From Rhizophagus irregularis (taxonomy: Eukaryota), in contig NC_089435.1 of the NCBI RefSeq assembly GCF_026210795.1, positions 372,001 to 436,000 of the forward strand: a stretch of DNA of 64,000 bases. The letters run 5' to 3'. The translations under genes were made by a program, and so were the position numbers. The notes under the pieces are model-generated. The model was not told where the DNA came from, did no database searches, and worked only from the letters and a program-made list of their open reading frames with translations. Positions 1 through 64,000 of this stretch are shown piece after piece. How positions within the stretch are numbered: position 1 is the first letter of the stretch; every line of letters begins with the position of its first letter.

Positions 1-1209
1 AACATGGTTGATTAATATACGTTAATTTGAAGTTCATCTTTACTATCTATCAAGTTAAAATTTTTTGTACCTCCATCCACGTAATTCCGCAAATGTATTA
101 GCACGAGAGAGTGCCCAAGATGGAATATCGCTTACGGCAACATATAATGCCTATTTTTTTTCAAAAAATAATATAGAGAAAAATATTATTCAGGTAAATA
201 CTATAAGAATGACCAAAAGTCACGTAGTAGCGAAAAATGAGTTGCTTACTTTTCCACTTCGAACAACGTCATCTAATGATCTCATCATTTCTTCGATTGG
301 AGTTCGATATTCAAACAAATGAGCATATAAAATATCAACATAATTCATATTCAATCGTTTCAAACTCGCATCTAAATTTTCCACAAGACTTTTTCGATGA
401 TTTCCTCCTATATATTTAACAGTTAAATTATCAATTAACATTAAAAATATTCAATACCATATTATAATAGTTTACTAACTCACCGAAATTCGGATTGAAT
501 CTCTGATCCGCTTGCATAGCAGTTGGATTATCTGTAAAATAAATCTCGAAGATTATTGAAAATTCCGAATTTGAATGATATTATATTGATTCATACTCGT
601 ATATTTTGTTGCTATCACGACATCGGATCGTTTATCAGAAACGTAATCTCCAAGGAAACGTTCACTCTAATCATTTATTAATGAATATTAATTAATATTA
701 AATTAAATAAAAAAAATTAGTATATTAATACTTACTTCACCAAAATTGTAAATGTTGGCGGTATCTGAAAGATTCAAGTTATTTATTAAAATATTCATCA
801 TAATCATGACATGACCAATTAGTGACTACGTAAATTAAAAAAATTACCAAAAAAATTTCCGCCCTTTTCGTAATAAAGATCAAAAATTTTTTTCGATTCT
901 TTTTTATTAACGCCCACTCCCTATTTATAAAGTGTTAATGAAATTCAGACATCATTTTCATTTCTTAATGTAGAGTATATAACTTACCCAACTTTCGCCA
1001 AAAGTCTTAAATATACAGCATAATTGTGAAAATAATAAATGTTTAGTCAAAGATGTTCATAATAATTTTGATTAGCTTCAGTTACAAAAAAAAAATCTTA
1101 CCACAGTACCAAGACATAATGGAGAAACTCTCAATCCACTACGTCCCAATAAGACATAATCATCGAGAGCTTTAGTAGTTTTGACGGGAGAAGTAGAATC
1201 TTGAGCCAT
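1..1209 (-). CDS. Aldo-keto reductase (aryl-alcohol dehydrogenase-like), paralog 1; multi-exon, 3' end runs off the window
   Basis: ATG at 1209. Exon 1 (1102-1209) reads MAQDSTSPVKTTKALDDYVLLGRSGLRVSPLCLGTV. An 18-nt micro-exon at 988-1005 reads TFGESW. Later exons give GGNFFDTANIYNFGE, IATKY, GGNHRKSLVENLDASLKRLNMNYVDILYAH (AKR catalytic D, Y, K, H) and LYVAVSDIPSW. GT-AG introns sit at the same positions as in the other two copies. Confidence 0.9.
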
Positions 1210-3182
1210 ATTTCAAAATAAAATAAAATATTTTTTAAAAAAATTTTTTTCGTAATGTATGTATATATATATTTTTTATTAACCAACAAGATTTATTACA
1301 AGCCCTCTTTGATTAATAATATAAAAAAAATTTTTCGTTTGTCTATAGATTGTCTATGAAGTACCCAATATGAAAGATCGTGATAATTTTAAATTTTAAT
1401 ATGGATAAACTAACCAAACATGATAAAATTATAGAAATGCAGACGATAAACGATTATTTCAATGACGATCGATTATGGCATCGTATTGATCTATCAATTA
1501 ATCGATCAAACAATTTTTTGATGCCCTACTCTTGAAAGAATTTGAATTTGCATTATTATTTTCTATAATTTAATTTGGTCAATTAGTTATAAAATATTGA
1601 CGAACTAACCAAAAATGATAAAACTATAGAAATAATAATGTGACGTAATATTGCAGTGATTAACCTTAATAGTTTAGTTTTAATAACGTAAAACTTCTTT
1701 ACGGCCCTTAAATGTTCTTTTGCCGATTTGTTTAATAGTTCATATTATTCCTCTTGAATGGGATTTTGACATTGCATACCACACTTACTCACTTAGGGCA
1801 TTCTAATATAAGTTTCCTTGTAAGATATAGTGTAACCAATTAAATTAAAATATTAGATCACATGATTGTTTATTAAGTGTAACGTAAGATTTTTGCTACC
1901 ACCGGTAAATTTTTTAAATATTTTACCCCGTATTACATTTCATTTATTTTGTAAAACGTCTCACGGTTTTTGTGAAGACACAATATTTAAGTCATAAGAA
2001 GCAATAATTTTATTTTTAGGTCAAATCAATTGACGATCGAATCTTTTATATATCATAAAATTCTGCAGTTGAATCATTTAACAGCAATATCCAAATCACG
2101 TTCTCGGGATTCTGCGGAGCCCGGATCAACCAATCTACCAATATAACAGTTATTCTGCACTTTGTACTGAATAACTATTAATTATTTTTAATATGCTTAA
2201 CTTATAACCATTTAATTATAAATATCACGTGATACCAAATAAAAAAAAAAAAATCATCGACCTTCTCAGAAATGACGAAATTTTTAAACGACACATCATG
2301 AATTTTTTTTAAACCGTTTATTATATTCTGATTCGGATAAGAGTTTTACAAAATCCTTATACATTTAAGTTGAAGTGAATTTCGAAACAAATTAAGTTCC
2401 CTTTTTAACTGTGAAGGTTTTTTTCAACATTATTTATTATTTTAGCTGCGCCTTATTAATTCAAATTTAAATTCCTTTGTACTTTGCGAAAAACTGAATT
2501 ATTTTCACATTACACAACAGATAATAAAAAAATGCATACATTAATTATAATATTAATACAGTAACAAAAAATATTCAAATATTTATACGAAATGTTTTCT
2601 TATTTTTTCATATTATTATATGGGGAATTTTAATGACCGATATTTTTACGTATTTATTGGAATACTACTATAAATGTAAGAGGTTAATAATTTACTATTA
2701 TACTTGTATAAATGTTTTTGGATGAGGCTTTTCACTAAACCTAAGACTACAATTAGATTAAATTGCAAAACATCAATTCGGTTTAAATTGCATATTTGAT
2801 TATTTAAATATCACTTGCTAATTAAAGTTGAATCAAAAAAATCGGTTTGTCTCAACCTCTTCTTTTTTTTTCGATTTGTCATAAAATGTGTTTTTTCAAA
2901 TTTTTCGATATGTGATTCTATAAAAAAATATATTATATATTTTCCATCTTATAATCTTATTCATATAAATTTACGATATAAATCACAAAATCCTTTAGCA
3001 ACTATTTCAAAATAATATAGAATCTATCGTATAAATATAGTGCAATAAGTGCAGTATTTATATAGTGAGAAAATTGAATTTAAAATTAAATATTACCCCT
3101 TTTATATTATGAATATTAGTGATGAGTTCTATTATTCTACTTTCGCTCCATATTAAATTTAACAATTATAATAAAGTAAATA

Positions 3183-3379
3183 CAGTCAGCCCCCTTTATA
3201 GTCACACCCCTCGGGACCGAAAAAAAAGGGTGTGATTATAAAAAAAGTCATATGTTGTGACTATAGAGGAGGTTTTTCTAATATATTTATTAGTACATTG
3301 GGCCAAAATATGGAGTGCTTATAAAGGGAATTTTATATGTTGTGATTATACGGGGGGTGACTATATAGGGGGTCGACTG
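3183..3379. mobile_element. Tc1/mariner(pogo)-type MITE, 197 bp
   Basis: Imperfect TIRs CAGTCAGCCCCCTTTATAGTCACACCCC ... GGGGGGTGACTATATAGGGGGTCGACTG, flanked by TA on both sides (3181-3182, 3380-3381). Confidence 0.8.
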
Positions 3380-3528
3380 TAATTTCAAATAATACAAATA
3401 TTTCATGATTTAAAATTTTTATTTATAAAAAAATAAATTCTATCGAAATGATGGGAAATAATATTGATTAAGTTCTTTATTAAAAATACTCGGTATCTTA
3501 TGATGAATTCTTTTAATCTGTTGATGTA

Positions 3529-5025
3529 AACATAGCAGGCTTTCCGATTTTTGAATAATCACATGATGATCGGCATATGTATTATTTTTAGTTTTTTATT
3601 TAATAAATTATCTGTTATGGCGCCATAATAAATACTAAAATTCACATTTTCTAGTAATTTTTAAATGACGTAATACTGACATAATTGTTTATATATAGAT
3701 ATGTATTTTATTGGCTGGATATCATATGTATCGCACATGTGATAGCTGTACTAATTTATTTTAATTGTGCCACAAAAAATTTAATAGCAAAGGACGATAA
3801 AAAAAATTGATTCTTCAGGTCTTGTTTAAATATATTACAAAGGAATCTGGCTATTGGAGGTGGAATCCAGAAGTTATAAACACTTGAAACCTTCTTATAA
3901 AATGAAAATATGTATAGTACGTTTATATTATTTGGCTTTACAAAGAATTTTTGACAAAAAATAGTTGGAATCAAATAAAGATATATTTTGACACTCCAGG
4001 TTCTTCTTAAGTGTAAGTTATAAAGTTTTAAATAAGTTTAGTGTCAAAAAAATTCTTTATTGATAGAACTCCTTACCATTTAAAGGATCAGATAGGATTT
4101 TTAGAAATTTTTTTTCCTTTATTAATAAACTAATTATTTCTTCATCTTTTTTAGGAGTTGACTTATGAATTTCATCAGTATATTCTATTAAAAGCTTAAA
4201 CAACATCCTTTAAATAAAGTGAAAGGAGTTTTATGGCTACAACTATTGGTAAGAAATATAATTTAAATTTTGTGTCAGGTTTTGATTGTAATGACATTAT
4301 CGTTAATTTATCAACATACACATATGCTAAATGAATAATTTTATATTCCTTTGAAAGGGGTAAATGGGCTCTAATTTTGGAATCAAAAATCATGCAAATT
4401 GAATCATTAGATAAGGAGATATTTACGTTCAAATGCAAGAGTTTATGTCAAATTGATAGTAAATGTGTTGAGCGTATTTATTAAGGAACCAATGATTCAA
4501 TCAATGCGATTTTTAACTTTTTAGATAGATCTCATTCTCTCCTTTCAAATAAATATAAATTCATTTTTCTGGCATGCATATATGTTGAGTTATTTATGAT
4601 TTTGCAACAGGAATTATAATGGATTTTTAATTTATATGGAAGGTACATATTAAAATTCTTGAATTTATTTCAGATTCTAATAAAATTTTTTTTGCAAATA
4701 TATTTTATTAATATTTATTAGTTTGCAAGATTTAAAGTACGATTATTATGTGAGTTTTTAAATCTGCCAGTCATTTATATTAAAAAATTACGTAAAATGC
4801 ATTAAATTAAAAGTTACTACTTGCAAAAATCGGTCAATAATAATTCAATTTGAATAAAACTTTGTATGATTAAAATTTAAAGTGCAATAAATTTATTTGC
4901 AATATTTGAGGTCATATTAATATGTAGAAATTTATGCAATGTCTTGTAACGGCATTTTATATCATGTGATAAAATCGGAAAATGATCGGCAAATTAATGT
5001 GATAAATGAGAAAGCCCGCTATGCT
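3529..5025. mobile_element. Non-autonomous TIR DNA transposon (~1.5 kb) with 9-bp TSD
   Basis: TIR CATAGCAGGCTTTC (3531) / GAAAGCCCGCTATG (ends 5023). GTTGATGTA is repeated at 3520-3528 and 5026-5034. Subterminal ATGATCGGCA motifs are shared with the element at 25959-26591. Confidence 0.65.
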
Positions 5026-6446
5026 GTTGATGTATACCAAGTAAAGTTAAAAGATTACGCTAATAAATCCTTTGATAAGGATAAAAACAATACAAACTTC
5101 GCATAGATAACTGAAACGTGTTCTTTAAAAATGTTATAATATAAGTTTATATCATGTACGAAAAAAAATGCATTTCTAGACATTTCTAGACCCTAGACTC
5201 TAAGAATGAACTTCTACCTCGATCCTGTGATTCTAGACACGCAAATACTCCTGTTAATTCTTGCTTCAAAATGATGTATGATTTTCGAGAGATCGACCCA
5301 AATCTCCTTCCCGGAATCCATTTAATTCACCTGCTGTGAATTTTGTCAGGTTATCACTCTCAACAAGAACGAGATTTGTAATAACGTCCTCTGCTTCGTT
5401 GGGCATCTCAGTTTTCCATAAGGCTAAGTCTCTTGCCTCGTTATTATATAAGGAAGTTGGAAGTTGACGTCATTCCCAGTATTCACTCAAATAAGATCCA
5501 TGATTCTGCCACGATTAATAAAAGCTACTTATTTATATTCTGATTTTCAAAACTTCCCCCTTTCCAAGTTAATCATTGCGATTAGTAATATAGTGAAAAT
5601 CATATCCCTTTTGGTATTTTCATAAGATATAAAGTTTGTAGACCTTGGCAATTGCAAAGTTTTCACGCACTTACAACACTTTACTCTGCTGAACGATCAT
5701 AGAGCACCTATTTGTTTTTATCCCAGAAAACATCTAGTATTCCTTCAGAAAATCTTCTTTATTCGCATATGTGAGAGAAAACTAATATTACCAAAAAAAG
5801 GATTGTCTACTTAATGAAAAACTTGCTGTTGCAAGAAACTAACGCAGATATTTGTAAATAATATTATGTACAGACCGGATAAGAGGTGATAATTTATATG
5901 AAAAGAGTGTGTCCAAAGATTGTCGACATTTCTGTTGAATGTTTGAGAATAATTTCTTTGTCCTTATAACTAAAGCGAAATTCTTTTGTATTCCATAAGA
6001 ATCATTTCAGTAATCACGATTTTCTAGGAAATCAAGTGTTTAAGTCTTGCGAAAACCGAAGCAAACGCAAACTACAAACACGATATCGTCACTATCACCG
6101 TACTTCCAAAATTTTCAATAGAATCATATACGATATATCGATTTCCGGAAACATGTGTAACATGTGTTGTGTGCAGATTCTATATGACCTATATTTATGT
6201 ACCTGAAATACATTATTTCTTACGAAGTGGCGTTGATTATGTTGAAGCTGTACCTCTTAATTACACAGCGTTTCCATATTCGGGATCAAATAGACTCAAT
6301 TTCTATCTCAAGTGAACGAAGTGATCGACATGCATAAATTAATTGTGCAACAATATCGGAGTCGTAACTCCGAAAATGAATTTAATTTACCACAAACCAA
6401 ACTTCAAACAAAAACCTCTCCTTCCCTTTCTTTTTTTCACTTAAAT

Positions 6447-8123
6447 ATGGCGTGTTCAAAAATATTTTCAGGAGAATTACCCGAATTATTAAGCGATATT
6501 ATGCAATATTTTCGGAATGATTTTTCAACATTACATTCTTGTATCTTAGTCAATAGATTATGGTGTCATTTGGCAATTCCATTATTATGGGAAAATCCAT
6601 TTTCAATTATATCTCATAAAAATTATTATAACATTGAATATCATGAAATTCGTTTTATTGAAAATTATTTGATTAATTTAAATGATAATGATAAAATAAA
6701 ATTAAATGAATTTGGTATAAATCATTTAACTCCTTCAAATACATTATTTAATTATCCTAGTTTTATTCAACATTTAGATGCTCATTTGATTGGTGATTGT
6801 ATTGAAAACTGGGTTGCAGCTGTTAAAAAAAATGAACAATGTTTATTATTATTTCTTAAGAATACACAAAATTTAGATTTCATAAAATTTTTTCATAAAT
6901 TATTAATTAAAATATTCATTGAAAATAAAGCAAATTTATATGCTTTTGATATTACATATCATCATAAATATTTTGATATTAATTCTGAATCAGTTTTACA
7001 AAGTTCAAATTTCATTTATAATATCAAAATTCTTTATCTTGATATTAATGCTCCTTTATTAAAATTTTTAAGTTCTAATTGCAATTCAATTTCATCACTT
7101 CATATTTCAAATTTTGTTAAGTATAAAGATAGTACAGCTATTGAATATTTATCACAATTAATTAAATCACAAAAAAATCTTAAAAAAATTTGCTTTATTG
7201 ATGAAATTCCTCCAATATTATTGAATTCTAATTGTTCAAATACTTTAAACACAATTATATTTTGCGATATTGATTTTAAAGATATAAATAATTTAAATGA
7301 AGTATTTGAAGAATTAAATGTTTTAGAATCTATTCATATTATAAATTGTTATTCTTTAGGTTCTAATTTTATTCAACAAATAATTAATTCAATTAAACCA
7401 TTTAAATTAAAATCTTTAATTATAGATGAAATATTCGAGTCAATAGATTTATTATTACAAAAATCTGGAGATTATTTGGAAAATTTTGGATTATCATTTG
7501 AACCTAATACATTTTATTATGGTGTATCAGATTCACAATTCCTTGAGTCAAAATCAAAAATACTTAAATTAATTACAAGATATTGTACGAAAATTAAATT
7601 CTTTAAACTAACTGAATTTAGTAATCAGAACATCTATTTAACATTCAACTTAATTGAAAACATTAAACAAAACCTTAATTATCTTACTATTGATACAAAT
7701 TACGATTTTGGATCAGGTTTAGATACTGAACTTGGATCAATTATACTGCAAAATTTAGGTCAAATACTTCCTTTTAAATTAGAATATTTAGATTTGACTC
7801 TTGTTATGAATACTACAGATTTTGAAATATTTTTGATAAATTCTCACAATACTTTTATCGAGAAGTTATTACTTAGTAATAAAATGGATAGAAAACGAGA
7901 AAAAGTTGGGCAAGACAATATGTTATACAATATAAAAGAATATATTATGAAAATGAAAAGAGTTAAATACTTTGCTTTTAAAAATCATTTTTTCACTGAT
8001 GCTTATGGTCATAAAGAATTATTTTATCTGAAAGATGAAGTAAAGGAGTTTAAGTTATATAATATAGTAATCCAAAATTATAATGATTTGAAAATTAAAT
8101 TTTTCGAATTTATAAGTGATTAA
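6447..8123 (+). CDS. F-box domain protein with degenerate LRR/RNI-like C-terminal region (558 aa)
   Basis: Long uninterrupted ORF. The first ATG followed by F-box-type sequence is at 6447: MACSKIFSGELPELLSDIMQYFRNDFSTLHSCILVNRLWCHLAIPLLWENPF, then the LFNYPSFIQHLD motif. The ORF-track start at 6312 is GTG and probably not used. Confidence 0.85.
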   Translation: MACSKIFSGELPELLSDIMQYFRNDFSTLHSCILVNRLWCHLAIPLLWENPFSIISHKNYYNIEYHEIRFIENYLINLNDNDKIKLNEFGINHLTPSNTLFNYPSFIQHLDAHLIGDCIENWVAAVKKNEQCLLLFLKNTQNLDFIKFFHKLLIKIFIENKANLYAFDITYHHKYFDINSESVLQSSNFIYNIKILYLDINAPLLKFLSSNCNSISSLHISNFVKYKDSTAIEYLSQLIKSQKNLKKICFIDEIPPILLNSNCSNTLNTIIFCDIDFKDINNLNEVFEELNVLESIHIINCYSLGSNFIQQIINSIKPFKLKSLIIDEIFESIDLLLQKSGDYLENFGLSFEPNTFYYGVSDSQFLESKSKILKLITRYCTKIKFFKLTEFSNQNIYLTFNLIENIKQNLNYLTIDTNYDFGSGLDTELGSIILQNLGQILPFKLEYLDLTLVMNTTDFEIFLINSHNTFIEKLLLSNKMDRKREKVGQDNMLYNIKEYIMKMKRVKYFAFKNHFFTDAYGHKELFYLKDEVKEFKLYNIVIQNYNDLKIKFFEFISD

Positions 8124-8711
8124 TTATTAACAGTTAATATTTAGCAGTTTTACATAATAAAGATATTTTATTTTTATACTTATAGCTGCGACCCATCAAA
8201 AATTTAAATTTATTTATTTATATTTTAATCAGATGTGTATTTTTTGCTAAAAAAAAAGTTATTTCCAGATAATTTAATGAAATAATTTAATGAAATAATT
8301 AATGTTAACTAAAAGTTCATTTCTTTCTTAAATACAAACTAAATTCTTTCTACGTAAATTCTTCAGCAAAATACTAGATAAATACTAATATATAAACATA
8401 ACATTTTTCTTTACTCAAATTCCTAAACTACAGTTTGTTTCTTTCCAAAAGGTTATTTAAGTTATGATGGGTAATATTGCTTATTAGGCCAAATAAATCA
8501 TTGCTTGGCTATTATACAAAGAGGTTGTAAAGAAATTATGCAAAATATATTGAATAACAAATAATTATTTAAAACACCAGTTTGGTTTGGCTAAGTCTTT
8601 AAATTTCGGCCAAATGAATCACCATCATAAATTATGAAGATATGTGGCTTTATATATAATCAACTATAAATTTTTGAATAACATTATTTACTTTGATTCC
8701 ATTAATTAAAG

Positions 8712-10244
8712 CTACAATAAATCCTTTATAGCGATTTCAACACCATATTTGCATGTTCGCAAATTATTTTGTGCTACAACACTTTTGGCTGCTTTTTTGA
8801 ACCATTGAGTTGCATTACTCTGGTTTTTTCCCGTTCCACAACCATGTTCATAACAATATCCCACATTATTTTGTCCCATTTTATACCCATTTTTAGCCGA
8901 TTTTAAATACCACTCAAATGCTTTTTTCTCATCCTTATCTGTTCCTTTACCATATTTGTAACAATCTCCTAAATTATTTTGTGCTACAGCATTACTAGTA
9001 TTTTCAGCTGCTTTTGTGTACCATTCAAATGCTTTTATTTCATTCTTGTCAGTTCCTTTGCCATTTTCATAGCAATATCCTAAATTATATTGTCCATCAT
9101 TACATCCTATAATAGCTGATTTTGTATACCATTCAAATGCTTTTGTTTCATCCTTATCTGTTCCTATCCCATGGTCATAGCAATATCCCACATTATTTTG
9201 ACTCATTGCATTTCCATTTTTAGCTGATTTTAAATACCATTTAAACGCTTCTATTTCATTCTTGTCCGTTCCTTTACCACATTCATAACAAGATCCCACA
9301 TTAATTTGACTCTTTACATATCCATTTTTAGCTGATTTTAAATACCATTTAAATGACCTTATTTTATTTCTTTTCACTACTTTTCCAGATTGAAAATGAC
9401 ATCCTACCTTACTTTGTGCTATTGAATCATTTGATATCGCAGATTCTAAGTCCATTTCAAATTTACTCCTCAACCTATTTTTAAAAGCAGAAGATATATT
9501 TGGTTTAATACTAGATTCTAAAAACAAGTCAAATGCTTTTTTTTCGTCTTTTTGTGTTCCTATTCCATCCATATAACAAATTGCCAAATTATATTGTGCA
9601 TCTAAATTTTTTTTTTCAGTCAAACTTAAAAGTAATTCAAAAACTTTTTTATAATCAACATTTACATCTTTTCTACAAATTATTAAATTAAAATGTACTT
9701 CTAATTTACTTTTTCCGTCTAATTTTAGAAGAAACAGTAATTTATTTTGTTCAAGATCAGTAACAGATAAAATACTATTAATAAAATCTTTATAATAAAA
9801 TAATGATAATAAATATTTTCCAATAATCGTGTTACTATTTCTTAACAAATTGAATACACCATTATTTTTTATAATCAAATGTAATTGATTGTTATCTATT
9901 ATATCTAAAGAATCATAATTAATATTATTATTGATGGCAATTAAATAACAATCCAACGCCTTTTCCCTATTAAGATTACAACCAATACCAAATTGATAAA
10001 AATATCCTATTAAACTTGTAAACCAAGATTTATTTCCTTTATGGTTTTCCATTATTTTGAGAATTCTTTCAGGATCTTTATCATTACTTTCAAAGGAAGT
10101 TTTCATCCAATTAGTCGAAATCTTTTCAAAATTCTCAAAGTCATATGATTTAATAATGTTATTACGAAATTTTATTATAAGATTCTTTAAATAATTTTCA
10201 TCATCTATAGAAATATTGATATCTATCATTTTATTGGACGACAT
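8712..10244 (-). CDS. SEL1-like repeat protein (510 aa), no kinase domain
   Basis: Repeated AQYNLxxCYxxGxGTxKxExKAFEWYxKSA units in the C-terminal half. One N-terminal SEL1-like unit (LIGYFYQFGIGCNLNREKALDCY). Confidence 0.9.
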   Translation of the reverse strand: MSSNKMIDINISIDDENYLKNLIIKFRNNIIKSYDFENFEKISTNWMKTSFESNDKDPERILKIMENHKGNKSWFTSLIGYFYQFGIGCNLNREKALDCYLIAINNNINYDSLDIIDNNQLHLIIKNNGVFNLLRNSNTIIGKYLLSLFYYKDFINSILSVTDLEQNKLLFLLKLDGKSKLEVHFNLIICRKDVNVDYKKVFELLLSLTEKKNLDAQYNLAICYMDGIGTQKDEKKAFDLFLESSIKPNISSAFKNRLRSKFEMDLESAISNDSIAQSKVGCHFQSGKVVKRNKIRSFKWYLKSAKNGYVKSQINVGSCYECGKGTDKNEIEAFKWYLKSAKNGNAMSQNNVGYCYDHGIGTDKDETKAFEWYTKSAIIGCNDGQYNLGYCYENGKGTDKNEIKAFEWYTKAAENTSNAVAQNNLGDCYKYGKGTDKDEKKAFEWYLKSAKNGYKMGQNNVGYCYEHGCGTGKNQSNATQWFKKAAKSVVAQNNLRTCKYGVEIAIKDLL

Positions 10245-12417
10245 TGTTGGTTTTCTTGTTTAAATTTTTTTTTTTAAAAAAAAAATTATGTTGGAGTCTA
10301 ACGTTAACAATTCTTTAAATAATGCTACTGTAGATCAAAGTGGTACGACATTTTTGTAATGTCATCTGATACTTGTTGATTGATCAAATGACCATATTTT
10401 AAATAAAGATTGACATTTCTTACTTATAAAGTTAAATTAATTATGCAGATCCAATTCTTGGAGTTAAACACTTAAGCAATATAAGAAATTATCGTTCAGC
10501 CCAATAGGTTCATGCAGATTTTCATTGTTGATCATCATGTATACAATACAAAGTATAAATGCATAATAACAAAGAATTAATATGTGATAATTAAACCTTT
10601 TTTTTAAAAAAGTTTACTAAACACCACCAAAATATCTACCCGCGGATCTTCAAATCATTTATTGCCGCAGGTAATTTACATCGGCTAAATTTATGCCGAT
10701 ATGACTGTTTTAAAATTTTCCAATATAAATCTAAATACTAACAAACAACTAATTAAATCCTATCTAAACTATCTAAACTAGTATTCCTTTAGTCCTTTAC
10801 TTTTTTTCTTAAATCATCTATATTTTTCTGAATTAAATTATTAAAAAATTGTAAATTAATTTTTATAAATCGAAAACCTTAAGTGAGAGAACTTCGTTAG
10901 CTTGTCAAGATAAAGAATATGATATATCCACAATTAAGCACAAAAACTATGTCAAGAGAAATAATTTTTCGGATTTATATTAATTATTTTATTGAGTACA
11001 ACAAAATACTTCGTTCTATTCAATGATCTTGCGATGCATACACAATTATTTCACATAATGAAGATATTAACGTTAAAGGTGAAGATGATTTATATTTTAT
11101 ATTCATTTGAAACAGTAATTTAGAGGTACATTATATAAATAATTCCATAACTGATAACAACATCTTTATTAAATAACTGGTACATAGTTATTACTAAATA
11201 AGTCTGCAAACACTAAATATGTTAAAAAGCATGTTTATTAATCACATAAATTTTCTTCGCGGTAGTTTGGTAAAATTATTGTTCACATAACGAGATTTCT
11301 TGATACCGTCATATTTTCTATCTTGTGAAATATAAAGTATCTCCTTGATATGCCATAAACTTTCGTCAACGTTTCTGTTTCTAAATTATAGTAATTGTTC
11401 AAATACTTCAATTGAAGCAACTATATTTTTAAAATCAATATAATAAAATACAATTGTTCTTAAAGTATTTATTCAGTATTCAACCGATATCTCTCTTCTC
11501 TCACTCAATAATAACTATCTAATATTATATAGTACAGCTTTATATTTACTTTTCACTTGGTAATAAAGAGTTATGCAATCAGATGGTGTTATTGTCATAC
11601 TTCAGAGAAACTAAATGTGAAATGCGAGGTATGTCAAGACACAAAAAGATAAATATTGAAGTTTTCATTTTCTTAATATAATGTTGCGATCCGTCATTCG
11701 GATGGTTATCCAGATCATCCGTTATTTACGGATCAGCTTAAAGCGTCAAAGTTGGTTTTTAATGTCAATTTTGACTTATTTAGCAGATTTTTGTTTTCTG
11801 TTTTTCCCGCTAAATTTAATTCTGCCAAACATTAAATGATCAGCATAGAAAATTTTCTTTTTTTGGAAACCCATGTTTAAACACAAATAGAAATAGTCAT
11901 TATAAGTCTATTTTTAATGATTATTAATTCAAATTTTATTATATATCTGATATTATAGAATAAAAACTTAATTTAACCTTGGTCACCAGTTGTTGAGAAA
12001 ATAACGAAAAATAGTATAAGATTGGAATTTAGTATATATTCGTTATAAACGAATGATATTTTTAAGACTGTAACAAAAAAGAATTATAAACTAACAATAA
12101 TTTTTTTTTATAAATATGTTAAATAGTAATTTAATGTATTTTATCCATTCTTTTTTGTAAGAACATGTAATTACTTCCTTTTAATTAAATCACGTGAACG
12201 GCAAATTTTATCATTACACAATACACAATGTATTTTTAAAGGAATTTCTTAACGCAGATCAGTGCATCGGAAAAATTATGGCCCGAAAATATATTTTTTA
12301 TTGTAACTTCTACTTTTAGTTAAAGTATTCCTTTTAAGTAACCTAATTCATGAAATATTGAAAAAATTTTCGTCTTAATAATTTTTTTAGTAAAATAAAT
12401 TTCTAAAATAAAAACAA

Positions 12418-15400
12418 ATGGAAACCAAATTTAGTAAATCTAATATCTCAGTTGCTGATATAGTAAACACCAAAAATTGTTTATATTGCAATAAACCCTT
12501 TACTGAAGAATTATGGTGTAAAGAATGTATTAATTCTTTAGAAAAATCAGCAGAAAATGGTAATAAAGTAGCAATATTTAATTTAGCTAAAAGGTATTAC
12601 AATGGGGAAGGAACAGAAAAGAATTTAGAAAAAGCCTTTTATTGGTATCAAAAAGCAGCAGAAAATGGTGATGAAGAGGTAATGCATAATTTAGCTTTTT
12701 GTTATTACAATGGAGAAGGAACAGAAAAGAATTTGGAAAAAGCCTTTTATTGGTATCAAAAAGCAGCAGAAAATGGTTTCATTTATTCAATGCATAATTT
12801 AGCCTTACGTTATTACAATGGAGAAGGAACAGAAAAGAATTTAGAAAAAGCCTTTTATTGGTATCAAAAAGCAGCAGAAAATGGTTTCACTAATTCAATG
12901 CATAATTTAGCCTTTTGTTATGAAAATAAAGAAGGAACAGAAAAGAATTTAGAAAAAGCCTTTTATTGGTATCAAAAAGCAGCAGAAAATGGTTTCACTA
13001 ATTCAATGCATAATTTAGCCTTACATTATTACAATGGAGAAGGAACAGAAAAGAATTTAAAAAAGGCCTTTTATTGGTATCAAAAAGCAGCAGAAAATGG
13101 TTTCACTATTTCAATGCATAATTTAGCCTTTTGTTATGAAAATGGAGAAGAAACAGAAAAGAATTTAGAAAAAGCCTTTTATTGGTATCAAAAAGCAGCA
13201 GAAAATGGTGATGAAGAGGTAATGCATAATTTAGCCAATTGTTATTACAATGGAGAAGGAACAGAAAAGAATTTAGAAAAAGCCTTTTATTGGTATCAAA
13301 AAGCAGCAGAAAATGGTTTCACTATTTCAATGCATAATTTAGCATTACGTTATGAAAATGAAGAAGGAACAGAAAAGAATTTAGAAAAAGCCTTTTATTG
13401 GTATCAAAAAGCAGCAGAAAATGGTTTTACTATTTCAATGCATAATTTAGCCCTACATTATTACAATGGAGAAAGAACAGAAGAGAATTTAGAAAAAGCC
13501 TTTATTTGGTATCAAAAAGCAGCAGAAAATGGTTTCACTAATTCAATGCATAATTTAGCCTTACGTTATTACAATGGAGAAGGAACAGAAAAGAATTTAG
13601 AAAAAGCCTTTTATTGGTATCAAAAAGCAGCAGAAAATGGTTTCACTAATTCAATGCATAATTTAGCCTTATGTTATTACAATGGAGAAGGAACAGAAAA
13701 GAATTTAGAAAAAGCCTTTTATTGGTATCAAAAATCAGCAGAAAATGGTTTCACTAATTCAATGCATAATTTAGCCAATTGTTATTACAATGGAGAAGGA
13801 ACAGAAAAGAATTTAGAAAAAGCCTTTTATTGGTATCAAAAAGCAGCAGAAAATGGTTTCACTATTTCAATGCATAATTTAGCATTACGTTATTACAATG
13901 GAGAAAGAACAGAAGAGAATTTAGAAAAAGCCTTTATTTGGTATCAAAAAGCAGCAGAAAATGGTTTCACTAATTCAATGCATAATTTAGCCTTACGTTA
14001 TTACAATGGAGAAGGAACAGAAAAGAATTTAGAAAAAGCCTTTTATTGGTATCAAAAAGCAGCAGAAAATGGTTTCACTAATTCAATGCATAATTTAGCC
14101 GTATGTTATTACAATGGAGAAGGAACAGAAAAGAATTTAGAAAAAGCCTTTTATTGGTATCAAAAATCAGCAGAAAATGGTTTCACTAATTCGATGCATA
14201 ATTTAGCCTTTTGTTATGAAAATGGAGAAGGAACAGAAAAGAATTTAGAAAAAGCCTTTTATTGGTATCAAAAAGCAGCAGAAAATGGTTTGACTAATTC
14301 AATGTATAATTTAGCCTTTTGTTATGAAAATGAAGAAGGAACAGAAAAGAATTTAGAAAAAGCCTTTTATTGGTATCAAAAATCAGCAGAAAATGGTTTG
14401 ACTAATTCAATGCATAATTTAGCCTTTTGTTATGAAAATAAAAAAGGAACAGAAAAGAATTTAGAAAAAGCCTTTTATTGGTATCAAAAAGCAGCAGAAA
14501 ATGGTTTTACTGATTCAATGCATAATTTAGCCTTTTGTTATGAAAATGAAGAAGGAACAGAAAAGAATTTAGAAAAAGCCTTTTATTGGTATCAAAAAGC
14601 AGCAGAAAATGGTTTCACTAATTCAATGCATAATTTAGCCTTACATTATTACAATGGAGAAGTAATAGAAAAGAATTTAGAAAAAGCCTTTATTTGGTAT
14701 CAAAAAGCAGCAAAAAATGGTTTTACTGATTCAATGCATAATTTAGCCTTACGTTATTACAATGGAGAAGGAACAGAAAAGAATTTAGAAAAAGCCTTTT
14801 ATTGGTATCAAAAAGCAGCAGAAAATGGTTTCACTAATTCAATGCATAATTTAGCCTTATGTTATAACAATGGAGAAGGAATAGAAAAGAATTTAGAAAA
14901 AGCCTTTTATTGGTATCAAAAAGCAGCAGAAAATGGTTTTACTAATTCAATGTATAATTTAGCCTTACATTATTACAATGGAGAAGGAACAGAAAAGAAT
15001 TTAGAAAAAGCCTTTTATTGGTATCAAAAAGCAGCAGAAAGTTGTTTCACTAATTCAATGTATAATTTAGCCATTTGTTATGAAAATGGAGAAGGAACAG
15101 AAAAGAATTTAGAAAAAGCCTTTTATTGGTATCAAAAAGCAGCAGAAAATGGTTTCACTAATTCAATGTATATTTTAGCCTTTTGTTATGAAAATGGAGA
15201 AGGAACAGAAAAGAATTTAGAAAAAGCCTTTTATTGGTATCAAAAAGCAGTAGAAAATGGTGTTAAAGAGGCAATGCATAATTTAGCCTTACGTTATTAC
15301 AATGGAGAAGGAACAGAAAAGAATTTAGAAAAAGCCTTTTATTGGTATCAAAAAGCAGCAGAAAATGGTGAAAAAAAAGCAATGAATAATTTAGCCATAT

Positions 15401-17374
15401 GTTATTACAATGGAGAAGGAATAGAAAAAAATTTAGAAAAAGCTTTTTATTGGTATCTTAAATCAGCAGAAAATGGTTTCACTGATTCTATGTATAATTT
15501 AGCCTTACGTTATTACAATGGAGGAGGAACAGAAAAGAATTTAGAAAAAGCCTTTTATTGGTATCAAAAAGCAGCAGAAAATGGTTTCACTAATTCAATG
15601 TATAATTTAGCCTTTTGTTATGAAAATGGAGAAGGAACAGAAAAGAATTTAGAAAAAGCCTTTTATTGGTATCAAAAAGCAGCAGAAAATGATGTTGAAG
15701 CAATACATAATTTAGCCAATTCTTATTATAATGGAGAAGGAACAGAAAAGAATTTAGAAAAAGCCTTTTATTGGTATCAAAAAGCAGCAGAAAATGGTTT
15801 CACTAATTCAATGCATAATTTAGCCTTTTGTTATGAAAATGGAGAAGGAACAGAAAAGAATTTAGAAAAAGCCTTTTATTGGTATCAAAAAGCAGCAGAA
15901 AATGGTTTCACTAATTCAATGTATAATTTAGCCTTTTGTTATGAAAATGGAGTAGGAACAGAAAAGAATTTAGAAAAAGCCTTTTATTGGCGTCAAAAAG
16001 CAACAGAAAGTAACAAAATAGATTTTAAAAATGAAGTTGAATTATGCAATATATGCAAACAGCTATATACTAATTACCAGTGGTGTCAACAATGTAATGT
16101 CAAACAATTTCAACAAGATTTTTCAAAGTGGACCAGTAAAAATGAATTTATTGATAAATTTATTCAAGAAGCACAACTAAATGCCAAAAATAGTTATGAA
16201 ATTTTAGAATGGATACCTTATAATAAATTGTCAAATATCAATTATTATGATAAAGGAGGATTTAGTGAAATTCATAAAGCTATCTGGTTAGATGGTCCTA
16301 TTTTTAGTTGGAATTTTGACAAACAACAATGGAATAGACAATTAGGTTATGAGGTTATTCTTAAAACACTTAATAATTCATCAAGTTTAAATAGTAAATT
16401 TCTGGATGAGGTATATATATTATTTATATTTATTAGCAATTTTTTTTTCTTTTACAAAAATTAATTTTGTTTTATTATTTATACAGTGGAAATATCATTA
16501 TAATTGTCAGAAAAAATCATTTTCAAAATTTATTCAATTTTTTGGATGTACCCAAGATCCAAATAATTTAAATTATATAATAGTAATGAGTTATGCAAAA
16601 AAAGGAAGTTTAAGAAAATGTTTGTCTGATATAATTAAATTTAAATGGCAAGAAAAGTTACAATTATTGAAAAAAATTGTATTAGGGCTCAAAGTAATTC
16701 ATGAATCAAATTTAACTCATGGTGATTTTCATGATGGTAATATTTTAATATCAGATAATTACAATGAGTTATTTATTATTGATTTAGGATTATGTAAACC
16801 TATAAATGATTTACAAGATTCTGACAATAAAATTAAAGAAATTTATGGAGTTTTACCTTATATGGCACCTGAAACATTAAGACAAAAACCCTATACACCA
16901 GCAAGTGATATTTATAGTTTTTCAATGATAATGTGGGAATTTACATCAGGTATTCCTCCATTTAATCGTGTAGCACATGATCATCACCTTATTTTGAGTG
17001 TCTGTGAAGGGAAACGCCCTGAAATTGTTGAAAATACTCCAAAATGTTATATAGATTTAATGAAAAAATGTTGGGATTCAGATCCTTCCAATAGACCGAC
17101 CATAACAATGCTCGAAGATATTATATCTGAGTGGATTAGATGTATTAATGAATATTATAGAATAAACAGGGATGGAAATTATAAATTTGTAGTATCTAAT
17201 ATAGATAATAAATTAAAAGATGATATGTTTGAATTTATAAAAGCAAACAAAACTTTAGTACAAGAACAAGCAAATGCTTCTATTATACAATCACATACAC
17301 AAGCATATTATACAAGTCGTAAATTTACTGAAATCTTAAATACTGGTTGTCTTGAATGTGAAGTTAATATTTAA
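12418..17374 (+). CDS. SEL1-array + TKL-type protein kinase, paralog 1 (32 SEL1 repeats; ~1626 aa). Exons 12418-16410 and 16487-17374
   Basis: The two overlapping ORFs are joined by a phase-0 intron GTATAT...ATACAG (16411-16486). Order: CLYC...WCKEC, 32 x 36-aa SEL1 repeats, CNIC...WCQQC, WTSKNEFID, then kinase motifs KGGFSEI, VILK, HGDFHDGN, DLG, YMAPE, SDIYSF, CWDSDPSNRP. Confidence 0.92.
12571..16012 (+). repeat. Coding tandem array of 32 near-identical 108-bp SEL1 units
   Basis: Near-invariant core GGAACAGAAAAGAATTTAGAAAAAGCCTTTTATTGGTATCAAAAAGCAGCAGAAAATGGT recurring every 108 nt (one 105-nt unit). Confidence 0.95.
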
Positions 17375-18246
17375 TAATTCTGTTGTTTATTCTTTATTTG
17401 TTAGGCTATTTGTCAGTTGTTATATTGCAATTTTTACTAAAATAAATATTTTAAATGCAGATATAATAATTATCAAAAAAATCTTTATTATAATTTTTAT
17501 TTTTTAATTGAAATTTGTTATGCTTAATATTCATATCCACACTTTAAGATTAAGAACTTACCAGTATTATTTATTGCTTTAAAAAAATATTATAATTATA
17601 TTTCATAGAATATGGATTCTTAAAATATAATTATAAAATTCATTTATTGAAGTTGTATCATCGATGCCATCTTTTAAAACAGCTTGGATTATTACTTATT
17701 TCTATTTCCTTTTTAATTAAGATTGATAAACTATATTTATTGTGAATGAATAGGTTAATATATAGTTACTTGGTGAAACTATGCAGTATTTAGTTAATCC
17801 CTATAAAAACGAAATGTCTGATATTTGTATTTTTTTTATCTAACTTTGTCTAAATTTTGTGTAAAAATTCATTATATTGTGCTTAAATAACTATCTAGCT
17901 GTAATCGTATTGTATAATTTCCTTTTGTTTCTTGTCAATTTAAATCATCCTTGTTGTTCATTTGTTTTATCATGAGAAATTTGAAGTCAAAGAATGATGA
18001 GATCTATTAAACAATTCGTATATAATTACATATATTTTTCAATAATAATGATTTTATGTGACGAAAGCCTGAAAGGCCTTAATAAAAATATATCATTTGT
18101 GTAATATTTGCATTGCCATCACTATTTTGTGTTCTGGCTATAGATTAATGTTGCACTTTGATGTCGAGATGACACTGTTGGTTCTAGAAATATTAATTAT
18201 TGAAACTGAATTTTAATGTCATGAAACTGTGAGCAATAATTTAATG

Positions 18247-18445
18247 CCCTGTAAAAAATCTGATCCTTGTTTTATCTTTCCATGTTTTTTCCGTGAATGT
18301 ATCATTTTCATGGAATTTATAGCCTTAAATCATGGAAATTTTCATCTCGCTAACACGGATATCCGTGAATGTATCATTTTCACGGAATTTTTACGGAAGA
18401 CACGGAGAAATAATGGAAATATTCGGATAAAAATTTTTTATAGGG
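18247..18445. mobile_element. MITE with CCCT(G/A)TAAAAAA TIRs and 3-bp TSD (copy 1)
   Basis: CCCTGTAAAAAATCTGATCC ... GGATAAAAATTTTTTATAGGG with ATG on both flanks. Internal repeat CCGTGAATGTATCATTTTCA occurs twice. Second copy at 59531-59719. Confidence 0.8.
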
Positions 18446-20050
18446 ATGGTGCTACTTAATATTGTTATTTTGATCTGTCATACATTGTTTCCAATGTAAT
18501 TTTGTATTTTTTATTTTTCAATACGTATAAACATACAGCATACTGTACACAGGATAAAAAAAGTTAAACCAGATGTACCGAAAATTTTTGCGAAAAAATT
18601 GCTACAGTTGCCTGCAGTATGAAGAGGTTTGGCTATATTCCTATATTCATGGCGTGTTGGCGTCACAAAAAAATTAGAATGGATTTTATTAAGATTTTTT
18701 ATTTTCTACACTTAGAAAAAATTCACAAGGGTTAAAACCCTAAATGTCGTAAAAGAAGGAGGTTGAATCCACCGCCATCTATCTATTATCTTACAAGAAA
18801 AAATTCATAAGAAACGTTCCATATGCATAAATTATAAGAATCATCGTTGTTGCTATAACAAGGCCGATAAAAAAATTCTTAAGAATCATGATTTAACAAT
18901 TTTCTTCCCTTTAATAAAGACGATTTATTTAGTTAGAAATTATATTTTAGGGATTATGGGGTTTAAATCACATGAATATTATGAAAAGTATACTTAACGT
19001 TAAATACAGTAAGAGTAAATTATTCGTAATCTTCGTACGTTAATATTTAAATGATGATTGATGAACATGTTACAAATAAAAATGTTAAAACTGAATTATT
19101 CAAACGAATGATATAATAAAGCTTGAAACTTTGAAGATAAATCTTTAAAGTGCCCAAGAAAAGTTTCTTGATTTGAAATAGACGTTCAAATAAGAGAAAA
19201 AGAAAAGGTAAAGAGATTTAAAATGAATTAAAAGAAGTTTTTACAAAGCGCACAAATCAAAATATTTTTTAAAAATAAAAAAGTATATTGGAATTTGAAT
19301 ACATGATAATAGTAATATGGTTTCATAGTCATAATAATTATTAACTGATAATACCACGAAGTTCTGCGTAGTGCTAATAATATTACGTCATTATGATAGG
19401 TACTAGTCGGTGGTGCAGCACGTGACGTTTTTTAATGTTTACAGTATAGTAACCGATCTGGTGTAACCGCTTCAATATTTTGTATTTTATAATAGTTAAC
19501 GAAGGGTGGGTCTGCCGGTTGGATTTTGTACATTTAGTTTTAGATCAATAGTACATATGACTTTTTTGTAAAATTTCAATGTATCTTCATATCTCACAAA
19601 TGTATCTACCTTTCTAAAGTAAAAATAAAAAATAAATAAAAATGAATCTAATACTAGTAAGTCAAATTGTTTAAAATTAAAGAGAAATTTGGTTTATCAC
19701 TGCATAATAAGTTGCTCGACATGCAACTAAACAGGTATATTCTTAAACCTGAATGTTACAACAACTGTCAGCTTTGATTATCTTCCAACGCGTATTGATC
19801 TCTAACTACAGAAAATTAGAAAATCAGTACAGGTAATTCAAATTAAACTCAAGGCTTTTTCAGGTAAAACATAGTCAAGGTTATTATTTCATTTATAAAA
19901 TTTGCTAATTATTTAAACTTGAAAGATTATTAAAGCAAAACTTTTTAAGAATTCCTTTTTATTTAAATTAAAAGATGATATTGAAAAATGTAAAAATTTA
20001 ATATTTATGGCATGAATAATTGATATGCAAAATTTCTAATAAAAATTATT

Positions 20051-20971
20051 TTATAATTTTGTTTGAGTTTCCTGAACTTCTTGTTTATTCTGAACGTCCT
20101 GTGGTATTTCTTCTTGACTATTTTGAGTATCTTGAGTATCTTGAGGTATATCGGATATCAATTTCATCTTTGCAGCATAAATGCAGAACTGAAAAGTAAA
20201 AACATTCGAAATTAGGATTTTATATTAAAAAAATTTTTTATGAAAAACTCTTATTATACAAAAATAATGATTTTATGTTACCTCATCAAAGAGAATGTAA
20301 CCTCCAAGGTTCGTATCAATTTCATTAAACTTGGATTTAAGTTCTTTATTTGATACCACATTTATTCCAATTAATTTATGACCTTTTTTGAATTCTCCAA
20401 AATCGATACGCCTGTCATTATCTATATCAAGTTTCTTAAATATTTTGAATAGCTCATTGTAGTAATGAAGAAGATCGATGAGACGACCAAATTCTTTGAA
20501 ATCAATGAAACCATCCTAAAGAAATTTTTATAAGTATTAGGATTCAATAAGTAAAATAAGAATAATAAAAGCTAATTTGAAGACAAACTTTGGAAGTATC
20601 GGCAGCTTTATAAGCTCGCATGATGGCAGGCTTATCTTTTGCGAGGTGAGGATAGAGTTCAATAACGGCTTTATCAATTTCAGCGAGAGACAAGATACCG
20701 TTACCATTATAGTCAAAAACGTCAAAAATCTATCATAATGGTTAATTATGAAGTTAATAATTTGAAATAACAAAATATTTATTCAAAAAGTTAAAAAATA
20801 TACCTTCTTAATTTGAGCTTTGTCTAGATTATTGGTAGTAATAACTGCCTTCTTTTGAGTAGTTTTGCTAGCTGCCTTCTTGTCCAATTTACTAGCAGTT
20901 TTGCTGACTACCTTCCTATCCAATTTTCCGGTAGTTCTGATAGATGCCTTCTTGTTTAATTTTTCGGCCAT
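20051..20971 (-). CDS. EF-hand calcium-binding protein, calflagin/FCaBP-like (226 aa). Exons 20804-20971, 20589-20729, 20282-20515, 20051-20188
   Basis: Four exons joined in frame by phase-0 GT-AG introns. A Lys-rich N-terminus is followed by IFDVFDYNGNGILSLAEIDKAV, AYKAADTSKDGFIDFKEF, FKKLDIDNDRRIDFGEF and FNEIDTNLGGYILFDEFCIYAA (four EF-hand-type loops), then a Gln-rich tail. Not recovered by the ORF track. Confidence 0.85.
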
Positions 20972-22200
20972 TGGTGTTATGTACTTTAGAATTTGTCTTG
21001 AAGTAAATTTTATGATGATACTTGGAAGGTATTTCCAGCCATTTTTATATAAAAAATGGGCAATATTCTTACATGCCAAAAATAGTACAAATTATTAATT
21101 AAGATATAAAATATCAGGGTTTCACTAAAAATAACTTAAAACTTCTTTCAAAAAACTTAAAAATATTAAATAAATTAATTTTGTCGGTAGTGTTACATTA
21201 TTAAATTAACTCTCTTTGTTAGATTATAAATATCAATGGATTAGAATTTAAAAATTCAAAAGACAACGTTCAGTAGTAACTAAATCACTAGCCAAAATAA
21301 GCAAACACGATATAATGAAATACAAATTATAGAATGTTCTATTTTTTTACTTATAAAGAAGCCAAACAAAGAATGTTTTTATGAATAATTAATTTATTTT
21401 ATTTATTTTTTTTGTTTTACGTTCTTAACTTTATTTAAATAAGTAGATAAATTATTCATGTATCACTAACATGATGAGAATGAGAAATTGTAACTATATA
21501 ATTTTAATAACAAAGAAATTCTTTGTCGATTAAATATAATAATGGACAAATAAATTTGATGTAAGACGAAATCAATTATGATGTAAACTGACGATGACAA
21601 TAATGGGACACAAAATCGGAAATAACCTTCCGAGTTACGTTACAGAAAATAATCATGTACAGTATTTGTTTTAAACAAATATTTAGATCATTAATATATC
21701 TTATATTTGTAAAATGTATCTTAATGAAGGAGTAACTTAATAATTTCATATAATAATTTAACTATATTAAATAACCTACATTTATTTTCACTTTTGTACA
21801 ATTTAGTTTGAACGACAACGCTAAATTTAATATAATATAAATCGACTGTAACACAATATTGTATTCAAAATCATTGCTGCAAGTAAAAAAATTTCTATCA
21901 AGAACGATACAAAGTTTTAAAACTAGCCAAAATAGTAAACCGGATACTAAGAAACATTTTCTTGTTTTGAAAATGGTAGTACGTAACTCGAACATAAAAC
22001 TATTCGTAACGCCAAGATAAATTGGTACTAACCTAATAAGGATATTAATACAACCCATTTATGGTTAATCTGTACTAATATGTTGATCACTTATTATTTA
22101 AATCGTATATAATAGTCCACATTATATAAACTAAGTTCCATGTGATATCGTTTACTTATGTTTAAAATAAATAACGAAAATCGACAATTGTAAATGAGAT

Positions 22201-23443
22201 TTATCTTGTAATTTGAAATACTTCATATTCTTCCACAGAAAATAAATCAGAAAATAAATCAGTAGTTTCACTGATTTGTTTTTCGTAAGCAAAATTACCA
22301 CATACATTTACCAAAATCTCCATCTAAAACCAAGTCACTGATACCAAATAATGGTCCACGATCAAAGGAGTTAAGTATAGCGACTTTTTCATTTTTTATA
22401 CGACTTAAAATATAACTTTTAATATCATTATATCTCTTAAACGAGAATATAAAACTGTCCTTAGTAGTGCCATAAGAATCATCAGACTTCCATTCAATTG
22501 GATTATATCCACCAAAAATTTCCTTACTGACTTTCACCTTAATAATTGTTACAGTACGAGATTGATTATCACAAATTTCATGAAATTTTTTATATGTAAA
22601 TCCATCACGAGATCCACAAAGTAACAATTTGAATTTGTATGTATTTTTTATCTCATCTGTAATTTCAGTTCTATCGATCCATTTTGAGATTAATTCAGCA
22701 TGTCGAATTGTAATAATTTTGGAATCAATGGAATCAATATTAATTTCTTCAGTAGTAATATGAGGTTTTGATGTTTTACTTGATTGGATACTGGGTTTCA
22801 AGAAATATTTTAATAAATCTTCATATAATTCCTTTAATATAATTTTTTTATAAGGCAATACTTTATCTGCAAATTCTTCAGAAGTTAAATTATAGAATCT
22901 AATATGTGGAACGCAATGTTATAAACTATTTTTCAAAGCATTAAAATCTTCTTTTGAAAAATTAGTAGGATCGGAAGGTTTTGGATTTTGAGCAAGTTTC
23001 CATCTAAGCACATTTTTCCATACTTGAATTTCATTCATTTGAAGATTATCACTTTGAATAAGTGAAACCAAAAGTTTTTCTGAAATTGAGGAAAAATTTA
23101 GAGATTTATATATCTTGTTTGGCTCTTTGGTTATTAAATTATTACAAAATTCTTAAAGTTCCAAGAAAGAATCATTCTCAAAACTTGTCTTATATATCAA
23201 ATCAAAATTAAATTCCATCCAATTTGCCTTAGTTTCAATCAAAAAGGATTGTAAATAAGTGGTTAATTCTTGGAGACCAAGTTCACTACCAGAAACTAAG
23301 ATATCCAAAGTATCATGCAGATATGCTTGATAGTTTTGTGTTACATGAAAAATAATGACATCATTGCAGATCTTGATAATTTACTCTTTTCCGTTAATAT
23401 AAAAAATTTTAAATATTTTTTTTGCTAAAGTTTTATTATCCAT
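22201..23443 (-). pseudogene. Decayed BTB-BACK-TLDc gene
   Basis: Recognisable BACK (ELGLQELTTYLQSFLIETKANWME; LQMNEIQVWKNVLRW) and TLDc (FKLLLCGSRDGF...FHEICDNQ...FGGYNPIEW...VEEYEVFQI) segments. In-frame TAA at 23153-23155 and 22919-22921, a frameshift near 22295, and most of the BTB region missing or garbled. Confidence 0.85.
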
Positions 23444-24099
23444 GACAAATAATGATTTAATTTACCCTATTTTGCAAGTTGCATCTATTTATAATATAAA
23501 GAAAAGGTTGTAATAATTTTTTGTTTGTATCTTTTGTACTTAACGGCGGTATAAAAATGTTATTACGCGTATTATCACTTTCTAACGTCTAATCATACAA
23601 ACTTAAAATGAAATGTGAAGAAAAATAAGAAATATAAACTCAATTAAGATATTTCTTAATCAAAAAAATCGTACGAATACCCTACGTACTATTTACTCTT
23701 TTCGTTCTACGAGCAAGTAACAACAACCTTAATTTAGTTGTATTATAACTGCTTGTGATAAAGGAACGAAATTTATCATTAGCAAGAAATATAAGAGGAT
23801 TTTTGTTGAAACATTAAAAGTAATAAAACACTAATAAAACGCAGTTTACTAAGAAAATAATGTGGAAAATACACTACTTAAACGTACTGTACATAATAAT
23901 AAGAGACAAAATTTTATGAGCTATAAGCCAAGAATTAATGGTATTATGAAGTTCAATATGATTGTTGTGATTTTTTGGACATAATTAATTCAGAACTTTC
24001 TTCAGATGGCAATATATCAAAATCTGGAGATAATGTACCCAATCTTTTGATTGTAAATAGGCTTATTCATGATTATTGTTGGTTTATTTGTCTGATATA

Positions 24100-24528
24100 C
24101 AGTCAACTCTGGATATAACGAACCCTCCGTTCCAGGAGGTTTAGTTCGGTATATAGTGAATTCGTTATATAATATACCGAACTAGTTTTCTTTATAGGCA
24201 ATTTAGGCCAAATTTGTAATGCTGGCCAAAATTATAATTTCTTTTTAACATAAATTTTCGAAAAAATTACTAGTAATTCTGGCCAGCACTATAAAATTGG
24301 CCTGGACTACTATATAGTCACATGACCGTTCGTTATAGAAAGTATAAAGTTATTATATAGCTGATATATAGGGGCTGGTTAAGTTTGGTTCGGATGCGTT
24401 ATATAGTGTTTTATTATAAAAGTTCGTTATATCCAGTGAAATTATTTATAAAAAATCGGTTCTGGAAATTATGATTCGGTATAACGAGGTTTCGGTACAA
24501 ACAGGTTCGTTATAACCAGAGTCGACTG
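24100..24528. mobile_element. Tc1/mariner(pogo/Tigger)-type MITE, 429 bp
   Basis: TIRs CAGTCAACTCTGGATATAACGAACC ... GGTTCGTTATAACCAGAGTCGACTG, TA on both flanks, multiple internal TTCGTTATA motifs. Confidence 0.85.
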
Positions 24529-25958
24529 TAAATCATTGATTCTCAAATTTAAATTATCTCAGCACCTTTTAAAAGAAGAAAAGTTCATCTAGTTTATCAG
24601 TTTATTTATGGAATTATAAAGACTCGTTTCATCGCGGTCATCAAAAATTTAGATGAGCGGAATTAGGATATTGATGAATCCATTCATAATATTAAAAAAG
24701 ATCATTTTCTTTCATTTTCCGAAGTTAAAAATTATTAAAACTATCATCAATTTGCTCAACTCTACTTGATATTTTTTTACAAAAGATGTATTATGTACAG
24801 TAAAGTAAATGGTAATTTAATTCCTTTAATATCAATGTTCTCTACTTTTAAAGGAATCTGAAATCATTACTTTTATTTAAAATGAATAAACAAGAAATTG
24901 AAAATATTAAAGGTAATGAAATAAATTAAATGAATAATTTTAATTTTTTTTTTGTAAAATCTGTAACAAAATAGTTTCGTTCAATTACTATGTACAGTAT
25001 CTTGCCAATGTACAAATTACAATTGACAAATCCCCAAACATTCCATCATTATTTTACACAATATAATGATTAAGTACTTTATTTTATAATAATAATAATA
25101 ATAGAATGGTTAAATATTGGTATATGTTAAATTTTTTAATGTTTTTATACAGTCCAATTTTTATTATGATATTTATCGTCTGAAAGTCCTCTCCAGAGAA
25201 ACTAAACTCTGCAAAATTTAAAAAAAAGAAATGTTAGCTTTTAGCACGTTTCTTAATCAATTTTAAAACTCTACTCTCAAACAACTAACTTACCATCCAA
25301 AAGTCTCTCAGGAGAAGCCAGAACCTACAAAAAAAAAATAAATAAAAAAAGAAATACGGTAGAATGATTAAATTTTTTGGTCAATGATAATTAATTTAGA
25401 AGTGATTGTCATATAACATAATTCTATGGCAAAATGTATTTATAAAAAATCTTTGATATGGAGAGTGGCGTTAAATTTAGCACTACTAAATATATGAGAC
25501 GAACAAAATGTTAACGTTAACTTAATGTTAACATAACGTTATCGGTTTCTGTTGAATGTCATGTGCAATTACATACTGTATGATTATTGGTGGTCGAATA
25601 TAGGAATTGATCAGAGTATTGCTTCTACACTTTTCCGAGTTGTTGTTGCTGACTCAGGAAACTTTGATGACCTTCCCTTTAGAGCTTTAAAATCACGAGA
25701 AGATTTGGCAGATAAATAAAATTTTGAAATTTTCGTTTAATATTATGTTTTTATCACAAAATAAAATTTTAATGAATTTAGGAAAATATATAATTTTATT
25801 CTTTTTTTGCGATATTAACATGATTCACCGTCCACCCAAGGTCAAATTTGTAACTAATTATTTAAAATAATTATCAAAAATTTTCTATACATTTCTGGAC
25901 ATTTGGAACACTTTGGAGGAGGCAAAGAAATATACAGCTCAAAAACTAGTAACTAAAC

Positions 25959-26591
25959 AACAGGGCGGACATCCTCATATTATCACGATATTGCCGATCA
26001 TTTTGCCGATCATTTGTTCAATATTGTCACAAAAAAATACCGTTGAGTTTATTTTTTTTACAAACTCTACTAACAATGTATAAAATTTTGATTTTATTTA
26101 CTTTATTTATATACTATTAATAAATTAATTCATAAAATAGTTCATGAAGATTTTACCAAATATTAGCCTTATATTAATCTTACAATAATTGCAAGCATGT
26201 ATTTAATGATAACTTTTTGTTTATTAAAAATTATCCATGTTTATTTTAGCCATAGATTCTTGAATACTTAAATAATATACTATAAAAGTTTCAAGTTTCG
26301 CCCAAACATCTGTGGCTTCGCCCGAAGCTTCAAAGTCAAATTAGCAGATGATCGGCATATGATTGGCTAATACTATAATTATTAAAATTTCGGCTCAAAG
26401 CTAACTTTATTTTTTTTTGCTACAATAATTTTATAGTATATTTTGGGTATCCTAAACTACCAAATAAAATAATTAGTACAATTTTTCTAGCAAATATGAT
26501 TTTGCTTAGAGTTTCAAAATAAACGTGATAATCAATATATATATGATCGGCAAATGATCGGCACAGTGATAATAAGCATGTCCGCCCTGTT
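25959..26591. mobile_element. Non-autonomous TIR transposon (633 bp) with 9-bp TSD
   Basis: TIRs AACAGGGCGGACAT ... ATGTCCGCCCTGTT. Perfect direct repeat TAACTAAAC at 25950-25958 and 26592-26600. Subterminal TGCCGATCAT/ATGATCGGCA repeats. Confidence 0.85.
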
Positions 26592-28995
26592 TAACTAAAC
26601 TAGTAATCTTGTAAATTGGTTGTAAATATGAGATTTTATTTGTAAGACATTAACATTAAATTATTATTTCCAATTTGTATTCATCTTCTATAATTTTTTC
26701 TTTTATCCGTTATTTCATTAATTATTAATTTTCAGAAATGAACGGTAAAACTATGTTCCATCTTTTTGTTTACTTTTTAAGGATATCTCCTTTTTTGTTT
26801 TGTAACGATTGATTTGGAAGATGAAAACTTAATAAAACAATTGAACATGTACATTAAATTATCAAATGAGAGCCCACAAACGAACAAGTTTTGTTTTTTT
26901 TCATCGTAAAAAATTGCATATTAACTTACCATAATAATTAGGATTTTTTAGTGAATTATATAAAGGAAGGCTATCAAAATTAAAAGAAATGATTTTGAGA
27001 TTTTGTTGTGATTTAATTATAATACTTAAATTCTCTTCAAGATTTTGATAACGATTTATAAATTGGAAATTAATTTATGAAATTGAATTGGAATTGGAGC
27101 TTAAAAATTTTAAAAATGAGTGCCTAAAATTACAAGAGTAACTACTCTCGTAAGAAACAAAAGGATAGTTTGTTTTAAAGAATGTATTGCCGAGGGAAGA
27201 TAAAGTGTCGGAAATACGACTTGCTAAAGTAGTTGAAAAATATGACAGTGAAATCATTTTTACGTGTAAACATTTTGTACGTGTAAACTAGGAAGTAAAA
27301 TAAAATTACACGTAATATAGCTTATAAAAAAAAAATTGTGGATTTCTCAACGTAATGCAATAAATTATATATTATTAAATTACTTCCGGTAATTTATAGT
27401 AATTTTAAATTATATATTATATGTATCATAAATGTCATATTTAAGATAAAGATGCCTAATATCACAAATAAATAAATTCAGAAATACAGTAGTAATATCA
27501 TAATAATGACGTTTATATGTAAAATCAAGAGTATATAATTTTGCCTAGGATATTTAAAAGAAAATGGATATTCCCATAATAATGGAATTGTTAAACGAGA
27601 CATAATCTATTAACTTGATACATGAATATAAAGTTAAAAAGCCATCCCGAAAATCATTTTTCGGGTATATCTAATATTTTAGTACATTTTATAGCGAACG
27701 AAAAACAAAAGGGGGATTTACAATTTTTTTTAAAAAATTACGCTAAAAGTAGTTATTTATACTAGGCGTGTTTGTGTAATCACATGTCATTTGATTAATA
27801 ATAAATTTATTATAGAAATGACTGCTATTCCGTTTCAAATTAGGGTTGGCAATTGGGTTGGCATAAATTTAGTCGATCTGCGGCAATAAAGATCCGCGGG
27901 TAGAATTTAAGCGGCAATTGTTCTTTTCACATGCTAAAAATATTAAAATTACCAAATTGTGAGTTTCCACGTCTTTTCTTATATTTATAATATTTTAAAA
28001 TATCTTTTTAATTTTTTATGTATTTTATATAATTATTATTTTTTTTTTCAACATATTTTTTTCTATTGTCCTCCTATTCCTCCTATTATATTATCTCCTC
28101 CTTAATTGATTATTAATAACATGGTTATGCATGGCTTGACTTTCTATTGTTCACTTCTATTATTGTCTCCCCAAAAGGAATAATACCCACGAAAAATTAT
28201 AAATTTTCTAAATATTCATATTTTGATACGTCAGCCGTATGAATTTACGCCAATGACCTAACACAATATGGCGAAATGCCTACTTTTAGCATGGCAGTGA
28301 TATAAATAATTTCTCGTGACATATTATTCTTAATATGTGATGACATACTGTTATCTTGTAAAAAAATCTCCAACCTTCTTTCCTCCTTTCCTTTTATTTC
28401 TTACTAAATGTATATAGTATTATATTTATGTCCATCAGAATAAGGACTAAAGCTATAGACATTTTTATTTATAAGTTATCGTGATGATGATGTAAAAATG
28501 TATTTAAAGTATTTGAAATGAAATACATGTATTTGTTAATGCTTAAGAATTAAAAGTTATTGCAAACAATCATCTGATGAATTATCTTAATGCGATGTCA
28601 TTCATATAAATTTCAATCAAAATCAATAGCAATAAATTTAGCTAGTAGAAAATTTGCAATAAAATAATAAAAAGGGACAAGTAATGAAAAAGTCACTGAA
28701 ATAAATTATAAACCGTTTTATTTTATGGATTAGTTATTCTGTAGCTTATATAAACTTTAATTTGAGTATTTTATTTGACATTGCACAGCTAAGCAATTAT
28801 TAGCATGAGAAATATCATTATAGGTTAAAAATAATAATATGTTGTTATGAAAATAAGTTTATGATTTATTAGCAATATGAACAAGATGAATTTATCTTAA
28901 ATGCATAGATATTGGTTATTATGAGCAGCAAAAAAAATTATTTTATTTTTCTAAATGATGAAGCAAATCCTTCATTCATAAATACAAATTTATTA

Positions 28996-30453
28996 CTATT
29001 TTTTAATTACTTTAAATACTTCATAATCTTCTACTTCGAAATTTGTTGGGATTCCTATTTTAGAATAGCGATTTCCACTATCGTAATTATTATAACACCA
29101 ATTATTATTATAACAGGTTAAATTACCCATAGTTGGACCATGACTATCGCCACAAAAAACTGCAAGTTGTGAAGAATTAACATAACTTACTCTTGCAGCA
29201 TAAGTATTTTTTCCATTTGGAAAATTAAATAAAAAACTATCTGCTGTAGTTTTCCATGCCCAACTTACATCCCAATCAAGGGGATTGTATCCTCCAATTA
29301 ATTGTAATGAATTTTTAATTTTTGCTACCCAAATAGTAGCTCCTTTATTATCACAATTTTTATGAAAATCTTTAACATCATTTCCATCCTGACTTAAGCG
29401 ATATAATAATTCAAATTTATAAGGAATATTTTTTCTATTATAACATGAAGAACTTTTTTTGTCAATCCATGAAGCTAAAATAGAAACATTGTTTGGTTCA
29501 ATTAAAGTTGATTTAAAATTAGTTTTTCTTGAAGGTGTAAAATTGGATTTAGGTTTTATATTAGGAACAATATGAAATTCTAAAAGATCATGAATTAATT
29601 CCTGTGGTAAGATATCTTTATAACAATATACTTTATAAAAGAAATCTATGGGATCAATATCGTAAAATCGAATTAAAGGGATAAATCTTTGTAATGCCTT
29701 CTCGATCTTTGTAATATCTTCTTTATTCCATTTTGATGGTTCATTCTTTATATTTTGTTGAGTAAAACACCATTTTAACAAATTCTCCCAAATTTCAATT
29801 TCTTCCATATTTAAATCATCCCTTTTTAATAACGATTCTAATAAAGGAGCTTTTAAATAAATAAATCTATCAGAATTAAATAAAACTTGAGGTTCTTTAC
29901 AGATATTTTCAAGACAGAAATTCCATAAATCTGTAAATGTTTCATATTGATAAACAGTTTCAAGAATTTCAGTTGGATTTTGATATAAAAATTCAGTTTG
30001 ATGTTTAATCAAAAATTCTTGAATATGAGATACTAAAGGATGAAGATTAAGTTCATCAACTGCTATTAACAATTTCAATATGTCAGAACCTTGTAAATTC
30101 TTTAATTCAATATTTCCACAATAAAAAAACCTATTAATATAATGATTAATTAATTAAACTTTTTCTTTAAAAAAAAATATGATTATTAAAAATAAATACC
30201 TAAGAATAATATTAAATAATTGTGGAGAAATATTTGGTTTTTTGAAAATAAATTTTCCATCTTTCTTTTCAGCCCATTCATTAGAAAATGCAGAGCGAAA
30301 ATATTGAGACCTAATAGATAAAATATTAGAATGAGCATGAATTTCTTTAACATATTGCTCTTCACCAGCATAAATAATAACGTCATATCCAATTTCTGTT
30401 TCAAAAAGTTTTTCATAATCGCTAGATAATTCTGCCCAAAATTTTGAAGACAT
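28996..30453 (-). CDS. BTB/POZ-BACK-TLDc domain protein (462 aa). Exons 30200-30453 and 28996-30130
   Basis: MSSKFWAELSSDYEKLFETEIGYDVIIYAGEE...HAHSNILSIRSQYFRSAF (BTB). A GT-AG intron at 30131-30199 restores ILRFFYCGNIEL. BACK region follows, then TLDc (FELLYRLSQDG...FHKNCDNKGAT...IGGYNPLDW...VEDYEVFKV). Confidence 0.92.
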
Positions 30454-31053
30454 TGTTTTTAAATTTTTTAAATAATAAAGCAAGAAATGCAAAAAAAAAT
30501 GCAGGTAAAATTAAAGTTTGGGATACGAACGTCCTTTATTTATATTATGTTATGGTGATCATGTCTATAACCGAACACCCGTACTACCTAATATAGAATT
30601 CCAATGCCAATCATCTTCAATTTTGCTGTTACTGAGAAGTCTAACTACTACGGACGGATTTGCGTAATTTATAAATATTTTGAGTCAACGAAAATAGATT
30701 TATTTACAGAAGCTTTGCAGAAATAAATTTGGTTATAATTATCACCCGTATTATTTATAAGATGTAACCGTTATTTTGATGATAGATAAAATAATTTTAA
30801 CTACAAAAGCTGTTGTTTCAGTTATAAAAGATCAAATAAGAAATAATTTTATTATATATCCTTATAGGATCACACTGTATTTTTTTTACATTTATTGAAT
30901 AGCTTTATTGATGATATATATAATAAATGAATACTGTTTAAATCATTACAAATACATAATAAAATTAATAAAATTAGATTTTTATACAAATAGACTATAA
31001 ATTAACTCGTGACTGATTTAATAGTGTGATCGTGAGAGTCTATATAATAAAAC

Positions 31054-31204
31054 ACTTATTGTATAGGTCTTTAGGCAATACTTTGCTGTTTTCGATCTCA
31101 ACCATTTGATCGGTCATATTGTACCACTTCGTGGCACAATCTGAGCCAATCAAATGGCCTCAATCGAAAACAGCACGTTATTGCCTAAATACTATACAAT
31201 AAGT
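31054..31204. repeat. 151-bp fold-back (imperfect palindrome), probable MITE
   Basis: Paired arms ACTTATTGTATAG/CTATACAATAAGT, TTTAGGCAATA/TATTGCCTAAA, TGCTGTTTTCGAT/ATCGAAAACAGCA, CCATTTGAT/ATCAAATGG around a very short loop. Confidence 0.8.
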
Positions 31205-31259
31205 ATATAATATTATTTATTATGTATTATTACACAATGTTATATTTAACACGGAATTT

Positions 31260-33400
31260 TCATAATGAAGTAATCAATGATATTTTATAGTCAGAATGTG
31301 AACGCCTATCAATAGCTGTGCAAGAATAAAGGAAACTTAGCATCAACATTACCAAATTTTTTCTTATATGACAAAGATTTAATTGGCTCAAAAAATATCT
31401 ATGATTTGCAACTTGAAATGTTGAGTAAGAATTTATTATATTACGTCAATAATAATAATGAATTATGCGAAATTTTTTATATCCAATTAAAGAAATTACA
31501 GTTAGTACTAATATGGAGTAATGGATATAGGTGACTATATTGAACGTCTGAAATTTGTTAGAAATTCTTATATAGCGGATGCACTGATATTACTGTATTA
31601 ACGCAACAATGATATCACGACCATGAAATTGTAAGTAAGAAATGAAGATCATTTGATAAAAGGAAAAAGATTAGTGTAGATGATATCATACCGCGAAAAT
31701 TTTAAGATAGATGGATCAATAGTATTAAGAAGAAGTATGTTTACAATGTATAGAAATGTATAGAAAAAATGTGAGAACGGATGTTAAAATGGAAACACTT
31801 CTGTAAAGAAAATAATTTAATACTAAAGAAAAAAAACCGAAATGGTTCGAATATATAACCAAAGTAGTGACGAATGAAGGTGGTGACAGAACTCCAATTT
31901 GCGATTTTATTGGATGACGTCACTACGTCATGTGAGAGACAGGAAACTTACGTGATCGATCATTGTTTCAAATGCGTAGACATATATAGTCCTTCGATTC
32001 GCTCCGGATAATAATATAAATGAAATTGATACTTTATATAAATAAGAACAGAAAAGTATACGACACAGATAAACTGGGTATAAATTGGAAGAGGGATCAT
32101 TAGAGTTTAAAAAGGTAGAATGGGAAATAAGAATGAAAGAAATTGATAGAGTAAAGACGATTTTGCATGGGATTATAATAGTTTTTTACTATTAAAACAA
32201 GGGGAATATAACGAAAATAAGGGATAAAAATATAATTATTAAAATGGAGAGTTTAGCCATTACCTTATTAGAAATTTTATTAAAGAAAAAGTGACTGAAA
32301 AAAATTGAATTATAATCATTATATAGAATTAAATTTTATACAAGAGTTCATAGTTAATAATGGAATAGAGTTCGTACGGAAGTATTTATAACGTAATAAA
32401 CCATGTGAAGGGGAAGATAATCAGATAAGTAATGCTAAAGAGAGGACGACATCGACGATAACGACAGATAGATTAATATTAAGTGTCTTTAATATTGAAT
32501 TGGAAAATTTTACGCTGAGATGGAAAAAGAATATTATCTTTGGAAACTATAGAAATCGAATGAAAAGTTTCTACACAGTAAATATGAGAGCGAAATTTTA
32601 ATGAGTTCTTTATTAGAAGAGATTTTCCATCGTAATGAGCTACAAGAAACTGATTGGTTAAGAACATATAAGTTTTTAAAGAAAGGCATGTTTGGAAAGC
32701 CAAGGTTATAAATTTATAAATTTTGTTACAGTTTCTAACGTATGAGTTATTATTTGAAAGAGGTAATGTGGCGATTATTTTTGAGGATCATGTGAGAAAT
32801 GAGTATCACGTTGAAGTCGTTGAATATTGGAATCATATTTGGACATGTGACGATTGTGACGATAATGACTGTAATGAAGAAGTAGTCTTATTGAAAACTC
32901 TAATGGAGATAGAAGAAGAATACTAGGTCAAGGACGCAGAAATGTATAAAATAGTGAGAACATTGTAAAAGATATATATGTATCTTTGACGGAGCAGTCA
33001 AAATATTTAATTTATCATCTAATATTACAAAGATTAGAGAACTAACACGTGTTTTATTCAATAACAACCTAAATAAAATAGTTAACATTAAAGAAGAAAA
33101 GAAATTACTATTAGATATGGGAACGAACTTATCTCAACATAAAAGAACTAATATTGATTAACAGATGCAATAAGGTGATCGCGTTAGGAAAAAGTCAAGG
33201 AATTACGAACAAAGATAAAAAAAGAAAAAAAATAAAGGACAGAAGGAGGATATCGGTCTTGAAGAAAATGGGTTACCGATACAAAAAAATTAAAAACAAT
33301 GAAAAAAATATTAAAATCAAAGTCAAAAAGAAAAAGAATTGATACAAAAAATTGTTACAATTACGAATCGTCCATATAATGGAACGTGGGGTTGTACTAG
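31260..33400 (+). mobile_element. Heavily degenerate non-LTR retrotransposon 3' portion
   Basis: Purine-rich stop-riddled region. Fragments KNKGNLASTLPNFFLYDKDLIGSKNIYDLQLEMLSKNLLY (post-RT-like) and FLTYELLFERG...EYWNHIWTC (remnant C-terminal Cys/His knuckle), then a Lys/Arg-rich tail. Recognition is from family resemblance only; boundaries are approximate. Confidence 0.55.
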
Positions 33401-33873
33401 TGTTGAAATATGATACAGCAACATTCCAGGAAATAACAATTTTTGCATTTACGAAATTTACGAAAGAAAAAAAGTATATTATGCTTTCCCTTCCACGTAA
33501 TTTTGTAATAATGGCAAACTGTTAGCAACAATTTTTTTAATAATGAGGGTTATGCTAAACGAGTGAGCATTCATATCATATCATGTTGTTTATTTTGATA
33601 ATTTCTTTAGCCTTTTATTATAGAAATTTAATTGTAATTATGCTTTGTAATTTATATATATTTAAAGCAAGCCACTCAAAGTAATTTGTTCAATTACAAA
33701 CTGACTTTATTCAAGTAAAAAAAATTTACATGCTACTCTATAATCAGTGTTGAACAAAAATATAATATCAAAATTTTAAAAATTATTCATTAAAAATGAT
33801 GAATAAATATAATAAACTTCGTTTTTAACATACTATATCAATAAAATTATAAATAAAAATGTTGATGAAAATC

Positions 33874-36800
33874 TTATTCTGATTGATTATAAAGGTTTAT
33901 TCCGATTGCACACTCTAAACATTCACTATATTTTGGAAGTTCTTTTGTAAAAGAATTAAGTATTCGAGATGTATAAATAGCCTGGAGATGAGTATCTGGT
34001 TGATTATTTTTATATATTCCATCATTGTTTAATCTATATTCTTCTGCTTCTTTAAATTGATCTTCGTAATTTGAATAAAATAGACTAATCATTTTTTCCA
34101 CCTCAGCAACATTGGGTCTATTAATTGGATTTAAATCCCAACACTTTTTCATTAAGTCAACATAACACTTAGGTGCTTCTGGCTTATTTATTTCAGGTCT
34201 AGTGCCATTACATATGTCTAATGCTAAAAACTCATCATGTGCACAATTTGCAAAAGGTTGTCTTTCAGTTGCTACAAAATACATAATCATTCCAAAACTA
34301 AATATATCTGCTGCTTTAGTATAAGGACCTCCTCTTAATACTTCAGGAGCTACATAAGGCATAACTCCATAAATTTTTGTTTCATCTACATTATCAACTT
34401 CTCCACATAATCCCATGTCAGAAATGTAATTTGAAGTAATCCAATAATAAGTATCCTTAAATAATATATTTCCTGTATGAAAATCACGATGAACCATATG
34501 CTTTTGATGTATCTCTTTAAGACCATTAATAATATTCTTTAATACTTTTAATTTATTTATCCATTCAAAATGCTTATAATTTTTCTTCATCCAATTGTTA
34601 AAATTTCCTCCTCTTGCATATTGTAGAACCATAACATAGGTTTTTGTATTAGGGTTCTGAGATATTCCATAAATTTTTAGAATTTCGCCAGAATTATTAA
34701 TATTATTGAGGTCATTAATTGAATATGCTTTAACCTAAAGATAAAGAATCAATTATATTCAAAAGAATTATATTTAAGTACAAAAGTTAAAAATTCTTTT
34801 ACCTCGTTAAAAAATTTATTAGAGAAGTTTTGTGAATTATTTAAACATTTTAAAGCCACTGTTTTATTAAAATCTCTTATATATTCCTTTTCATTCCAAC
34901 ATAATGGACCGTCCTTCCATCTTGCTGAATATACCTTAGCAAACCCACCTTTACCTATTTCTTTAATCTCATTGAACTGATCATAAGGTATCCATTCAAA
35001 TATTATGTCTTTATAATCATTAATTTTTAATTGCATTTCTTGAATTAATTTATCAATTTGTTCATTATCACTGGTCCAGTTTGTAAAATTTTCTTTTAAA
35101 TGATTTATTTGACATGATTTACACCATTTATACTTTGCATCTATGTATTTAATAGAACATTTATCACAAAAATATCTAAAATATTGATCATAACTAAAAA
35201 CTATGATGTAGTCTTTTGTATTGCGATTATGAGTTATTCCATATATTTCAAATTCGTCATAGCATGATGTAATCTATTAAGAAGAATATTAATACTTTAG
35301 AAAATGTTTGAAATAAATTTCTAGAAAACTTACGTACCTCATTCAAAAATTCGTTTGTAATATTTTCTGAATTAAATAAGTATTTTAAAGCAACAGTTTT
35401 ATCTGCTGTATTTCTTACATATTTCTTCTCATTCCAACGTAATGGACCATCCTTCCATCTTGCTGAATATGCTGTATTATTGCCTATTTTTTCAATATCA
35501 CTAAACTGATAATATGGTATCCATTCAAATATTATGTCTTTATAATCATTAATTTTTAATTGCATTTCTCGTATTAAATTATCAATCTGCTCATTTTCAC
35601 TGGTCCAGTTTGCGAAATTTTCTTTTAAATAATTTATTTGGCATAGTTTACACCATCTATACTTTGCACTTATGTATTTTCTAGCGCATTTATCACAAAA
35701 AATTCTAGAATATTGATCTTGATTAAGAATTAGGATGTAATCTTTTGTATTAGGATTTTGAGTTATTCCATATATTGTAAGAAGTTTGTCATAATATTCC
35801 ATAATCTATACATTAACAAAAAGTATTAATAATATAGAAATACTTGAAATAAAATATATAAAAACTTATATACCTCCTTTAAAAGTTTACTAGTAATATG
35901 TTGCGAATTAACTAAACATTTTAAAGTAACTATTTTATTCAATGAATTTCTTGTATATGTATTATTGTAATAATAATATGACAATGGTCCATCCTTCCAA
36001 CTTGCTAAATATACTGTATTGTTACTTGCTTCTTCAATTTCAATAAACTGATAATACGGTATCCACTCAAATATTGTATTCTTATAATTATTAATTTTTA
36101 ATTGCATTTCTTGAATTAAATTATCAATTTGTTCATTTTCGCTGGTCCAATTTATGAAATTCTTTTTTAGCCACTTTATTTGACATAGTTTACACCATTT
36201 ATACTCCATATTTACATATCTATTAGCACATTTATCACAAAAAATCTTAAGGTATTGATTTTCATCAAGGACTATAATGTAATCTTGTGTAATAGGATTT
36301 TGAGTTATTCCATATATTTTGAACTTGTCATAATATTCTACAATCTGTTAAAAAATTATTTATAATGTATATAAGAAGTATTTTTAAATCGAATTTATAG
36401 AAGAATTACATACCTCATTCAAAAGCTTATCAGTAATGTTTTGTGAATTGTTTAAATATTCTAAAATAACTACTTTATTTACTGAATTTCTTACATATTT
36501 CTTTTTATTCCAGTACAATGAACCTTCATTCCATTTTGCTGAATATACTAAATTATTTAATTCTTTAATATTATCAAACTGGCTATATGATATCCATTCA
36601 AATATTATATCTCTATGACTTTTAATTTTTAATTGCAGTTCTTGAATTAAGTCATCAATTTGTTTATTCTCACTGGTCCAGCTTGTAAAATTTTCTTCTA
36701 GCCAGCCTACTTGACATGGTTTGCACCATTTATATTCTGATTTTGTATAATACTCTTCACATTTTACACAGCAATTTTCCAAATATTGATCTTTATTAAA

Positions 36801-39800
36801 TATTATAATGTAATTCATTGTATTAGGATTTTGAGATATACCATATATTTTAACTTTATCATAATATGTTATAATCTATTGAAAAAAAAATCAATACTTT
36901 AGAAAACATTTGAAATAGATTTCTAGAAAACTTGCATACCTCATTTAAAAATTCATTTGTAATATTTTCTGAATTAATTAAGTATTTTAAAATAACTGCC
37001 TGATTTGCTGAATTCCTTGTGTATTTTTCTTTATAGTAATTATATAATAATGGACCATCCTTCCATTTTGCTGAATACACCATATTGTCTAATTCTTCAA
37101 TATTACTAAACTGATAGTAAGATATCCATTCAAATATTATATCTTTATAATCATTAACTTTTAATTGCATTTTTTGAATTAGTTTATCAATCTGTTTATT
37201 TTCACTGGTCCAGCTTGTGAAATATTTTTCAAAACAATTTATTTGACATGCTTTACACCATTTATACCATGACTTTGTGTAATATTTTCCACATTTTATA
37301 CAGCAATTTCCTAAATACTGATTTTTATTAATTATTATAATATAATCTTTTGTATTAGGACTTTGAGATATACCATATATTTTAACTTTATCATAATATG
37401 CTATAATCTATTAAAATAATAAGTATCAATATACTATAATTAGTTGAAATTAACTTCATAAAAAAATTTACATACCACATTTAAAAATTCATTTGTAACA
37501 TTTTGTGAATCAACTAAATATTTTAAAATAACTTCTTGATTTGCTAAATTTCTTGTATATTTATTTGCATAATAGACATATGATAATGGACCATCTTTCC
37601 ATTTTGCTGAATACACTTTATTATTACCTACTTCTTTAATATCACTAAATTGGTTATATGGTATCCATTCAAATATTACATCTTTATAATCATTAACATT
37701 TGATTGCATTTTTTGGATTAATTTGTCAATTTGTTTATTTTTACTAGTCCAGTTTGTAAAATTTTCTCTTAACCAATTTATTTGACATGGTTTGCACAAT
37801 TTATACTCTGATTTTGTGTAATACTTGTCGCACTTTATACAGCAATATTTTAAATATTGATCTTCATTAAATATTATAATGTAATCTTTTGTATTAGGAT
37901 GCTGAGATATACCATATGTTTCAATTTCATTATAATATGTTATTATCTATTAAATAATAATATTATATTAATATTACAAAAAATATTTGAAAATAAATTT
38001 ACAAAAAACTAATATATACTACCTTCAAAAATTCACTAGCAATATCTAGTGGATTGATTAAATATTTTAAAATAACTGCTTTATTTAAATCTTTATGCTT
38101 TTTTTCATTCCAATATAATAAACTATCTTTCCATTTTGCTGAATATATTTTATTGGTTAATTCAATAATATTATTAAACTGATTATATGGTATCCATTTA
38201 AATGTAATATCTTTATAATCATTTATTTCTAATTGTTTCTTTTGAATTAGGTTGTCAATTTTTTCATCTCCACTAGTCCAGTTCGTGAAATTTTCTTTTA
38301 GCCAGTTTATTTGACATGGTTTGCACCATTTATACTCTGATTTTGTGAAATATTTTTCGCATTTTATACAGTAATTTTTCAAATATTGATCTTTATTAAA
38401 TATCATAATGTAATCTTTTGTTTTAGGATTTTGTGACATACCATATATTTTAGCTTTATCATAATAAGCCATAATCTATTAAAAATGTATCAATATATTA
38501 TGTTGTACCGTAATGTACTTGAAATTAAATTCATAGAAAATTTACATACCTCATTTAGAAACTCATTAGTGATATTTTGTGAATTTACTAAATATTTTAA
38601 TACAACTGCAATATTTGTTAAATTTCTTGTATATTCATTCTTATAATAGTTGTTATATGATAATAAACCATCTTTCCATATTGCTAAATATGTTGTATTG
38701 CTTAATACTTTAATATCATTAAATTGATTGTATGATATCCATTCAAATATTATATCTTTATGATTATTAATATTTAGTAACTGCATTTTTTGAATTAAAC
38801 TATCAATTTGTTCATTCTTGCTGGTCCAGTTTGTGAAATTTTCTTTTAACCAATTAATTTTACATGGTTTACACCATTTATACTCTGATGTTGTGTAATA
38901 CTTTCCACATTTTATACAGCAATTTTCCAAATATTGATCTTTATTAAATATCATAATGTAATCTTTAGTATTAGGACTTTGTGATATACCATATATTTTA
39001 ACTTTATCATAATATGCTATAATCTATTGAAAAATTATTAACAATACAGAAAGTAGTAGAATTAAATTTATTAGAAAAACTTACATACCTCATTCAACAA
39101 TTCATTAGTAATATTTTTCGAATTAACTAAATATTTTAAAATAATTGGCTTATTTGCTGAATTTCTTGCATATTCATTTTTATAAAAATAGTTACTATAT
39201 GATAATGGGCCATCCCTCCATCTCGCTAAATATGCTATACTGCTTAATTCTTCAATATCATTAAACTGACAGTACGGTATCCATTCAAATATAATATCTC
39301 TATAATTACTAATTTTTAATTGCATTTTTCGAATTAGATTATCAATTTTTTCATTTTCACTGGTCCAATTTGTGAAATTTTCTTTTAACCAACTTATTTG
39401 ACAATGTTTACAACATTTATATCGTTTGTTCCATGCATTTGTGTAATACTTTCCACAATTTACACAGCAATCTTCTAAATATTGATCTTTATTGAATACT
39501 ATAATATAATCTTTTGTTTTAGGATTTTGAGATATGCCATATATTTTAAATTCACCATAAGTTGCCATAATCTATTGAAAAAAAATATTAATAATAGTAG
39601 AAATACTTGAATCAAAATATATAGAAATTTGTAATTTTGTATACCTTTTTCAGAAATTCATTCGTAATATTTTGTGAATTAACCAAATATTTTAAAATAA
39701 CGGATTTATTTGCTGAATTTCTTGCATATTCTTCATTATAATAGTTATATGATAATGGACCATTCTCCCATTTCGCTGAATATACTATATTATCTAATCT

Positions 39801-40526
39801 TTCGATATCATTGAACTGGTAATATGGTATCCATTCAGATATTGCATCTTCATAATCATTAATACTTAATTGTATCTCTTGAATTAAATTGTCAATTTGT
39901 TCATTTTCACTGGTCCAGTTCATGAAATTTTCTTTTAACCAATTTATTTGACATGGTTTACACCAGTTATACTCTGAATTTGTATAATACTTTCCACATT
40001 TTATGCATTTTCCATAAAAGATTTCAAAATTTTTTAATATAAAAAACTCAAAATCATTGTAATAATCCTCTATTTGGTATTGTCTGAACTGTATAAAAGC
40101 ACAAAATTATTATTATAATTACTGTATAGTAAAAAAAAAAAATTATTTAATTATAAAATTTCGTACCTTATTTAGACCTTTTAAAACTTCATTATATAAA
40201 TACACTTTTAAAGCAACTATCCTATTTGATTTTTTTATAAGTTCCTTTATATTCCAATTTAATGGACTAAATTTCCATATTGTTGAATATACCGCATTGC
40301 TTATTTCTTTAATTCTATCAAATTGATTGCATGAGATCCATTCAAACATTATATCTATGTAACAATTAATTTTTAATTGTATTTCTTGAATTAGATTATC
40401 AATATCTTTATTTCCACTAGTCCAGCTTGTAATTTGACATGTTTCACACCATTTATATTTAATATTTATGTACATATTGCCGCATTTTACACACTTGTTT
40501 GTGTTATTTGTTAATAAGTTCTGCAT
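33874..40526 (-). CDS. 12-exon protein (~1961 aa): 11 tandem Cys4 + kinase N-lobe modules ending in one complete TKL-type kinase
   Basis: Exons 40167-40526, 39645-40088, 39089-39571, 38550-39023, 38023-38475, 37476-37946, 36940-37407, 36414-36875, 35874-36344, 35338-35805, 34803-35273, 33874-34734. All introns are GT-AG and every exon length is a multiple of 3. The terminal kinase has GKGGFAKVY, VALK, HRDFHTGN, DMG, YVAPE, ADIFSFG, CWDLNPINRP. Confidence 0.8.
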
Positions 40527-42385
40527 TTTGATGTATAAATATTTTTTTATTTTCTCAAAAATTTTTATTCAACCTGCATTATCAGTTATCCAATATATAT
40601 GTAATACACAAACATTAGAATAATTGCGCCATATGGGTAATACAAACGTGACTCTGCTACAAATAGTGCTGATCATATAAAACTGATAATACTGATATAC
40701 CTATAGCCCGTTTAGTAACTTGTACTACTTGCACATATAACTCGGAGTAAAATACTCATTCTGACTTGAACCATTGGAAAATAAAAATTATTATTAGAAA
40801 AAATTTACCTATAACTGATAAAATATGTTTATATTTATAATTTATGAGAATTTTTCTATTAAAATTTGAAATTAGTTGGTTATGAGATGAATAATATCTA
40901 ATTGATAAAAAAGTCCTATATAAAAAATAATTCTAGCATTAAAAATTGTTATTAATCATCATAATAAATTCATGTAGGTTTAAAAGGCCCATCACAACCT
41001 GATTATCTTTTATGTTGACTGATGAAATAAATAATATTGTTCCACAAAAATGATATGACTTTACCCGTTAGGTATTTTCCAAAATTCATTTATTATTTTA
41101 ATTGCACTTATTTTTTGCAAAGTGAAATTTAAATAGCTTAAATTTAATTATAATAATAATAATGAGTCTTTTCACTAAAGTTAATTAACTAATAGTGCAT
41201 AATAGCACACAATTTTCACAAATCGAATCCCAAAAATTCCAAAATTCCAATACTCATATCCGACAATTAAATATTCTCATGAATACAACAAGTTTTAAAA
41301 AATAATTTTTTAATTTTTTAATCATTATATTAGAATAAATAATTATCTTAAGTATGTAAAAATTACATTTTCATCTTAATATAAAGCGAAAAACTAAATT
41401 TTTTTTTAAATTAATAACATTAGTAATAATTCGTTTTATTTTACGAAGTGTTATCAAATATTAATAAAAATATTAATTTTTAAAATGAAAACATTAATTG
41501 TTTACGAAATATTTTAAAAATCTTTACATATTAATAAAAATATTTATTTCAACTTTTTGGAATTTTGCTACTCTTCATAAATCACGTTGCTAAAAAAATT
41601 ATAATTATTATAATCATGCGGAATTGCGGAATATATATCAACAAAATATTACCAATCATATATTCCGTTAATTATGAGATTCTGATTTTATTCTAGCGGC
41701 TGATTCTCATAGTAGTGAAAATCAATTAATACGATTATAGACAAATAAGAAACAAAAAAAAGGAAGTTGTACTACGAATATGATCGTAGTGCTGAAATTT
41801 CTTAATAAACGGGTTTAATCCCGATTTCTACAAAATTAAAGTCGGTTGTTATTGTCATAAGCCATTTTTAACGAAATTTACATATCCGGATCGAACCACT
41901 AAATTCAAGTGGTCCGGTATGACAATTTAACGACTTTCTATTTTCCTCTATAATTTCGTATTAAATAAGAACCTCATAAATATTATATATCTAGAAGAAC
42001 CGCTTATCACTTATTTGTTTTTATTAATACATGAATTAGTAATTAAGCAATTTAAGCATGTATTAATAAAATTTATCTTAACTTATTAAAATATTATGTA
42101 TTTGTTAAGCGAAATCAAGTATAAATATTTATTCTTTAAAATATAACTATATAGATCATCGAGTACTTACAATCTTTTATTATATAAATTCATATATAAA
42201 ATAAAAAAAAATCATTTTCTATTGACAAAAAAAAAATAAAAATATATTGAATAAAACGGTCAAAAATACTATTTTGTTTCATATTAAATTTGACAAATCG
42301 AGAAAAAAATAAAGAGGTCGTAGCAATATATTAAACTGTTTAATATACAAATATATAAATTATATTAATAATCTTGTTTCATTGA

Positions 42386-44441
42386 TTAATATAAACTTCC
42401 ATAGTTATATGCTTTCACAATAGGCGCAAATTTATTTGGTACTTGAATATTTTTTCCAATATATCTATCATATTGGTTAGCAAATTTATGAGGAAATGGA
42501 ACTTCGTTTGGTTTAGAAACATCATCAAGTCTTTTCATTTGTTCAGGTGTCAATCTGAAAAAAATTAAATTTATATTAGAAACATTTTTTTTTTTTTAAA
42601 AAGAAAATTTTTTTTTTCAAATAATTATACTAACTTGAATTCAAGCGATCTAAGATTTTCTTCAAGCTGACTGACTGTTCTAGCACCAATTAGAGAACTT
42701 GTAATACCAGGTTTTTGTTGAACCCAATTCAAAGCAACCTACTTATTTAAGAAAAATATTTTTATTAATAAATTATATTTAAATATTTAGAGGATTGAAT
42801 ATAAATAATTACCTGAACTGGAGATCTATCAATTTCTTCTGAAATTGCAATAACTTCATCTAAAATTTTCCAATTTTTTTCAGATTTTGAATAAGCTCCG
42901 ATTGCTTTATTACGAATGTTTAGTTTTGGATCAACTGTCGATTCTCTTGTATATTTTCCGGTAAGAAAACTATTAAAAGAAATAATTAATATAACGTTAA
43001 TATTTTAACAATGAATACATCATATAATTAATAATTAATAATTACCCTTCAGCAATAGTACCCCATGGAATAACTCCAACCTAAATAATTTGATTTAATA
43101 TCATTATTTAATTCAAGTACTAGTAGTATAAATGTAAAATATAAGTTTATAATACATTACATCAAGTTCAGCACAAGCAGGTTGTAAGTCAAATTCAAAC
43201 GATCGATTCAATAAACTATAACGTGTTTGAAGTCCAATGAAAGGGCTAAAGTAGTTTATAAATATGAGTTAACTTAATAACTTTAGTTTTTATTAGGTTA
43301 AAGTAATTATTATAATTTCATACCTCCATCCACGTAATTCAGCAATAGTATTAGCTCGAGCGAGTGCCCAAGATGGAATATCGCTCACGGCAACATATAA
43401 TGCCTATTTTTTTTTAATAATATTTAGAAAAAAAATTGTTCGAGTAAATATTATAAGAAAAATAAGTTTGCTTACTTTTCCACTTCGAATAACGTCATCT
43501 AATGATCTCATCATTTCTTCGATTGGAGTTCGATATTCAAACATATGAGCATATAAAATATCAACATAGTTCATATTTAATCGTTTCAAACTTTCATCTA
43601 AATTTTCCACAAGACTTTTTCGATGATTTCCCCCTATATGTTTAATTATCAATTAACATAAAATGTTTTAACTGTACTATTATAATTTACTAGCTCACCG
43701 AAATTCGGATTGAATTTCTGATCCTTTAACATAGCAGTTCTATTAGCTGTAAAAATAAATCTTGAAGGTTATTGAAAATTCCAAATTTGAATGATATTAT
43801 AAAGATAATTCATGATCCATACTTGTATATTTTGTTGCAATTACGACATTGGATCGTTTATCAGAGACGTAATCTCCAAGGAAACGTTCACTCTAATCAT
43901 TTATTAATAAATATTAATATTAAATTAAATAAAAAAAAAATAATAATTATAATATCAATACTTACTTCACCAAAATTGTAAATGTTGGAGGTATCTGAAA
44001 AATATACGTTATTATTAAATTATTCGAAAAATTATGAAATGACTTATTATTGACTACGTAAATTAATGAAAAATTACCAAAGAAATTTCCACCCCTTTCG
44101 TAATAAAGATCAAAAACTTTTTTCGATTTTTCTTTATCAGCGCCCACTCCCTATTTGTAAAGTGTTAATGAAATTCAGATATCATTTTTTTCATTTCTTA
44201 ATATAGAGTATATAACTTACCCATTGTTCACCAAAAGTCTTCAATATACAGCATAATTATGTTAATATTAATAAAATGTTTTGTTATCAAAGATATTCAT
44301 AATAATTTTGGTTAGATTGCAAAATTATCTTACCACAGTGCCAAGACATAATGGAGAAATTCTCAATCCAGAACGCCCCAACAAGACATATTCATCAAGA
44401 GCTTTAGTAGTTTTGACGGGAGAAGTATAATCTTGAGACAT
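42386..44441 (-). CDS. Aldo-keto reductase (aryl-alcohol dehydrogenase-like), paralog 2; ~13 exons
   Basis: ATG at 44441 (MSQDYTSPVKTTKALDEYVLLGRSGLRISPLCLGTV). Motifs DTSNIYNFGE, IATKY, GGNHRKSL, DILYAH, GLQTRYSLLNRSFEFDLQPAC, GVIPWGTIAEG, SPVQVALNWV, LIGARTVSQLEENL. Ends ...YNYGSLY* at 42386. Confidence 0.9.
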
Positions 44442-45230
44442 ATTTTCAAAATAAAATATTTTTCAGAAAAATCTCTCGTATCGTAACGTATATTTATATA
44501 CAAATGTTTTCTATCTATTGATTTAGCTAACCTGATTATGATTTATTACAAATCCACTTACTTTAATTAAGATAAATAAGTTTTTGCCCGCATTAGTTTT
44601 AAAAAATGAGCGAATCCAACAAAAATGAATAATACTTGCAGTGATTATCCCTTAGTAATTTAAATTAATGATCCGATCCTATTTTTAAAACGTCATCTGA
44701 ATCTGAAAATTTACGGATTGATCCTTGATAGGAAAAATCTTAATTTTGCATAAATTAGGATTTATCCGGATTAATCCTAATACGAATTTTAACGGATCAT
44801 CCGTTAATCCTTAAATTTTATTGGTAAATTAAATAACGTTGTATGCTTTTTAAAAATGTTCTTTATGCGATATATTAGTATTTCATCTCATCTTATCCCT
44901 TGAATAGGAAAGGGTTTTTATGAAAAGTATGATGTCAAACTTTATTTAAAATTGACATTTGATCAATTAATGGGTCGATCAATTAATCCGATTTTTGATT
45001 GATTAAGGTAACATATAATCATATAATCTATTAATTAATCGGTTAAACAACGCTACTATTGAAATTGTATAACCTTTTGCTTGCGTTTGTTACAAAAATG
45101 GACGAATTAACCAAAAATGATAAAACTATAAAAATAATAATGAGACGTGATTCTCAGTGAGCAACCCTTAATAGTTAACGTATACTTTGATCTACTTTCT
45201 TTAAATTGCCTTAATGTTCTATTTAATACT

Positions 45231-45295
45231 TATATGGTGGATTTGCGTAATCACGTGTCTCGGCTGACATGTGATTACGCAAATCCGCCGATATA
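45231..45295. repeat. GC-rich hairpin (~28-bp stem, 6-nt loop)
   Basis: GGTGGATTTGCGTAATCACGTGTC-TCGGCT-GACATGTGATTACGCAAATCCGCC. Confidence 0.8.
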
Positions 45296-45836
45296 GAATT
45301 GTATCCAGTTCCACAAAAAGTGATTAACCTTAACAAGTAAAGATTAACGTTAATAAATTTTTAAGTGATTTACAACTCGGACTTTGTATTGCATCATTTT
45401 TTTTTTTGTCAAAATAAAACCATTAAGTAAATCTATAATTAAAGTAAAAATTAAATTATTGAAATAAGAATCCAACAATAATAATGTTAGTTGATTTATA
45501 CATTTATCATAATATCAGTATTTATCATCTCTGATGTGACCAATTTTGTGAAACTTCTCAAGGTTTTTCGTGAAGATGAATAATATTTAAGCGTTATCTT
45601 CTATCATAAGAAGAAGCTAAAATCAATTGATACGATCGAAATTTTTATATACCGCAACATTTGTAATTTTTTATTGCAGTTTATTGTTATCTAAACATTT
45701 AAGGTATATTAAAATATGTTTGTTTAAATATTTCTTAAATTAATTTACATCTTCTAAATAACTAAAAAAAGTTTAGATTACCCTCCAATCAATTTATTCC
45801 GTATTTATTAATCGTTAAATAATTTGCATGGTTATG

Positions 45837-47090
45837 CATGTGGCGATGGCCAAATCCATGAGATTTTTGCGGCTAATCCAATTTTTTGCTAATGAGATAA
45901 TGCTAAATAAAAAAAAAAGTAATTTTTCTTATTAATCATATTTTGTTTTAGTCTCTCAAATTGGCCGCAGCAGATCACACCAAGGCTCAAATATTCATTT
46001 TTATTAAAAAAAAAAATAAAAAATAAATCTCCCAGTTTATACCTTTTTTTTTTGTTCTTATAGACCGGAAATTTTATTATTTTTTTTATATATCAGATAC
46101 CTTTTTTTCGGTTTTCGGTTCTTATAGACTTAAAGGTTCTTTTTTTAAAATGCCTTTTTCCCCGATTCTTATAGGCCGAAATTATTTTCTGAAATTAAAA
46201 TTTTTTTTTTCATTTTTTTTTCAAACCGAAAAAAAATAAGAATTTATTATTATTATTATTATTATTCGTTTTACTTATCGATTATTAGTAATTATGATAA
46301 TATTATTTAAGGACCCAGAAATATATATAAAAGGGTCAGGTTTGAGTTTGCGTATTTTGAACTAAAAAAATCATGAAAATCTTTCCTTTTTTAGATAATT
46401 TTTGATAATGCCAGTCAGAATTTTATTTCCTATTATAGTAACCGACTGGCATTATCATAATTCCGGCCCTGAAAAAATGCGTACAGCTCATAGTAAAAAA
46501 TTTTTTTCATCACCTGACCCCTATATATATATTTCTGGGTCCTATTATTTACCTAAATATAGCTAACCCGGATAATAAAGTTTTGATCTTCATAAGTCTA
46601 ACCAATACTATAATACTATATGATCGTAAAATAAAAAGGTGCTATTTAATGATGTCATAAAAGAAATATTATCATAAAAAAAATTTCTTCTTTACGTTCC
46701 TACATCCATATTTCCTAAACCAATCAAAATAATACTAATATTTATAATTTTTGGCTTTTATGGTGGGGCCACAAATACTGCATCTGTAGAGTTATCTATT
46801 ACAAATTACTGTGACTGAATGACGAGATCATATTAACGTGCAGCGTTAGTTTGAAAAAAAAAACGAAAAAAAACTGACTAATTAATAATAATATTAAAAA
46901 AAATCGGTTTTGAAAAAACCGAAAAAAATAAGAAACCATAAAAATTTTATCTTTCCAAAAGGAAGGGAATGGCCTAGATTAATAAGAAAAAACTAAATTT
47001 TTTTTTCGTAAAAAAAAAAATCGATAAAAATTTCATTAACCGGATCTGGATTAGCCACAAAAATTTTCATGGATTAGCCATCGGCACATG
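45837..47090. mobile_element. Non-autonomous TIR element (~1.25 kb) carrying a nested MITE
   Basis: ~42-bp imperfect TIRs CATGTGGCGATGGCCAAATCCATGAGATTTTTGCGGCTAATCCA ... TGGATTAGCCACAAAAATTTTCATGGATTAGCCATCGGCACATG. T-rich left arm and A-rich right arm. No TSD seen. Confidence 0.65.
46310..46543. mobile_element. MITE (234 bp) with 8-bp TSD, nested in the 45837-47090 element
   Basis: TIRs AGGACCCAGAAATATATATAAAAGGGTCAGG ... CCTGACCCCTATATATATATTTCTGGGTCCT. ATTATTTA at 46302-46309 and 46544-46551. Internal inverted repeat GATAATGCCAGTC/GACTGGCATTATC. Confidence 0.85.
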
Positions 47091-48399
47091 ACTCCGAAGG
47101 ATATTTTATTTTTAAAAGTTGAAATTATCAAAAGGTTTAAATAGTGTTAAAACCTTATATGATTTTAATATAAGAATTATGTATTTTTACTATAGTTTTA
47201 ATATTTCTTTATATTTCTTTGTAATAAAATTATAACTTTTAATATTATTTTTATATTTCAGCTTAAAATTTAAAAACTAAAAACTAAAAACTAAATATTT
47301 TATTATTTTTTTTTTCTAAGTTTAACAGTAGATGATTAGAACGTATATGTCAAATCTTGTCAAAATGTTTAGATTTTAAATGGTTTATGTTTAGACTTTT
47401 GATATTAGCCAAATATATCATTCAACTTCTTTTAAAGCATGTCTGGAATGTATGACAGGTTATGCCGAATATATTATTTTAGATTACAACTGTAAATGTC
47501 AATTTGCTTATTTTTTCATGTAATGTTTATCTTAAAAAAAATTTTTGCGCTTTTTAAAAATGTTAAAGAATAAAAAATATATATATTGCATACTTTCAAA
47601 TATTGTCATATAAAAGAATTAATATTATTGCATACATTTTATTAAATACTATATTTACATGAAATTTATGAAATTTTTATTAAAAAACGCGTCTTAGTAT
47701 TACAAAAAAATCCATACAACTTCATGAAAATTAATACAAATCAATATACAAGCATCTGCATACCTCATAAACAACTATCTTTAAGTATCTTTCATTTTTC
47801 AACTGTTTAATATGACCAAATGCTGAAATTATGTTGTGAAATTTATAATCCCGTTTGTTATGGATTTATTTATGAAATATTTATAAAAATATTTTAGCAC
47901 CTAAAGCTCTGCTGCTGGTGGAAAACGTTTAACTTTATTAAATAACAAAAAACTTTTAAATATTAAAACATATTTTTAAAACATGAAAAGGGGAAGAAAA
48001 GGGGGGAAGGGAAAAACGATAAAAAAGAATTGATGTGGCTGATGATGATGAACTAACCAGTTGTCTAATAAATAGTACGATCAGGCAGATAATTTGGCAT
48101 TTCGGCGTAACCTGTCACACATTAAAATAACTTGGATTATTACTTCTATTCCCTTTCGATGAATTATTTTATATTGTAGACAAAGACTATCATTGATGTT
48201 AAGTATTCATTTGCAATAGTAATTTTAATAAATTTTGAAGTATGGATTTGTTTAAATTTACTAAATAAATTATAATATATTAATAAACTTTATTTTTATA
48301 TTTGTATTAATAATAATTACTTTATTGTAGAAATTGTGTAAGTATGTAATATATATATTTCCTACATAATAAAATATTCTAACATAAATAATAGAATTA

Positions 48400-51300
48400 T
48401 TAAATTTTAATTACACATTCAAAACACTCAGAATTTTCTTGAACTAAGATTTCAGTAAGTCTGCGACTTGTATAATATGCTTGTGAATGAGATTGTATAA
48501 TAGCAGTATTTGCTTGTGGATGATATTGTATAATAGAAGTATTTGCTTGTTCTTGTACTAAAGTTTTGTTTGCTTCTACAAATTCAATCATATCATCTTT
48601 TAATTGATCATCAACATTAGATACCTTAAATTTATAATCTCCATCCCTGTTTATTTCATAATATTCATTAATACATCTAATCCATTCAGATATAATATTT
48701 TCAAGCATTCCTATAGTTGGTCTATTGGAGGGATTTGAATCCCAACATTTTTTCATTAAATCTATATAACATTTTGGAGTATTTTTTATGATTTCAGGAC
48801 GTTTCCCTTTACAAATATTCAAGGTAAGGTGATGATCATGTGCCTCATGATTAAATGGAGGAATACCTGATGTAAATTCCCACATTATCATTGAAAAACT
48901 ATAAATATCACTTGCTGGAGTATAAGGTTTCATTCTTAATATTTCTGGTGCCATATAAGGCAAAACTCCATAAATTTCATTAATTTTATTATCAGTATCT
49001 TGCAAATCATTCATAGGCTTACATAATCCCATATCAATAATAAATAACTCATTGTAATTATCTGACATTAAAATATTACCATCATGAAAATCACCATGAG
49101 TTAAATTTGATTCATGAATTACTTTAAGTCCTAATATAATTGTTTTCAACAATTGTAACTTGTCTTGCCATTTAAATTTAATTATATCAGATAAGCATTT
49201 TCTCAAACTTCCTTTTTTTGCATAACTCATTACTATTATATAATTTAAATTATTTGGATCTTGGGTAAATCCAAAGAACTGAATAAATTTTGAAAATGAT
49301 TTTTTCTGACAATTATAATGATATTTCCACTATATAAATAAAAAAAAATCATTAAAGTTTTGCAAAAGATTATAAAATTTGCTATTAAATAAAAATACTA
49401 TACCTCATTCAGAAATTTACTATTTAAATTTGATGAATTATTAAGTGTTTTAAGAATGACTTCATAACCTGTTTGAAAATTACATCTATTCCATTGTTGT
49501 TTGTCAAAATTCCAACTAATAATAGGTCCATCTAACCAGATAGCCTTATAAATTTCGCCAAATCCTCCTTTATCATAATAATTAATATTTGACAATTTAT
49601 TATATGGTATCCATTCTAAAATTTCATAACTATTTTTAGCATTTAATTGTGCTTCTTGAATAAATTTATCAATAAATTCATTTTCGCTAGTCCACTTTAA
49701 AAAGTCTTGTTGGAATCGTTTAATATTACATTTTTGGCACCACTGGTAATCATTATATGGTTGCTTGCATTCATTACATAATTCAGCTTCATTTTTAAGA
49801 CCCACTTTGTTACTTTCAACTATTTTTTGATGCCAATAAAATGCTTTTTCTAAATTCTTTTCTGTTCCTTCTCCATTTTCATAACATAAGGTTAATAAAA
49901 ACATTGCGGTAGTATGTCCATTTTCTGCTGCTTTTTGATACCAATGAAAGGCTTTTTCTAAATTATTTTCTATTCCTTCTCCTTTAATATACATACAGGC
50001 TGAGTAAAACATTGCATCAGTATGTCCATTTTGTGCTGCTCTTTGATACCAATAAAATGCTTTTTCTAAATTCTTTTCTGTTCCTTTTCCTTCTTTATAA
50101 CATATGGCTAAACTATTCATTGCTTTAATATGATCTTTTTCTGCTGCTTTTTGATACCAGTGAAAAGCTTTTTCTAAATTTTTTTCTGTTTCTTCTCCAT
50201 TATTATACATGATGGCTAGATTAAACATTGCATTTTCATCATTTTTTGCCGCTTTTTGATACCAATAAAAGGCTTTTTCTAAATTCTTTTCTGTTCCTTC
50301 TCCTTTTTTATAATAAATGGCTAAATTGAACATTGCATTAGTATGTCCATTTTCTGCTGCTTTTTGATACCAATGAAAGGCTTTTTCTAAATTATTTTCT
50401 ATTCCTTCTCCTTTAATATACATACAGGCTGAGTAAAACATTGCATCAGTATGTCCATTTTGTGCTGCTCTTTGATACCAATAAAATGCTTTTTCTAAAT
50501 TCTTTTCTGTTCCTTTTCCTTCTTTATAACATATGGCTAAACTATTCATTGCTTTAATATGATCTTTTTCTGCTGCTTTTTGATACCAGTGAAAAGCTTT
50601 TTCTAAATTTTTTTCTGTTTCTTCTCCATTATTATACATGATGGCTAGATTAAACATTGCATTTTCATCATTTTTTGCCGCTTTTTGATACCAATAAAAG
50701 GCTTTTTCTAAATTCTTTTCTGTTACTTCTCCTTTTTTATAATATATGGCTAAATTACTCATTGCTTCTTCAATACCATTTTCTGCTGCTTTTTGATAAC
50801 AATGAAAGGCTTTTTCTAAATTCTTTTCTATTCCTTCTCCATTTTCATAACATACGGCTAAATTAAACACTGCATAAGTATGTCCATTTTCTGCTGCTTT
50901 TTGAAACAAATGAAAGGCTTTTTCTGAATTCTTTTCTGTTCCTTTTCCATTATAATAACATGTAGCTAAGTTAAATATTGCTTCTTTAACACCATATTCT
51001 GCTACTTTTTTATACCAATAAAATGCTTTTTCTAAATTCTTTACTGTTCCTTTTCCTTCTCCATAACATATGGCTAAATTATTCATTGCTCCTTCAACAC
51101 CATTTTCAGCTGCTTTTTGATACCAATAAAAGGCTTTTTCTAAATTCTTTTCTGTTCCTTCTCCTTTTTTATAATAAATGGCTAAATTGAACATTGCATT
51201 AGTATGTCCATTTTCTGCTGCTTTTTTATACCAATGAAAAGCTTTTTCTAATTTTTTTTCTGTTCCTTCTCCATCATAATAACACATGGCTAAATAAACC

Positions 51301-52328
51301 ATTGCAATAGTATATCCATTTTCTGCTGCTTTTTGATACCAATAAAAGGCTTTTTCTAAATTCTTTTCTGTTCCTTCTCCATTATTATACATGATGGCTA
51401 AATTAGACATTGCATTAGTATGTCCATTTTCTGCTGCTTTTTTATACCAATAAAAGGTTTTTTCTAAATTCTTTTCTGTTCTTTCTCCATAATTATACAT
51501 ACTGGCTAAATTAAACATTGCATTAGCATATCCTTTCTCTGCTGCTTTTTGGTACCAATAAAAGGCTTTTTCTAAATTTTTTTTTGTTCCTTCTCCATTA
51601 TAATATTTATCGGCTAAATTAAAACTTGCTTCAATATGGTCTTTTTCAGCTGCTTTTTGTATCCAATAAAAGGCTTTTTCTAAGTTCTTTCCTGTTCCTT
51701 CTCCTATATAATAACACACTTCTAAATTAAACATTGCATTAGTATATCCATTTTCTGCTGCTTTTTGATACCAATAAAAGGCTTTTTTTGAATTCTTTTC
51801 TGTTCCTTCTCCATTTTTATACATACAGGCTAAATTAAAAATTGCTTCAATATAGTCTTTTTTGGCCGCTTTTTGCATCCAATAAAAGGCTTTTTTTAAA
51901 TTCTTTTCTGTTCCTTCTCCAGTATAATGATATATGGCTAAATTAAAAATTGCTTCAATATGGTCTTTTTCAGCTGCTTTTTGTATCCAATAAAAGGCTT
52001 TTTCTAAATTCTTTTCTGTTTCTTCTCCATTATAATATATACTGGCTAGTTTAAACATTGCATCTTCATCATCATTTTCTGCTGCTTTTTGAAACCAATT
52101 AAGGGCTTTATTTAAATTCTTTTCTGTTCCTTTTCCATAATAATAACTATTGGCTAAATTAAACATTGCTACTATATTACCACTTTCTGCTAATTTTTCC
52201 AACGAATTAATACATTCTTTACACCACAATTTTTCAGTAAAAGGCTTATTGCAATATAAACAATTTTTGATGTTTATTAAATTAGTATCTTTATCTGAGA
52301 TATTTGATTTACTAAATTTAGTAACCAT
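48400..52328 (-). CDS. SEL1-array + TKL-type protein kinase, paralog 2 (~22 SEL1 repeats; ~1284 aa). Exons 49404-52328 and 48400-49329
   Basis: Same architecture and same phase-0 intron (49330-49403, after FLNE) as paralog 1. Kinase motifs KGGFGEI, VILK, HGDFHDGN, DMG, YMAPE. Confidence 0.92.
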
Positions 52329-53519
52329 TTGGTTTTATTTTTGAGATAAATTTTGCTAAAATTTTATTTTTTTAAAAATTTTTTTTCTCGTTCAATGAAT
52401 GAGTTACTAGAAGGGAAAATTTTAATTAAAAGTAGAAGTTACGACAAAAAATTTTTTCGGACATATTTTTCCGATGCACTGATCTGCGTTGAGAAATGTT
52501 GCACTTCTACACAATAATGTATTTAATGTGACACAGAATGTTACGATTGGAATTATGTTTTACCATTCATGTGATTTTAATAAAAGGAAGGAAAAAAAGT
52601 TTTCTCACAAAATGAATATATAGAAATAATATAATAGATTAATTAAAGAATTTTAAAAACTTTTTTGTTATAGTTTTAAAAATATTATTAATATCGAATG
52701 TGTAACTCTTTCCGTCGATCATCAGTCCAAAAAATTCTCAGAACGAAAAAATAGACGGAGTGCTAAAAGTTATTTTTTAAAGATTTTTTACGTATTTCTG
52801 ACATTTTATTCACTTTTTTAAGAAGCTGTAGATATGTTTTTTTTCTCAAAAGTTATAAGTAGTTTATAGATTAATTGCCATTGACCAGGTTCGCAGGAAA
52901 TTACTTAAAAAGCTGGCATGGGCAAAGGTTTTTTAAGGAGCAGTCTTGAAAAGAAGCAACCAGGACCAATAAATAAATTAACCACTTTCACCTTACTTGT
53001 TTATGGGCTTTGGTTACTTGGACTCGGAACTTTTCCGTCTTTTTTCGCTTTTTTTTCGGTGGCGCAGCACAACGTAGTCCGAATTTCGGCAAGAAATTTT
53101 ACCGATGACGTAGTCCCAAGTGTAGATAGGTGTTGCTTAAACCTGTTTTCAATCTAAAGTATGCAGACTTGTAAGAAACCATACATGTATGAATTTTTAG
53201 CATAAGAATAAATAACATAATACATGACGATCAATCAATACATGATCATAAAACACGGTTTAATAATTTCTATTTATTAAACCAAAAACGAAAAAAAATT
53301 AAACTTTCTAATTCTTTGCGTAGCTTTATATTTTCTAATTCTAGTTTTTCAACTTCTGCTAGAGCTCTATGATTTGCTGTTTGTCTTTCAGCCAATGTTC
53401 TTTAATTTCTATTTGTAAAATAGTACACGTTTTCACTTCTACTTCTTTTATATATTATAAATATGATAAATAACTTGCAAATAAAGAAACTAAGTCCAAT
53501 TTAATAAATACACAATTAT

Positions 53520-53628
53520 TATAAATCAACCTATAAATCAATATAACAATTAATAATATATATGCATAATTTTATTATAAATCAACCTATAAATCAATAT
53601 AACAATTAATAATATATATGCATAATTA
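53520..53628. repeat. Tandem duplication, two copies of ~52 bp
   Basis: TATAAATCAACCTATAAATCAATATAACAATTAATAATATATATGCATAATT occurs twice, ~57 nt apart. Confidence 0.8.
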
Positions 53629-53815
53629 GGCTGATAAGTTATTAAATGAGATGTCAGTGGTAGCCAATAAATTAGGTATTCAATTATGTACAGTACGTAT
53701 TTGTGTTCAAAACCATACTGCGTAAAACCATACAAACCAACCATACCATACATGATTGCTTATATACCCAGTGTAGATTTCATAATGGATCGGCAAAAAT
53801 TAGAGCGTAGTGAAC

Positions 53816-54645
53816 CAGTGTTCGGAAATGACCTGGTCATTTGACCATTTTTCGGATTAGGAGTCATTTGGTCAAATGACACCCCATCATTTGGCATTTG
53901 GCATTTGAATTATTCGTGAAATGACAAATGCCAAATGATTGGGTATCATTTGAATGTCATTTGCGTCCTTTGTCATTTGGTCATTTGTCATTAAAATATT
54001 TAAAGATTATTGGACAATTTATAATCACGTGATGTATAAAAAAGGAAGGACGTAATCGAAATAATCACAAACAGAATCAATTTCACAAAATTATTTATTT
54101 TTTACTGTAATCTGAAAATAATAAATAATACAACCATAATTATTAAAGTGATAATAATATCTGATATGTTATTTATTATATATAATTTTATTATATAATT
54201 ATATGCATAAATAAATGTTATGGCCATCTTATGATTAAATAAAGACAACAATTATATATATGGGATCCACTACAGTTGTTACAATTAAATATTTTATTGC
54301 ATAATTAATTAACTTTTATCTGTATGGATAAAATGATCATTAGTGAAATAATTATAAGTGAAATAATCCTGTCTATAATAATATTATTAACAAATAATGA
54401 CAAATCACGTGATTAAAAAATCTTTACTACTATTGAAACTTTTTTGATTATATATATTAAACCAATTTTGTTTTAATATTTTTGTTTTCTTAATTAAAAT
54501 AAATAAAATAATTAATAAGAATTCTCAGAATATTTAATATTTTTCAAATGACTTAAATGACAGGTCATTTGAGTTGCAAATGACAAATGACAAATGACTT
54601 GTCATTTGAGTCATTTGTTCATTTCAAGTCATTTGACAAACACTG
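53816..54645. mobile_element. Non-autonomous hAT-type transposon (830 bp)
   Basis: Termini CAGTGTT ... AACACTG. Perfect 8-bp TSD TAGTGAAC (53808-53815, 54646-54653). Dense subterminal TCATTTG/CAAATGA repeats at both ends. Confidence 0.88.
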
Positions 54646-55669
54646 TAGTGAACGTCATGACAAATAAATACAGTATAGACAAGTTTACAAGTCTTCTTGT
54701 TCTAAGAAATATCAAAAAGAAAGCTTTGATAAGGTGGATTAATTTCCATTATAACGAATGTTTGTACGTTTTATAAATCTCTACTTCAATAATTTTTTTG
54801 AAGCCTTATTCAATATTATTTTTTTGATATTGGAGAATTGGCGTGACGACCGTGGCGTTACCGTACTTACGTATCAAGTCTATCAAGTGAGTTCTGTATT
54901 ACAACTTAACGACTTTCTGTTTCTCCTATAATTTCGTATTAAAAAAAAACCTTATAGAAATTATATGTCAAAACTCTCAATTAATTTAACAATTTAATTG
55001 GATTTTTATTTTATATTTTCAAGCTTTTGTTAATTTTTTTTTTTACTTTAGTAAGCAACAGATTCATTATTATTTTCGAAATTTAAATGGGTTTTAATCC
55101 TATTATCCTACTCTGTAGTTTAAGGTCAAATTCACATGATTTATGGTTTAATAATTGTCATGGATAAGTAGTATTCATCATATGATCATAGTATCAAAAG
55201 GTGGGCTGTATTATGCAGTGACTGAACACGAGGTATTAAATATGAAAGATTTTTATTGTCACTACTGGTTAAAATCCGTGAATAGCCTATAGTTATTATT
55301 TAATTATTAAAATTTATTTTACACTTCAATATATCAAAATGGGAGGGTTATAAAGATTGTTTGTATATTTAAAGATTTTATTTAAATTGATTTTCCTATA
55401 TAAACATATTGACTGTTAAAATAATATCCAACAATAAAATATTTACGATTTAATTTTTCTTTTCAACAAATCGAACTAAATATAAGCTGAAAATAGATAT
55501 TTTTTTTATAACTTTCAAAAGAATAAATACAATAAATTTTAAAAATATATTTACGACAAATAGAAAAAAAAAACAAAAAAGTCACAATAATCCAATTATG
55601 TATTTGGATTAAATTGCGGTAACATTGAATATACAAAATAATTTTTTAAGTAATAACCATATTAATTAA

Positions 55670-57778
55670 TTAATATAATCTTCCATAATTACGTGAGGTC
55701 GCAATGGATCCAAATTTATTAGGTACTTCGATGTTTTTTCCAACATATTTATCAAATTGGTCAGTAAATGAATAAGGAAATGGAAGTTCAGTTGGTTGAG
55801 AAACATCATCAAGTCTTTTCATTTGTTCAGGTGTCAATCTGAAAAAAAGATTGGTTTATATTAAGTAAATTTCAGAAATTTTTTTTTTCCATAAAATAAA
55901 AATTATGATCAAATAATTATACTTACTTGAATTCAAGTGATTTAAGATTTTCTTCAAGCTGAGTAACTGTTTTAGCACCAATTAAAGGAGAAGTAATACC
56001 GGGTTTTTGTTGAATCCAATTCAAAGCAATCTATTTATTTTTTTAAAAAAAAAATCTTAATAAAATTTATATTTAATATTTAAAGTTAGAATATATATAA
56101 ATAATTACCTGAACGGGAGATCTATCAATTTCTTTTGAAATAGCAGTAACTTCATCTAGAATTTTCCAATTTTTTTCAGATTGTGCATGTTTTGCAATTG
56201 ATTGACCGCGACTATCCGAATTTACTGATTCTCTCGTATATTTTCCGGTAAGAAAACTATTATAAAAACAATTAGTACAACGTTAAATATTTTAACATAA
56301 AAGAATGCATCAATGATTAATAATTACCCTTCAGCAATAATACCCCATGGAATAATTCCGATCTAAAATTTTTGATTTAATATCATTATAATGTATTTCA
56401 AGTGTATGAAATAGTGTAAACGTTAAATTTAAATTTATGATACATACGTCATGCTCAGCACAAGCAGGTTGTAAGTCAAATTCCATCGAACGATCCAGCA
56501 AATTATAACGCGTTTGTAGTCCAATGAAAGGGCTAAACACGGTTAATAAATATATGTTAACCTAAAATTCTACTTTACTATTTACAAATTATAATTATAA
56601 TTTCGTACCTCCATCCACGTAATTCAGCAATGGTATTTGAACGAGAAAGTGCCCAAGATGGAGTGTCGCTTACGGCAACATACAAGGCCTATTTTATTTT
56701 TATAGTAATATATTTTAGAAAATAATTTGTGTGGGACTGTAAGTGGACTGTAAGACAAATTGTTTATTTACCTTTCCGCTTCGAACGATGTCATCTAATG
56801 ATCTCATATACTCTTCAATTGGAGTTCGATATTCAAAGAAATGGACATATAGAATATCAACATAACTCATGTTCAACCGTTTCAAACTCTCATCTAAATT
56901 TTCTACAAGACTCTTTCGATGATTTCCTCCTATACATTTAACAAAAAAGTTTTCGTTTATTATCAACTATTTAATAATTGCGCTTGAATAGTTTACTGTA
57001 GGCTTACCAAAATTCGGGTTGAACCTCTTGTCCTTTTGCAAAGCAGTTGGATTACCTAAGAATTAAATGTCGAAAATCATTAAAAATTCAAAAATTAAAT
57101 GAATTAAATGAAGTCACTAAGAAAACTCATAATTCATACACGAATATTTCGTTGCAATCACAACATCGGATCGTTTATCGGAAACGTAATCTCCAAGAAA
57201 ACGTTCACTCTAGTTATTTTAATAATGAATATTAATATTGAATTAACTAAAAAAAATTGTAATATTATAAATACTTACATCACCAAAATTGTACATGTTG
57301 GCGGTATCTGAAAGATACATATATCATTATTAAAAATTTTTTTATAATCATGATAAAAATAATTGGTTACTGCGTAAATAAAAAAAATTACCAAAGAAAT
57401 TTCCACCCTTTTCGTAATAAAGATCAAAAACTTTTTTCGATTCTTCTTTATTAGTACCTATTCCCTATATTTGTATAATGCTAATATTTTAAAAAACTAT
57501 TTTCTTTTTTTTTTCTAGATAATCAATTCAAATAATTTAATATAAATCTTACCCATTGTTCTCCAAAAGTCTTTTATGTGTGAGAAAATAGAAATTATAC
57601 ATATATTACTTTAATAATTTACGTTAATTTTACACCATAATTTATGATCAGGCTTACGAAATAACCTTACCATAGCGCCAAGACATAATGGAGAAACTCT
57701 TAATCCACTACGCCCCAATAAGACATAATCATCTAGAGCTTTAGTAGTTTTAACGGGAGAAGTAGAATCTTGAGCCAT
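55670..57778 (-). CDS. Aldo-keto reductase (aryl-alcohol dehydrogenase-like), paralog 3; ~13 exons
   Basis: ATG at 57778 (MAQDSTSPVKTTKALDDYVLLGRSGLRVSPLCLGAM). Motifs DTANMYNFGD, IATKY, GGNHRKSL, DILYVH, GLQTRYNLLDRSMEFDLQPAC, PLIGAKTVTQLEENL. Ends ...RNYGRLY* at 55670. Introns are colinear with paralog 2. Confidence 0.9.
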
Positions 57779-58298
57779 TTTTTTTAAAAAATAATAATTT
57801 TTAAATTTTCGATTTCATAGATTCATAGTGTTTATTTATATATAATTTTATCGGTTTTTTTTTTCTATCGATTGTTATAATTAGTTTGGCAAAGCCGGCT
57901 TTTCGATTTTCGGGATAACGTTTATCCGAAAATAACGAGTGAACTAACCAAAAATGATAAAATTATAGAAATGAATATGTGACATAGTACGCAGTACTAA
58001 TTTCAACTTTGTATTCAAATGATCGGCATGTTGCAGATAGTTCAGAATTTCGGTTAAACCTCGATTAAATTGAGTTAGATTAAAATCTTGGATCTTACGA
58101 ATAGTATTCTACTTTTATATTGATTATTAATTATTAATCAAATAATACGTAACAAGAAAAAATGTTTCTAACCAAAAATTATTGATTCGGTTTAATATTT
58201 AATACTAATTACTAAATATTTCTATTTTACGGGCGAAAAGTTCCGAATTTAAGCGAAACTTTATTACAAATATTTAACTTTTATTAATATTCAATAAT

Positions 58299-58610
58299 TG
58301 TATTGTAACTTCATTGCATAATAATAATTGCAAACCTAAATTACCATAATTTGAAATTTATTACACATATTTGTTTTCTTAATACGCAGTAACTGTATTG
58401 TAACTTCATTGTATAATAGAAACTATAAACCTGCATTACTTTAATTTGAAATTCATAACAGATATTTGTTTCATAATATGAAGTAACTGCACTGTAACTT
58501 TATTGTATAATAGTAACTAACTGTATTGTAACTTCATTGTATAATAGAAGCTGCAAACCTGCATTTCCACAATTTAAAATTCATAACAATTATTTGTTTT
58601 CTTTAATATG
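58299..58610. repeat. Degenerate ~95-bp tandem repeat (about 3 units plus partials)
   Basis: TGTATTGTAACTTCATTG(C/T)ATAATA...AAACCT...TGAAATT...ATTTGTTT recurs at 58299, 58394, 58488 (partial) and 58522. A further partial near 58708 follows an inserted CCCTATAAAAAA-type fragment. Confidence 0.7.
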
Positions 58611-59227
58611 CATCCCTATAAAAAATTTTTCAGAAAAAATGATCACGTGTATGAGTTTCTTCGGAATAAGAACTAGAAAAATGATCATTTATCGGAGTTA
58701 TTTCTAGAACTTTATTGTATAATAGTAACTGTAAACTTGCATAGTAGTTACTGCATGTTAAAGCGTCACAATCATAGAATAAGGAAACTACCGTAATTTA
58801 TGATGAGAGTGCCACTTTTTATTTTTCCATTATTATCCTGATTAGATATCATTGTATAATGGAATGCACATTTTAAAAAGCAATAAAAAAAAAAGTAATT
58901 ATTATTTTTTTTAATTATTTCATATAATAAAATTTTTAGGAAACTCATAATTAAATGGGAATTTTTTTCTTTTGTTTTACAATAATGAAAAACTTTTAAA
59001 TATTTACAAGATCGTTATTTATTCTGAATGTTACTGAAGCTATATTTTCTTAAAAATCAAAATGACGTTTCATATAATGACTTTTCGATAAAATAACATG
59101 TTTCATAATGTTTGAAGTTGCTTGGAAACTTGTCTTTCGTGATAAGTTTTTTTCGTTTATTTTAAAAGCTCAACCTTAATCCTATTGATGAAATTTGGAA
59201 TAAAAATTGTAACACAAAAAAAAAAAT

Positions 59228-59378
59228 AGTTACTCGGCACTTTCAACTATTGTACTTGCAATAAGCAATACGAGTTGTGAAATTTGCTGAGCGATGGCTC
59301 AGCAAATTTCACTGATCATATCCTTATTGCAATTACATGTAAGGTAAGCAGTTACGAGGTCACGTGTGCCAAGTAACT
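59228..59378. repeat. 151-bp fold-back element with perfect 16-bp central stem
   Basis: Outer arms AGTTACTCGGCAC/GTGCCAAGTAACT, middle arms TTGCAATAAG/CTTATTGCAA, centre GTGAAATTTGCTGAGC-GATG-GCTCAGCAAATTTCAC. Confidence 0.8.
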
Positions 59379-59530
59379 TTTTTATCAGGTTGGTATTTGA
59401 TTGTACTAACAATTAGTAAATGTCTGATAAATAGTAATTACAAAAGCCATTATTTTTGATTTACGTAGAAGATATTGAAATAATTTTAAATATGATATAA
59501 TAGTAATAGTTCCAACAGTTCCGAAGGAAG

Positions 59531-59719
59531 CCTGTAAAAAATGTTGATCCCGTGTTTTATATTTCCATGTTTATTCCGTGAATGTATCAAGTTTCTTGGA
59601 ATTTATAGTCTTAATCATGAAAATTTTCATCCCCCTAATACGGATATCCGTGAATGTATCATTCTCACGGAATTTTTACAAGAAATAATGGAAATATTCG
59701 GACAAATTTTTTTATTGGG
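59531..59719. mobile_element. MITE with CC(C)TGTAAAAAA TIRs and 3-bp TSD (copy 2)
   Basis: Colinear with 18247-18445 over its whole length; flanked by AAG on both sides. Confidence 0.75.
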
Positions 59720-60000
59720 AAGTGGAGCGGGCAAATTAAAACATGCATGATTTAGGAGTAGATTATACAAATATAGTACGAATTTGCATCAAATTGATGG
59801 GCTCAATAATATATATAAGTATATATAAAACAAGTACGGTACGAAATTTTTGGAATTTTTGGAAATTTGATGCACCGTACCGTACTGAAGATACTGAAGA
59901 TACATAATTTATAAATATTAATTAATATATGTATTTTTATTCATTTGAGAAAATAAAAAAAAATTGATTTTTATTAAATATTATAAATTTATAATGCAAT

Positions 60001-60125
60001 CATTTGTATTTGGATTTTGAGATATCCCATACATTTTAACTTTATCATAATAAGCAATAAACTATTAAAAATAGGTGTCAATTATATTATAATTATAAAT
60101 GTACTAATGTACTTGAAATAAATTA
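60001..60125 (-). pseudogene. Orphan fragment of the tandem kinase N-lobe module (intron end + exon start)
   Basis: Reads ...ag|FIAYYDKVKMYGISQNPNTN. The upstream sequence resembles intron 38476-38549 (AATGTACTTGAAAT). Confidence 0.6.
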
Positions 60126-60326
60126 TTATTCATGGTATCACGTGTCAGTCATGTCACCTAGAAATAATTTGTGACGTCATGTCACGTTAGAGTCTAACGT
60201 AGAGCAGATTATTTTTTTACTGCATGGGCATGATTTACAAATTACACAGCAACTTACTATCTTTTTTCGACCCTAAAATTTTTTTCACATAGAAATTAAC
60301 TCCCGCTAACTACTACAATAATCACT

Positions 60327-60568
60327 ATGTCTGATAGCACTGAACTTAAAATTACTAATAATTCAAATGAGTGGATTAATTGGATTGAAGAATCTATTGC
60401 GAAAGAATGAATTAAATATTATGACTATAATCATTTTAATAATATTAAAGAAATTGGTTTTGGTAGTTTAGGAAAGTCTAATCTTGCAAATTGGAAAAGT
60501 TCTCATAGTTATCTAGCATTGAAATCTTTTTTAATTTCAATGTTATGGCTAAAGAAATTATTAATGAA
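60327..60568 (+). pseudogene. Truncated first exon of a different TKL-type kinase family
   Basis: MSDSTELKITNNSNEWINWIEESIAKE*IKYYDYNHFNNIKEIGFGSLGKSNLANWKSSHSYLALKSF, then a frameshift to NFNVMAKEIINE|gt. No downstream kinase exons found. Confidence 0.75.
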
Positions 60569-61353
60569 GTATTTATTTATCACTAAATTACTATCAACAT
60601 CTTATCCACAATATAGGCCATTCTCAAACAACTACTTCAATTTAATCAGATAGTGATGTCATTATGCTAAAGTATCACTAAGAATATCTTTTTTATTGCT
60701 TGACATTAAGCAACAGACTTTTTTATTTTTTTTTATGATAATGATGAATTGAGTAAAAGTTAAAAGGCAATTAAAAATTTCTTGCATTAAAAGTAAAATA
60801 ATATAAATTTAAATGATAATGCATTTTCTATCAATAGAAGATCATTGAGATCACCATTTGAAGAAAAAAAATGGTTTTTAGCTTGCTTGTTATTCATCAA
60901 ATAGGAAGCTTTTCAAACTCTTTGAATCTTACTGATATTTTTTTGGTTAATCATTCACTCATCAATTTATTATTTGAGGTGCTTAAGAACACAAATAAAA
61001 TAATTTATCAATCTAAATTAAAAAAGGGATGGAAGTAATAGTAAGTTGTTAAATACTAGTATTGATTATGCAACTTCAATAAATGAATTTCATGATGATA
61101 TTTTAGGTGTTTAGCTGCTTTTATAAAATAAATAATGATTATAATATTACTCCAAGGCAATAATAATACAAGTAAATTTTTTGAGTATTGATTGGATATA
61201 ACTTAAATATGCTAAACAAACTGCAAATAAAAATGTTATTTCAATAAATATAATATAATAATGTTTACTTTATTGTAAAAATGGTAAAATAATATAATTT
61301 TTTACTATATAATAATTAATAACTGATAAATAATCCGATAAACAACAGACATG

Positions 61354-63294
61354 TTAATCTTCAATTACACAATCAAAACCCTGAGTCTCTTGAACTAAAA
61401 TTTCACTAAGTTTGCGACTTGTATAATGTGCTTGTGGATGAGATTGTATAATAGAAGCATTTACTTGTTCTTGCACTAAAGATTTGTTTGCCTCAACAAA
61501 TTCCAACATAACATCTTCTAATTGATTATCAACATTAGGTACAACATATTCATAATCTCCATTACTATTTATTCTATAATAATCACTAATACATCCAATC
61601 CATTCAGATATAATATTCTCAAGCATTATTATAGTTGGTCTATTAGCAGGATCTGAATCCCAACATTTTTTCATTAAATCCACATAGCATTTTGGAGTAT
61701 TTTCTATAATTTCAGGACGTTTCCCTCCACAAATACTCAAGATAAGCTTAAAATCATGTGCTTCATAATTAAATGGAGGAATACCTGATGTAAATTCCCA
61801 CATTATCATTGAAAAACTATAAATATCGCTTGTTGGAGCGTAGGGTTTTTTTCTTAATATTTCAGGAGCCATATAAGGTAAAACTCCATAAATTTCATTA
61901 ATTTTATTAGCAGTATCACTTATGGGTTTACATAATCCTAAATCAATAATAAATAACTCATTTTGATTATCTGACATTAAAATATTACCATCATGAAAAT
62001 CACCATGAGTTAAATTTGATTCATGAATTACTTTGAGTCCTAATCAATAAATGTAATCTGTCTTGCCACTTAAATTTAATTATATCAGATAAACATTTTC
62101 TCAAACTTCCTTTTTTTGCATAACTCATTACTATTATATAATTTAAACTATTTGGATCTTTAGTAATTCCACAGAATTGAATAAATTTTGAAAATGATTT
62201 TTTTTGACAGGTATAATGATATTTCCACTATATAAATAATAAAAAAATTATTAAATTTTTGCAAGAGAAAATAAATTAGCTATAAAATAATATAAATAAC
62301 ATACCTCCTCCAGAAATTTATCATTTAAATTTGATGAATTATTAAGTGTTTTAAGAATAACCTCATAACCTGTTTGAAAATTACATCTATTCCATTGTTT
62401 TTTGTCAAAATTCCAACTAAAAATAGGTCCATCTAACCAGATAGCTTTATGAATTTCACTAAATCTTCCTTTATCATAATAATTAATACTTGACAATTTA
62501 TCATAAGGTATCCATTCTAAAATTTCATAACTATTCTTAGCTTTTAATTGTGCTTCTTGAATAAATTTATCAATAAATTCATTTTTACTAGTCCACTTTG
62601 AAAAATCTTGTTGAAATTGTTTAGTATTACATTGTTGGCACCACTGGTAATAAGTATATGGTTGCTTGCATTCATTACATAATTCACCAGCTTCATTATT
62701 ATAACTTACTTCATTACTTCTTGTTGCTCTTTGTTGCCAATAAAAGGCTTTTTCTAAATTCTTTTCTGTTCCTTCACCATTATAATACATACCAGCTAAA
62801 TTATTCATTGTACTAGTATTACCATGTTCTGCTGCATTTTGATACCAAGAAAAGGCTTTTTCTAAATTCTTTTCCGTTCCTTCTCCACTATAACAACACA
62901 TGGCTAAATTAAACATTGCTTCTTTAACACCGTTTTCTGCTGCTTTTTGATACCAATAAAAGGCTTTTTCTAAATTCTTTTCTATTCCTTCTCCATATTC
63001 ATAACATACGGCTAAATTATTCATTGCATCTGCATCACCATTTTCTGCTGCTTTTTTATACCAGTAAAAAGCTTTTTCTAAATTCTTTTCCGTTCCATTT
63101 CCACCTTCATAACGTATGGCTAAATTAAATATTGCTTCTCTATTACCATTTTCTGCTAATTTTTCTAAAGAATTAATGCATTCTTTACACCATAATTCAT
63201 TAGTAAAAGGTTTACTGCAATATAAACAATTTTCGTTATTTATTGTATTGATATCATTATTTGAAATATTTAAATTGCTAAATTTCGTTCCCAT
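61354..63294 (-). pseudogene. SEL1-array + kinase, paralog 3 (4 SEL1 repeats), frameshifted in the kinase. Exons 62305-63294 and 61354-62227
   Basis: Same architecture and intron as paralogs 1 and 2. Exon 2 is 874 nt (not a multiple of 3): about 11 nt are missing near 62045 relative to the paralogs, upstream of HGDFHDGN. The Gly loop reads KGRFSEI. Confidence 0.8.
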
Positions 63295-63599
63295 TTTTTA
63301 TTTAGAAACTTATTTTATTGAAAGAATTTATTTTTTTTTGACAAATTTTTTTTTATATTTTATTGAGTTTACTAAAAAGGAATACTTGAACCAAAAGTAG
63401 AAGTCACAACAAAAAAAAAAAATTTTTTCGGGTCATATTTTTTCCGATAAACTAATCTGCGACGAGTTAAAATCATAGATAAATATCTATAATAAAATAT
63501 TGAATTTTTCAAAAATTAATCTTGTTATTTTTTTACATTAAGATTATTTGATCATATAATTTTAAAAAAAAATTAAGCGAATGTAAGCGAATTCATTAT

Positions 63600-63768
63600 T
63601 TATTTTATGTGAAGCCGGCAGAGAAACTAAGCAAAGGGATGGACTATAACTAGCACGACCTAAACGAATCCTACCATCGAATTCCAGACAAGCTGGAGCC
63701 CAACCCGAACTTCTTGAAAAATAAAAGACCTGCACTACTACCACTACCGATAATAATCCAGGAGTAAA
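63600..63768 (-). mobile_element. Short GC-richer insertion with long TSD; probable truncated non-LTR/SINE-like copy
   Basis: CGAATTCATTAT at 63588-63599 and 63769-63780 (17 bp with one mismatch if extended left). On the minus strand the insert ends in ATAAAATAA. Confidence 0.55.
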
Positions 63769-64000
63769 CGAATTCATTATAATTCGATTAAATTTTTACG
63801 AATAGACATCATATGTGAATCACGTGATTAATTCAATATCCTCCGTATATTGAATTTGTTAATTCTCAATACAATATGAAAATTTGATTTTAAGCTCATT
63901 AATTATAACAACTAATTCCTTCAAAAAAAAGTAAGGAAACTTTCCAATAAGCACGTAAGTCGCAACCAGAAATTATCGCTTCTTATCTATAAAATATTAA

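What the first reader, a model, noticed from the sequence alone, without database searches (positions are those of the whole stretch)
12571..16012. 32 near-identical SEL1 repeats with variation confined to a few positions (repeat-code-like)
Seen: the scaffold is almost invariant even at synonymous sites. The dipeptide after NLA runs KR, FC, LR, FC, LH, FC, NC, LR, LH, LR, LC, NC, LR, LR, VC, FC, FC, FC, FC, LH, LR, LC, LH, IC, FC, LR, IC, LR, FC, NS, FC, FC. Further switches occur at FTNS/FTIS/FTDS/DEEV, H/Y and YNG/ENG/ENE/ENK, and the variants recombine in different combinations. Established: fungal non-self receptors such as Podospora HET-E/HET-D use highly conserved internal repeats with a few hypervariable residues, reshuffled by unequal crossover. 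Inference: this is a kinase-coupled variable-specificity receptor built from SEL1 repeats. No signal peptide or transmembrane segment is evident, so it is probably cytosolic.
Basis: partly seen in the sequence, partly recalled or inferred. Interest (0 to 1): 0.78.

Follow-up and report, generated by a model that had tools for sequence, protein, structure and literature searches.

The report
Shuffled-repeat sensor kinase of mycorrhizal fungus
A mycorrhizal fungus (Rhizophagus) gene joins 32 near-identical Sel1 repeats to a protein kinase domain; the repeats differ mostly on one helix predicted to line a binding groove and appear to be reshuffled by recombination, so this large kinase family is likely a variable-specificity sensor inside the cell, with ligand and role untested.

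Summary
Observation confirmed. The window holds an intact 1626-aa Rhizophagus gene: Cys motif, 32 Sel1 repeats, second Cys motif, TKL-type kinase; no transmembrane segment, no NACHT/NB-ARC domain. Units average 91% nucleotide identity, carry a recombination signature, and contain no exact duplicate longer than 211 nt. RNA-like contigs match both exons and break at the intron. The same nine positions vary in 44 related proteins; they map to the helix that forms the concave groove in Sel1 structures and to TPR ligand-contact positions. Against scaffold synonymous rates they show omega 2.1-3.2 in 4 of 4 arrays. With their own synonymous rate the excess holds in 2 of 4, not in this gene (p=0.26). 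47 of 49 such kinases are non-RD. The Sel1 and kinase expansions of Rhizophagus are published; my ten paper searches found no description of this repeat pattern in them. Best reading: an NLR-like variable sensor wired to a kinase instead of a NOD domain (0.55). Not shown: ligand, kinase activity, variation between isolates, read support across the array. 'Confined to a few positions' is overstated (9 of 36 positions hold 70% of differences); a TALE-like code is unlikely.

The parts
12418..16410 (+). Exon 1 (1331 codons): N-terminal segment, Sel1 array, linker, kinase N-lobe
   Evidence: open frame; homologues start with the same N-terminus at 74-96% identity
12478..12528 (+). N-terminal CxxC-x9-CxxC motif (aa 21-37), possible zinc site
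   Evidence: motif scan; only sub-threshold Pfam zinc-ribbon hits (E 0.003-0.005)
12571..16005 (+). 32 Sel1 (SLR) repeats of 36 aa; variable columns 3,4,7,8,10,11 (helix A) and 34-36 (linker and start of helix A)
13435..14190 (+). Block duplication: units 9-11 and 13-15 differ at 4 of 324 nt; holds the longest exact internal repeat (211 nt)
15595..15699 (+). Unit 29, one codon short (in-frame)
16045..16095 (+). Second CxxC-x9-CxxC motif (aa 1210-1226) ahead of the kinase
   Evidence: region matches unnamed Mucoromycota clusters only
16255..16410 (+). Kinase N-lobe: Gly-loop remnant GGFS, VILK lysine, helix-C glutamate
   Evidence: model of homologue P0182
16411..16486 (+). 76-nt GT-AG intron
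   Evidence: contigs of run X1 match exactly on both sides and stop at its edges
16487..17374 (+). Exon 2: TKL-type kinase C-lobe with non-RD loop HGDFHDGN (16718-16741), DLG, APE, then C-terminal tail and stop
   Evidence: Pfam PF07714 E 8e-34
17375..17462 (+). Probable 3' UTR (end of the RNA-like contig)
   Evidence: run X1 record 2
48400..52334 (-). Paralogue with 22 Sel1 repeats and the same kinase type
61354..63297 (-). Paralogue with 4 Sel1 repeats and the same kinase type; matches R. irregularis protein UZO06621 at 98.5-100%

Best explanation
The gene encodes a Sel1-repeat solenoid fused to a non-RD TKL-type kinase domain and is likely a cytosolic, variable-specificity sensor whose groove would bind foreign or modified proteins and would switch on the kinase. 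SHOWN: architecture; homogenised repeats; mosaic units and a block duplication; the same positions variable across the family; non-RD catalytic loop with K, E, D, N, D retained. PREDICTED: an SLR superhelix in which the variable positions lie on helix A, the concave surface (about 4 turns, roughly 240-300 A by the c5321 geometry). INFERRED: unequal crossover or gene conversion keeps the scaffold uniform while generating new orders of helix-A variants (27 distinct 14-residue cassettes in 32 units); diversifying selection maintains the variants; about three adjacent repeats form one pocket, so a long array offers many pockets or avidity; binding activates the kinase by dimerisation or release of autoinhibition. 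The ligand (endobacterial, viral, mycoparasite, plant or non-self fungal protein) is unknown.
For: Family pattern: 446 units from 44 other proteins vary at the same columns (Spearman 0.68 with this gene, p=5e-6). That variation has helical periodicity in helix A (peak 96 degrees, permutation p=0.005); helix-A face diversity is 0.63 against 0.19 at polar helix-B positions (p=0.002), and 0.41 against 0.07 in this gene (p=0.03). AF2 model pLDDT 90.7, best folds 6OK3 and 4BWR. In 4BWR helix-1 forms the concave face (PMC3851747, passages). Columns 36,3,4,7,10,11 map to positions 2,5,6,9,12,13, the TPR ligand contacts (PMC1261162, passages). Codon model with shared dS: omega 3.2, 2.7, 2.1, 2.1 at the nine columns against 0.3-0.6 in the scaffold, p<0.001 in 4 of 4 arrays. 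Neutral conversion simulations reached the observed pN in 1 of 211 retained replicates of 4367 run. Recombination. 47 of 49 distinct Sel1-then-kinase proteins are non-RD, while 6 of 6 kinase-then-Sel1 proteins are RD; non-RD G/C loops mark plant pattern receptors (PMC3411088, passages). Spliced RNA-like contigs. The same regime is described for Podospora TPR/ANK/WD NLR repeats (PMC4986451, passages).
Against: With a separate dS at the nine columns, omega>1 is significant in only 2 of 4 arrays on the ML tree (p=0.036, 0.033) and not here (1.64, p=0.26); synonymous change is 2.5-fold raised there in this gene. The test ignores recombination and multi-nucleotide changes, which inflate it; iqtree partition fits gave scattered values of 0.2-3.1. 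Helical periodicity is not significant for this gene alone (p=0.16), and column 8, one of the most variable, sits at the edge of the face. Its three main codons (TGT, CGT, CAT) are related by CpG deamination, and Sel1 and kinase genes of R. irregularis are highly CG-methylated (PMC8647823, passages). Concave positions are the most variable in all TPRs, so the pattern shows a binding scaffold, not immunity. One family member with less uniform repeats has 10 of 10 identical units in two different assemblies (P0010/P0040). No allele of this array from another isolate was obtained. Non-RD is one clade-wide trait, not 47 independent events. The simulation left out import from paralogues.
Confidence: 0.55

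Rival explanations
1. Near-neutral repeat turnover. The array expanded recently by unequal crossover in a repeat-rich, methylated region; groove positions are merely unconstrained; CpG decay and conversion from paralogues supply the variants; specificity is not selected.
For: Scaffold pN equals pS within this gene (0.041 vs 0.043); dS is raised at the variable columns and omega is not significant when that is allowed; CpG-related codons at column 8; 16 of 58 variant codons differ at more than one base; 70-nt exact match to the 22-repeat paralogue; family sits in the methylated, dispensable compartment.
Against: Frame intact over 4.9 kb with one in-frame deletion; exact RNA-like contigs; neutral simulations, including 10x CpG mutation, rarely reach the observed diversity (1 of 211); exposed helix-B positions stay uniform; CGT persists in 8 of 30 units although CpG o/e in the array is 0.16.
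Confidence: 0.24
2. Endogenous signalling kinase. The solenoid docks the fungus's own substrates or regulators, and paralogues diverge in the groove to split cellular targets; no non-self role.
For: SLR/TPR grooves are general protein-binding modules; AMF papers file these families under signalling; some members keep their arrays unchanged or collinear between assemblies and between R. irregularis and R. diaphanus.
Against: Close paralogues (91-95% identical after the array) share 0-2 helix-A cassettes with this gene; fixed partners should not favour homogenised, reshuffled arrays; non-RD loop.
Confidence: 0.11
3. Assembly artefact: the number or order of units is inflated or chimeric.
For: No reads spanning the array were examined. 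Seven pairs of public models that are 100% identical after the array differ in unit number (e.g. 14 vs 11), and a third model of that gene has 2. Short-read assemblies invent or drop such repeats (PMC12222747, passages).
Against: 29 of 32 units are distinct, the longest exact repeat is 211 nt, the frame is intact, the last unit equals that of public protein POG70769, and arrays of 22-23 or more units occur in a paralogue and in two metagenome contigs.
Confidence: 0.05
4. TALE/PPR-like reader: one repeat per nucleotide, with the dipeptide at columns 7-8 as the code.
For: Near-identical repeats with a variable dipeptide; Asn, His and Tyr are common on the face.
Against: Variation spans a helix face plus linker; the variants are mostly hydrophobic (F, L, I, V, C); units carry mean net charge -1.1; folds match protein-binding SLRs.
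Confidence: 0.05

Closest known systems
Expanded Sel1-like and tyrosine-kinase-like gene families of Rhizophagus (public models named 'Skt5p', 'HCP-like protein', 'kinase-like domain-containing protein', e.g. EXX52258, GBC14801, GBC45434)
   Same: Same architecture; 91-95% identity after the array; same variable columns and non-RD loop. The expansions are published (PMC8647823, PMC6123716, bioRxiv 2021.08.12.456011; passages).
   Different: 32 units against at most 14 consecutive-array units in the public family proteins retrieved, and joint highest internal identity of 76 proteins. The nearest public models cover only the last unit and the kinase (POG70769, P0191). The passages read say nothing on repeat homogenisation, groove variation or non-RD status.
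Podospora anserina NLRs with high internal conservation (HET-E/HET-D/HET-R WD40; TPR and ANK NLRs such as Pa_2_10340)
   Same: Near-identical repeats, a few variable positions on the binding surface, reshuffling, kb-scale arrays that short reads misassemble (PMC4986451, PMC13449251, PMC12222747; passages).
   Different: No NACHT/NB-ARC ATPase or HET-type effector; Sel1 repeats rather than WD/ANK/TPR; sensor is N-terminal and output is a kinase; Mucoromycota rather than Dikarya; no genetic evidence of incompatibility.
Non-RD receptor kinases of plant immunity (XA21, FLS2, EFR)
   Same: Repeat solenoid joined to a kinase with G or C in place of the catalytic-loop R (PMC3411088, passages).
   Different: Those have a signal peptide, extracellular LRRs and a transmembrane helix; this protein has none. 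Common ancestry of the non-RD state was not tested.
Bacterial SLR solenoids (E. coli c5321 4BWR, Oxalobacter 6OK3, H. pylori HcpC 1OUV)
   Same: Fold and repeat geometry; positive selection on surfaces is reported for H. pylori SLR genes (PMC1941758, passages).
   Different: Those are stand-alone repeat proteins at about 30% identity, without a kinase; H. pylori members are secreted.

Membership tests
Sel1-like repeat (PF08238) proteins | 36-aa helix-loop-helix units matching the profile | tested here: met
   32 stretches, 1210 bits; 13+13-residue helices in the model
Rhizophagus Sel1-then-kinase family | Cys motif, Sel1 array, Cys motif, PF07714-type kinase, high identity to public members | tested here: met
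Active protein kinase | Catalytic K, helix-C E, HxD..N, DxG, APE present | tested here: met
   VILK, FLDEW, HGDFHDGN, DLG, YMAPE; first Gly of the loop is replaced
Active protein kinase | Phosphotransfer activity | not testable with these tools
   needs an in vitro assay
Non-RD kinases | No Arg before the catalytic Asp | tested here: met
   HGD; 47 of 49 in the subfamily
Non-RD receptor kinases (plant PRR type) | Signal peptide and transmembrane helix | tested here: not met
   maximum 19-residue hydropathy 0.79; no dedicated predictor was run
Fungal NLRs (HET-E/HET-D type) | Central NACHT or NB-ARC domain | tested here: not met
   no Pfam hit, no Walker A, no room in the 1626 aa
Fungal NLRs (HET-E/HET-D type) | WD40, ANK or TPR sensor at the C-terminus and a cell-death effector at the N-terminus | tested here: not met
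   N-terminal Sel1 array, C-terminal kinase
High-internal-conservation repeat receptors (works-like) | Over 85% identity across 100 aa, or Psim of 0.7 or more | tested here: met
   units 9-11 vs 13-15 differ at 4 of 324 nt; my Psim-like score 0.89; 74 of 76 family proteins reach 0.70 (redundant models included; T-REKS itself not run)
High-internal-conservation repeat receptors (works-like) | Variable sites on the concave binding face | tested here: met
   by helix assignment and register; no atomic accessibility could be computed
High-internal-conservation repeat receptors (works-like) | Diversifying selection at those codons | tested here: inconclusive
   4 of 4 arrays with shared dS, 2 of 4 with own dS, this gene p=0.26; simulation 1 of 211
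High-internal-conservation repeat receptors (works-like) | Repeat number and order polymorphic between isolates | tested here: inconclusive
   no full allele retrieved; count differences among public models are confounded with assembly and gene-model errors
High-internal-conservation repeat receptors (works-like) | Allele-specific non-self response or cell death | not testable with these tools
   needs genetics or heterologous assays
TALE/PPR nucleic-acid readers | Variation limited to a two-residue code on a basic solenoid | tested here: not met
   nine variable columns, net charge -1.1 per unit

The most novel reading that the evidence does not exclude
Arbuscular mycorrhizal fungi of the Rhizophagus/Glomus group have built a NOD-free intracellular immune or allorecognition receptor family: recombining Sel1 solenoids with a hypervariable groove wired directly to non-RD, RIPK-like kinases, dozens per genome, under-annotated because the arrays collapse or are masked. 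This gene is its longest and most freshly shuffled member found so far.
Probability: 0.4. Interest if true: 0.85.

Novelty: new variant of a known kind. Interest (0 to 1): 0.62.

Why it matters
Why mycorrhizal fungi carry hugely expanded kinase and Sel1 families, and how they tell self from non-self while fusing hyphae and hosting bacteria, are open questions. This finding names a concrete subfamily, nine codon positions and a recombination mechanism, so the question becomes testable with long-read genomes and repeat-swap binding assays. It would extend the diversify-the-groove strategy of Dikarya NLRs to a receptor with no ATPase switch. It also warns that public models of these genes are unreliable in repeat number.

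Tried and rejected
No whole genome is held for the window, so family size in this assembly was not counted. Three protein searches, three cluster look-ups and one metagenome scan (57; 56 loci, 7 with Sel1 units) gave no full-length allele of this array. Read support for the array and for the 5' end of the gene remains untested; only the region downstream of the array was laid, and DNA runs X3 and X5 there were dominated by paralogue contigs. The first codon-model run did not converge (negative LRTs) and was replaced; partition-wise iqtree omegas were unstable. Similarity of units does not fall with distance along the array (Mantel r=0.10, p=0.10). Foldseek hits of the homologue's kinase to RIPK1/RIPK2 were not taken as evidence of function, since any TKL would give them. 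The name 'Skt5p' on public models is an automatic Sel1 label (my recall: chitin-synthase activator) and was not used. P0221/P0226 and P0211/P0228/P0236 have different arrays, but at 93-95% kinase identity I could not call them alleles. Weak Pfam hits (T4 gp19, Ph1570) are repeat artefacts. No complex prediction was run: there is no candidate partner. Ten paper searches (terms combining Sel1/Sel-1/tetratricopeptide, Rhizophagus/Glomeromycot/arbuscular, kinase, NLR, non-self, positive selection) found no description of this pattern. The library lacks most subscription papers (Tisserant 2013, Chen 2018, Morin 2019 and Marold 2015 were not seen), and no supplements were opened; these may bear on the novelty claim. 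All 14 papers were read as keyword passages only.
Full report
1. Observation. The region is an AT-rich eukaryotic locus. An ATG at 12418 opens a 1331-codon exon; a 76-nt GT-AG intron (16411-16486) leads to a second exon ending at 17374, giving 1626 aa. From 12571 there are 32 units of 108 nt, unit 29 being one codon short. Pfam finds 32 Sel1 stretches and a PF07714/PF00069 kinase. Units 2-31 average 91% nucleotide and 84% amino-acid identity; 29 of 32 are distinct. Variation is concentrated but not confined: the top 4 columns hold 42% and the top 9 hold 70% of pairwise differences. F7 and E10 are strongly linked (10 of 11 vs 2 of 21), so much of the array derives from two helix-A types and their recombinants.

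2. Organism and family. The region after the array matches Rhizophagus irregularis proteins at up to 98.5-100% (POG70769 and P0191, both on a contig of 362,112 bp), and a neighbouring paralogue matches UZO06621 at 98.5-100%. The window is therefore R. irregularis or very close. Named Sel1-then-kinase relatives came from R. irregularis, R. clarus, R. diaphanus and Glomus cerebriforme. Two more paralogues of this type lie in the window, with 22 and 4 units. Expansion of Sel1-like and kinase genes in this fungus is published, as are their high CG methylation and their place in the gene-poor compartment (PMC8647823; PMC6123716; bioRxiv 2021.08.12.456011; PMC3886924; passages only). PMC8778642 says the Sel1 domain in these kinases has no clear function in fungi. 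No whole genome was available.

3. Is the array real and expressed? The longest exact internal repeat is 211 nt, the frame is unbroken, and the last unit equals that of POG70769, which argues against a simple expansion artefact; no spanning reads were seen. In run X1 (RNA is a guess) one contig matches 15980-16410 and another 16485-17462 with no differences, each carrying leftover letters at the intron edge, as expected of a spliced transcript; run X2 of the same study also has exact contigs over exon 2. The junction itself was not among the joints listed, and the array and 5' end were not covered by this test. Public models are unreliable on repeat number: 7 pairs that are 100% identical after the array differ in unit count, and one gene appears with 14, 11 and 2 units. 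Gene-model differences may explain part of this. The same problem is documented for Podospora (PMC12222747).

4. Recombination. Of 378 pairs of informative sites, 118 show all four gametes; Rmin is 7 (recurrent mutation can add to this). Units 9-11 and 13-15 differ at 4 of 324 nt, and one unit recurs at positions 3, 10, 14 and 21. The 22-unit paralogue has a 386-nt exact duplication, and shares a 70-nt exact stretch with this array. Scaffold pS between genes (0.13-0.22) is similar to kinase pS (0.17-0.21), so I see no strong family-wide homogenisation beyond that of the kinases.

5. Where the variation sits. In 446 units from 44 other proteins (14 redundant models and this gene left out; proteins under 6 units not used), within-gene diversity peaks at columns 3, 4, 7, 8, 10, 11 and 34-36, correlating with this gene (rho 0.68). 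The AF2 model of residues 1-447 (pLDDT 90.7) puts helix A at columns 35-11 and helix B at 19-31; it matches 6OK3 and 4BWR. In 4BWR helix-1 forms the concave surface and 7-8 units make one turn of 60-65 A (PMC3851747). The conserved A1, L5, A6, Y9, G12, T15 fix an offset of +2 to that paper's numbering, so columns 36, 3, 4, 7, 10, 11 are positions 2, 5, 6, 9, 12, 13, the ligand contacts of TPR domains (PMC1261162). Family diversity in helix A has a 96-degree period (p=0.005); for this gene alone it is not significant (p=0.16). Polar helix-B positions stay uniform. I had no coordinates, so this is a mapping by register.

6. Selection. With columns defined from the other proteins, this gene has pN 0.214 and pS 0.147 at the nine columns, and 0.041 and 0.043 in the scaffold. 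A two-class MG94 model with shared dS gives omega 3.2, 2.7, 2.1 and 2.1 for this gene, the 22-unit paralogue and metagenome arrays L001 and L003, all p<0.001 on the ML tree (the paralogue helped define the columns). When dS is free at those columns, omega is 1.64 (p=0.26), 1.09 (p=0.84), 2.10 (p=0.036) and 2.21 (p=0.033). Simulations of a closed array with conversion, omega 0.5 in the scaffold and 1 at the nine columns, with or without 10x CpG mutation, reached the observed pN in 1 of 211 replicates kept for matching scaffold pS, of 4367 run. They omit import from paralogues. Diversifying or balancing selection is favoured but not proven. Column 8 (TGT 17, CGT 8, CAT 4, TCT 1 of 30) may be partly a CpG hotspot.

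7. Kinase. The catalytic residues are present, and the loop is HGD, a non-RD form. Among distinct retrieved kinases, 47 of 49 with N-terminal Sel1 arrays are non-RD, while 6 of 6 with C-terminal arrays are RD (three of these look bacterial), as is the multi-exon kinase at 33874-40568. In plants, non-RD kinases with C or G are tied to recognition of microbial signatures (PMC3411088). This is one clade-wide trait and only suggestive. A model of homologue P0182 gives a kinase fold with RIPK1/RIPK2 as the first kinase matches. There is no hydrophobic segment, NACHT or NB-ARC domain.

8. Between isolates. No full allele was found. Close paralogues (91-95% identical after the array) share 0-2 of their helix-A cassettes with the 27 distinct ones here, so arrays turn over much faster than kinases. 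Against generality, P0010 and P0040, from different assemblies, have 10 of 10 identical units, and the R. diaphanus counterpart stays collinear; that array has low internal identity (0.63).

9. Reading. It works like the high-internal-conservation NLRs of Podospora (PMC4986451; PMC13449251) but is not one: the ATPase switch is absent and the output is a kinase. The best mechanism is a cytosolic sensor whose groove specificity is varied by repeat shuffling (0.55). Rivals are neutral turnover (0.24), endogenous docking kinase (0.11), artefact (0.05) and nucleic-acid code (0.05). Keyword passages of two fungal-immunity reviews did not mention such receptors in these fungi (PMC12881547; PMC10197012). 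Two earlier AI notes on kinase-LRR genes in Jimgerdemannia point to a similar theme and were not checked.

10. Verdict. Real feature; known gene family; an apparently undescribed evolutionary and structural pattern that gives the family a testable receptor hypothesis. New variant of a known kind; interest 0.62.

Noticed in passing
window 33874-40568 (-): About a dozen exons each encode a repeated module (CxxC...CxxC, WTS, EWI, kinase N-lobe-like part), followed by one RD kinase exon (HRDFHTG); Pfam names neither of the two modules scanned. The same module, once, precedes the kinase of the main gene. Tandem incomplete kinase N-lobes could be decoys or sensors.
   Followed up: partly
window 48400-52334 (-): Paralogue with 22 more divergent Sel1 units (mean identity 0.64) and a 386-nt exact duplication of a four-unit block.
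   Followed up: yes
window 61354-63297 (-): Paralogue with 4 units that starts MGTKFS, resembling an N-myristoylation signal (motif recalled); 6 of 30 family N-termini counted have Gly2. The public model UZO06621 splices out the kinase N-lobe and ends early, and the kinase exon ORF in the window is only 229 aa.
   Followed up: partly
window 8712-10259 (-): Single ORF with 7 Sel1 repeats of a different type behind an unannotated N-terminal region, no kinase in the ORF.
   Followed up: no
window 22295-22918 (-) and 28996-30153 (-): TLDc and BACK-TLDc genes, another expanded Rhizophagus family.
   Followed up: no
window 6294-8123 (+): 609-aa ORF with no Pfam match.
   Followed up: no
window 18240-18445: High-copy element: very deep contig cover in all four runs laid.
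   Followed up: no
public proteins P0029, P0035, P0038, P0175, P0194, P0197 and others: Many models from large-contig assemblies list only an 88-108 aa piece in clusters of these kinases, which suggests the genes are masked or under-annotated there.
   Followed up: no
L001:2613-5096 and L003:129-2852: Metagenome contigs with arrays of 23 and at least 22 Sel1 units ahead of the same linker and kinase N-lobe.
   Followed up: yes

What the first reader, a model, noticed from the sequence alone, without database searches (positions are those of the whole stretch)
33874..40526. Kinase with a tandem array of 11 exon-encoded 'Cys4 + N-lobe' modules, ten of them without a C-lobe
Seen: the dozen short ORFs are exons of one gene. 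Each internal ~150-160-aa exon encodes KIYGISQNPxTKDYIIxF (N-lobe beta4/beta5-like; degenerate in exon 2), then CxxC...WCxxC, WTSxNxxIDxLIQxMQL, EWIPYxQF, YSAxWKDGPL and VxLKYL...FLNE (beta1-beta3 and the start of helix C). Only module 11 has a Gly-rich loop (GKGGFAKVY) and is followed by the C-lobe. In modules 1-10 the loop is deleted or replaced (ELDNMVY, EVGNNKVY, EASNNTVY) while the Cys, Trp and nearly all beta3 Lys residues are kept and the frames appear open. Established: an N-lobe alone cannot catalyse, and plant tandem kinase-pseudokinase proteins act as immune receptors. Inference: this is a chain of diversified half-kinase modules acting as decoys, sensors or scaffolds for one active kinase. 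I do not recognise it as a characterised architecture.
Basis: partly seen in the sequence, partly recalled or inferred. Interest (0 to 1): 0.88.

Follow-up and report, generated by a model that had tools for sequence, protein, structure and literature searches.

The report
Kinase preceded by ten half-kinases
A gene of a root-symbiotic fungus is predicted to splice into one intact protein kinase preceded by ten copies of only the front half of a kinase domain; more than a hundred database proteins of such fungi share the layout with varying copy numbers, and the half-kinases likely act as a repeated binding arm that controls the one working enzyme.

Summary
Confirmed and extended. Twelve exons joined by 11 phase-0 GT-AG introns give an open 1961-aa frame: ten Cys4-helix-N-lobe modules without a C-lobe, then one intact TKL-type kinase. 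Correction: each exon is a circular permutation of the module; the intron lies in helix C, inherited from ordinary Glomeromycotina kinases. It is a family, not one gene: the top 120 database hits (Rhizophagus, Glomus) carry 4-15 modules, any C-lobe always last; Acaulospora and Gigaspora have arrays too. Modules are predicted to fold as N-lobes (Z 9), lose the Gly loop (27 of 754 internal versus 75 of 87 terminal keep it) and stay under purifying selection (omega 0.31). The few fast sites lie in the zinc knuckle and a hairpin, also in loop-intact N-lobes, favouring a multiplied recognition cap over an active-site decoy. No transcript across the array was seen. No Pfam model and no description in ten literature searches; no earlier scan note on this layout.

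The parts
33874..40526 (-). Whole predicted gene, 12 exons, 1961 aa: 10 N-lobe-only modules + 1 complete TKL-type kinase
   Evidence: Splice model; 10 of 11 junctions also in public model P0054 (GBC22728.2), 5 in P0093, 2 in P0282
40167..40526 (-). Exon 1: start Met, Cys4 (40493-40437), helices, beta1-beta3 and first half of helix C of module 1 (most divergent module)
39645..40088 (-). Exon 2: degenerate end of module 1, then cap and beta1-helix C of module 2
   Evidence: junction LNK|FRQ also in P0054 and P0093
39089..39571 (-). Exon 3: beta4-beta5 of module 2 + front of module 3
38550..39023 (-). Exon 4: beta4-beta5 of module 3 + front of module 4
38023..38475 (-). Exon 5: end of module 4 + front of module 5 (alternative in-frame donor at 38020)
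37476..37946 (-). Exon 6: end of module 5 + front of module 6 (loop EVGNNKVY)
   Evidence: used as search query
36940..37407 (-). Exon 7: end of module 6 + front of module 7 (loop ELDNMVY)
36414..36875 (-). Exon 8: end of module 7 + front of module 8 (beta3 Lys replaced by Glu)
35874..36344 (-). Exon 9: end of module 8 + front of module 9 (loop EASNNTVY)
35338..35805 (-). Exon 10: end of module 9 + front of module 10
34803..35273 (-). Exon 11: end of module 10 + cap and N-lobe front of the active kinase: Cys4 35168-35112, Gly loop 34955-34929, VALK 34859-34848, helix-C Glu
33874..34734 (-). Exon 12: beta4-beta5, C-lobe (HRDFHTGN 34491-34468, DMG 34419-34411, APE 34350-34342) and C-tail with YTSR (33975-33964)
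   Evidence: Pfam PK_Tyr_Ser-Thr 7.4e-32; coordinates

Best explanation
The gene is predicted to encode a soluble TKL-type kinase whose front cap (Cys4 knuckle, two helices, N-lobe) has been copied ten times without the C-lobe, and these catalytically dead copies likely form an extended repeat arm that binds partner proteins and thereby likely switches or positions the one intact kinase at the end. Shown: open frame, intact catalytic motifs in module 11 only, family-wide layout, purifying selection, relaxed ATP-site strands. Predicted: N-lobe fold, zinc binding, head-to-tail packing. Inferred: origin by unequal recombination between beta5 and the stretch just upstream of Cys4, then repeated gain and loss of whole intron-plus-exon units; recognition by the knuckle and the beta2-beta3 hairpin, which are already the variable surface of single kinases; same role as the Sel1 repeats that sit in the same slot of neighbouring kinases.
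For: Open 1961-aa frame with homologous introns. omega 0.31 among this gene's modules; 0.31 among 27 loop-less exons. Top 120 of 643 hits carry 4-15 modules; 92 of 120 have a C-lobe, always last. Gly-loop motif in 75 of 87 kinase-attached, 27 of 754 internal and 1 of 110 first modules; Ala+Lys+Glu triad in 85 of 87 versus 187 of 754. omega of beta0-beta1, beta2, beta3 is 0.22, 0.27, 0.38 in loop-less versus 0.09, 0.11, 0.11 in 9 loop-intact exons: relaxed but far below 1. AlphaFold of a 5-module paralogue: pLDDT 87.9, pTM 0.63; all 50 listed structural matches are kinases, aligned mainly on their N-lobes, best Z 9.0, rmsd 2.4 over 75 residues. About 5% of sites at omega 2.2 (p=5e-6; p=0.007 and omega 1.5 with indel-adjacent codons masked) in the knuckle, the helix-beta0 loop and the hairpin; the same sites are fast in loop-intact exons. 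Three Sel1-repeat kinases in the window have the same cap (E 1e-41 to 1e-43) and the same intron, with Sel1 arrays in front. No membrane segment (max hydropathy 1.07).
Against: No ligand, partner or activity is known. No positive selection within this gene (p=0.46); the wider test uses my own codon code on paralogues, without a recombination test, and fast sites lie near indels. Public models disagree: one joins the array to the kinase but drops parts of modules (P0054, 1216 aa), another ends in exon 6 (P0093, 605 aa). 28 of 120 relatives have no C-lobe hit (partial models or kinase-less arrays). 7 of 44 complete exon-modules in metagenome loci are broken, so turnover is high. A whole subfamily lacks the Cys4 knuckle, so it is not needed for the array. 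The full-length model of a 5-module kinase has pTM 0.49: no fixed arrangement of arm and kinase is predicted. Gly-to-Asn/Asp/Ser drift fits AT-biased decay and need not be adaptive (inference).
Confidence: 0.55

Rival explanations
1. Integrated decoys: the dead N-lobes mimic the N-lobes of the fungus's own kinases and trap proteins of bacteria, viruses or parasites that attack them, triggering the terminal kinase, as proposed for plant tandem kinase proteins.
For: Birth-and-death family with variable copy number; some sites with omega above 1; decoy model for plant TKPs (PMC8761531, passages); more than 2,500 kinase genes in this species to mimic (PMC10234402, passage).
Against: No signal within this gene; fast sites are not specific to dead modules; a faithful decoy would be expected to keep the target's Gly loop, which 727 of 754 internal modules lack; no attacker protein is known.
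Confidence: 0.15
2. Allosteric or scaffolding arm for kinases: free N-lobes pair with the gene's own kinase or other TKL kinases through the N-lobe dimer face used by RAF and RIPK kinases (recalled), inhibiting or activating them.
For: Nearest folds are RIPK1, BRAF, MLKL, RIPK2; EWIPY and YGISQ, on and near that face (recalled), stay conserved in internal modules; pseudokinase-kinase regulation in JAK and GCN2 (PMC13519141, passages).
Against: The same residues are conserved in all single kinases and may be simple core; RAF-type dimers also use C-lobe residues (recalled); ten diverging copies are more than one kinase needs.
Confidence: 0.12
3. Tolerated runaway duplication: the phase-0 intron makes the unit easy to copy in frame, and selection only keeps the frame open and the modules folded so the downstream kinase is still made; the modules have no function of their own.
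For: Modules group mostly by gene, arrays and single kinases are interspersed on the kinase tree (11 changes), Gly loop near omega 0.9, broken copies exist, repeat-rich genome with expanded kinases near MULE elements (PMC8647823, passages).
Against: Deleting whole units would also keep the frame, yet arrays of 6-11 modules are the commonest among the top hits (biased by score) and occur in both Glomerales and Diversisporales; omega 0.2-0.3 over most of the module at dS near 0.5; 44 Cys kept.
Confidence: 0.12
4. Not one protein: the exons form several short transcripts or a mostly silent array, and only the last one or two modules join the kinase.
For: One public model ends in exon 6 (P0093); another, on a 2-kb contig, holds only modules 10-11 (P0282).
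Against: Every exon 1-11 ends in a donor and reads into a stop within tens of codons if unspliced; exons 3-11 lack their own start context; another public model joins 10 of 11 junctions; 92 of 120 relatives are modelled as array plus kinase.
Confidence: 0.06

Closest known systems
Expanded TKL / 'protein tyrosine kinase' (PF07714) family of arbuscular mycorrhizal fungi, including Sel1-repeat kinases (PMC6123716, PMC8647823, PMC10234402; passages read)
   Same: Terminal domain matches PF07714; same Cys4-helix cap, same helix-C intron and YTSR tail as the Sel1 kinases in the window; variable-length N-terminal repeat array.
   Different: The repeats are the kinase's own N-lobe, not Sel1; the passages read describe counts and methylation, not this layout; no Pfam model covers the module.
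Plant tandem kinase proteins (WTK1/Yr15, RPG1, RWT4; PMC8761531 passages)
   Same: Dead kinase-derived part fused to an active kinase, arisen by duplication, intracellular, expanded.
   Different: TKPs have two whole kinase domains; here 1-14 extra units are N-lobes only; fungal; no role in immunity shown.
JAK and GCN2 pseudokinase-kinase tandems; MLKL and RIPK kinases (PMC13519141 passages; folds)
   Same: Non-catalytic kinase-derived domain N-terminal to an active one; nearest N-lobe folds are MLKL, RIPK2, JAK2 JH2.
   Different: Those pseudokinases are bilobed and single; Foldseek's JAK top hit is diffuse (TM 0.12-0.23, rmsd over 30) and is no architectural match.

Membership tests
Eukaryotic protein kinase, TKL-like (terminal domain) | Gly loop, beta3 Lys, helix-C Glu, HRD, DFG-like, APE | tested here: met
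   GKGGFA, VALK, FFNE, HRDFHTGN, DMG, APE; PF07714 7.4e-32; fold of paralogue nearest RIPK1, BRAF, Roco4. DMG replaces DFG family-wide.
Eukaryotic protein kinase, TKL-like (terminal domain) | Phosphotransfer activity | not testable with these tools
   Needs an assay; 58 of 92 relatives with a C-lobe have HRD, 25 have HCD, HHD or HQD.
Plant tandem kinase proteins | Two complete kinase domains joined by a linker (PMC8761531) | tested here: not met
   One C-lobe only in this protein; in the 120 relatives C-lobe hits occur only after the last module.
Plant tandem kinase proteins | Pathogen recognition and resistance | not testable with these tools
   No ligand or phenotype data.
Pseudokinase domain (sequence definition in PMC13519141) | Kinase domain lacking one or more of VAIK Lys, HRD Asp, DFG Asp | tested here: inconclusive
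   Modules 1-10 lack HRD and DFG because the whole C-lobe is absent; they are half-domains, which the passages read do not cover.
Sel1-repeat kinases of Glomeromycotina | Sel1 repeats fused to the kinase | tested here: not met
   No Sel1 match in 6 of 12 exons scanned and modules plus kinase cover the model from residue 10 to the tail.
Known zinc-ribbon or zinc-finger families | Pfam or fold match of the Cys4-helix cap | tested here: inconclusive
   Only sub-threshold Pfam hits; the cap was not folded alone and most structural rows do not cover it.

The most novel reading that the evidence does not exclude
The kinase N-lobe has been turned into a free-standing repeat domain, likely more than once in mycorrhizal fungi, giving a family of self-built receptors: arrays of up to 14 dead N-lobes that sense proteins and fire one kinase. 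Because every internal exon is phase 0-0 and carries the back of one N-lobe and the front of the next, skipping or reshuffling exons would build new chimeric N-lobes in frame, a combinatorial recognition system in a fungus that lives among microbes and plant roots.
Probability: 0.2. Interest if true: 0.9.

Novelty: new variant of a known kind. Interest (0 to 1): 0.68.

Why it matters
Kinase N- and C-lobes are normally treated as one inseparable domain. A family in which the N-lobe alone is repeated 4-15 times, keeps its fold under purifying selection and loses its ATP loop would define a new repeat domain and give a natural test of what an N-lobe does without catalysis. It also gives a concrete handle on an open question, what the roughly 2,500 kinases of these symbionts sense: domain-based annotation counts these proteins as plain kinases and misses about 80% of their length.

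Tried and rejected
Expression: no RNA holder listed. I guessed that runs holding about 84% of the words were spliced RNA; all 8 of 24 listed runs that I laid were intron-containing contigs, with no joint matching an intron among the rows shown, so nothing on expression. None of the 38 metagenome loci showed an intron-free junction. The RNA-seq row for the public model GBC22728 lies in the cut part of the supplement of PMC6123716; the supplement of PMC10234402 could not be read; both may bear on expression. Complex prediction of one internal module with the kinase domain of paralogue P0022: no verdict, score 0.00, alignment not used. Positive selection within this gene: not detected. Assembly artefact: rejected; the matching runs may be one clonal strain, so they say nothing on variation among isolates. 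No whole genome was held, so no per-genome gene count. Pfam hits to modules (ExsA_N, BCS1_N, NOB1 zinc ribbon) are sums of weak repeats with no significant stretch and were rejected. Foldseek JAK and meganuclease rows rejected as diffuse. Atlas search with P0015 gave only Mucoromycota kinase-named clusters. Independent origins: suggested by trees but no AU test was run, and concerted evolution or 5'-truncated 'single' models explain the same pattern. PMC12282663 is not held. The region table had a coordinate bug for two regions; one search replaces it.
Full report
Observation. The stretch 33874-40526 holds 12 minus-strand frames. In-frame splice sites give 12 exons and 11 GT-AG introns of 64-78 nt, all phase 0, and a 1961-aa frame with no internal stop. 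Eleven modules each carry CxxC-x(12-15)-CxxC, WTS-N-ID-LIQ, EWI-Y-QF and a beta3-like strand; only the last has GKGGFAKVY and is followed by a C-lobe with HRD, DMG and APE. Exons are 44-74% identical as protein and the introns align with each other. Contigs of 8 runs from 7 studies match the DNA with no other letters in their longest pieces, so the array is not a misassembly. The splicing is predicted; I saw no transcript.

Source and public models. Two database proteins are models of this very gene in Rhizophagus irregularis: P0054 (GBC22728.2, 1216 aa, 10 of my 11 junctions, but with parts of modules cut out) and P0093 (OCT59_026930, 605 aa, 5 junctions, ends in exon 6); P0282 holds the last two modules. 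All are named only as kinase-like or uncharacterised.

The unit of repetition. The intron sits just after the helix-C Glu. Three Sel1-repeat kinases in the same window have the same Cys4-helix-N-lobe front (E 1e-41 to 1e-43) and the same intron position. So the intron is inherited, and each internal exon is a permuted unit: back of N-lobe n (helix C second half, beta4, beta5) plus front of N-lobe n+1. The simplest origin is one unequal recombination joining beta5 to the stretch upstream of Cys4, then repeated gain and loss of intron-plus-exon units (inference).

Family. Exon 6 finds 643 proteins of 276-2000 aa at E<=1e-10; I examined the best 120, all named Rhizophagus irregularis, R. clarus or (3) Glomus cerebriforme. 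They carry 4-15 module hits; 92 of 120 have a C-lobe hit, always after the last module. The list is ranked by score, so it favours long arrays, and it includes alleles and two models of this gene. A profile search gave 1,370 representatives at 1e-10 (single kinases included); of the 10 most divergent multi-module ones that I looked up, 5 are Acaulospora morrowiae and 5 Rhizophagus. Among the first 30 of 119 shorter relatives of an Acaulospora array kinase, all Gigaspora rosea, 16 have two or more full modules. In 951 aligned modules of 121 proteins the Gly-loop motif is in 75 of 87 kinase-attached, 27 of 754 internal and 1 of 110 first modules; Ala, Lys and Glu together in 85 of 87 versus 187 of 754. 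Acaulospora and Gigaspora internal modules lose the loop too. One subfamily has shorter modules without Cys4. In a module tree internal copies group largely by gene, and Acaulospora internal modules group with Acaulospora terminal N-lobes (FastTree 1.0, 117 columns); in a 44-row kinase tree arrays occur on both sides of the Glomerales/Diversisporales split (2 of 46 rows dropped for lack of a catalytic motif). Several origins or continual regeneration from the terminal module both fit.

Structure. I folded stored paralogues, not the spliced window protein. P0015 (5 modules, 65% identical to exon 6): pLDDT 87.9, pTM 0.63, each module with beta1-beta2-hairpin-beta3-helix C-beta4-beta5 running through a short helix into the next knuckle. 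The 50 listed structural matches are all kinases, mainly their N-lobes; best rat MLKL Z 9.0, rmsd 2.4 over 75 residues, RIPK2 Z 8.8. P0022 (modules plus kinase): pLDDT 82.9, pTM 0.49; kinase nearest RIPK1, BRAF, Roco4. The Cys4-helix cap was not folded alone and remains unplaced. Zinc binding is inferred from the spacing.

Selection. Among exons 2-11 pairwise dN/dS is 0.48 (median; 0.31-0.70) at dS near 0.5; a codon model on exons 2-10 gives 0.31 and no positive selection (p=0.46). Adding metagenome exons (38 loci; 37 of 44 complete exon-modules open, 7 broken), 27 loop-less exons give omega 0.31 with about 5% of sites at 2.2 (p=5e-6; p=0.007 after masking codons near indels), and 9 loop-intact exons show the same fast sites. 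ATP-site strands are relaxed two- to three-fold in loop-less modules but stay at 0.2-0.4. The fast sites lie in the knuckle loop, the helix-beta0 loop and the beta2-beta3 hairpin. These tests use my own code on paralogues without a recombination check and are suggestive only.

Mechanism. An N-lobe without HRD and DFG cannot catalyse (established). Modules keep their fold, drop the ATP loop and vary on an outer surface that is already variable in working kinases. They sit where Sel1 repeats sit in neighbouring kinases. I therefore read the array as a multiplied recognition cap, a repeat arm that binds proteins and gates or targets the terminal kinase (0.55). Decoy (0.15), kinase scaffold or allosteric partner (0.12), tolerated duplication (0.12) and split transcripts (0.06) remain. 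Unreviewed notes of this scan report other kinases of the same genome with fast-changing N-termini built from microexons; I did not test them, but they fit a theme of variable front ends.

Prior knowledge. Kinase expansion in these fungi is well reported (passages of PMC6123716, PMC8647823, PMC10234402, PMC8778642). Plant TKPs are defined by two kinase domains (passages of PMC8761531); a 2026 pseudokinase review mentions N-lobe three times, none for a free N-lobe (passages of PMC13519141); a fungal immunity review gave nothing on this (passages of PMC10197012). Ten full-text searches (listings only) showed no paper on N-lobe-only repeats; subscription journals, including key genome papers, are not covered. 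No Pfam family models the module. Four look-ups of earlier scan findings showed none on this layout.

Verdict. Real, selected, family-wide and apparently undescribed; function inferred, transcript unseen. New variant of repeat-plus-kinase proteins; interest 0.68.

Noticed in passing
window 12412-17374 (+), 48400-52334 (-), 61354-63297 (-): Three Sel1-repeat kinases with very different repeat numbers (first exons of about 1350, 980 and 350 aa) sharing the Cys4 cap and helix-C intron; catalytic loop HGD, and the third has GRFS in the Gly loop.
   Followed up: partly
window 59978-60512: Weak profile hits to kinase N-lobe pieces on both strands (E 6e-5 and 8e-4), likely a decayed kinase copy.
   Followed up: no
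window 22295-22918 and 28996-30510 (-); 42386-44150 (-); 6294-8123 (+); 8712-10259 (-): Neighbours are other expanded families: two BTB-TLDc-like genes, an aldo-keto reductase, an F-box/LRR-like frame and a Sel1-only gene (names from sequence look and from the neighbours' rows).
   Followed up: no
proteins P0018, P0019, P0025, P0030, P0040 and others: A subfamily with up to 15 short modules of about 125-130 aa that lack the Cys4 knuckle, many with a TGKNG(L/S)ITVY loop; several lie on one 4.9-Mb contig.
   Followed up: partly
proteins P0177, P0200, P0242, P0279: A second Rhizophagus array lineage with a CxxC...C..H knuckle and a different kinase clade.
   Followed up: partly
L001 87-1094: Two successive exon-modules both with an intact GEGGFA loop: possibly a young duplication before loop decay.
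   Followed up: no
L032 1-1211: Metagenome contig joining an AT-rich fungal module exon to GC-rich bacterial-like genes; most likely a chimeric assembly.
   Followed up: partly
family C-lobes: 25 of 92 terminal kinases have HCD, HHD or HQD instead of HRD, and some have DMGS or DMGG: frequent non-RD variants.
   Followed up: no

What the first reader, a model, noticed from the sequence alone, without database searches (positions are those of the whole stretch)
34735..40166. All 11 introns are phase 0 at the same codon: a plug-and-play exon cassette
Seen: exon lengths 360, 444, 483, 474, 453, 471, 468, 462, 471, 468, 471 and 861 are all multiples of 3. Every donor follows the FLNE-like motif. 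Inference: any internal exon can be skipped, duplicated or lost without a frameshift. Any module could be spliced directly onto the C-lobe exon, swapping the beta1-beta3 half of the kinase; skipping exon 11 would yield a kinase lacking the Gly loop. This offers a route to combinatorial isoforms or rapid copy-number change. The short (~65-80 nt) introns argue for constitutive splicing, so this is only a possibility.
Basis: partly seen in the sequence, partly recalled or inferred. Interest (0 to 1): 0.7.

Follow-up and report, generated by a model that had tools for sequence, protein, structure and literature searches.

The report
Kinase carrying ten dead N-lobe copies
A kinase gene of a mycorrhizal fungus holds eleven related exons, each followed by an intron at the same spot, a pattern that likely comes from repeated copying of one exon with its intron; the predicted product is one working kinase behind ten half-kinase units that lack the ATP-binding loop and would act as binding or control modules, not as swappable parts.

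Summary
Observation confirmed: 12 exons, 11 GT-AG introns of 64-78 nt, all phase 0, all at or within a codon of the alphaC glutamate. It is one event, not eleven. Single-lobe kinases in the same window carry the same intron and introns 2-10 resemble each other. Copying one exon with one intron always gives frame-symmetric exons. The gene is a Rhizophagus irregularis tyrosine-kinase-like kinase (public model EXX63697.1) from a large Glomeraceae family with 1-19 tandem N-lobes. The Gly loop is kept in 136 of 141 lobes next to the C-lobe but in 10 of 772 internal lobes, so any skip onto the last exon would likely give a dead kinase. The exon border cuts the predicted alphaC helix. Lobe number changes in DNA at family level, but this gene's modules are old (63-83% nt identity). 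Splicing itself could not be tested. The splicing cassette is unsupported; the interesting part is the array of folded pseudo-N-lobes, which no Pfam model covers and my searches did not find in print.

The parts
33874..40526 (-). Whole gene: 12 exons, 1962 codons; ten pseudo-N-lobe units, then one complete tyrosine-kinase-like kinase
   Evidence: public model P0192 (EXX63697.1, 1902 aa) is identical over residues 60-1962 except one codon at the exon 5 donor
40167..40526 (-). Exon 1 (360 nt): CxxC/CxxC ribbon, helix, beta1-beta3 without Gly loop, first half of alphaC
   Evidence: the public model starts at a later Met in this exon
40089..40166 (-). Intron 1 (78 nt, phase 0); not detectably like the other introns
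39645..40088 (-). Exon 2 (444 nt), module with a degenerate beta4-beta5 head
39572..39644 (-). Intron 2 (73 nt, phase 0)
39089..39571 (-). Exon 3 (483 nt), module: alphaC tail, beta4-beta5, Cys4 ribbon, two helices, beta1-beta3, alphaC head
39024..39088 (-). Intron 3 (65 nt, phase 0)
38550..39023 (-). Exon 4 (474 nt), module
38476..38549 (-). Intron 4 (74 nt, phase 0); its last base, 38476, reads differently in one contig of run X7 (acceptor AG to AA), unconfirmed
38020..38475 (-). Exon 5 (456 nt, or 453 nt with the upstream GT of the GTAGTA donor), module
37947..38019 (-). Intron 5 (73 or 76 nt, phase 0)
37476..37946 (-). Exon 6 (471 nt), module
37408..37475 (-). Intron 6 (68 nt, phase 0)
36940..37407 (-). 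Exon 7 (468 nt), module
36876..36939 (-). Intron 7 (64 nt, phase 0); closest to intron 10
   Evidence: z 12-14
36414..36875 (-). Exon 8 (462 nt), module; beta3 Lys replaced by Glu
36345..36413 (-). Intron 8 (69 nt, phase 0)
35874..36344 (-). Exon 9 (471 nt), module
35806..35873 (-). Intron 9 (68 nt, phase 0)
35338..35805 (-). Exon 10 (468 nt), module; loop GNNTAY, three residues short, no Gly loop
35274..35337 (-). Intron 10 (64 nt, phase 0)
34803..35273 (-). Exon 11 (471 nt): beta4-beta5 of pseudo-lobe 10, Cys4 ribbon, and beta1-alphaC of the true kinase N-lobe (GKGGF, VALK, FFNE)
34941..34955 (-). The only intact Gly loop of the gene (GKGGF)
   Evidence: sequence
34735..34802 (-). Intron 11 (68 nt, phase 0), the ancestral alphaC intron of the kinase; not detectably like introns 2-10
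33874..34734 (-). Exon 12 (861 nt): alphaC tail, beta4-beta5, hinge and C-lobe (HRD, DMG, APE)
   Evidence: Pfam PF07714 E 7e-32

Best explanation
The shared phase is likely a by-product of tandem duplication, in DNA, of one unit (an exon plus the kinase family's single alphaC intron), and the gene is likely spliced constitutively into one long protein: ten predicted folded N-lobe units without a Gly loop, which would serve as binding or control modules, ahead of one probably active tyrosine-kinase-like kinase. Steps. (1) Shown: the ancestral intron sits after the alphaC glutamate in phase 0 in single-lobe relatives too. (2) Shown by similarity: exons 1-11 and introns 2-10 are copies. (3) Follows by arithmetic: copies of one intron share one phase, so the exons between them are multiples of three; this symmetry is what let the array grow without frameshifts. 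(4) Predicted: the protein repeat is shifted against the exon; each lobe takes beta1-beta3 and half of alphaC from one exon and the rest of alphaC with beta4-beta5 from the next. (5) Shown in sequence: only the lobe next to the C-lobe keeps the Gly loop; internal lobes keep the fold residues and the Cys4 ribbon under purifying selection. (6) Inferred, untested: the array works as an N-terminal sensor or docking region, in the place where sister kinases carry Sel1 repeats, and gates or recruits partners to the kinase.
For: Same intron, same codon, phase 0 in all three Sel1-repeat kinases of the window (FLDE|W, FLNE|W; FLEE in the third) and in tandem modules of metagenome loci L001 and L002. 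Intron interiors 2-10 alike. Family: Gly loop in 136 of 141 terminal and 10 of 772 internal lobes (a looser pattern gave 135 of 143 and 67 of 1098); internal full-length loops carry mostly Asn or Asp at the second Gly; beta3 Lys 99% terminal, 85% internal; alphaC Glu 95% and 58%; four Cys in 719 of 743 modules. dN/dS between this gene's exons 0.31-0.70, median 0.48, 45 pairs. AlphaFold models: P0121, mean pLDDT 84.7, pTM 0.80, helix 69-81 spans the exon 10/11 junction after residue 76; P0035, five lobes, each with the same strand-helix order, pLDDT 83.7, pTM 0.54. Kinase closest to TAK1, RIPK1, Roco4 by sequence. Skipping goes with short exons and long introns, and frame-preserving bias was absent in nearly all non-animals, in a 65-species study that included R. 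irregularis data (PMC6142364). Ortholog-like sets at 93-99% identity mostly keep their lobe number.
Against: No junction was seen in RNA, so constitutive splicing and expression are inferred. All homologous proteins are gene predictions and can be wrong (another public model of this very locus, P0033, invents introns inside modules). No region of the modules shows dN/dS above 1 (0.21-0.62), so the sensor idea has no support from diversifying selection. One contig in run X7 has lost the intron 4 acceptor, which fits relaxed constraint as well as tolerated skipping. The lobe identity of the internal units rests on sequence similarity and predicted secondary structure; a structural alignment of a lone internal unit was not obtained. 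Kinase activity is untested (DMG in place of DFG).
Confidence: 0.65

Rival explanations
1. The gene is a regulated exon-skipping cassette that makes isoforms with different numbers of lobes or different N-lobe halves on the C-lobe.
For: All skips are in frame. Because the intron is at one homologous point, a skip joins two half-lobes into a chimeric but complete lobe. Exon skipping exists at low level in fungi (PMC6142364). The unconfirmed acceptor loss in X7 has no in-frame AG downstream within 150 nt of the donor, so skipping exon 5 would be the only frame-keeping outcome.
Against: Introns 64-78 nt around exons of 444-483 nt. None of the ten alternative halves has a Gly loop, so skips onto exon 12 would likely be catalytically dead. 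Symmetry needs no selection for splicing.
Confidence: 0.1
2. The gene is a silent or decaying accessory paralog; the array is neutral growth allowed by the symmetric intron and does nothing.
For: Kinase genes of this fungus are high-copy, strain-specific and more methylated than core genes (PMC8647823, passages). No model from another isolate at 90% identity or more turned up. One contig of X7 has lost an acceptor. dN/dS near 0.5 is only moderate.
Against: 1962 codons without a stop, 22 intact splice sites, modules at dS about 0.5 yet all in frame; 719 of 743 family modules keep four Cys; the same layout in R. irregularis, R. clarus, R. diaphanus and Glomus cerebriforme.
Confidence: 0.17
3. 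The array is a fast DNA accordion: unequal recombination between modules changes exon number among nuclei or isolates on short time scales.
For: Family range 1-19 lobes; 33 of 298 multi-lobe proteins have an internal pair at 90% or more, 15 at 95% or more; P0233 shows a three-module period; P0218 and P0359 are 98.8% identical and differ by two whole modules; 142 of 750 modules have their nearest neighbour in the same protein against 0.7% by chance.
Against: In this gene the best pair is 83% nt and 76% aa. The 32 listed long contig pieces from four runs of four studies match the window with no other letters, though none spans the gene. Five of seven close sets keep lobe number throughout or differ only by a later start; a sixth differs by a truncated model.
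Confidence: 0.08

Closest known systems
Expanded tyrosine-kinase-like (PF07714) kinases of Glomeromycotina, including Sel1-repeat kinases
   Same: Same kinase domain, same Cys4 ribbon and pre-kinase helix, same alphaC intron. The expansion is described (PMC6123716, PMC8647823, PMC10234402; passages read).
   Different: Here the N-terminal repeat is the kinase's own N-lobe, ten times over. The passages read describe gene counts and methylation, not this layout; Pfam has no model that passes its cut-off on any of exons 1-11.
Wheat tandem kinase RWT4/WTK3 with its partial kinase duplication (KDup, pseudo-kinase fragment)
   Same: A non-catalytic copy of the N-terminal part of the protein's own kinase, placed in front of it; in RWT4 it is needed for effector binding (10.1101/2024.04.30.591956, passages; PMC12365797, passages).
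   Different: One fragment in a plant immune receptor that also has a full pseudokinase; here ten or more units with a Cys4 ribbon, one C-lobe, in a fungus; no ligand known; homology to RWT4 was not tested, so this is an analogy.
Symmetric (phase 0-0) exon duplication in modular proteins (concept recalled, not from a call)
   Same: Frame-neutral exons multiplied in tandem.
   Different: In the textbook case exon and domain coincide; here the intron cuts the predicted alphaC helix, so the exon is a circular shift of the folded unit.
TAK1, RIPK1 and Roco4 kinase domains
   Same: Best sequence matches among solved structures (E 1e-21 to 4e-17); Foldseek also returns JAK, RAF, RIPK folds.
   Different: The matches cover the kinase domain only; no solved structure matched the array (TM-score to the five-lobe model at most 0.24).

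Membership tests
Tyrosine-kinase-like protein kinase (PF07714), catalytically competent | Domain score above the Pfam cut-off | tested here: met
   P0192 residues 1562-1830, 130.7 bits against 23.1
Tyrosine-kinase-like protein kinase (PF07714), catalytically competent | Gly loop, beta3 Lys, alphaC Glu, HRD with Asn, DFG-like Asp, APE | tested here: met
   GKGGF, VALK, FFNE, HRDFHTGN, DMG, APE in exons 11-12
Tyrosine-kinase-like protein kinase (PF07714), catalytically competent | Phosphotransfer activity | not testable with these tools
   needs an assay
Alternatively spliced cassette-exon array | Exons symmetric in phase | tested here: met
Alternatively spliced cassette-exon array | Short exons, long flanking introns | tested here: not met
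   exons 444-483 nt, introns 64-78 nt; association from PMC6142364
Alternatively spliced cassette-exon array | Alternative exons each supply a working variant of the part | tested here: not met
   0 of 10 internal lobes of this gene and 10 of 772 in the family have a Gly loop
Alternatively spliced cassette-exon array | Skip junctions in RNA | not testable with these tools
   only assembled contigs that run through introns could be laid
Symmetric exon-module duplication (exon equals domain) | Exons and flanking introns are copies of one unit | tested here: met
   exons 63-83% nt identical; introns 2-10 alike
Symmetric exon-module duplication (exon equals domain) | Exon borders fall between folded domains | tested here: not met
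   junction after residue 76 lies inside predicted helix 69-81 of P0121
Plant tandem kinase proteins with an integrated kinase fragment | Non-catalytic partial copy of the own kinase N-terminus | tested here: met
Plant tandem kinase proteins with an integrated kinase fragment | Two full kinase or pseudokinase domains | tested here: not met
   one C-lobe here; 1 of 155 C-lobe-bearing homologs has more than one
Plant tandem kinase proteins with an integrated kinase fragment | Fragment binds a foreign effector and triggers defence | not testable with these tools
   no ligand known

The most novel reading that the evidence does not exclude
Glomeraceae have turned the kinase N-lobe into a repeat domain of its own: hundreds of kinases carry arrays of up to 18 folded, ATP-blind lobes that act as decoys or sensors for kinase-targeting proteins of plants, bacteria or rival fungi, a fungal counterpart of the integrated kinase fragment of wheat RWT4, with the symmetric alphaC intron letting array length be tuned in DNA and, where an acceptor is lost, by in-frame skipping.
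Probability: 0.2. Interest if true: 0.8.

Novelty: new variant of a known kind. Interest (0 to 1): 0.42.

Why it matters
The phase pattern itself is ordinary. What it marks is a repeat architecture shared by a large share of the expanded kinases of arbuscular mycorrhizal fungi, whose purpose is an open question: 354 clusters matched one module in proteins of 274-2000 aa. Recognising the pseudo-N-lobe as a repeat domain gives a handle for annotation (current models mis-splice it and name it after yeast kinases) and a testable idea for how these kinases take in signals. It also shows how one intron inside a fold can make half a domain multiply.

Tried and rejected
No whole genome was held for the window, so paralog introns could be read only in the window and in metagenome contigs. 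Sequencing runs: no RNA holder listed; this is no evidence on expression. X13, guessed to be RNA, runs unspliced through introns in its listed pieces and was treated as DNA. The joints listed had 21-35 letters on the short side at 88% likeness and appear in DNA runs alike; rejected as paralog noise, not deletions or splicing. The X7 acceptor variant rests on one contig and was not confirmed in a second run. Metagenome scan: 3 of 10 loci were true family members (L001-L003); L004-L010 were weak matches (E 3e-5 to 3e-4); L004 was read and is unrelated, L005-L010 were not read. Module tree is the quick version, 9 of 65 inner branches at 95 or more: internal modules of P0001 group together, most else is unresolved; used only as a lead. 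A gradient of identity with distance from the kinase is slight (0.56 to 0.53): a 'conveyor belt' of freshly decaying copies was rejected. Diversifying selection by region: none. VIA-align structure searches did not run, so no independent structural match for a lone internal unit. ESM Atlas (homologue P0043) returned only clusters of the same family. Earlier findings of the scan: nothing. Literature searches for the architecture gave no paper that, by listing or passages read, describes it; the library lacks most subscription papers, and supplements were not opened. No complex prediction was run, as no partner is known.
Full report
What is there. The region 40526-33874 on the minus strand is one gene of 12 exons. 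Scanning for donors and testing every AG 40-170 nt downstream gave exons of 360, 444, 483, 474, 456, 471, 468, 462, 471, 468, 471 and 861 nt and GT-AG introns of 64-78 nt, all phase 0; the joined frame has 1962 codons and one stop. A public model, P0192 (EXX63697.1, Rhizophagus irregularis, 1902 aa), uses the same eleven introns and is letter for letter the same from residue 60 on, save that one codon. It is a prediction too; a second public model of the locus, P0033, keeps several of the same junctions but invents introns inside modules.

Is it more than chance? Only if the introns were independent. They are not. Exons 1-11 are 63-83% identical in DNA, and the interiors of introns 2-10 align with each other well above shuffles (z about 2-14; introns 7 and 10 at 12-14), while introns 1 and 11 do not. 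The three Sel1-repeat kinases in the same window, each with a single N-lobe, have an intron after the same alphaC glutamate in phase 0, and so do tandem modules in two metagenome contigs, L001 and L002. So one ancestral intron was copied along with an exon. Copies of one intron share a phase whatever that phase is, and the exons between them must be multiples of three if the frame is kept. The pattern is the footprint of the duplication and the reason it was tolerated; it needs no selection for alternative splicing.

What the exons encode. Each internal exon reads: second half of alphaC, beta4-beta5, a CxxC...CxxC ribbon, two helices, the FEWIPY motif, beta1-beta2, a hairpin insert, beta3, first half of alphaC (element names follow the standard kinase fold, from my own knowledge, placed with the models). 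In the AlphaFold model of P0121, the last 519 residues of this gene (77 sequences, mean pLDDT 84.7, pTM 0.80), the unit before the kinase has the same strand and helix order as the true N-lobe, and the exon 10/11 junction after residue 76 falls inside helix 69-81. A five-lobe R. clarus homolog, P0035, gives five such units (pLDDT 83.7; pTM 0.54, so their relative placing is uncertain). The exon is thus a circular shift of the folded unit. The kinase proper keeps GKGGF, VALK, the alphaC Glu, HRD, DMG and APE, passes PF07714, and is closest to TAK1, RIPK1 and Roco4 among solved structures. Foldseek matches cover the kinase domain only. No Pfam model reaches its cut-off on exons 1-11.

The family. 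One module found 354 clusters among proteins of 274-2000 aa; the named ones among the 120 listed are all Rhizophagus or Glomus. The 50% library gave 1699 hits, 162 at 1e-30. Among 356 stored proteins, 338 have at least one lobe and the count runs from 1 to 19 (P0033 and P0121 left out as other models of this locus). There are two kinds, a 157-residue unit with the Cys4 ribbon and a 128-residue unit without. In 141 proteins with one terminal lobe, the Gly loop is present in 136 of 141 terminal and 10 of 772 internal lobes; a looser pattern on 199 proteins gave 135 of 143 and 67 of 1098. Most internal loops are full length with Asn or Asp at the second Gly; in this gene they are shortened by three or four residues. 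The four Cys are present in 719 of 743 modules with all four columns filled, of 787 found. Between this gene's exons 2-11 dN/dS is 0.31-0.70, median 0.48, and no region exceeds 0.62. The internal lobes look like maintained folds that cannot bind ATP in the usual way.

Splicing. But the only Gly loop is in exon 11, so any other module spliced onto exon 12 would likely give a dead enzyme; there is no catalytic variety to be had. The layout, long exons and very short introns, is the reverse of what goes with skipping: in a 65-species study whose data list includes R. irregularis, skipping was tied to shorter exons and longer flanking introns, retention exceeded skipping in all but one species, and a frame-preserving bias was lacking in nearly all non-animals (PMC6142364; section 5 and passages read; species-level values are in figures and supplements I did not see). 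Retaining any of the eleven introns stops the frame within 5-26 codons. I could not observe a junction, so constitutive splicing is inferred.

Copy number. In the family it changes, sometimes recently: 33 of 298 multi-lobe proteins hold a pair of lobes at 90% identity or more, P0233 has a three-module period, and P0218 and P0359, 98.8% identical, differ by 250 residues, two whole units (they may be neighbours in one assembly or two models). Against speed: of seven close sets, four keep the same count throughout (9/9, 9/9/9/9, 12/12, 6/6/6/6, the last including R. diaphanus at 93%), one is 9/9/9/8 with a later start, one 17/17/14 with a truncated model. In this gene the best pair is 76% aa. The 32 long contig pieces listed for four runs from four studies match the window with no other letters (one has a gap), but none spans the gene. 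One lead: in run X7 the single contig over position 38476 (depth 156, like its single-copy pieces) reads T for C, which turns the intron 4 acceptor AG into AA; the next AGs are out of frame. It is unconfirmed.

How it most likely works. Shown: duplication of exon plus intron; loss of the Gly loop everywhere but next to the C-lobe; purifying selection. Predicted: folded lobes across exon borders. Inferred: one long constitutive product in which the array stands where sister kinases have Sel1 repeats and serves for binding or control of the kinase. The nearest worked example is wheat RWT4, where a partial copy of the kinase N-terminus is needed to bind a fungal effector (10.1101/2024.04.30.591956 and PMC12365797, passages); that is an analogy only. 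The rival that the gene is a silent accessory copy is real: kinase genes of this fungus are high-copy and more methylated than core genes (PMC8647823, passages), and no model from another isolate at 90% or more was found (cluster representatives can hide members).

Known or new. The kinase expansion is known (PMC6123716, PMC8647823, PMC10234402; passages; 2,533 kinase genes in the last), and PMC8778642 (passages) notes only Sel1-bearing MLKL-like homologs. Eight searches of the open library showed no description of tandem pseudo-N-lobes; subscription papers and supplements were not seen, so this is weak. Verdict: the phase-0 cassette is real but ordinary; the array it built is a new variant of a known kind, with an untested function. 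Interest 0.42.

Noticed in passing
window 38476: One contig of run X7 reads C>T here, which removes the AG acceptor of intron 4; no in-frame AG follows within 150 nt of the donor. Unconfirmed.
   Followed up: partly
window 12412-17374 (+), 48400-52334 (-), 61354-63297 (-): Three Sel1-repeat kinases (32, 22 and 4 Pfam stretches) with the same ribbon, N-lobe and alphaC intron; the first has 108-nt repeats at 91% match, a likely faster accordion than the gene studied.
   Followed up: partly
window about 62040-62050 (-): The third Sel1 kinase changes frame between RLHLL and LGLKVIH in its second exon: probably a broken copy.
   Followed up: partly
proteins P0202, P0205, P0218, P0233: A second subfamily with about 128-residue units and no Cys4 ribbon, up to 19 lobes; P0233 repeats in blocks of three.
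   Followed up: partly
L003 723-1131: Two near-identical tandem modules whose first copy lacks beta3-alphaC and the usual donor; how it is spliced is unclear.
   Followed up: no
P0033 (GBC22728.2): A public model of this locus drops about 750 residues through introns placed inside modules; repeat kinases of this family are probably often mis-modelled.
   Followed up: yes
window 28996-30510 (-), 22295-22918 (-), 8712-10259 (-), 6294-8123 (+): BTB-BACK-TLDc gene, a TLDc frame, a Sel1 protein and a 609-codon frame with no Pfam hit: a neighbourhood of expanded families.
   Followed up: no
window 53516-53627: Perfect 56-bp tandem duplication.
   Followed up: no
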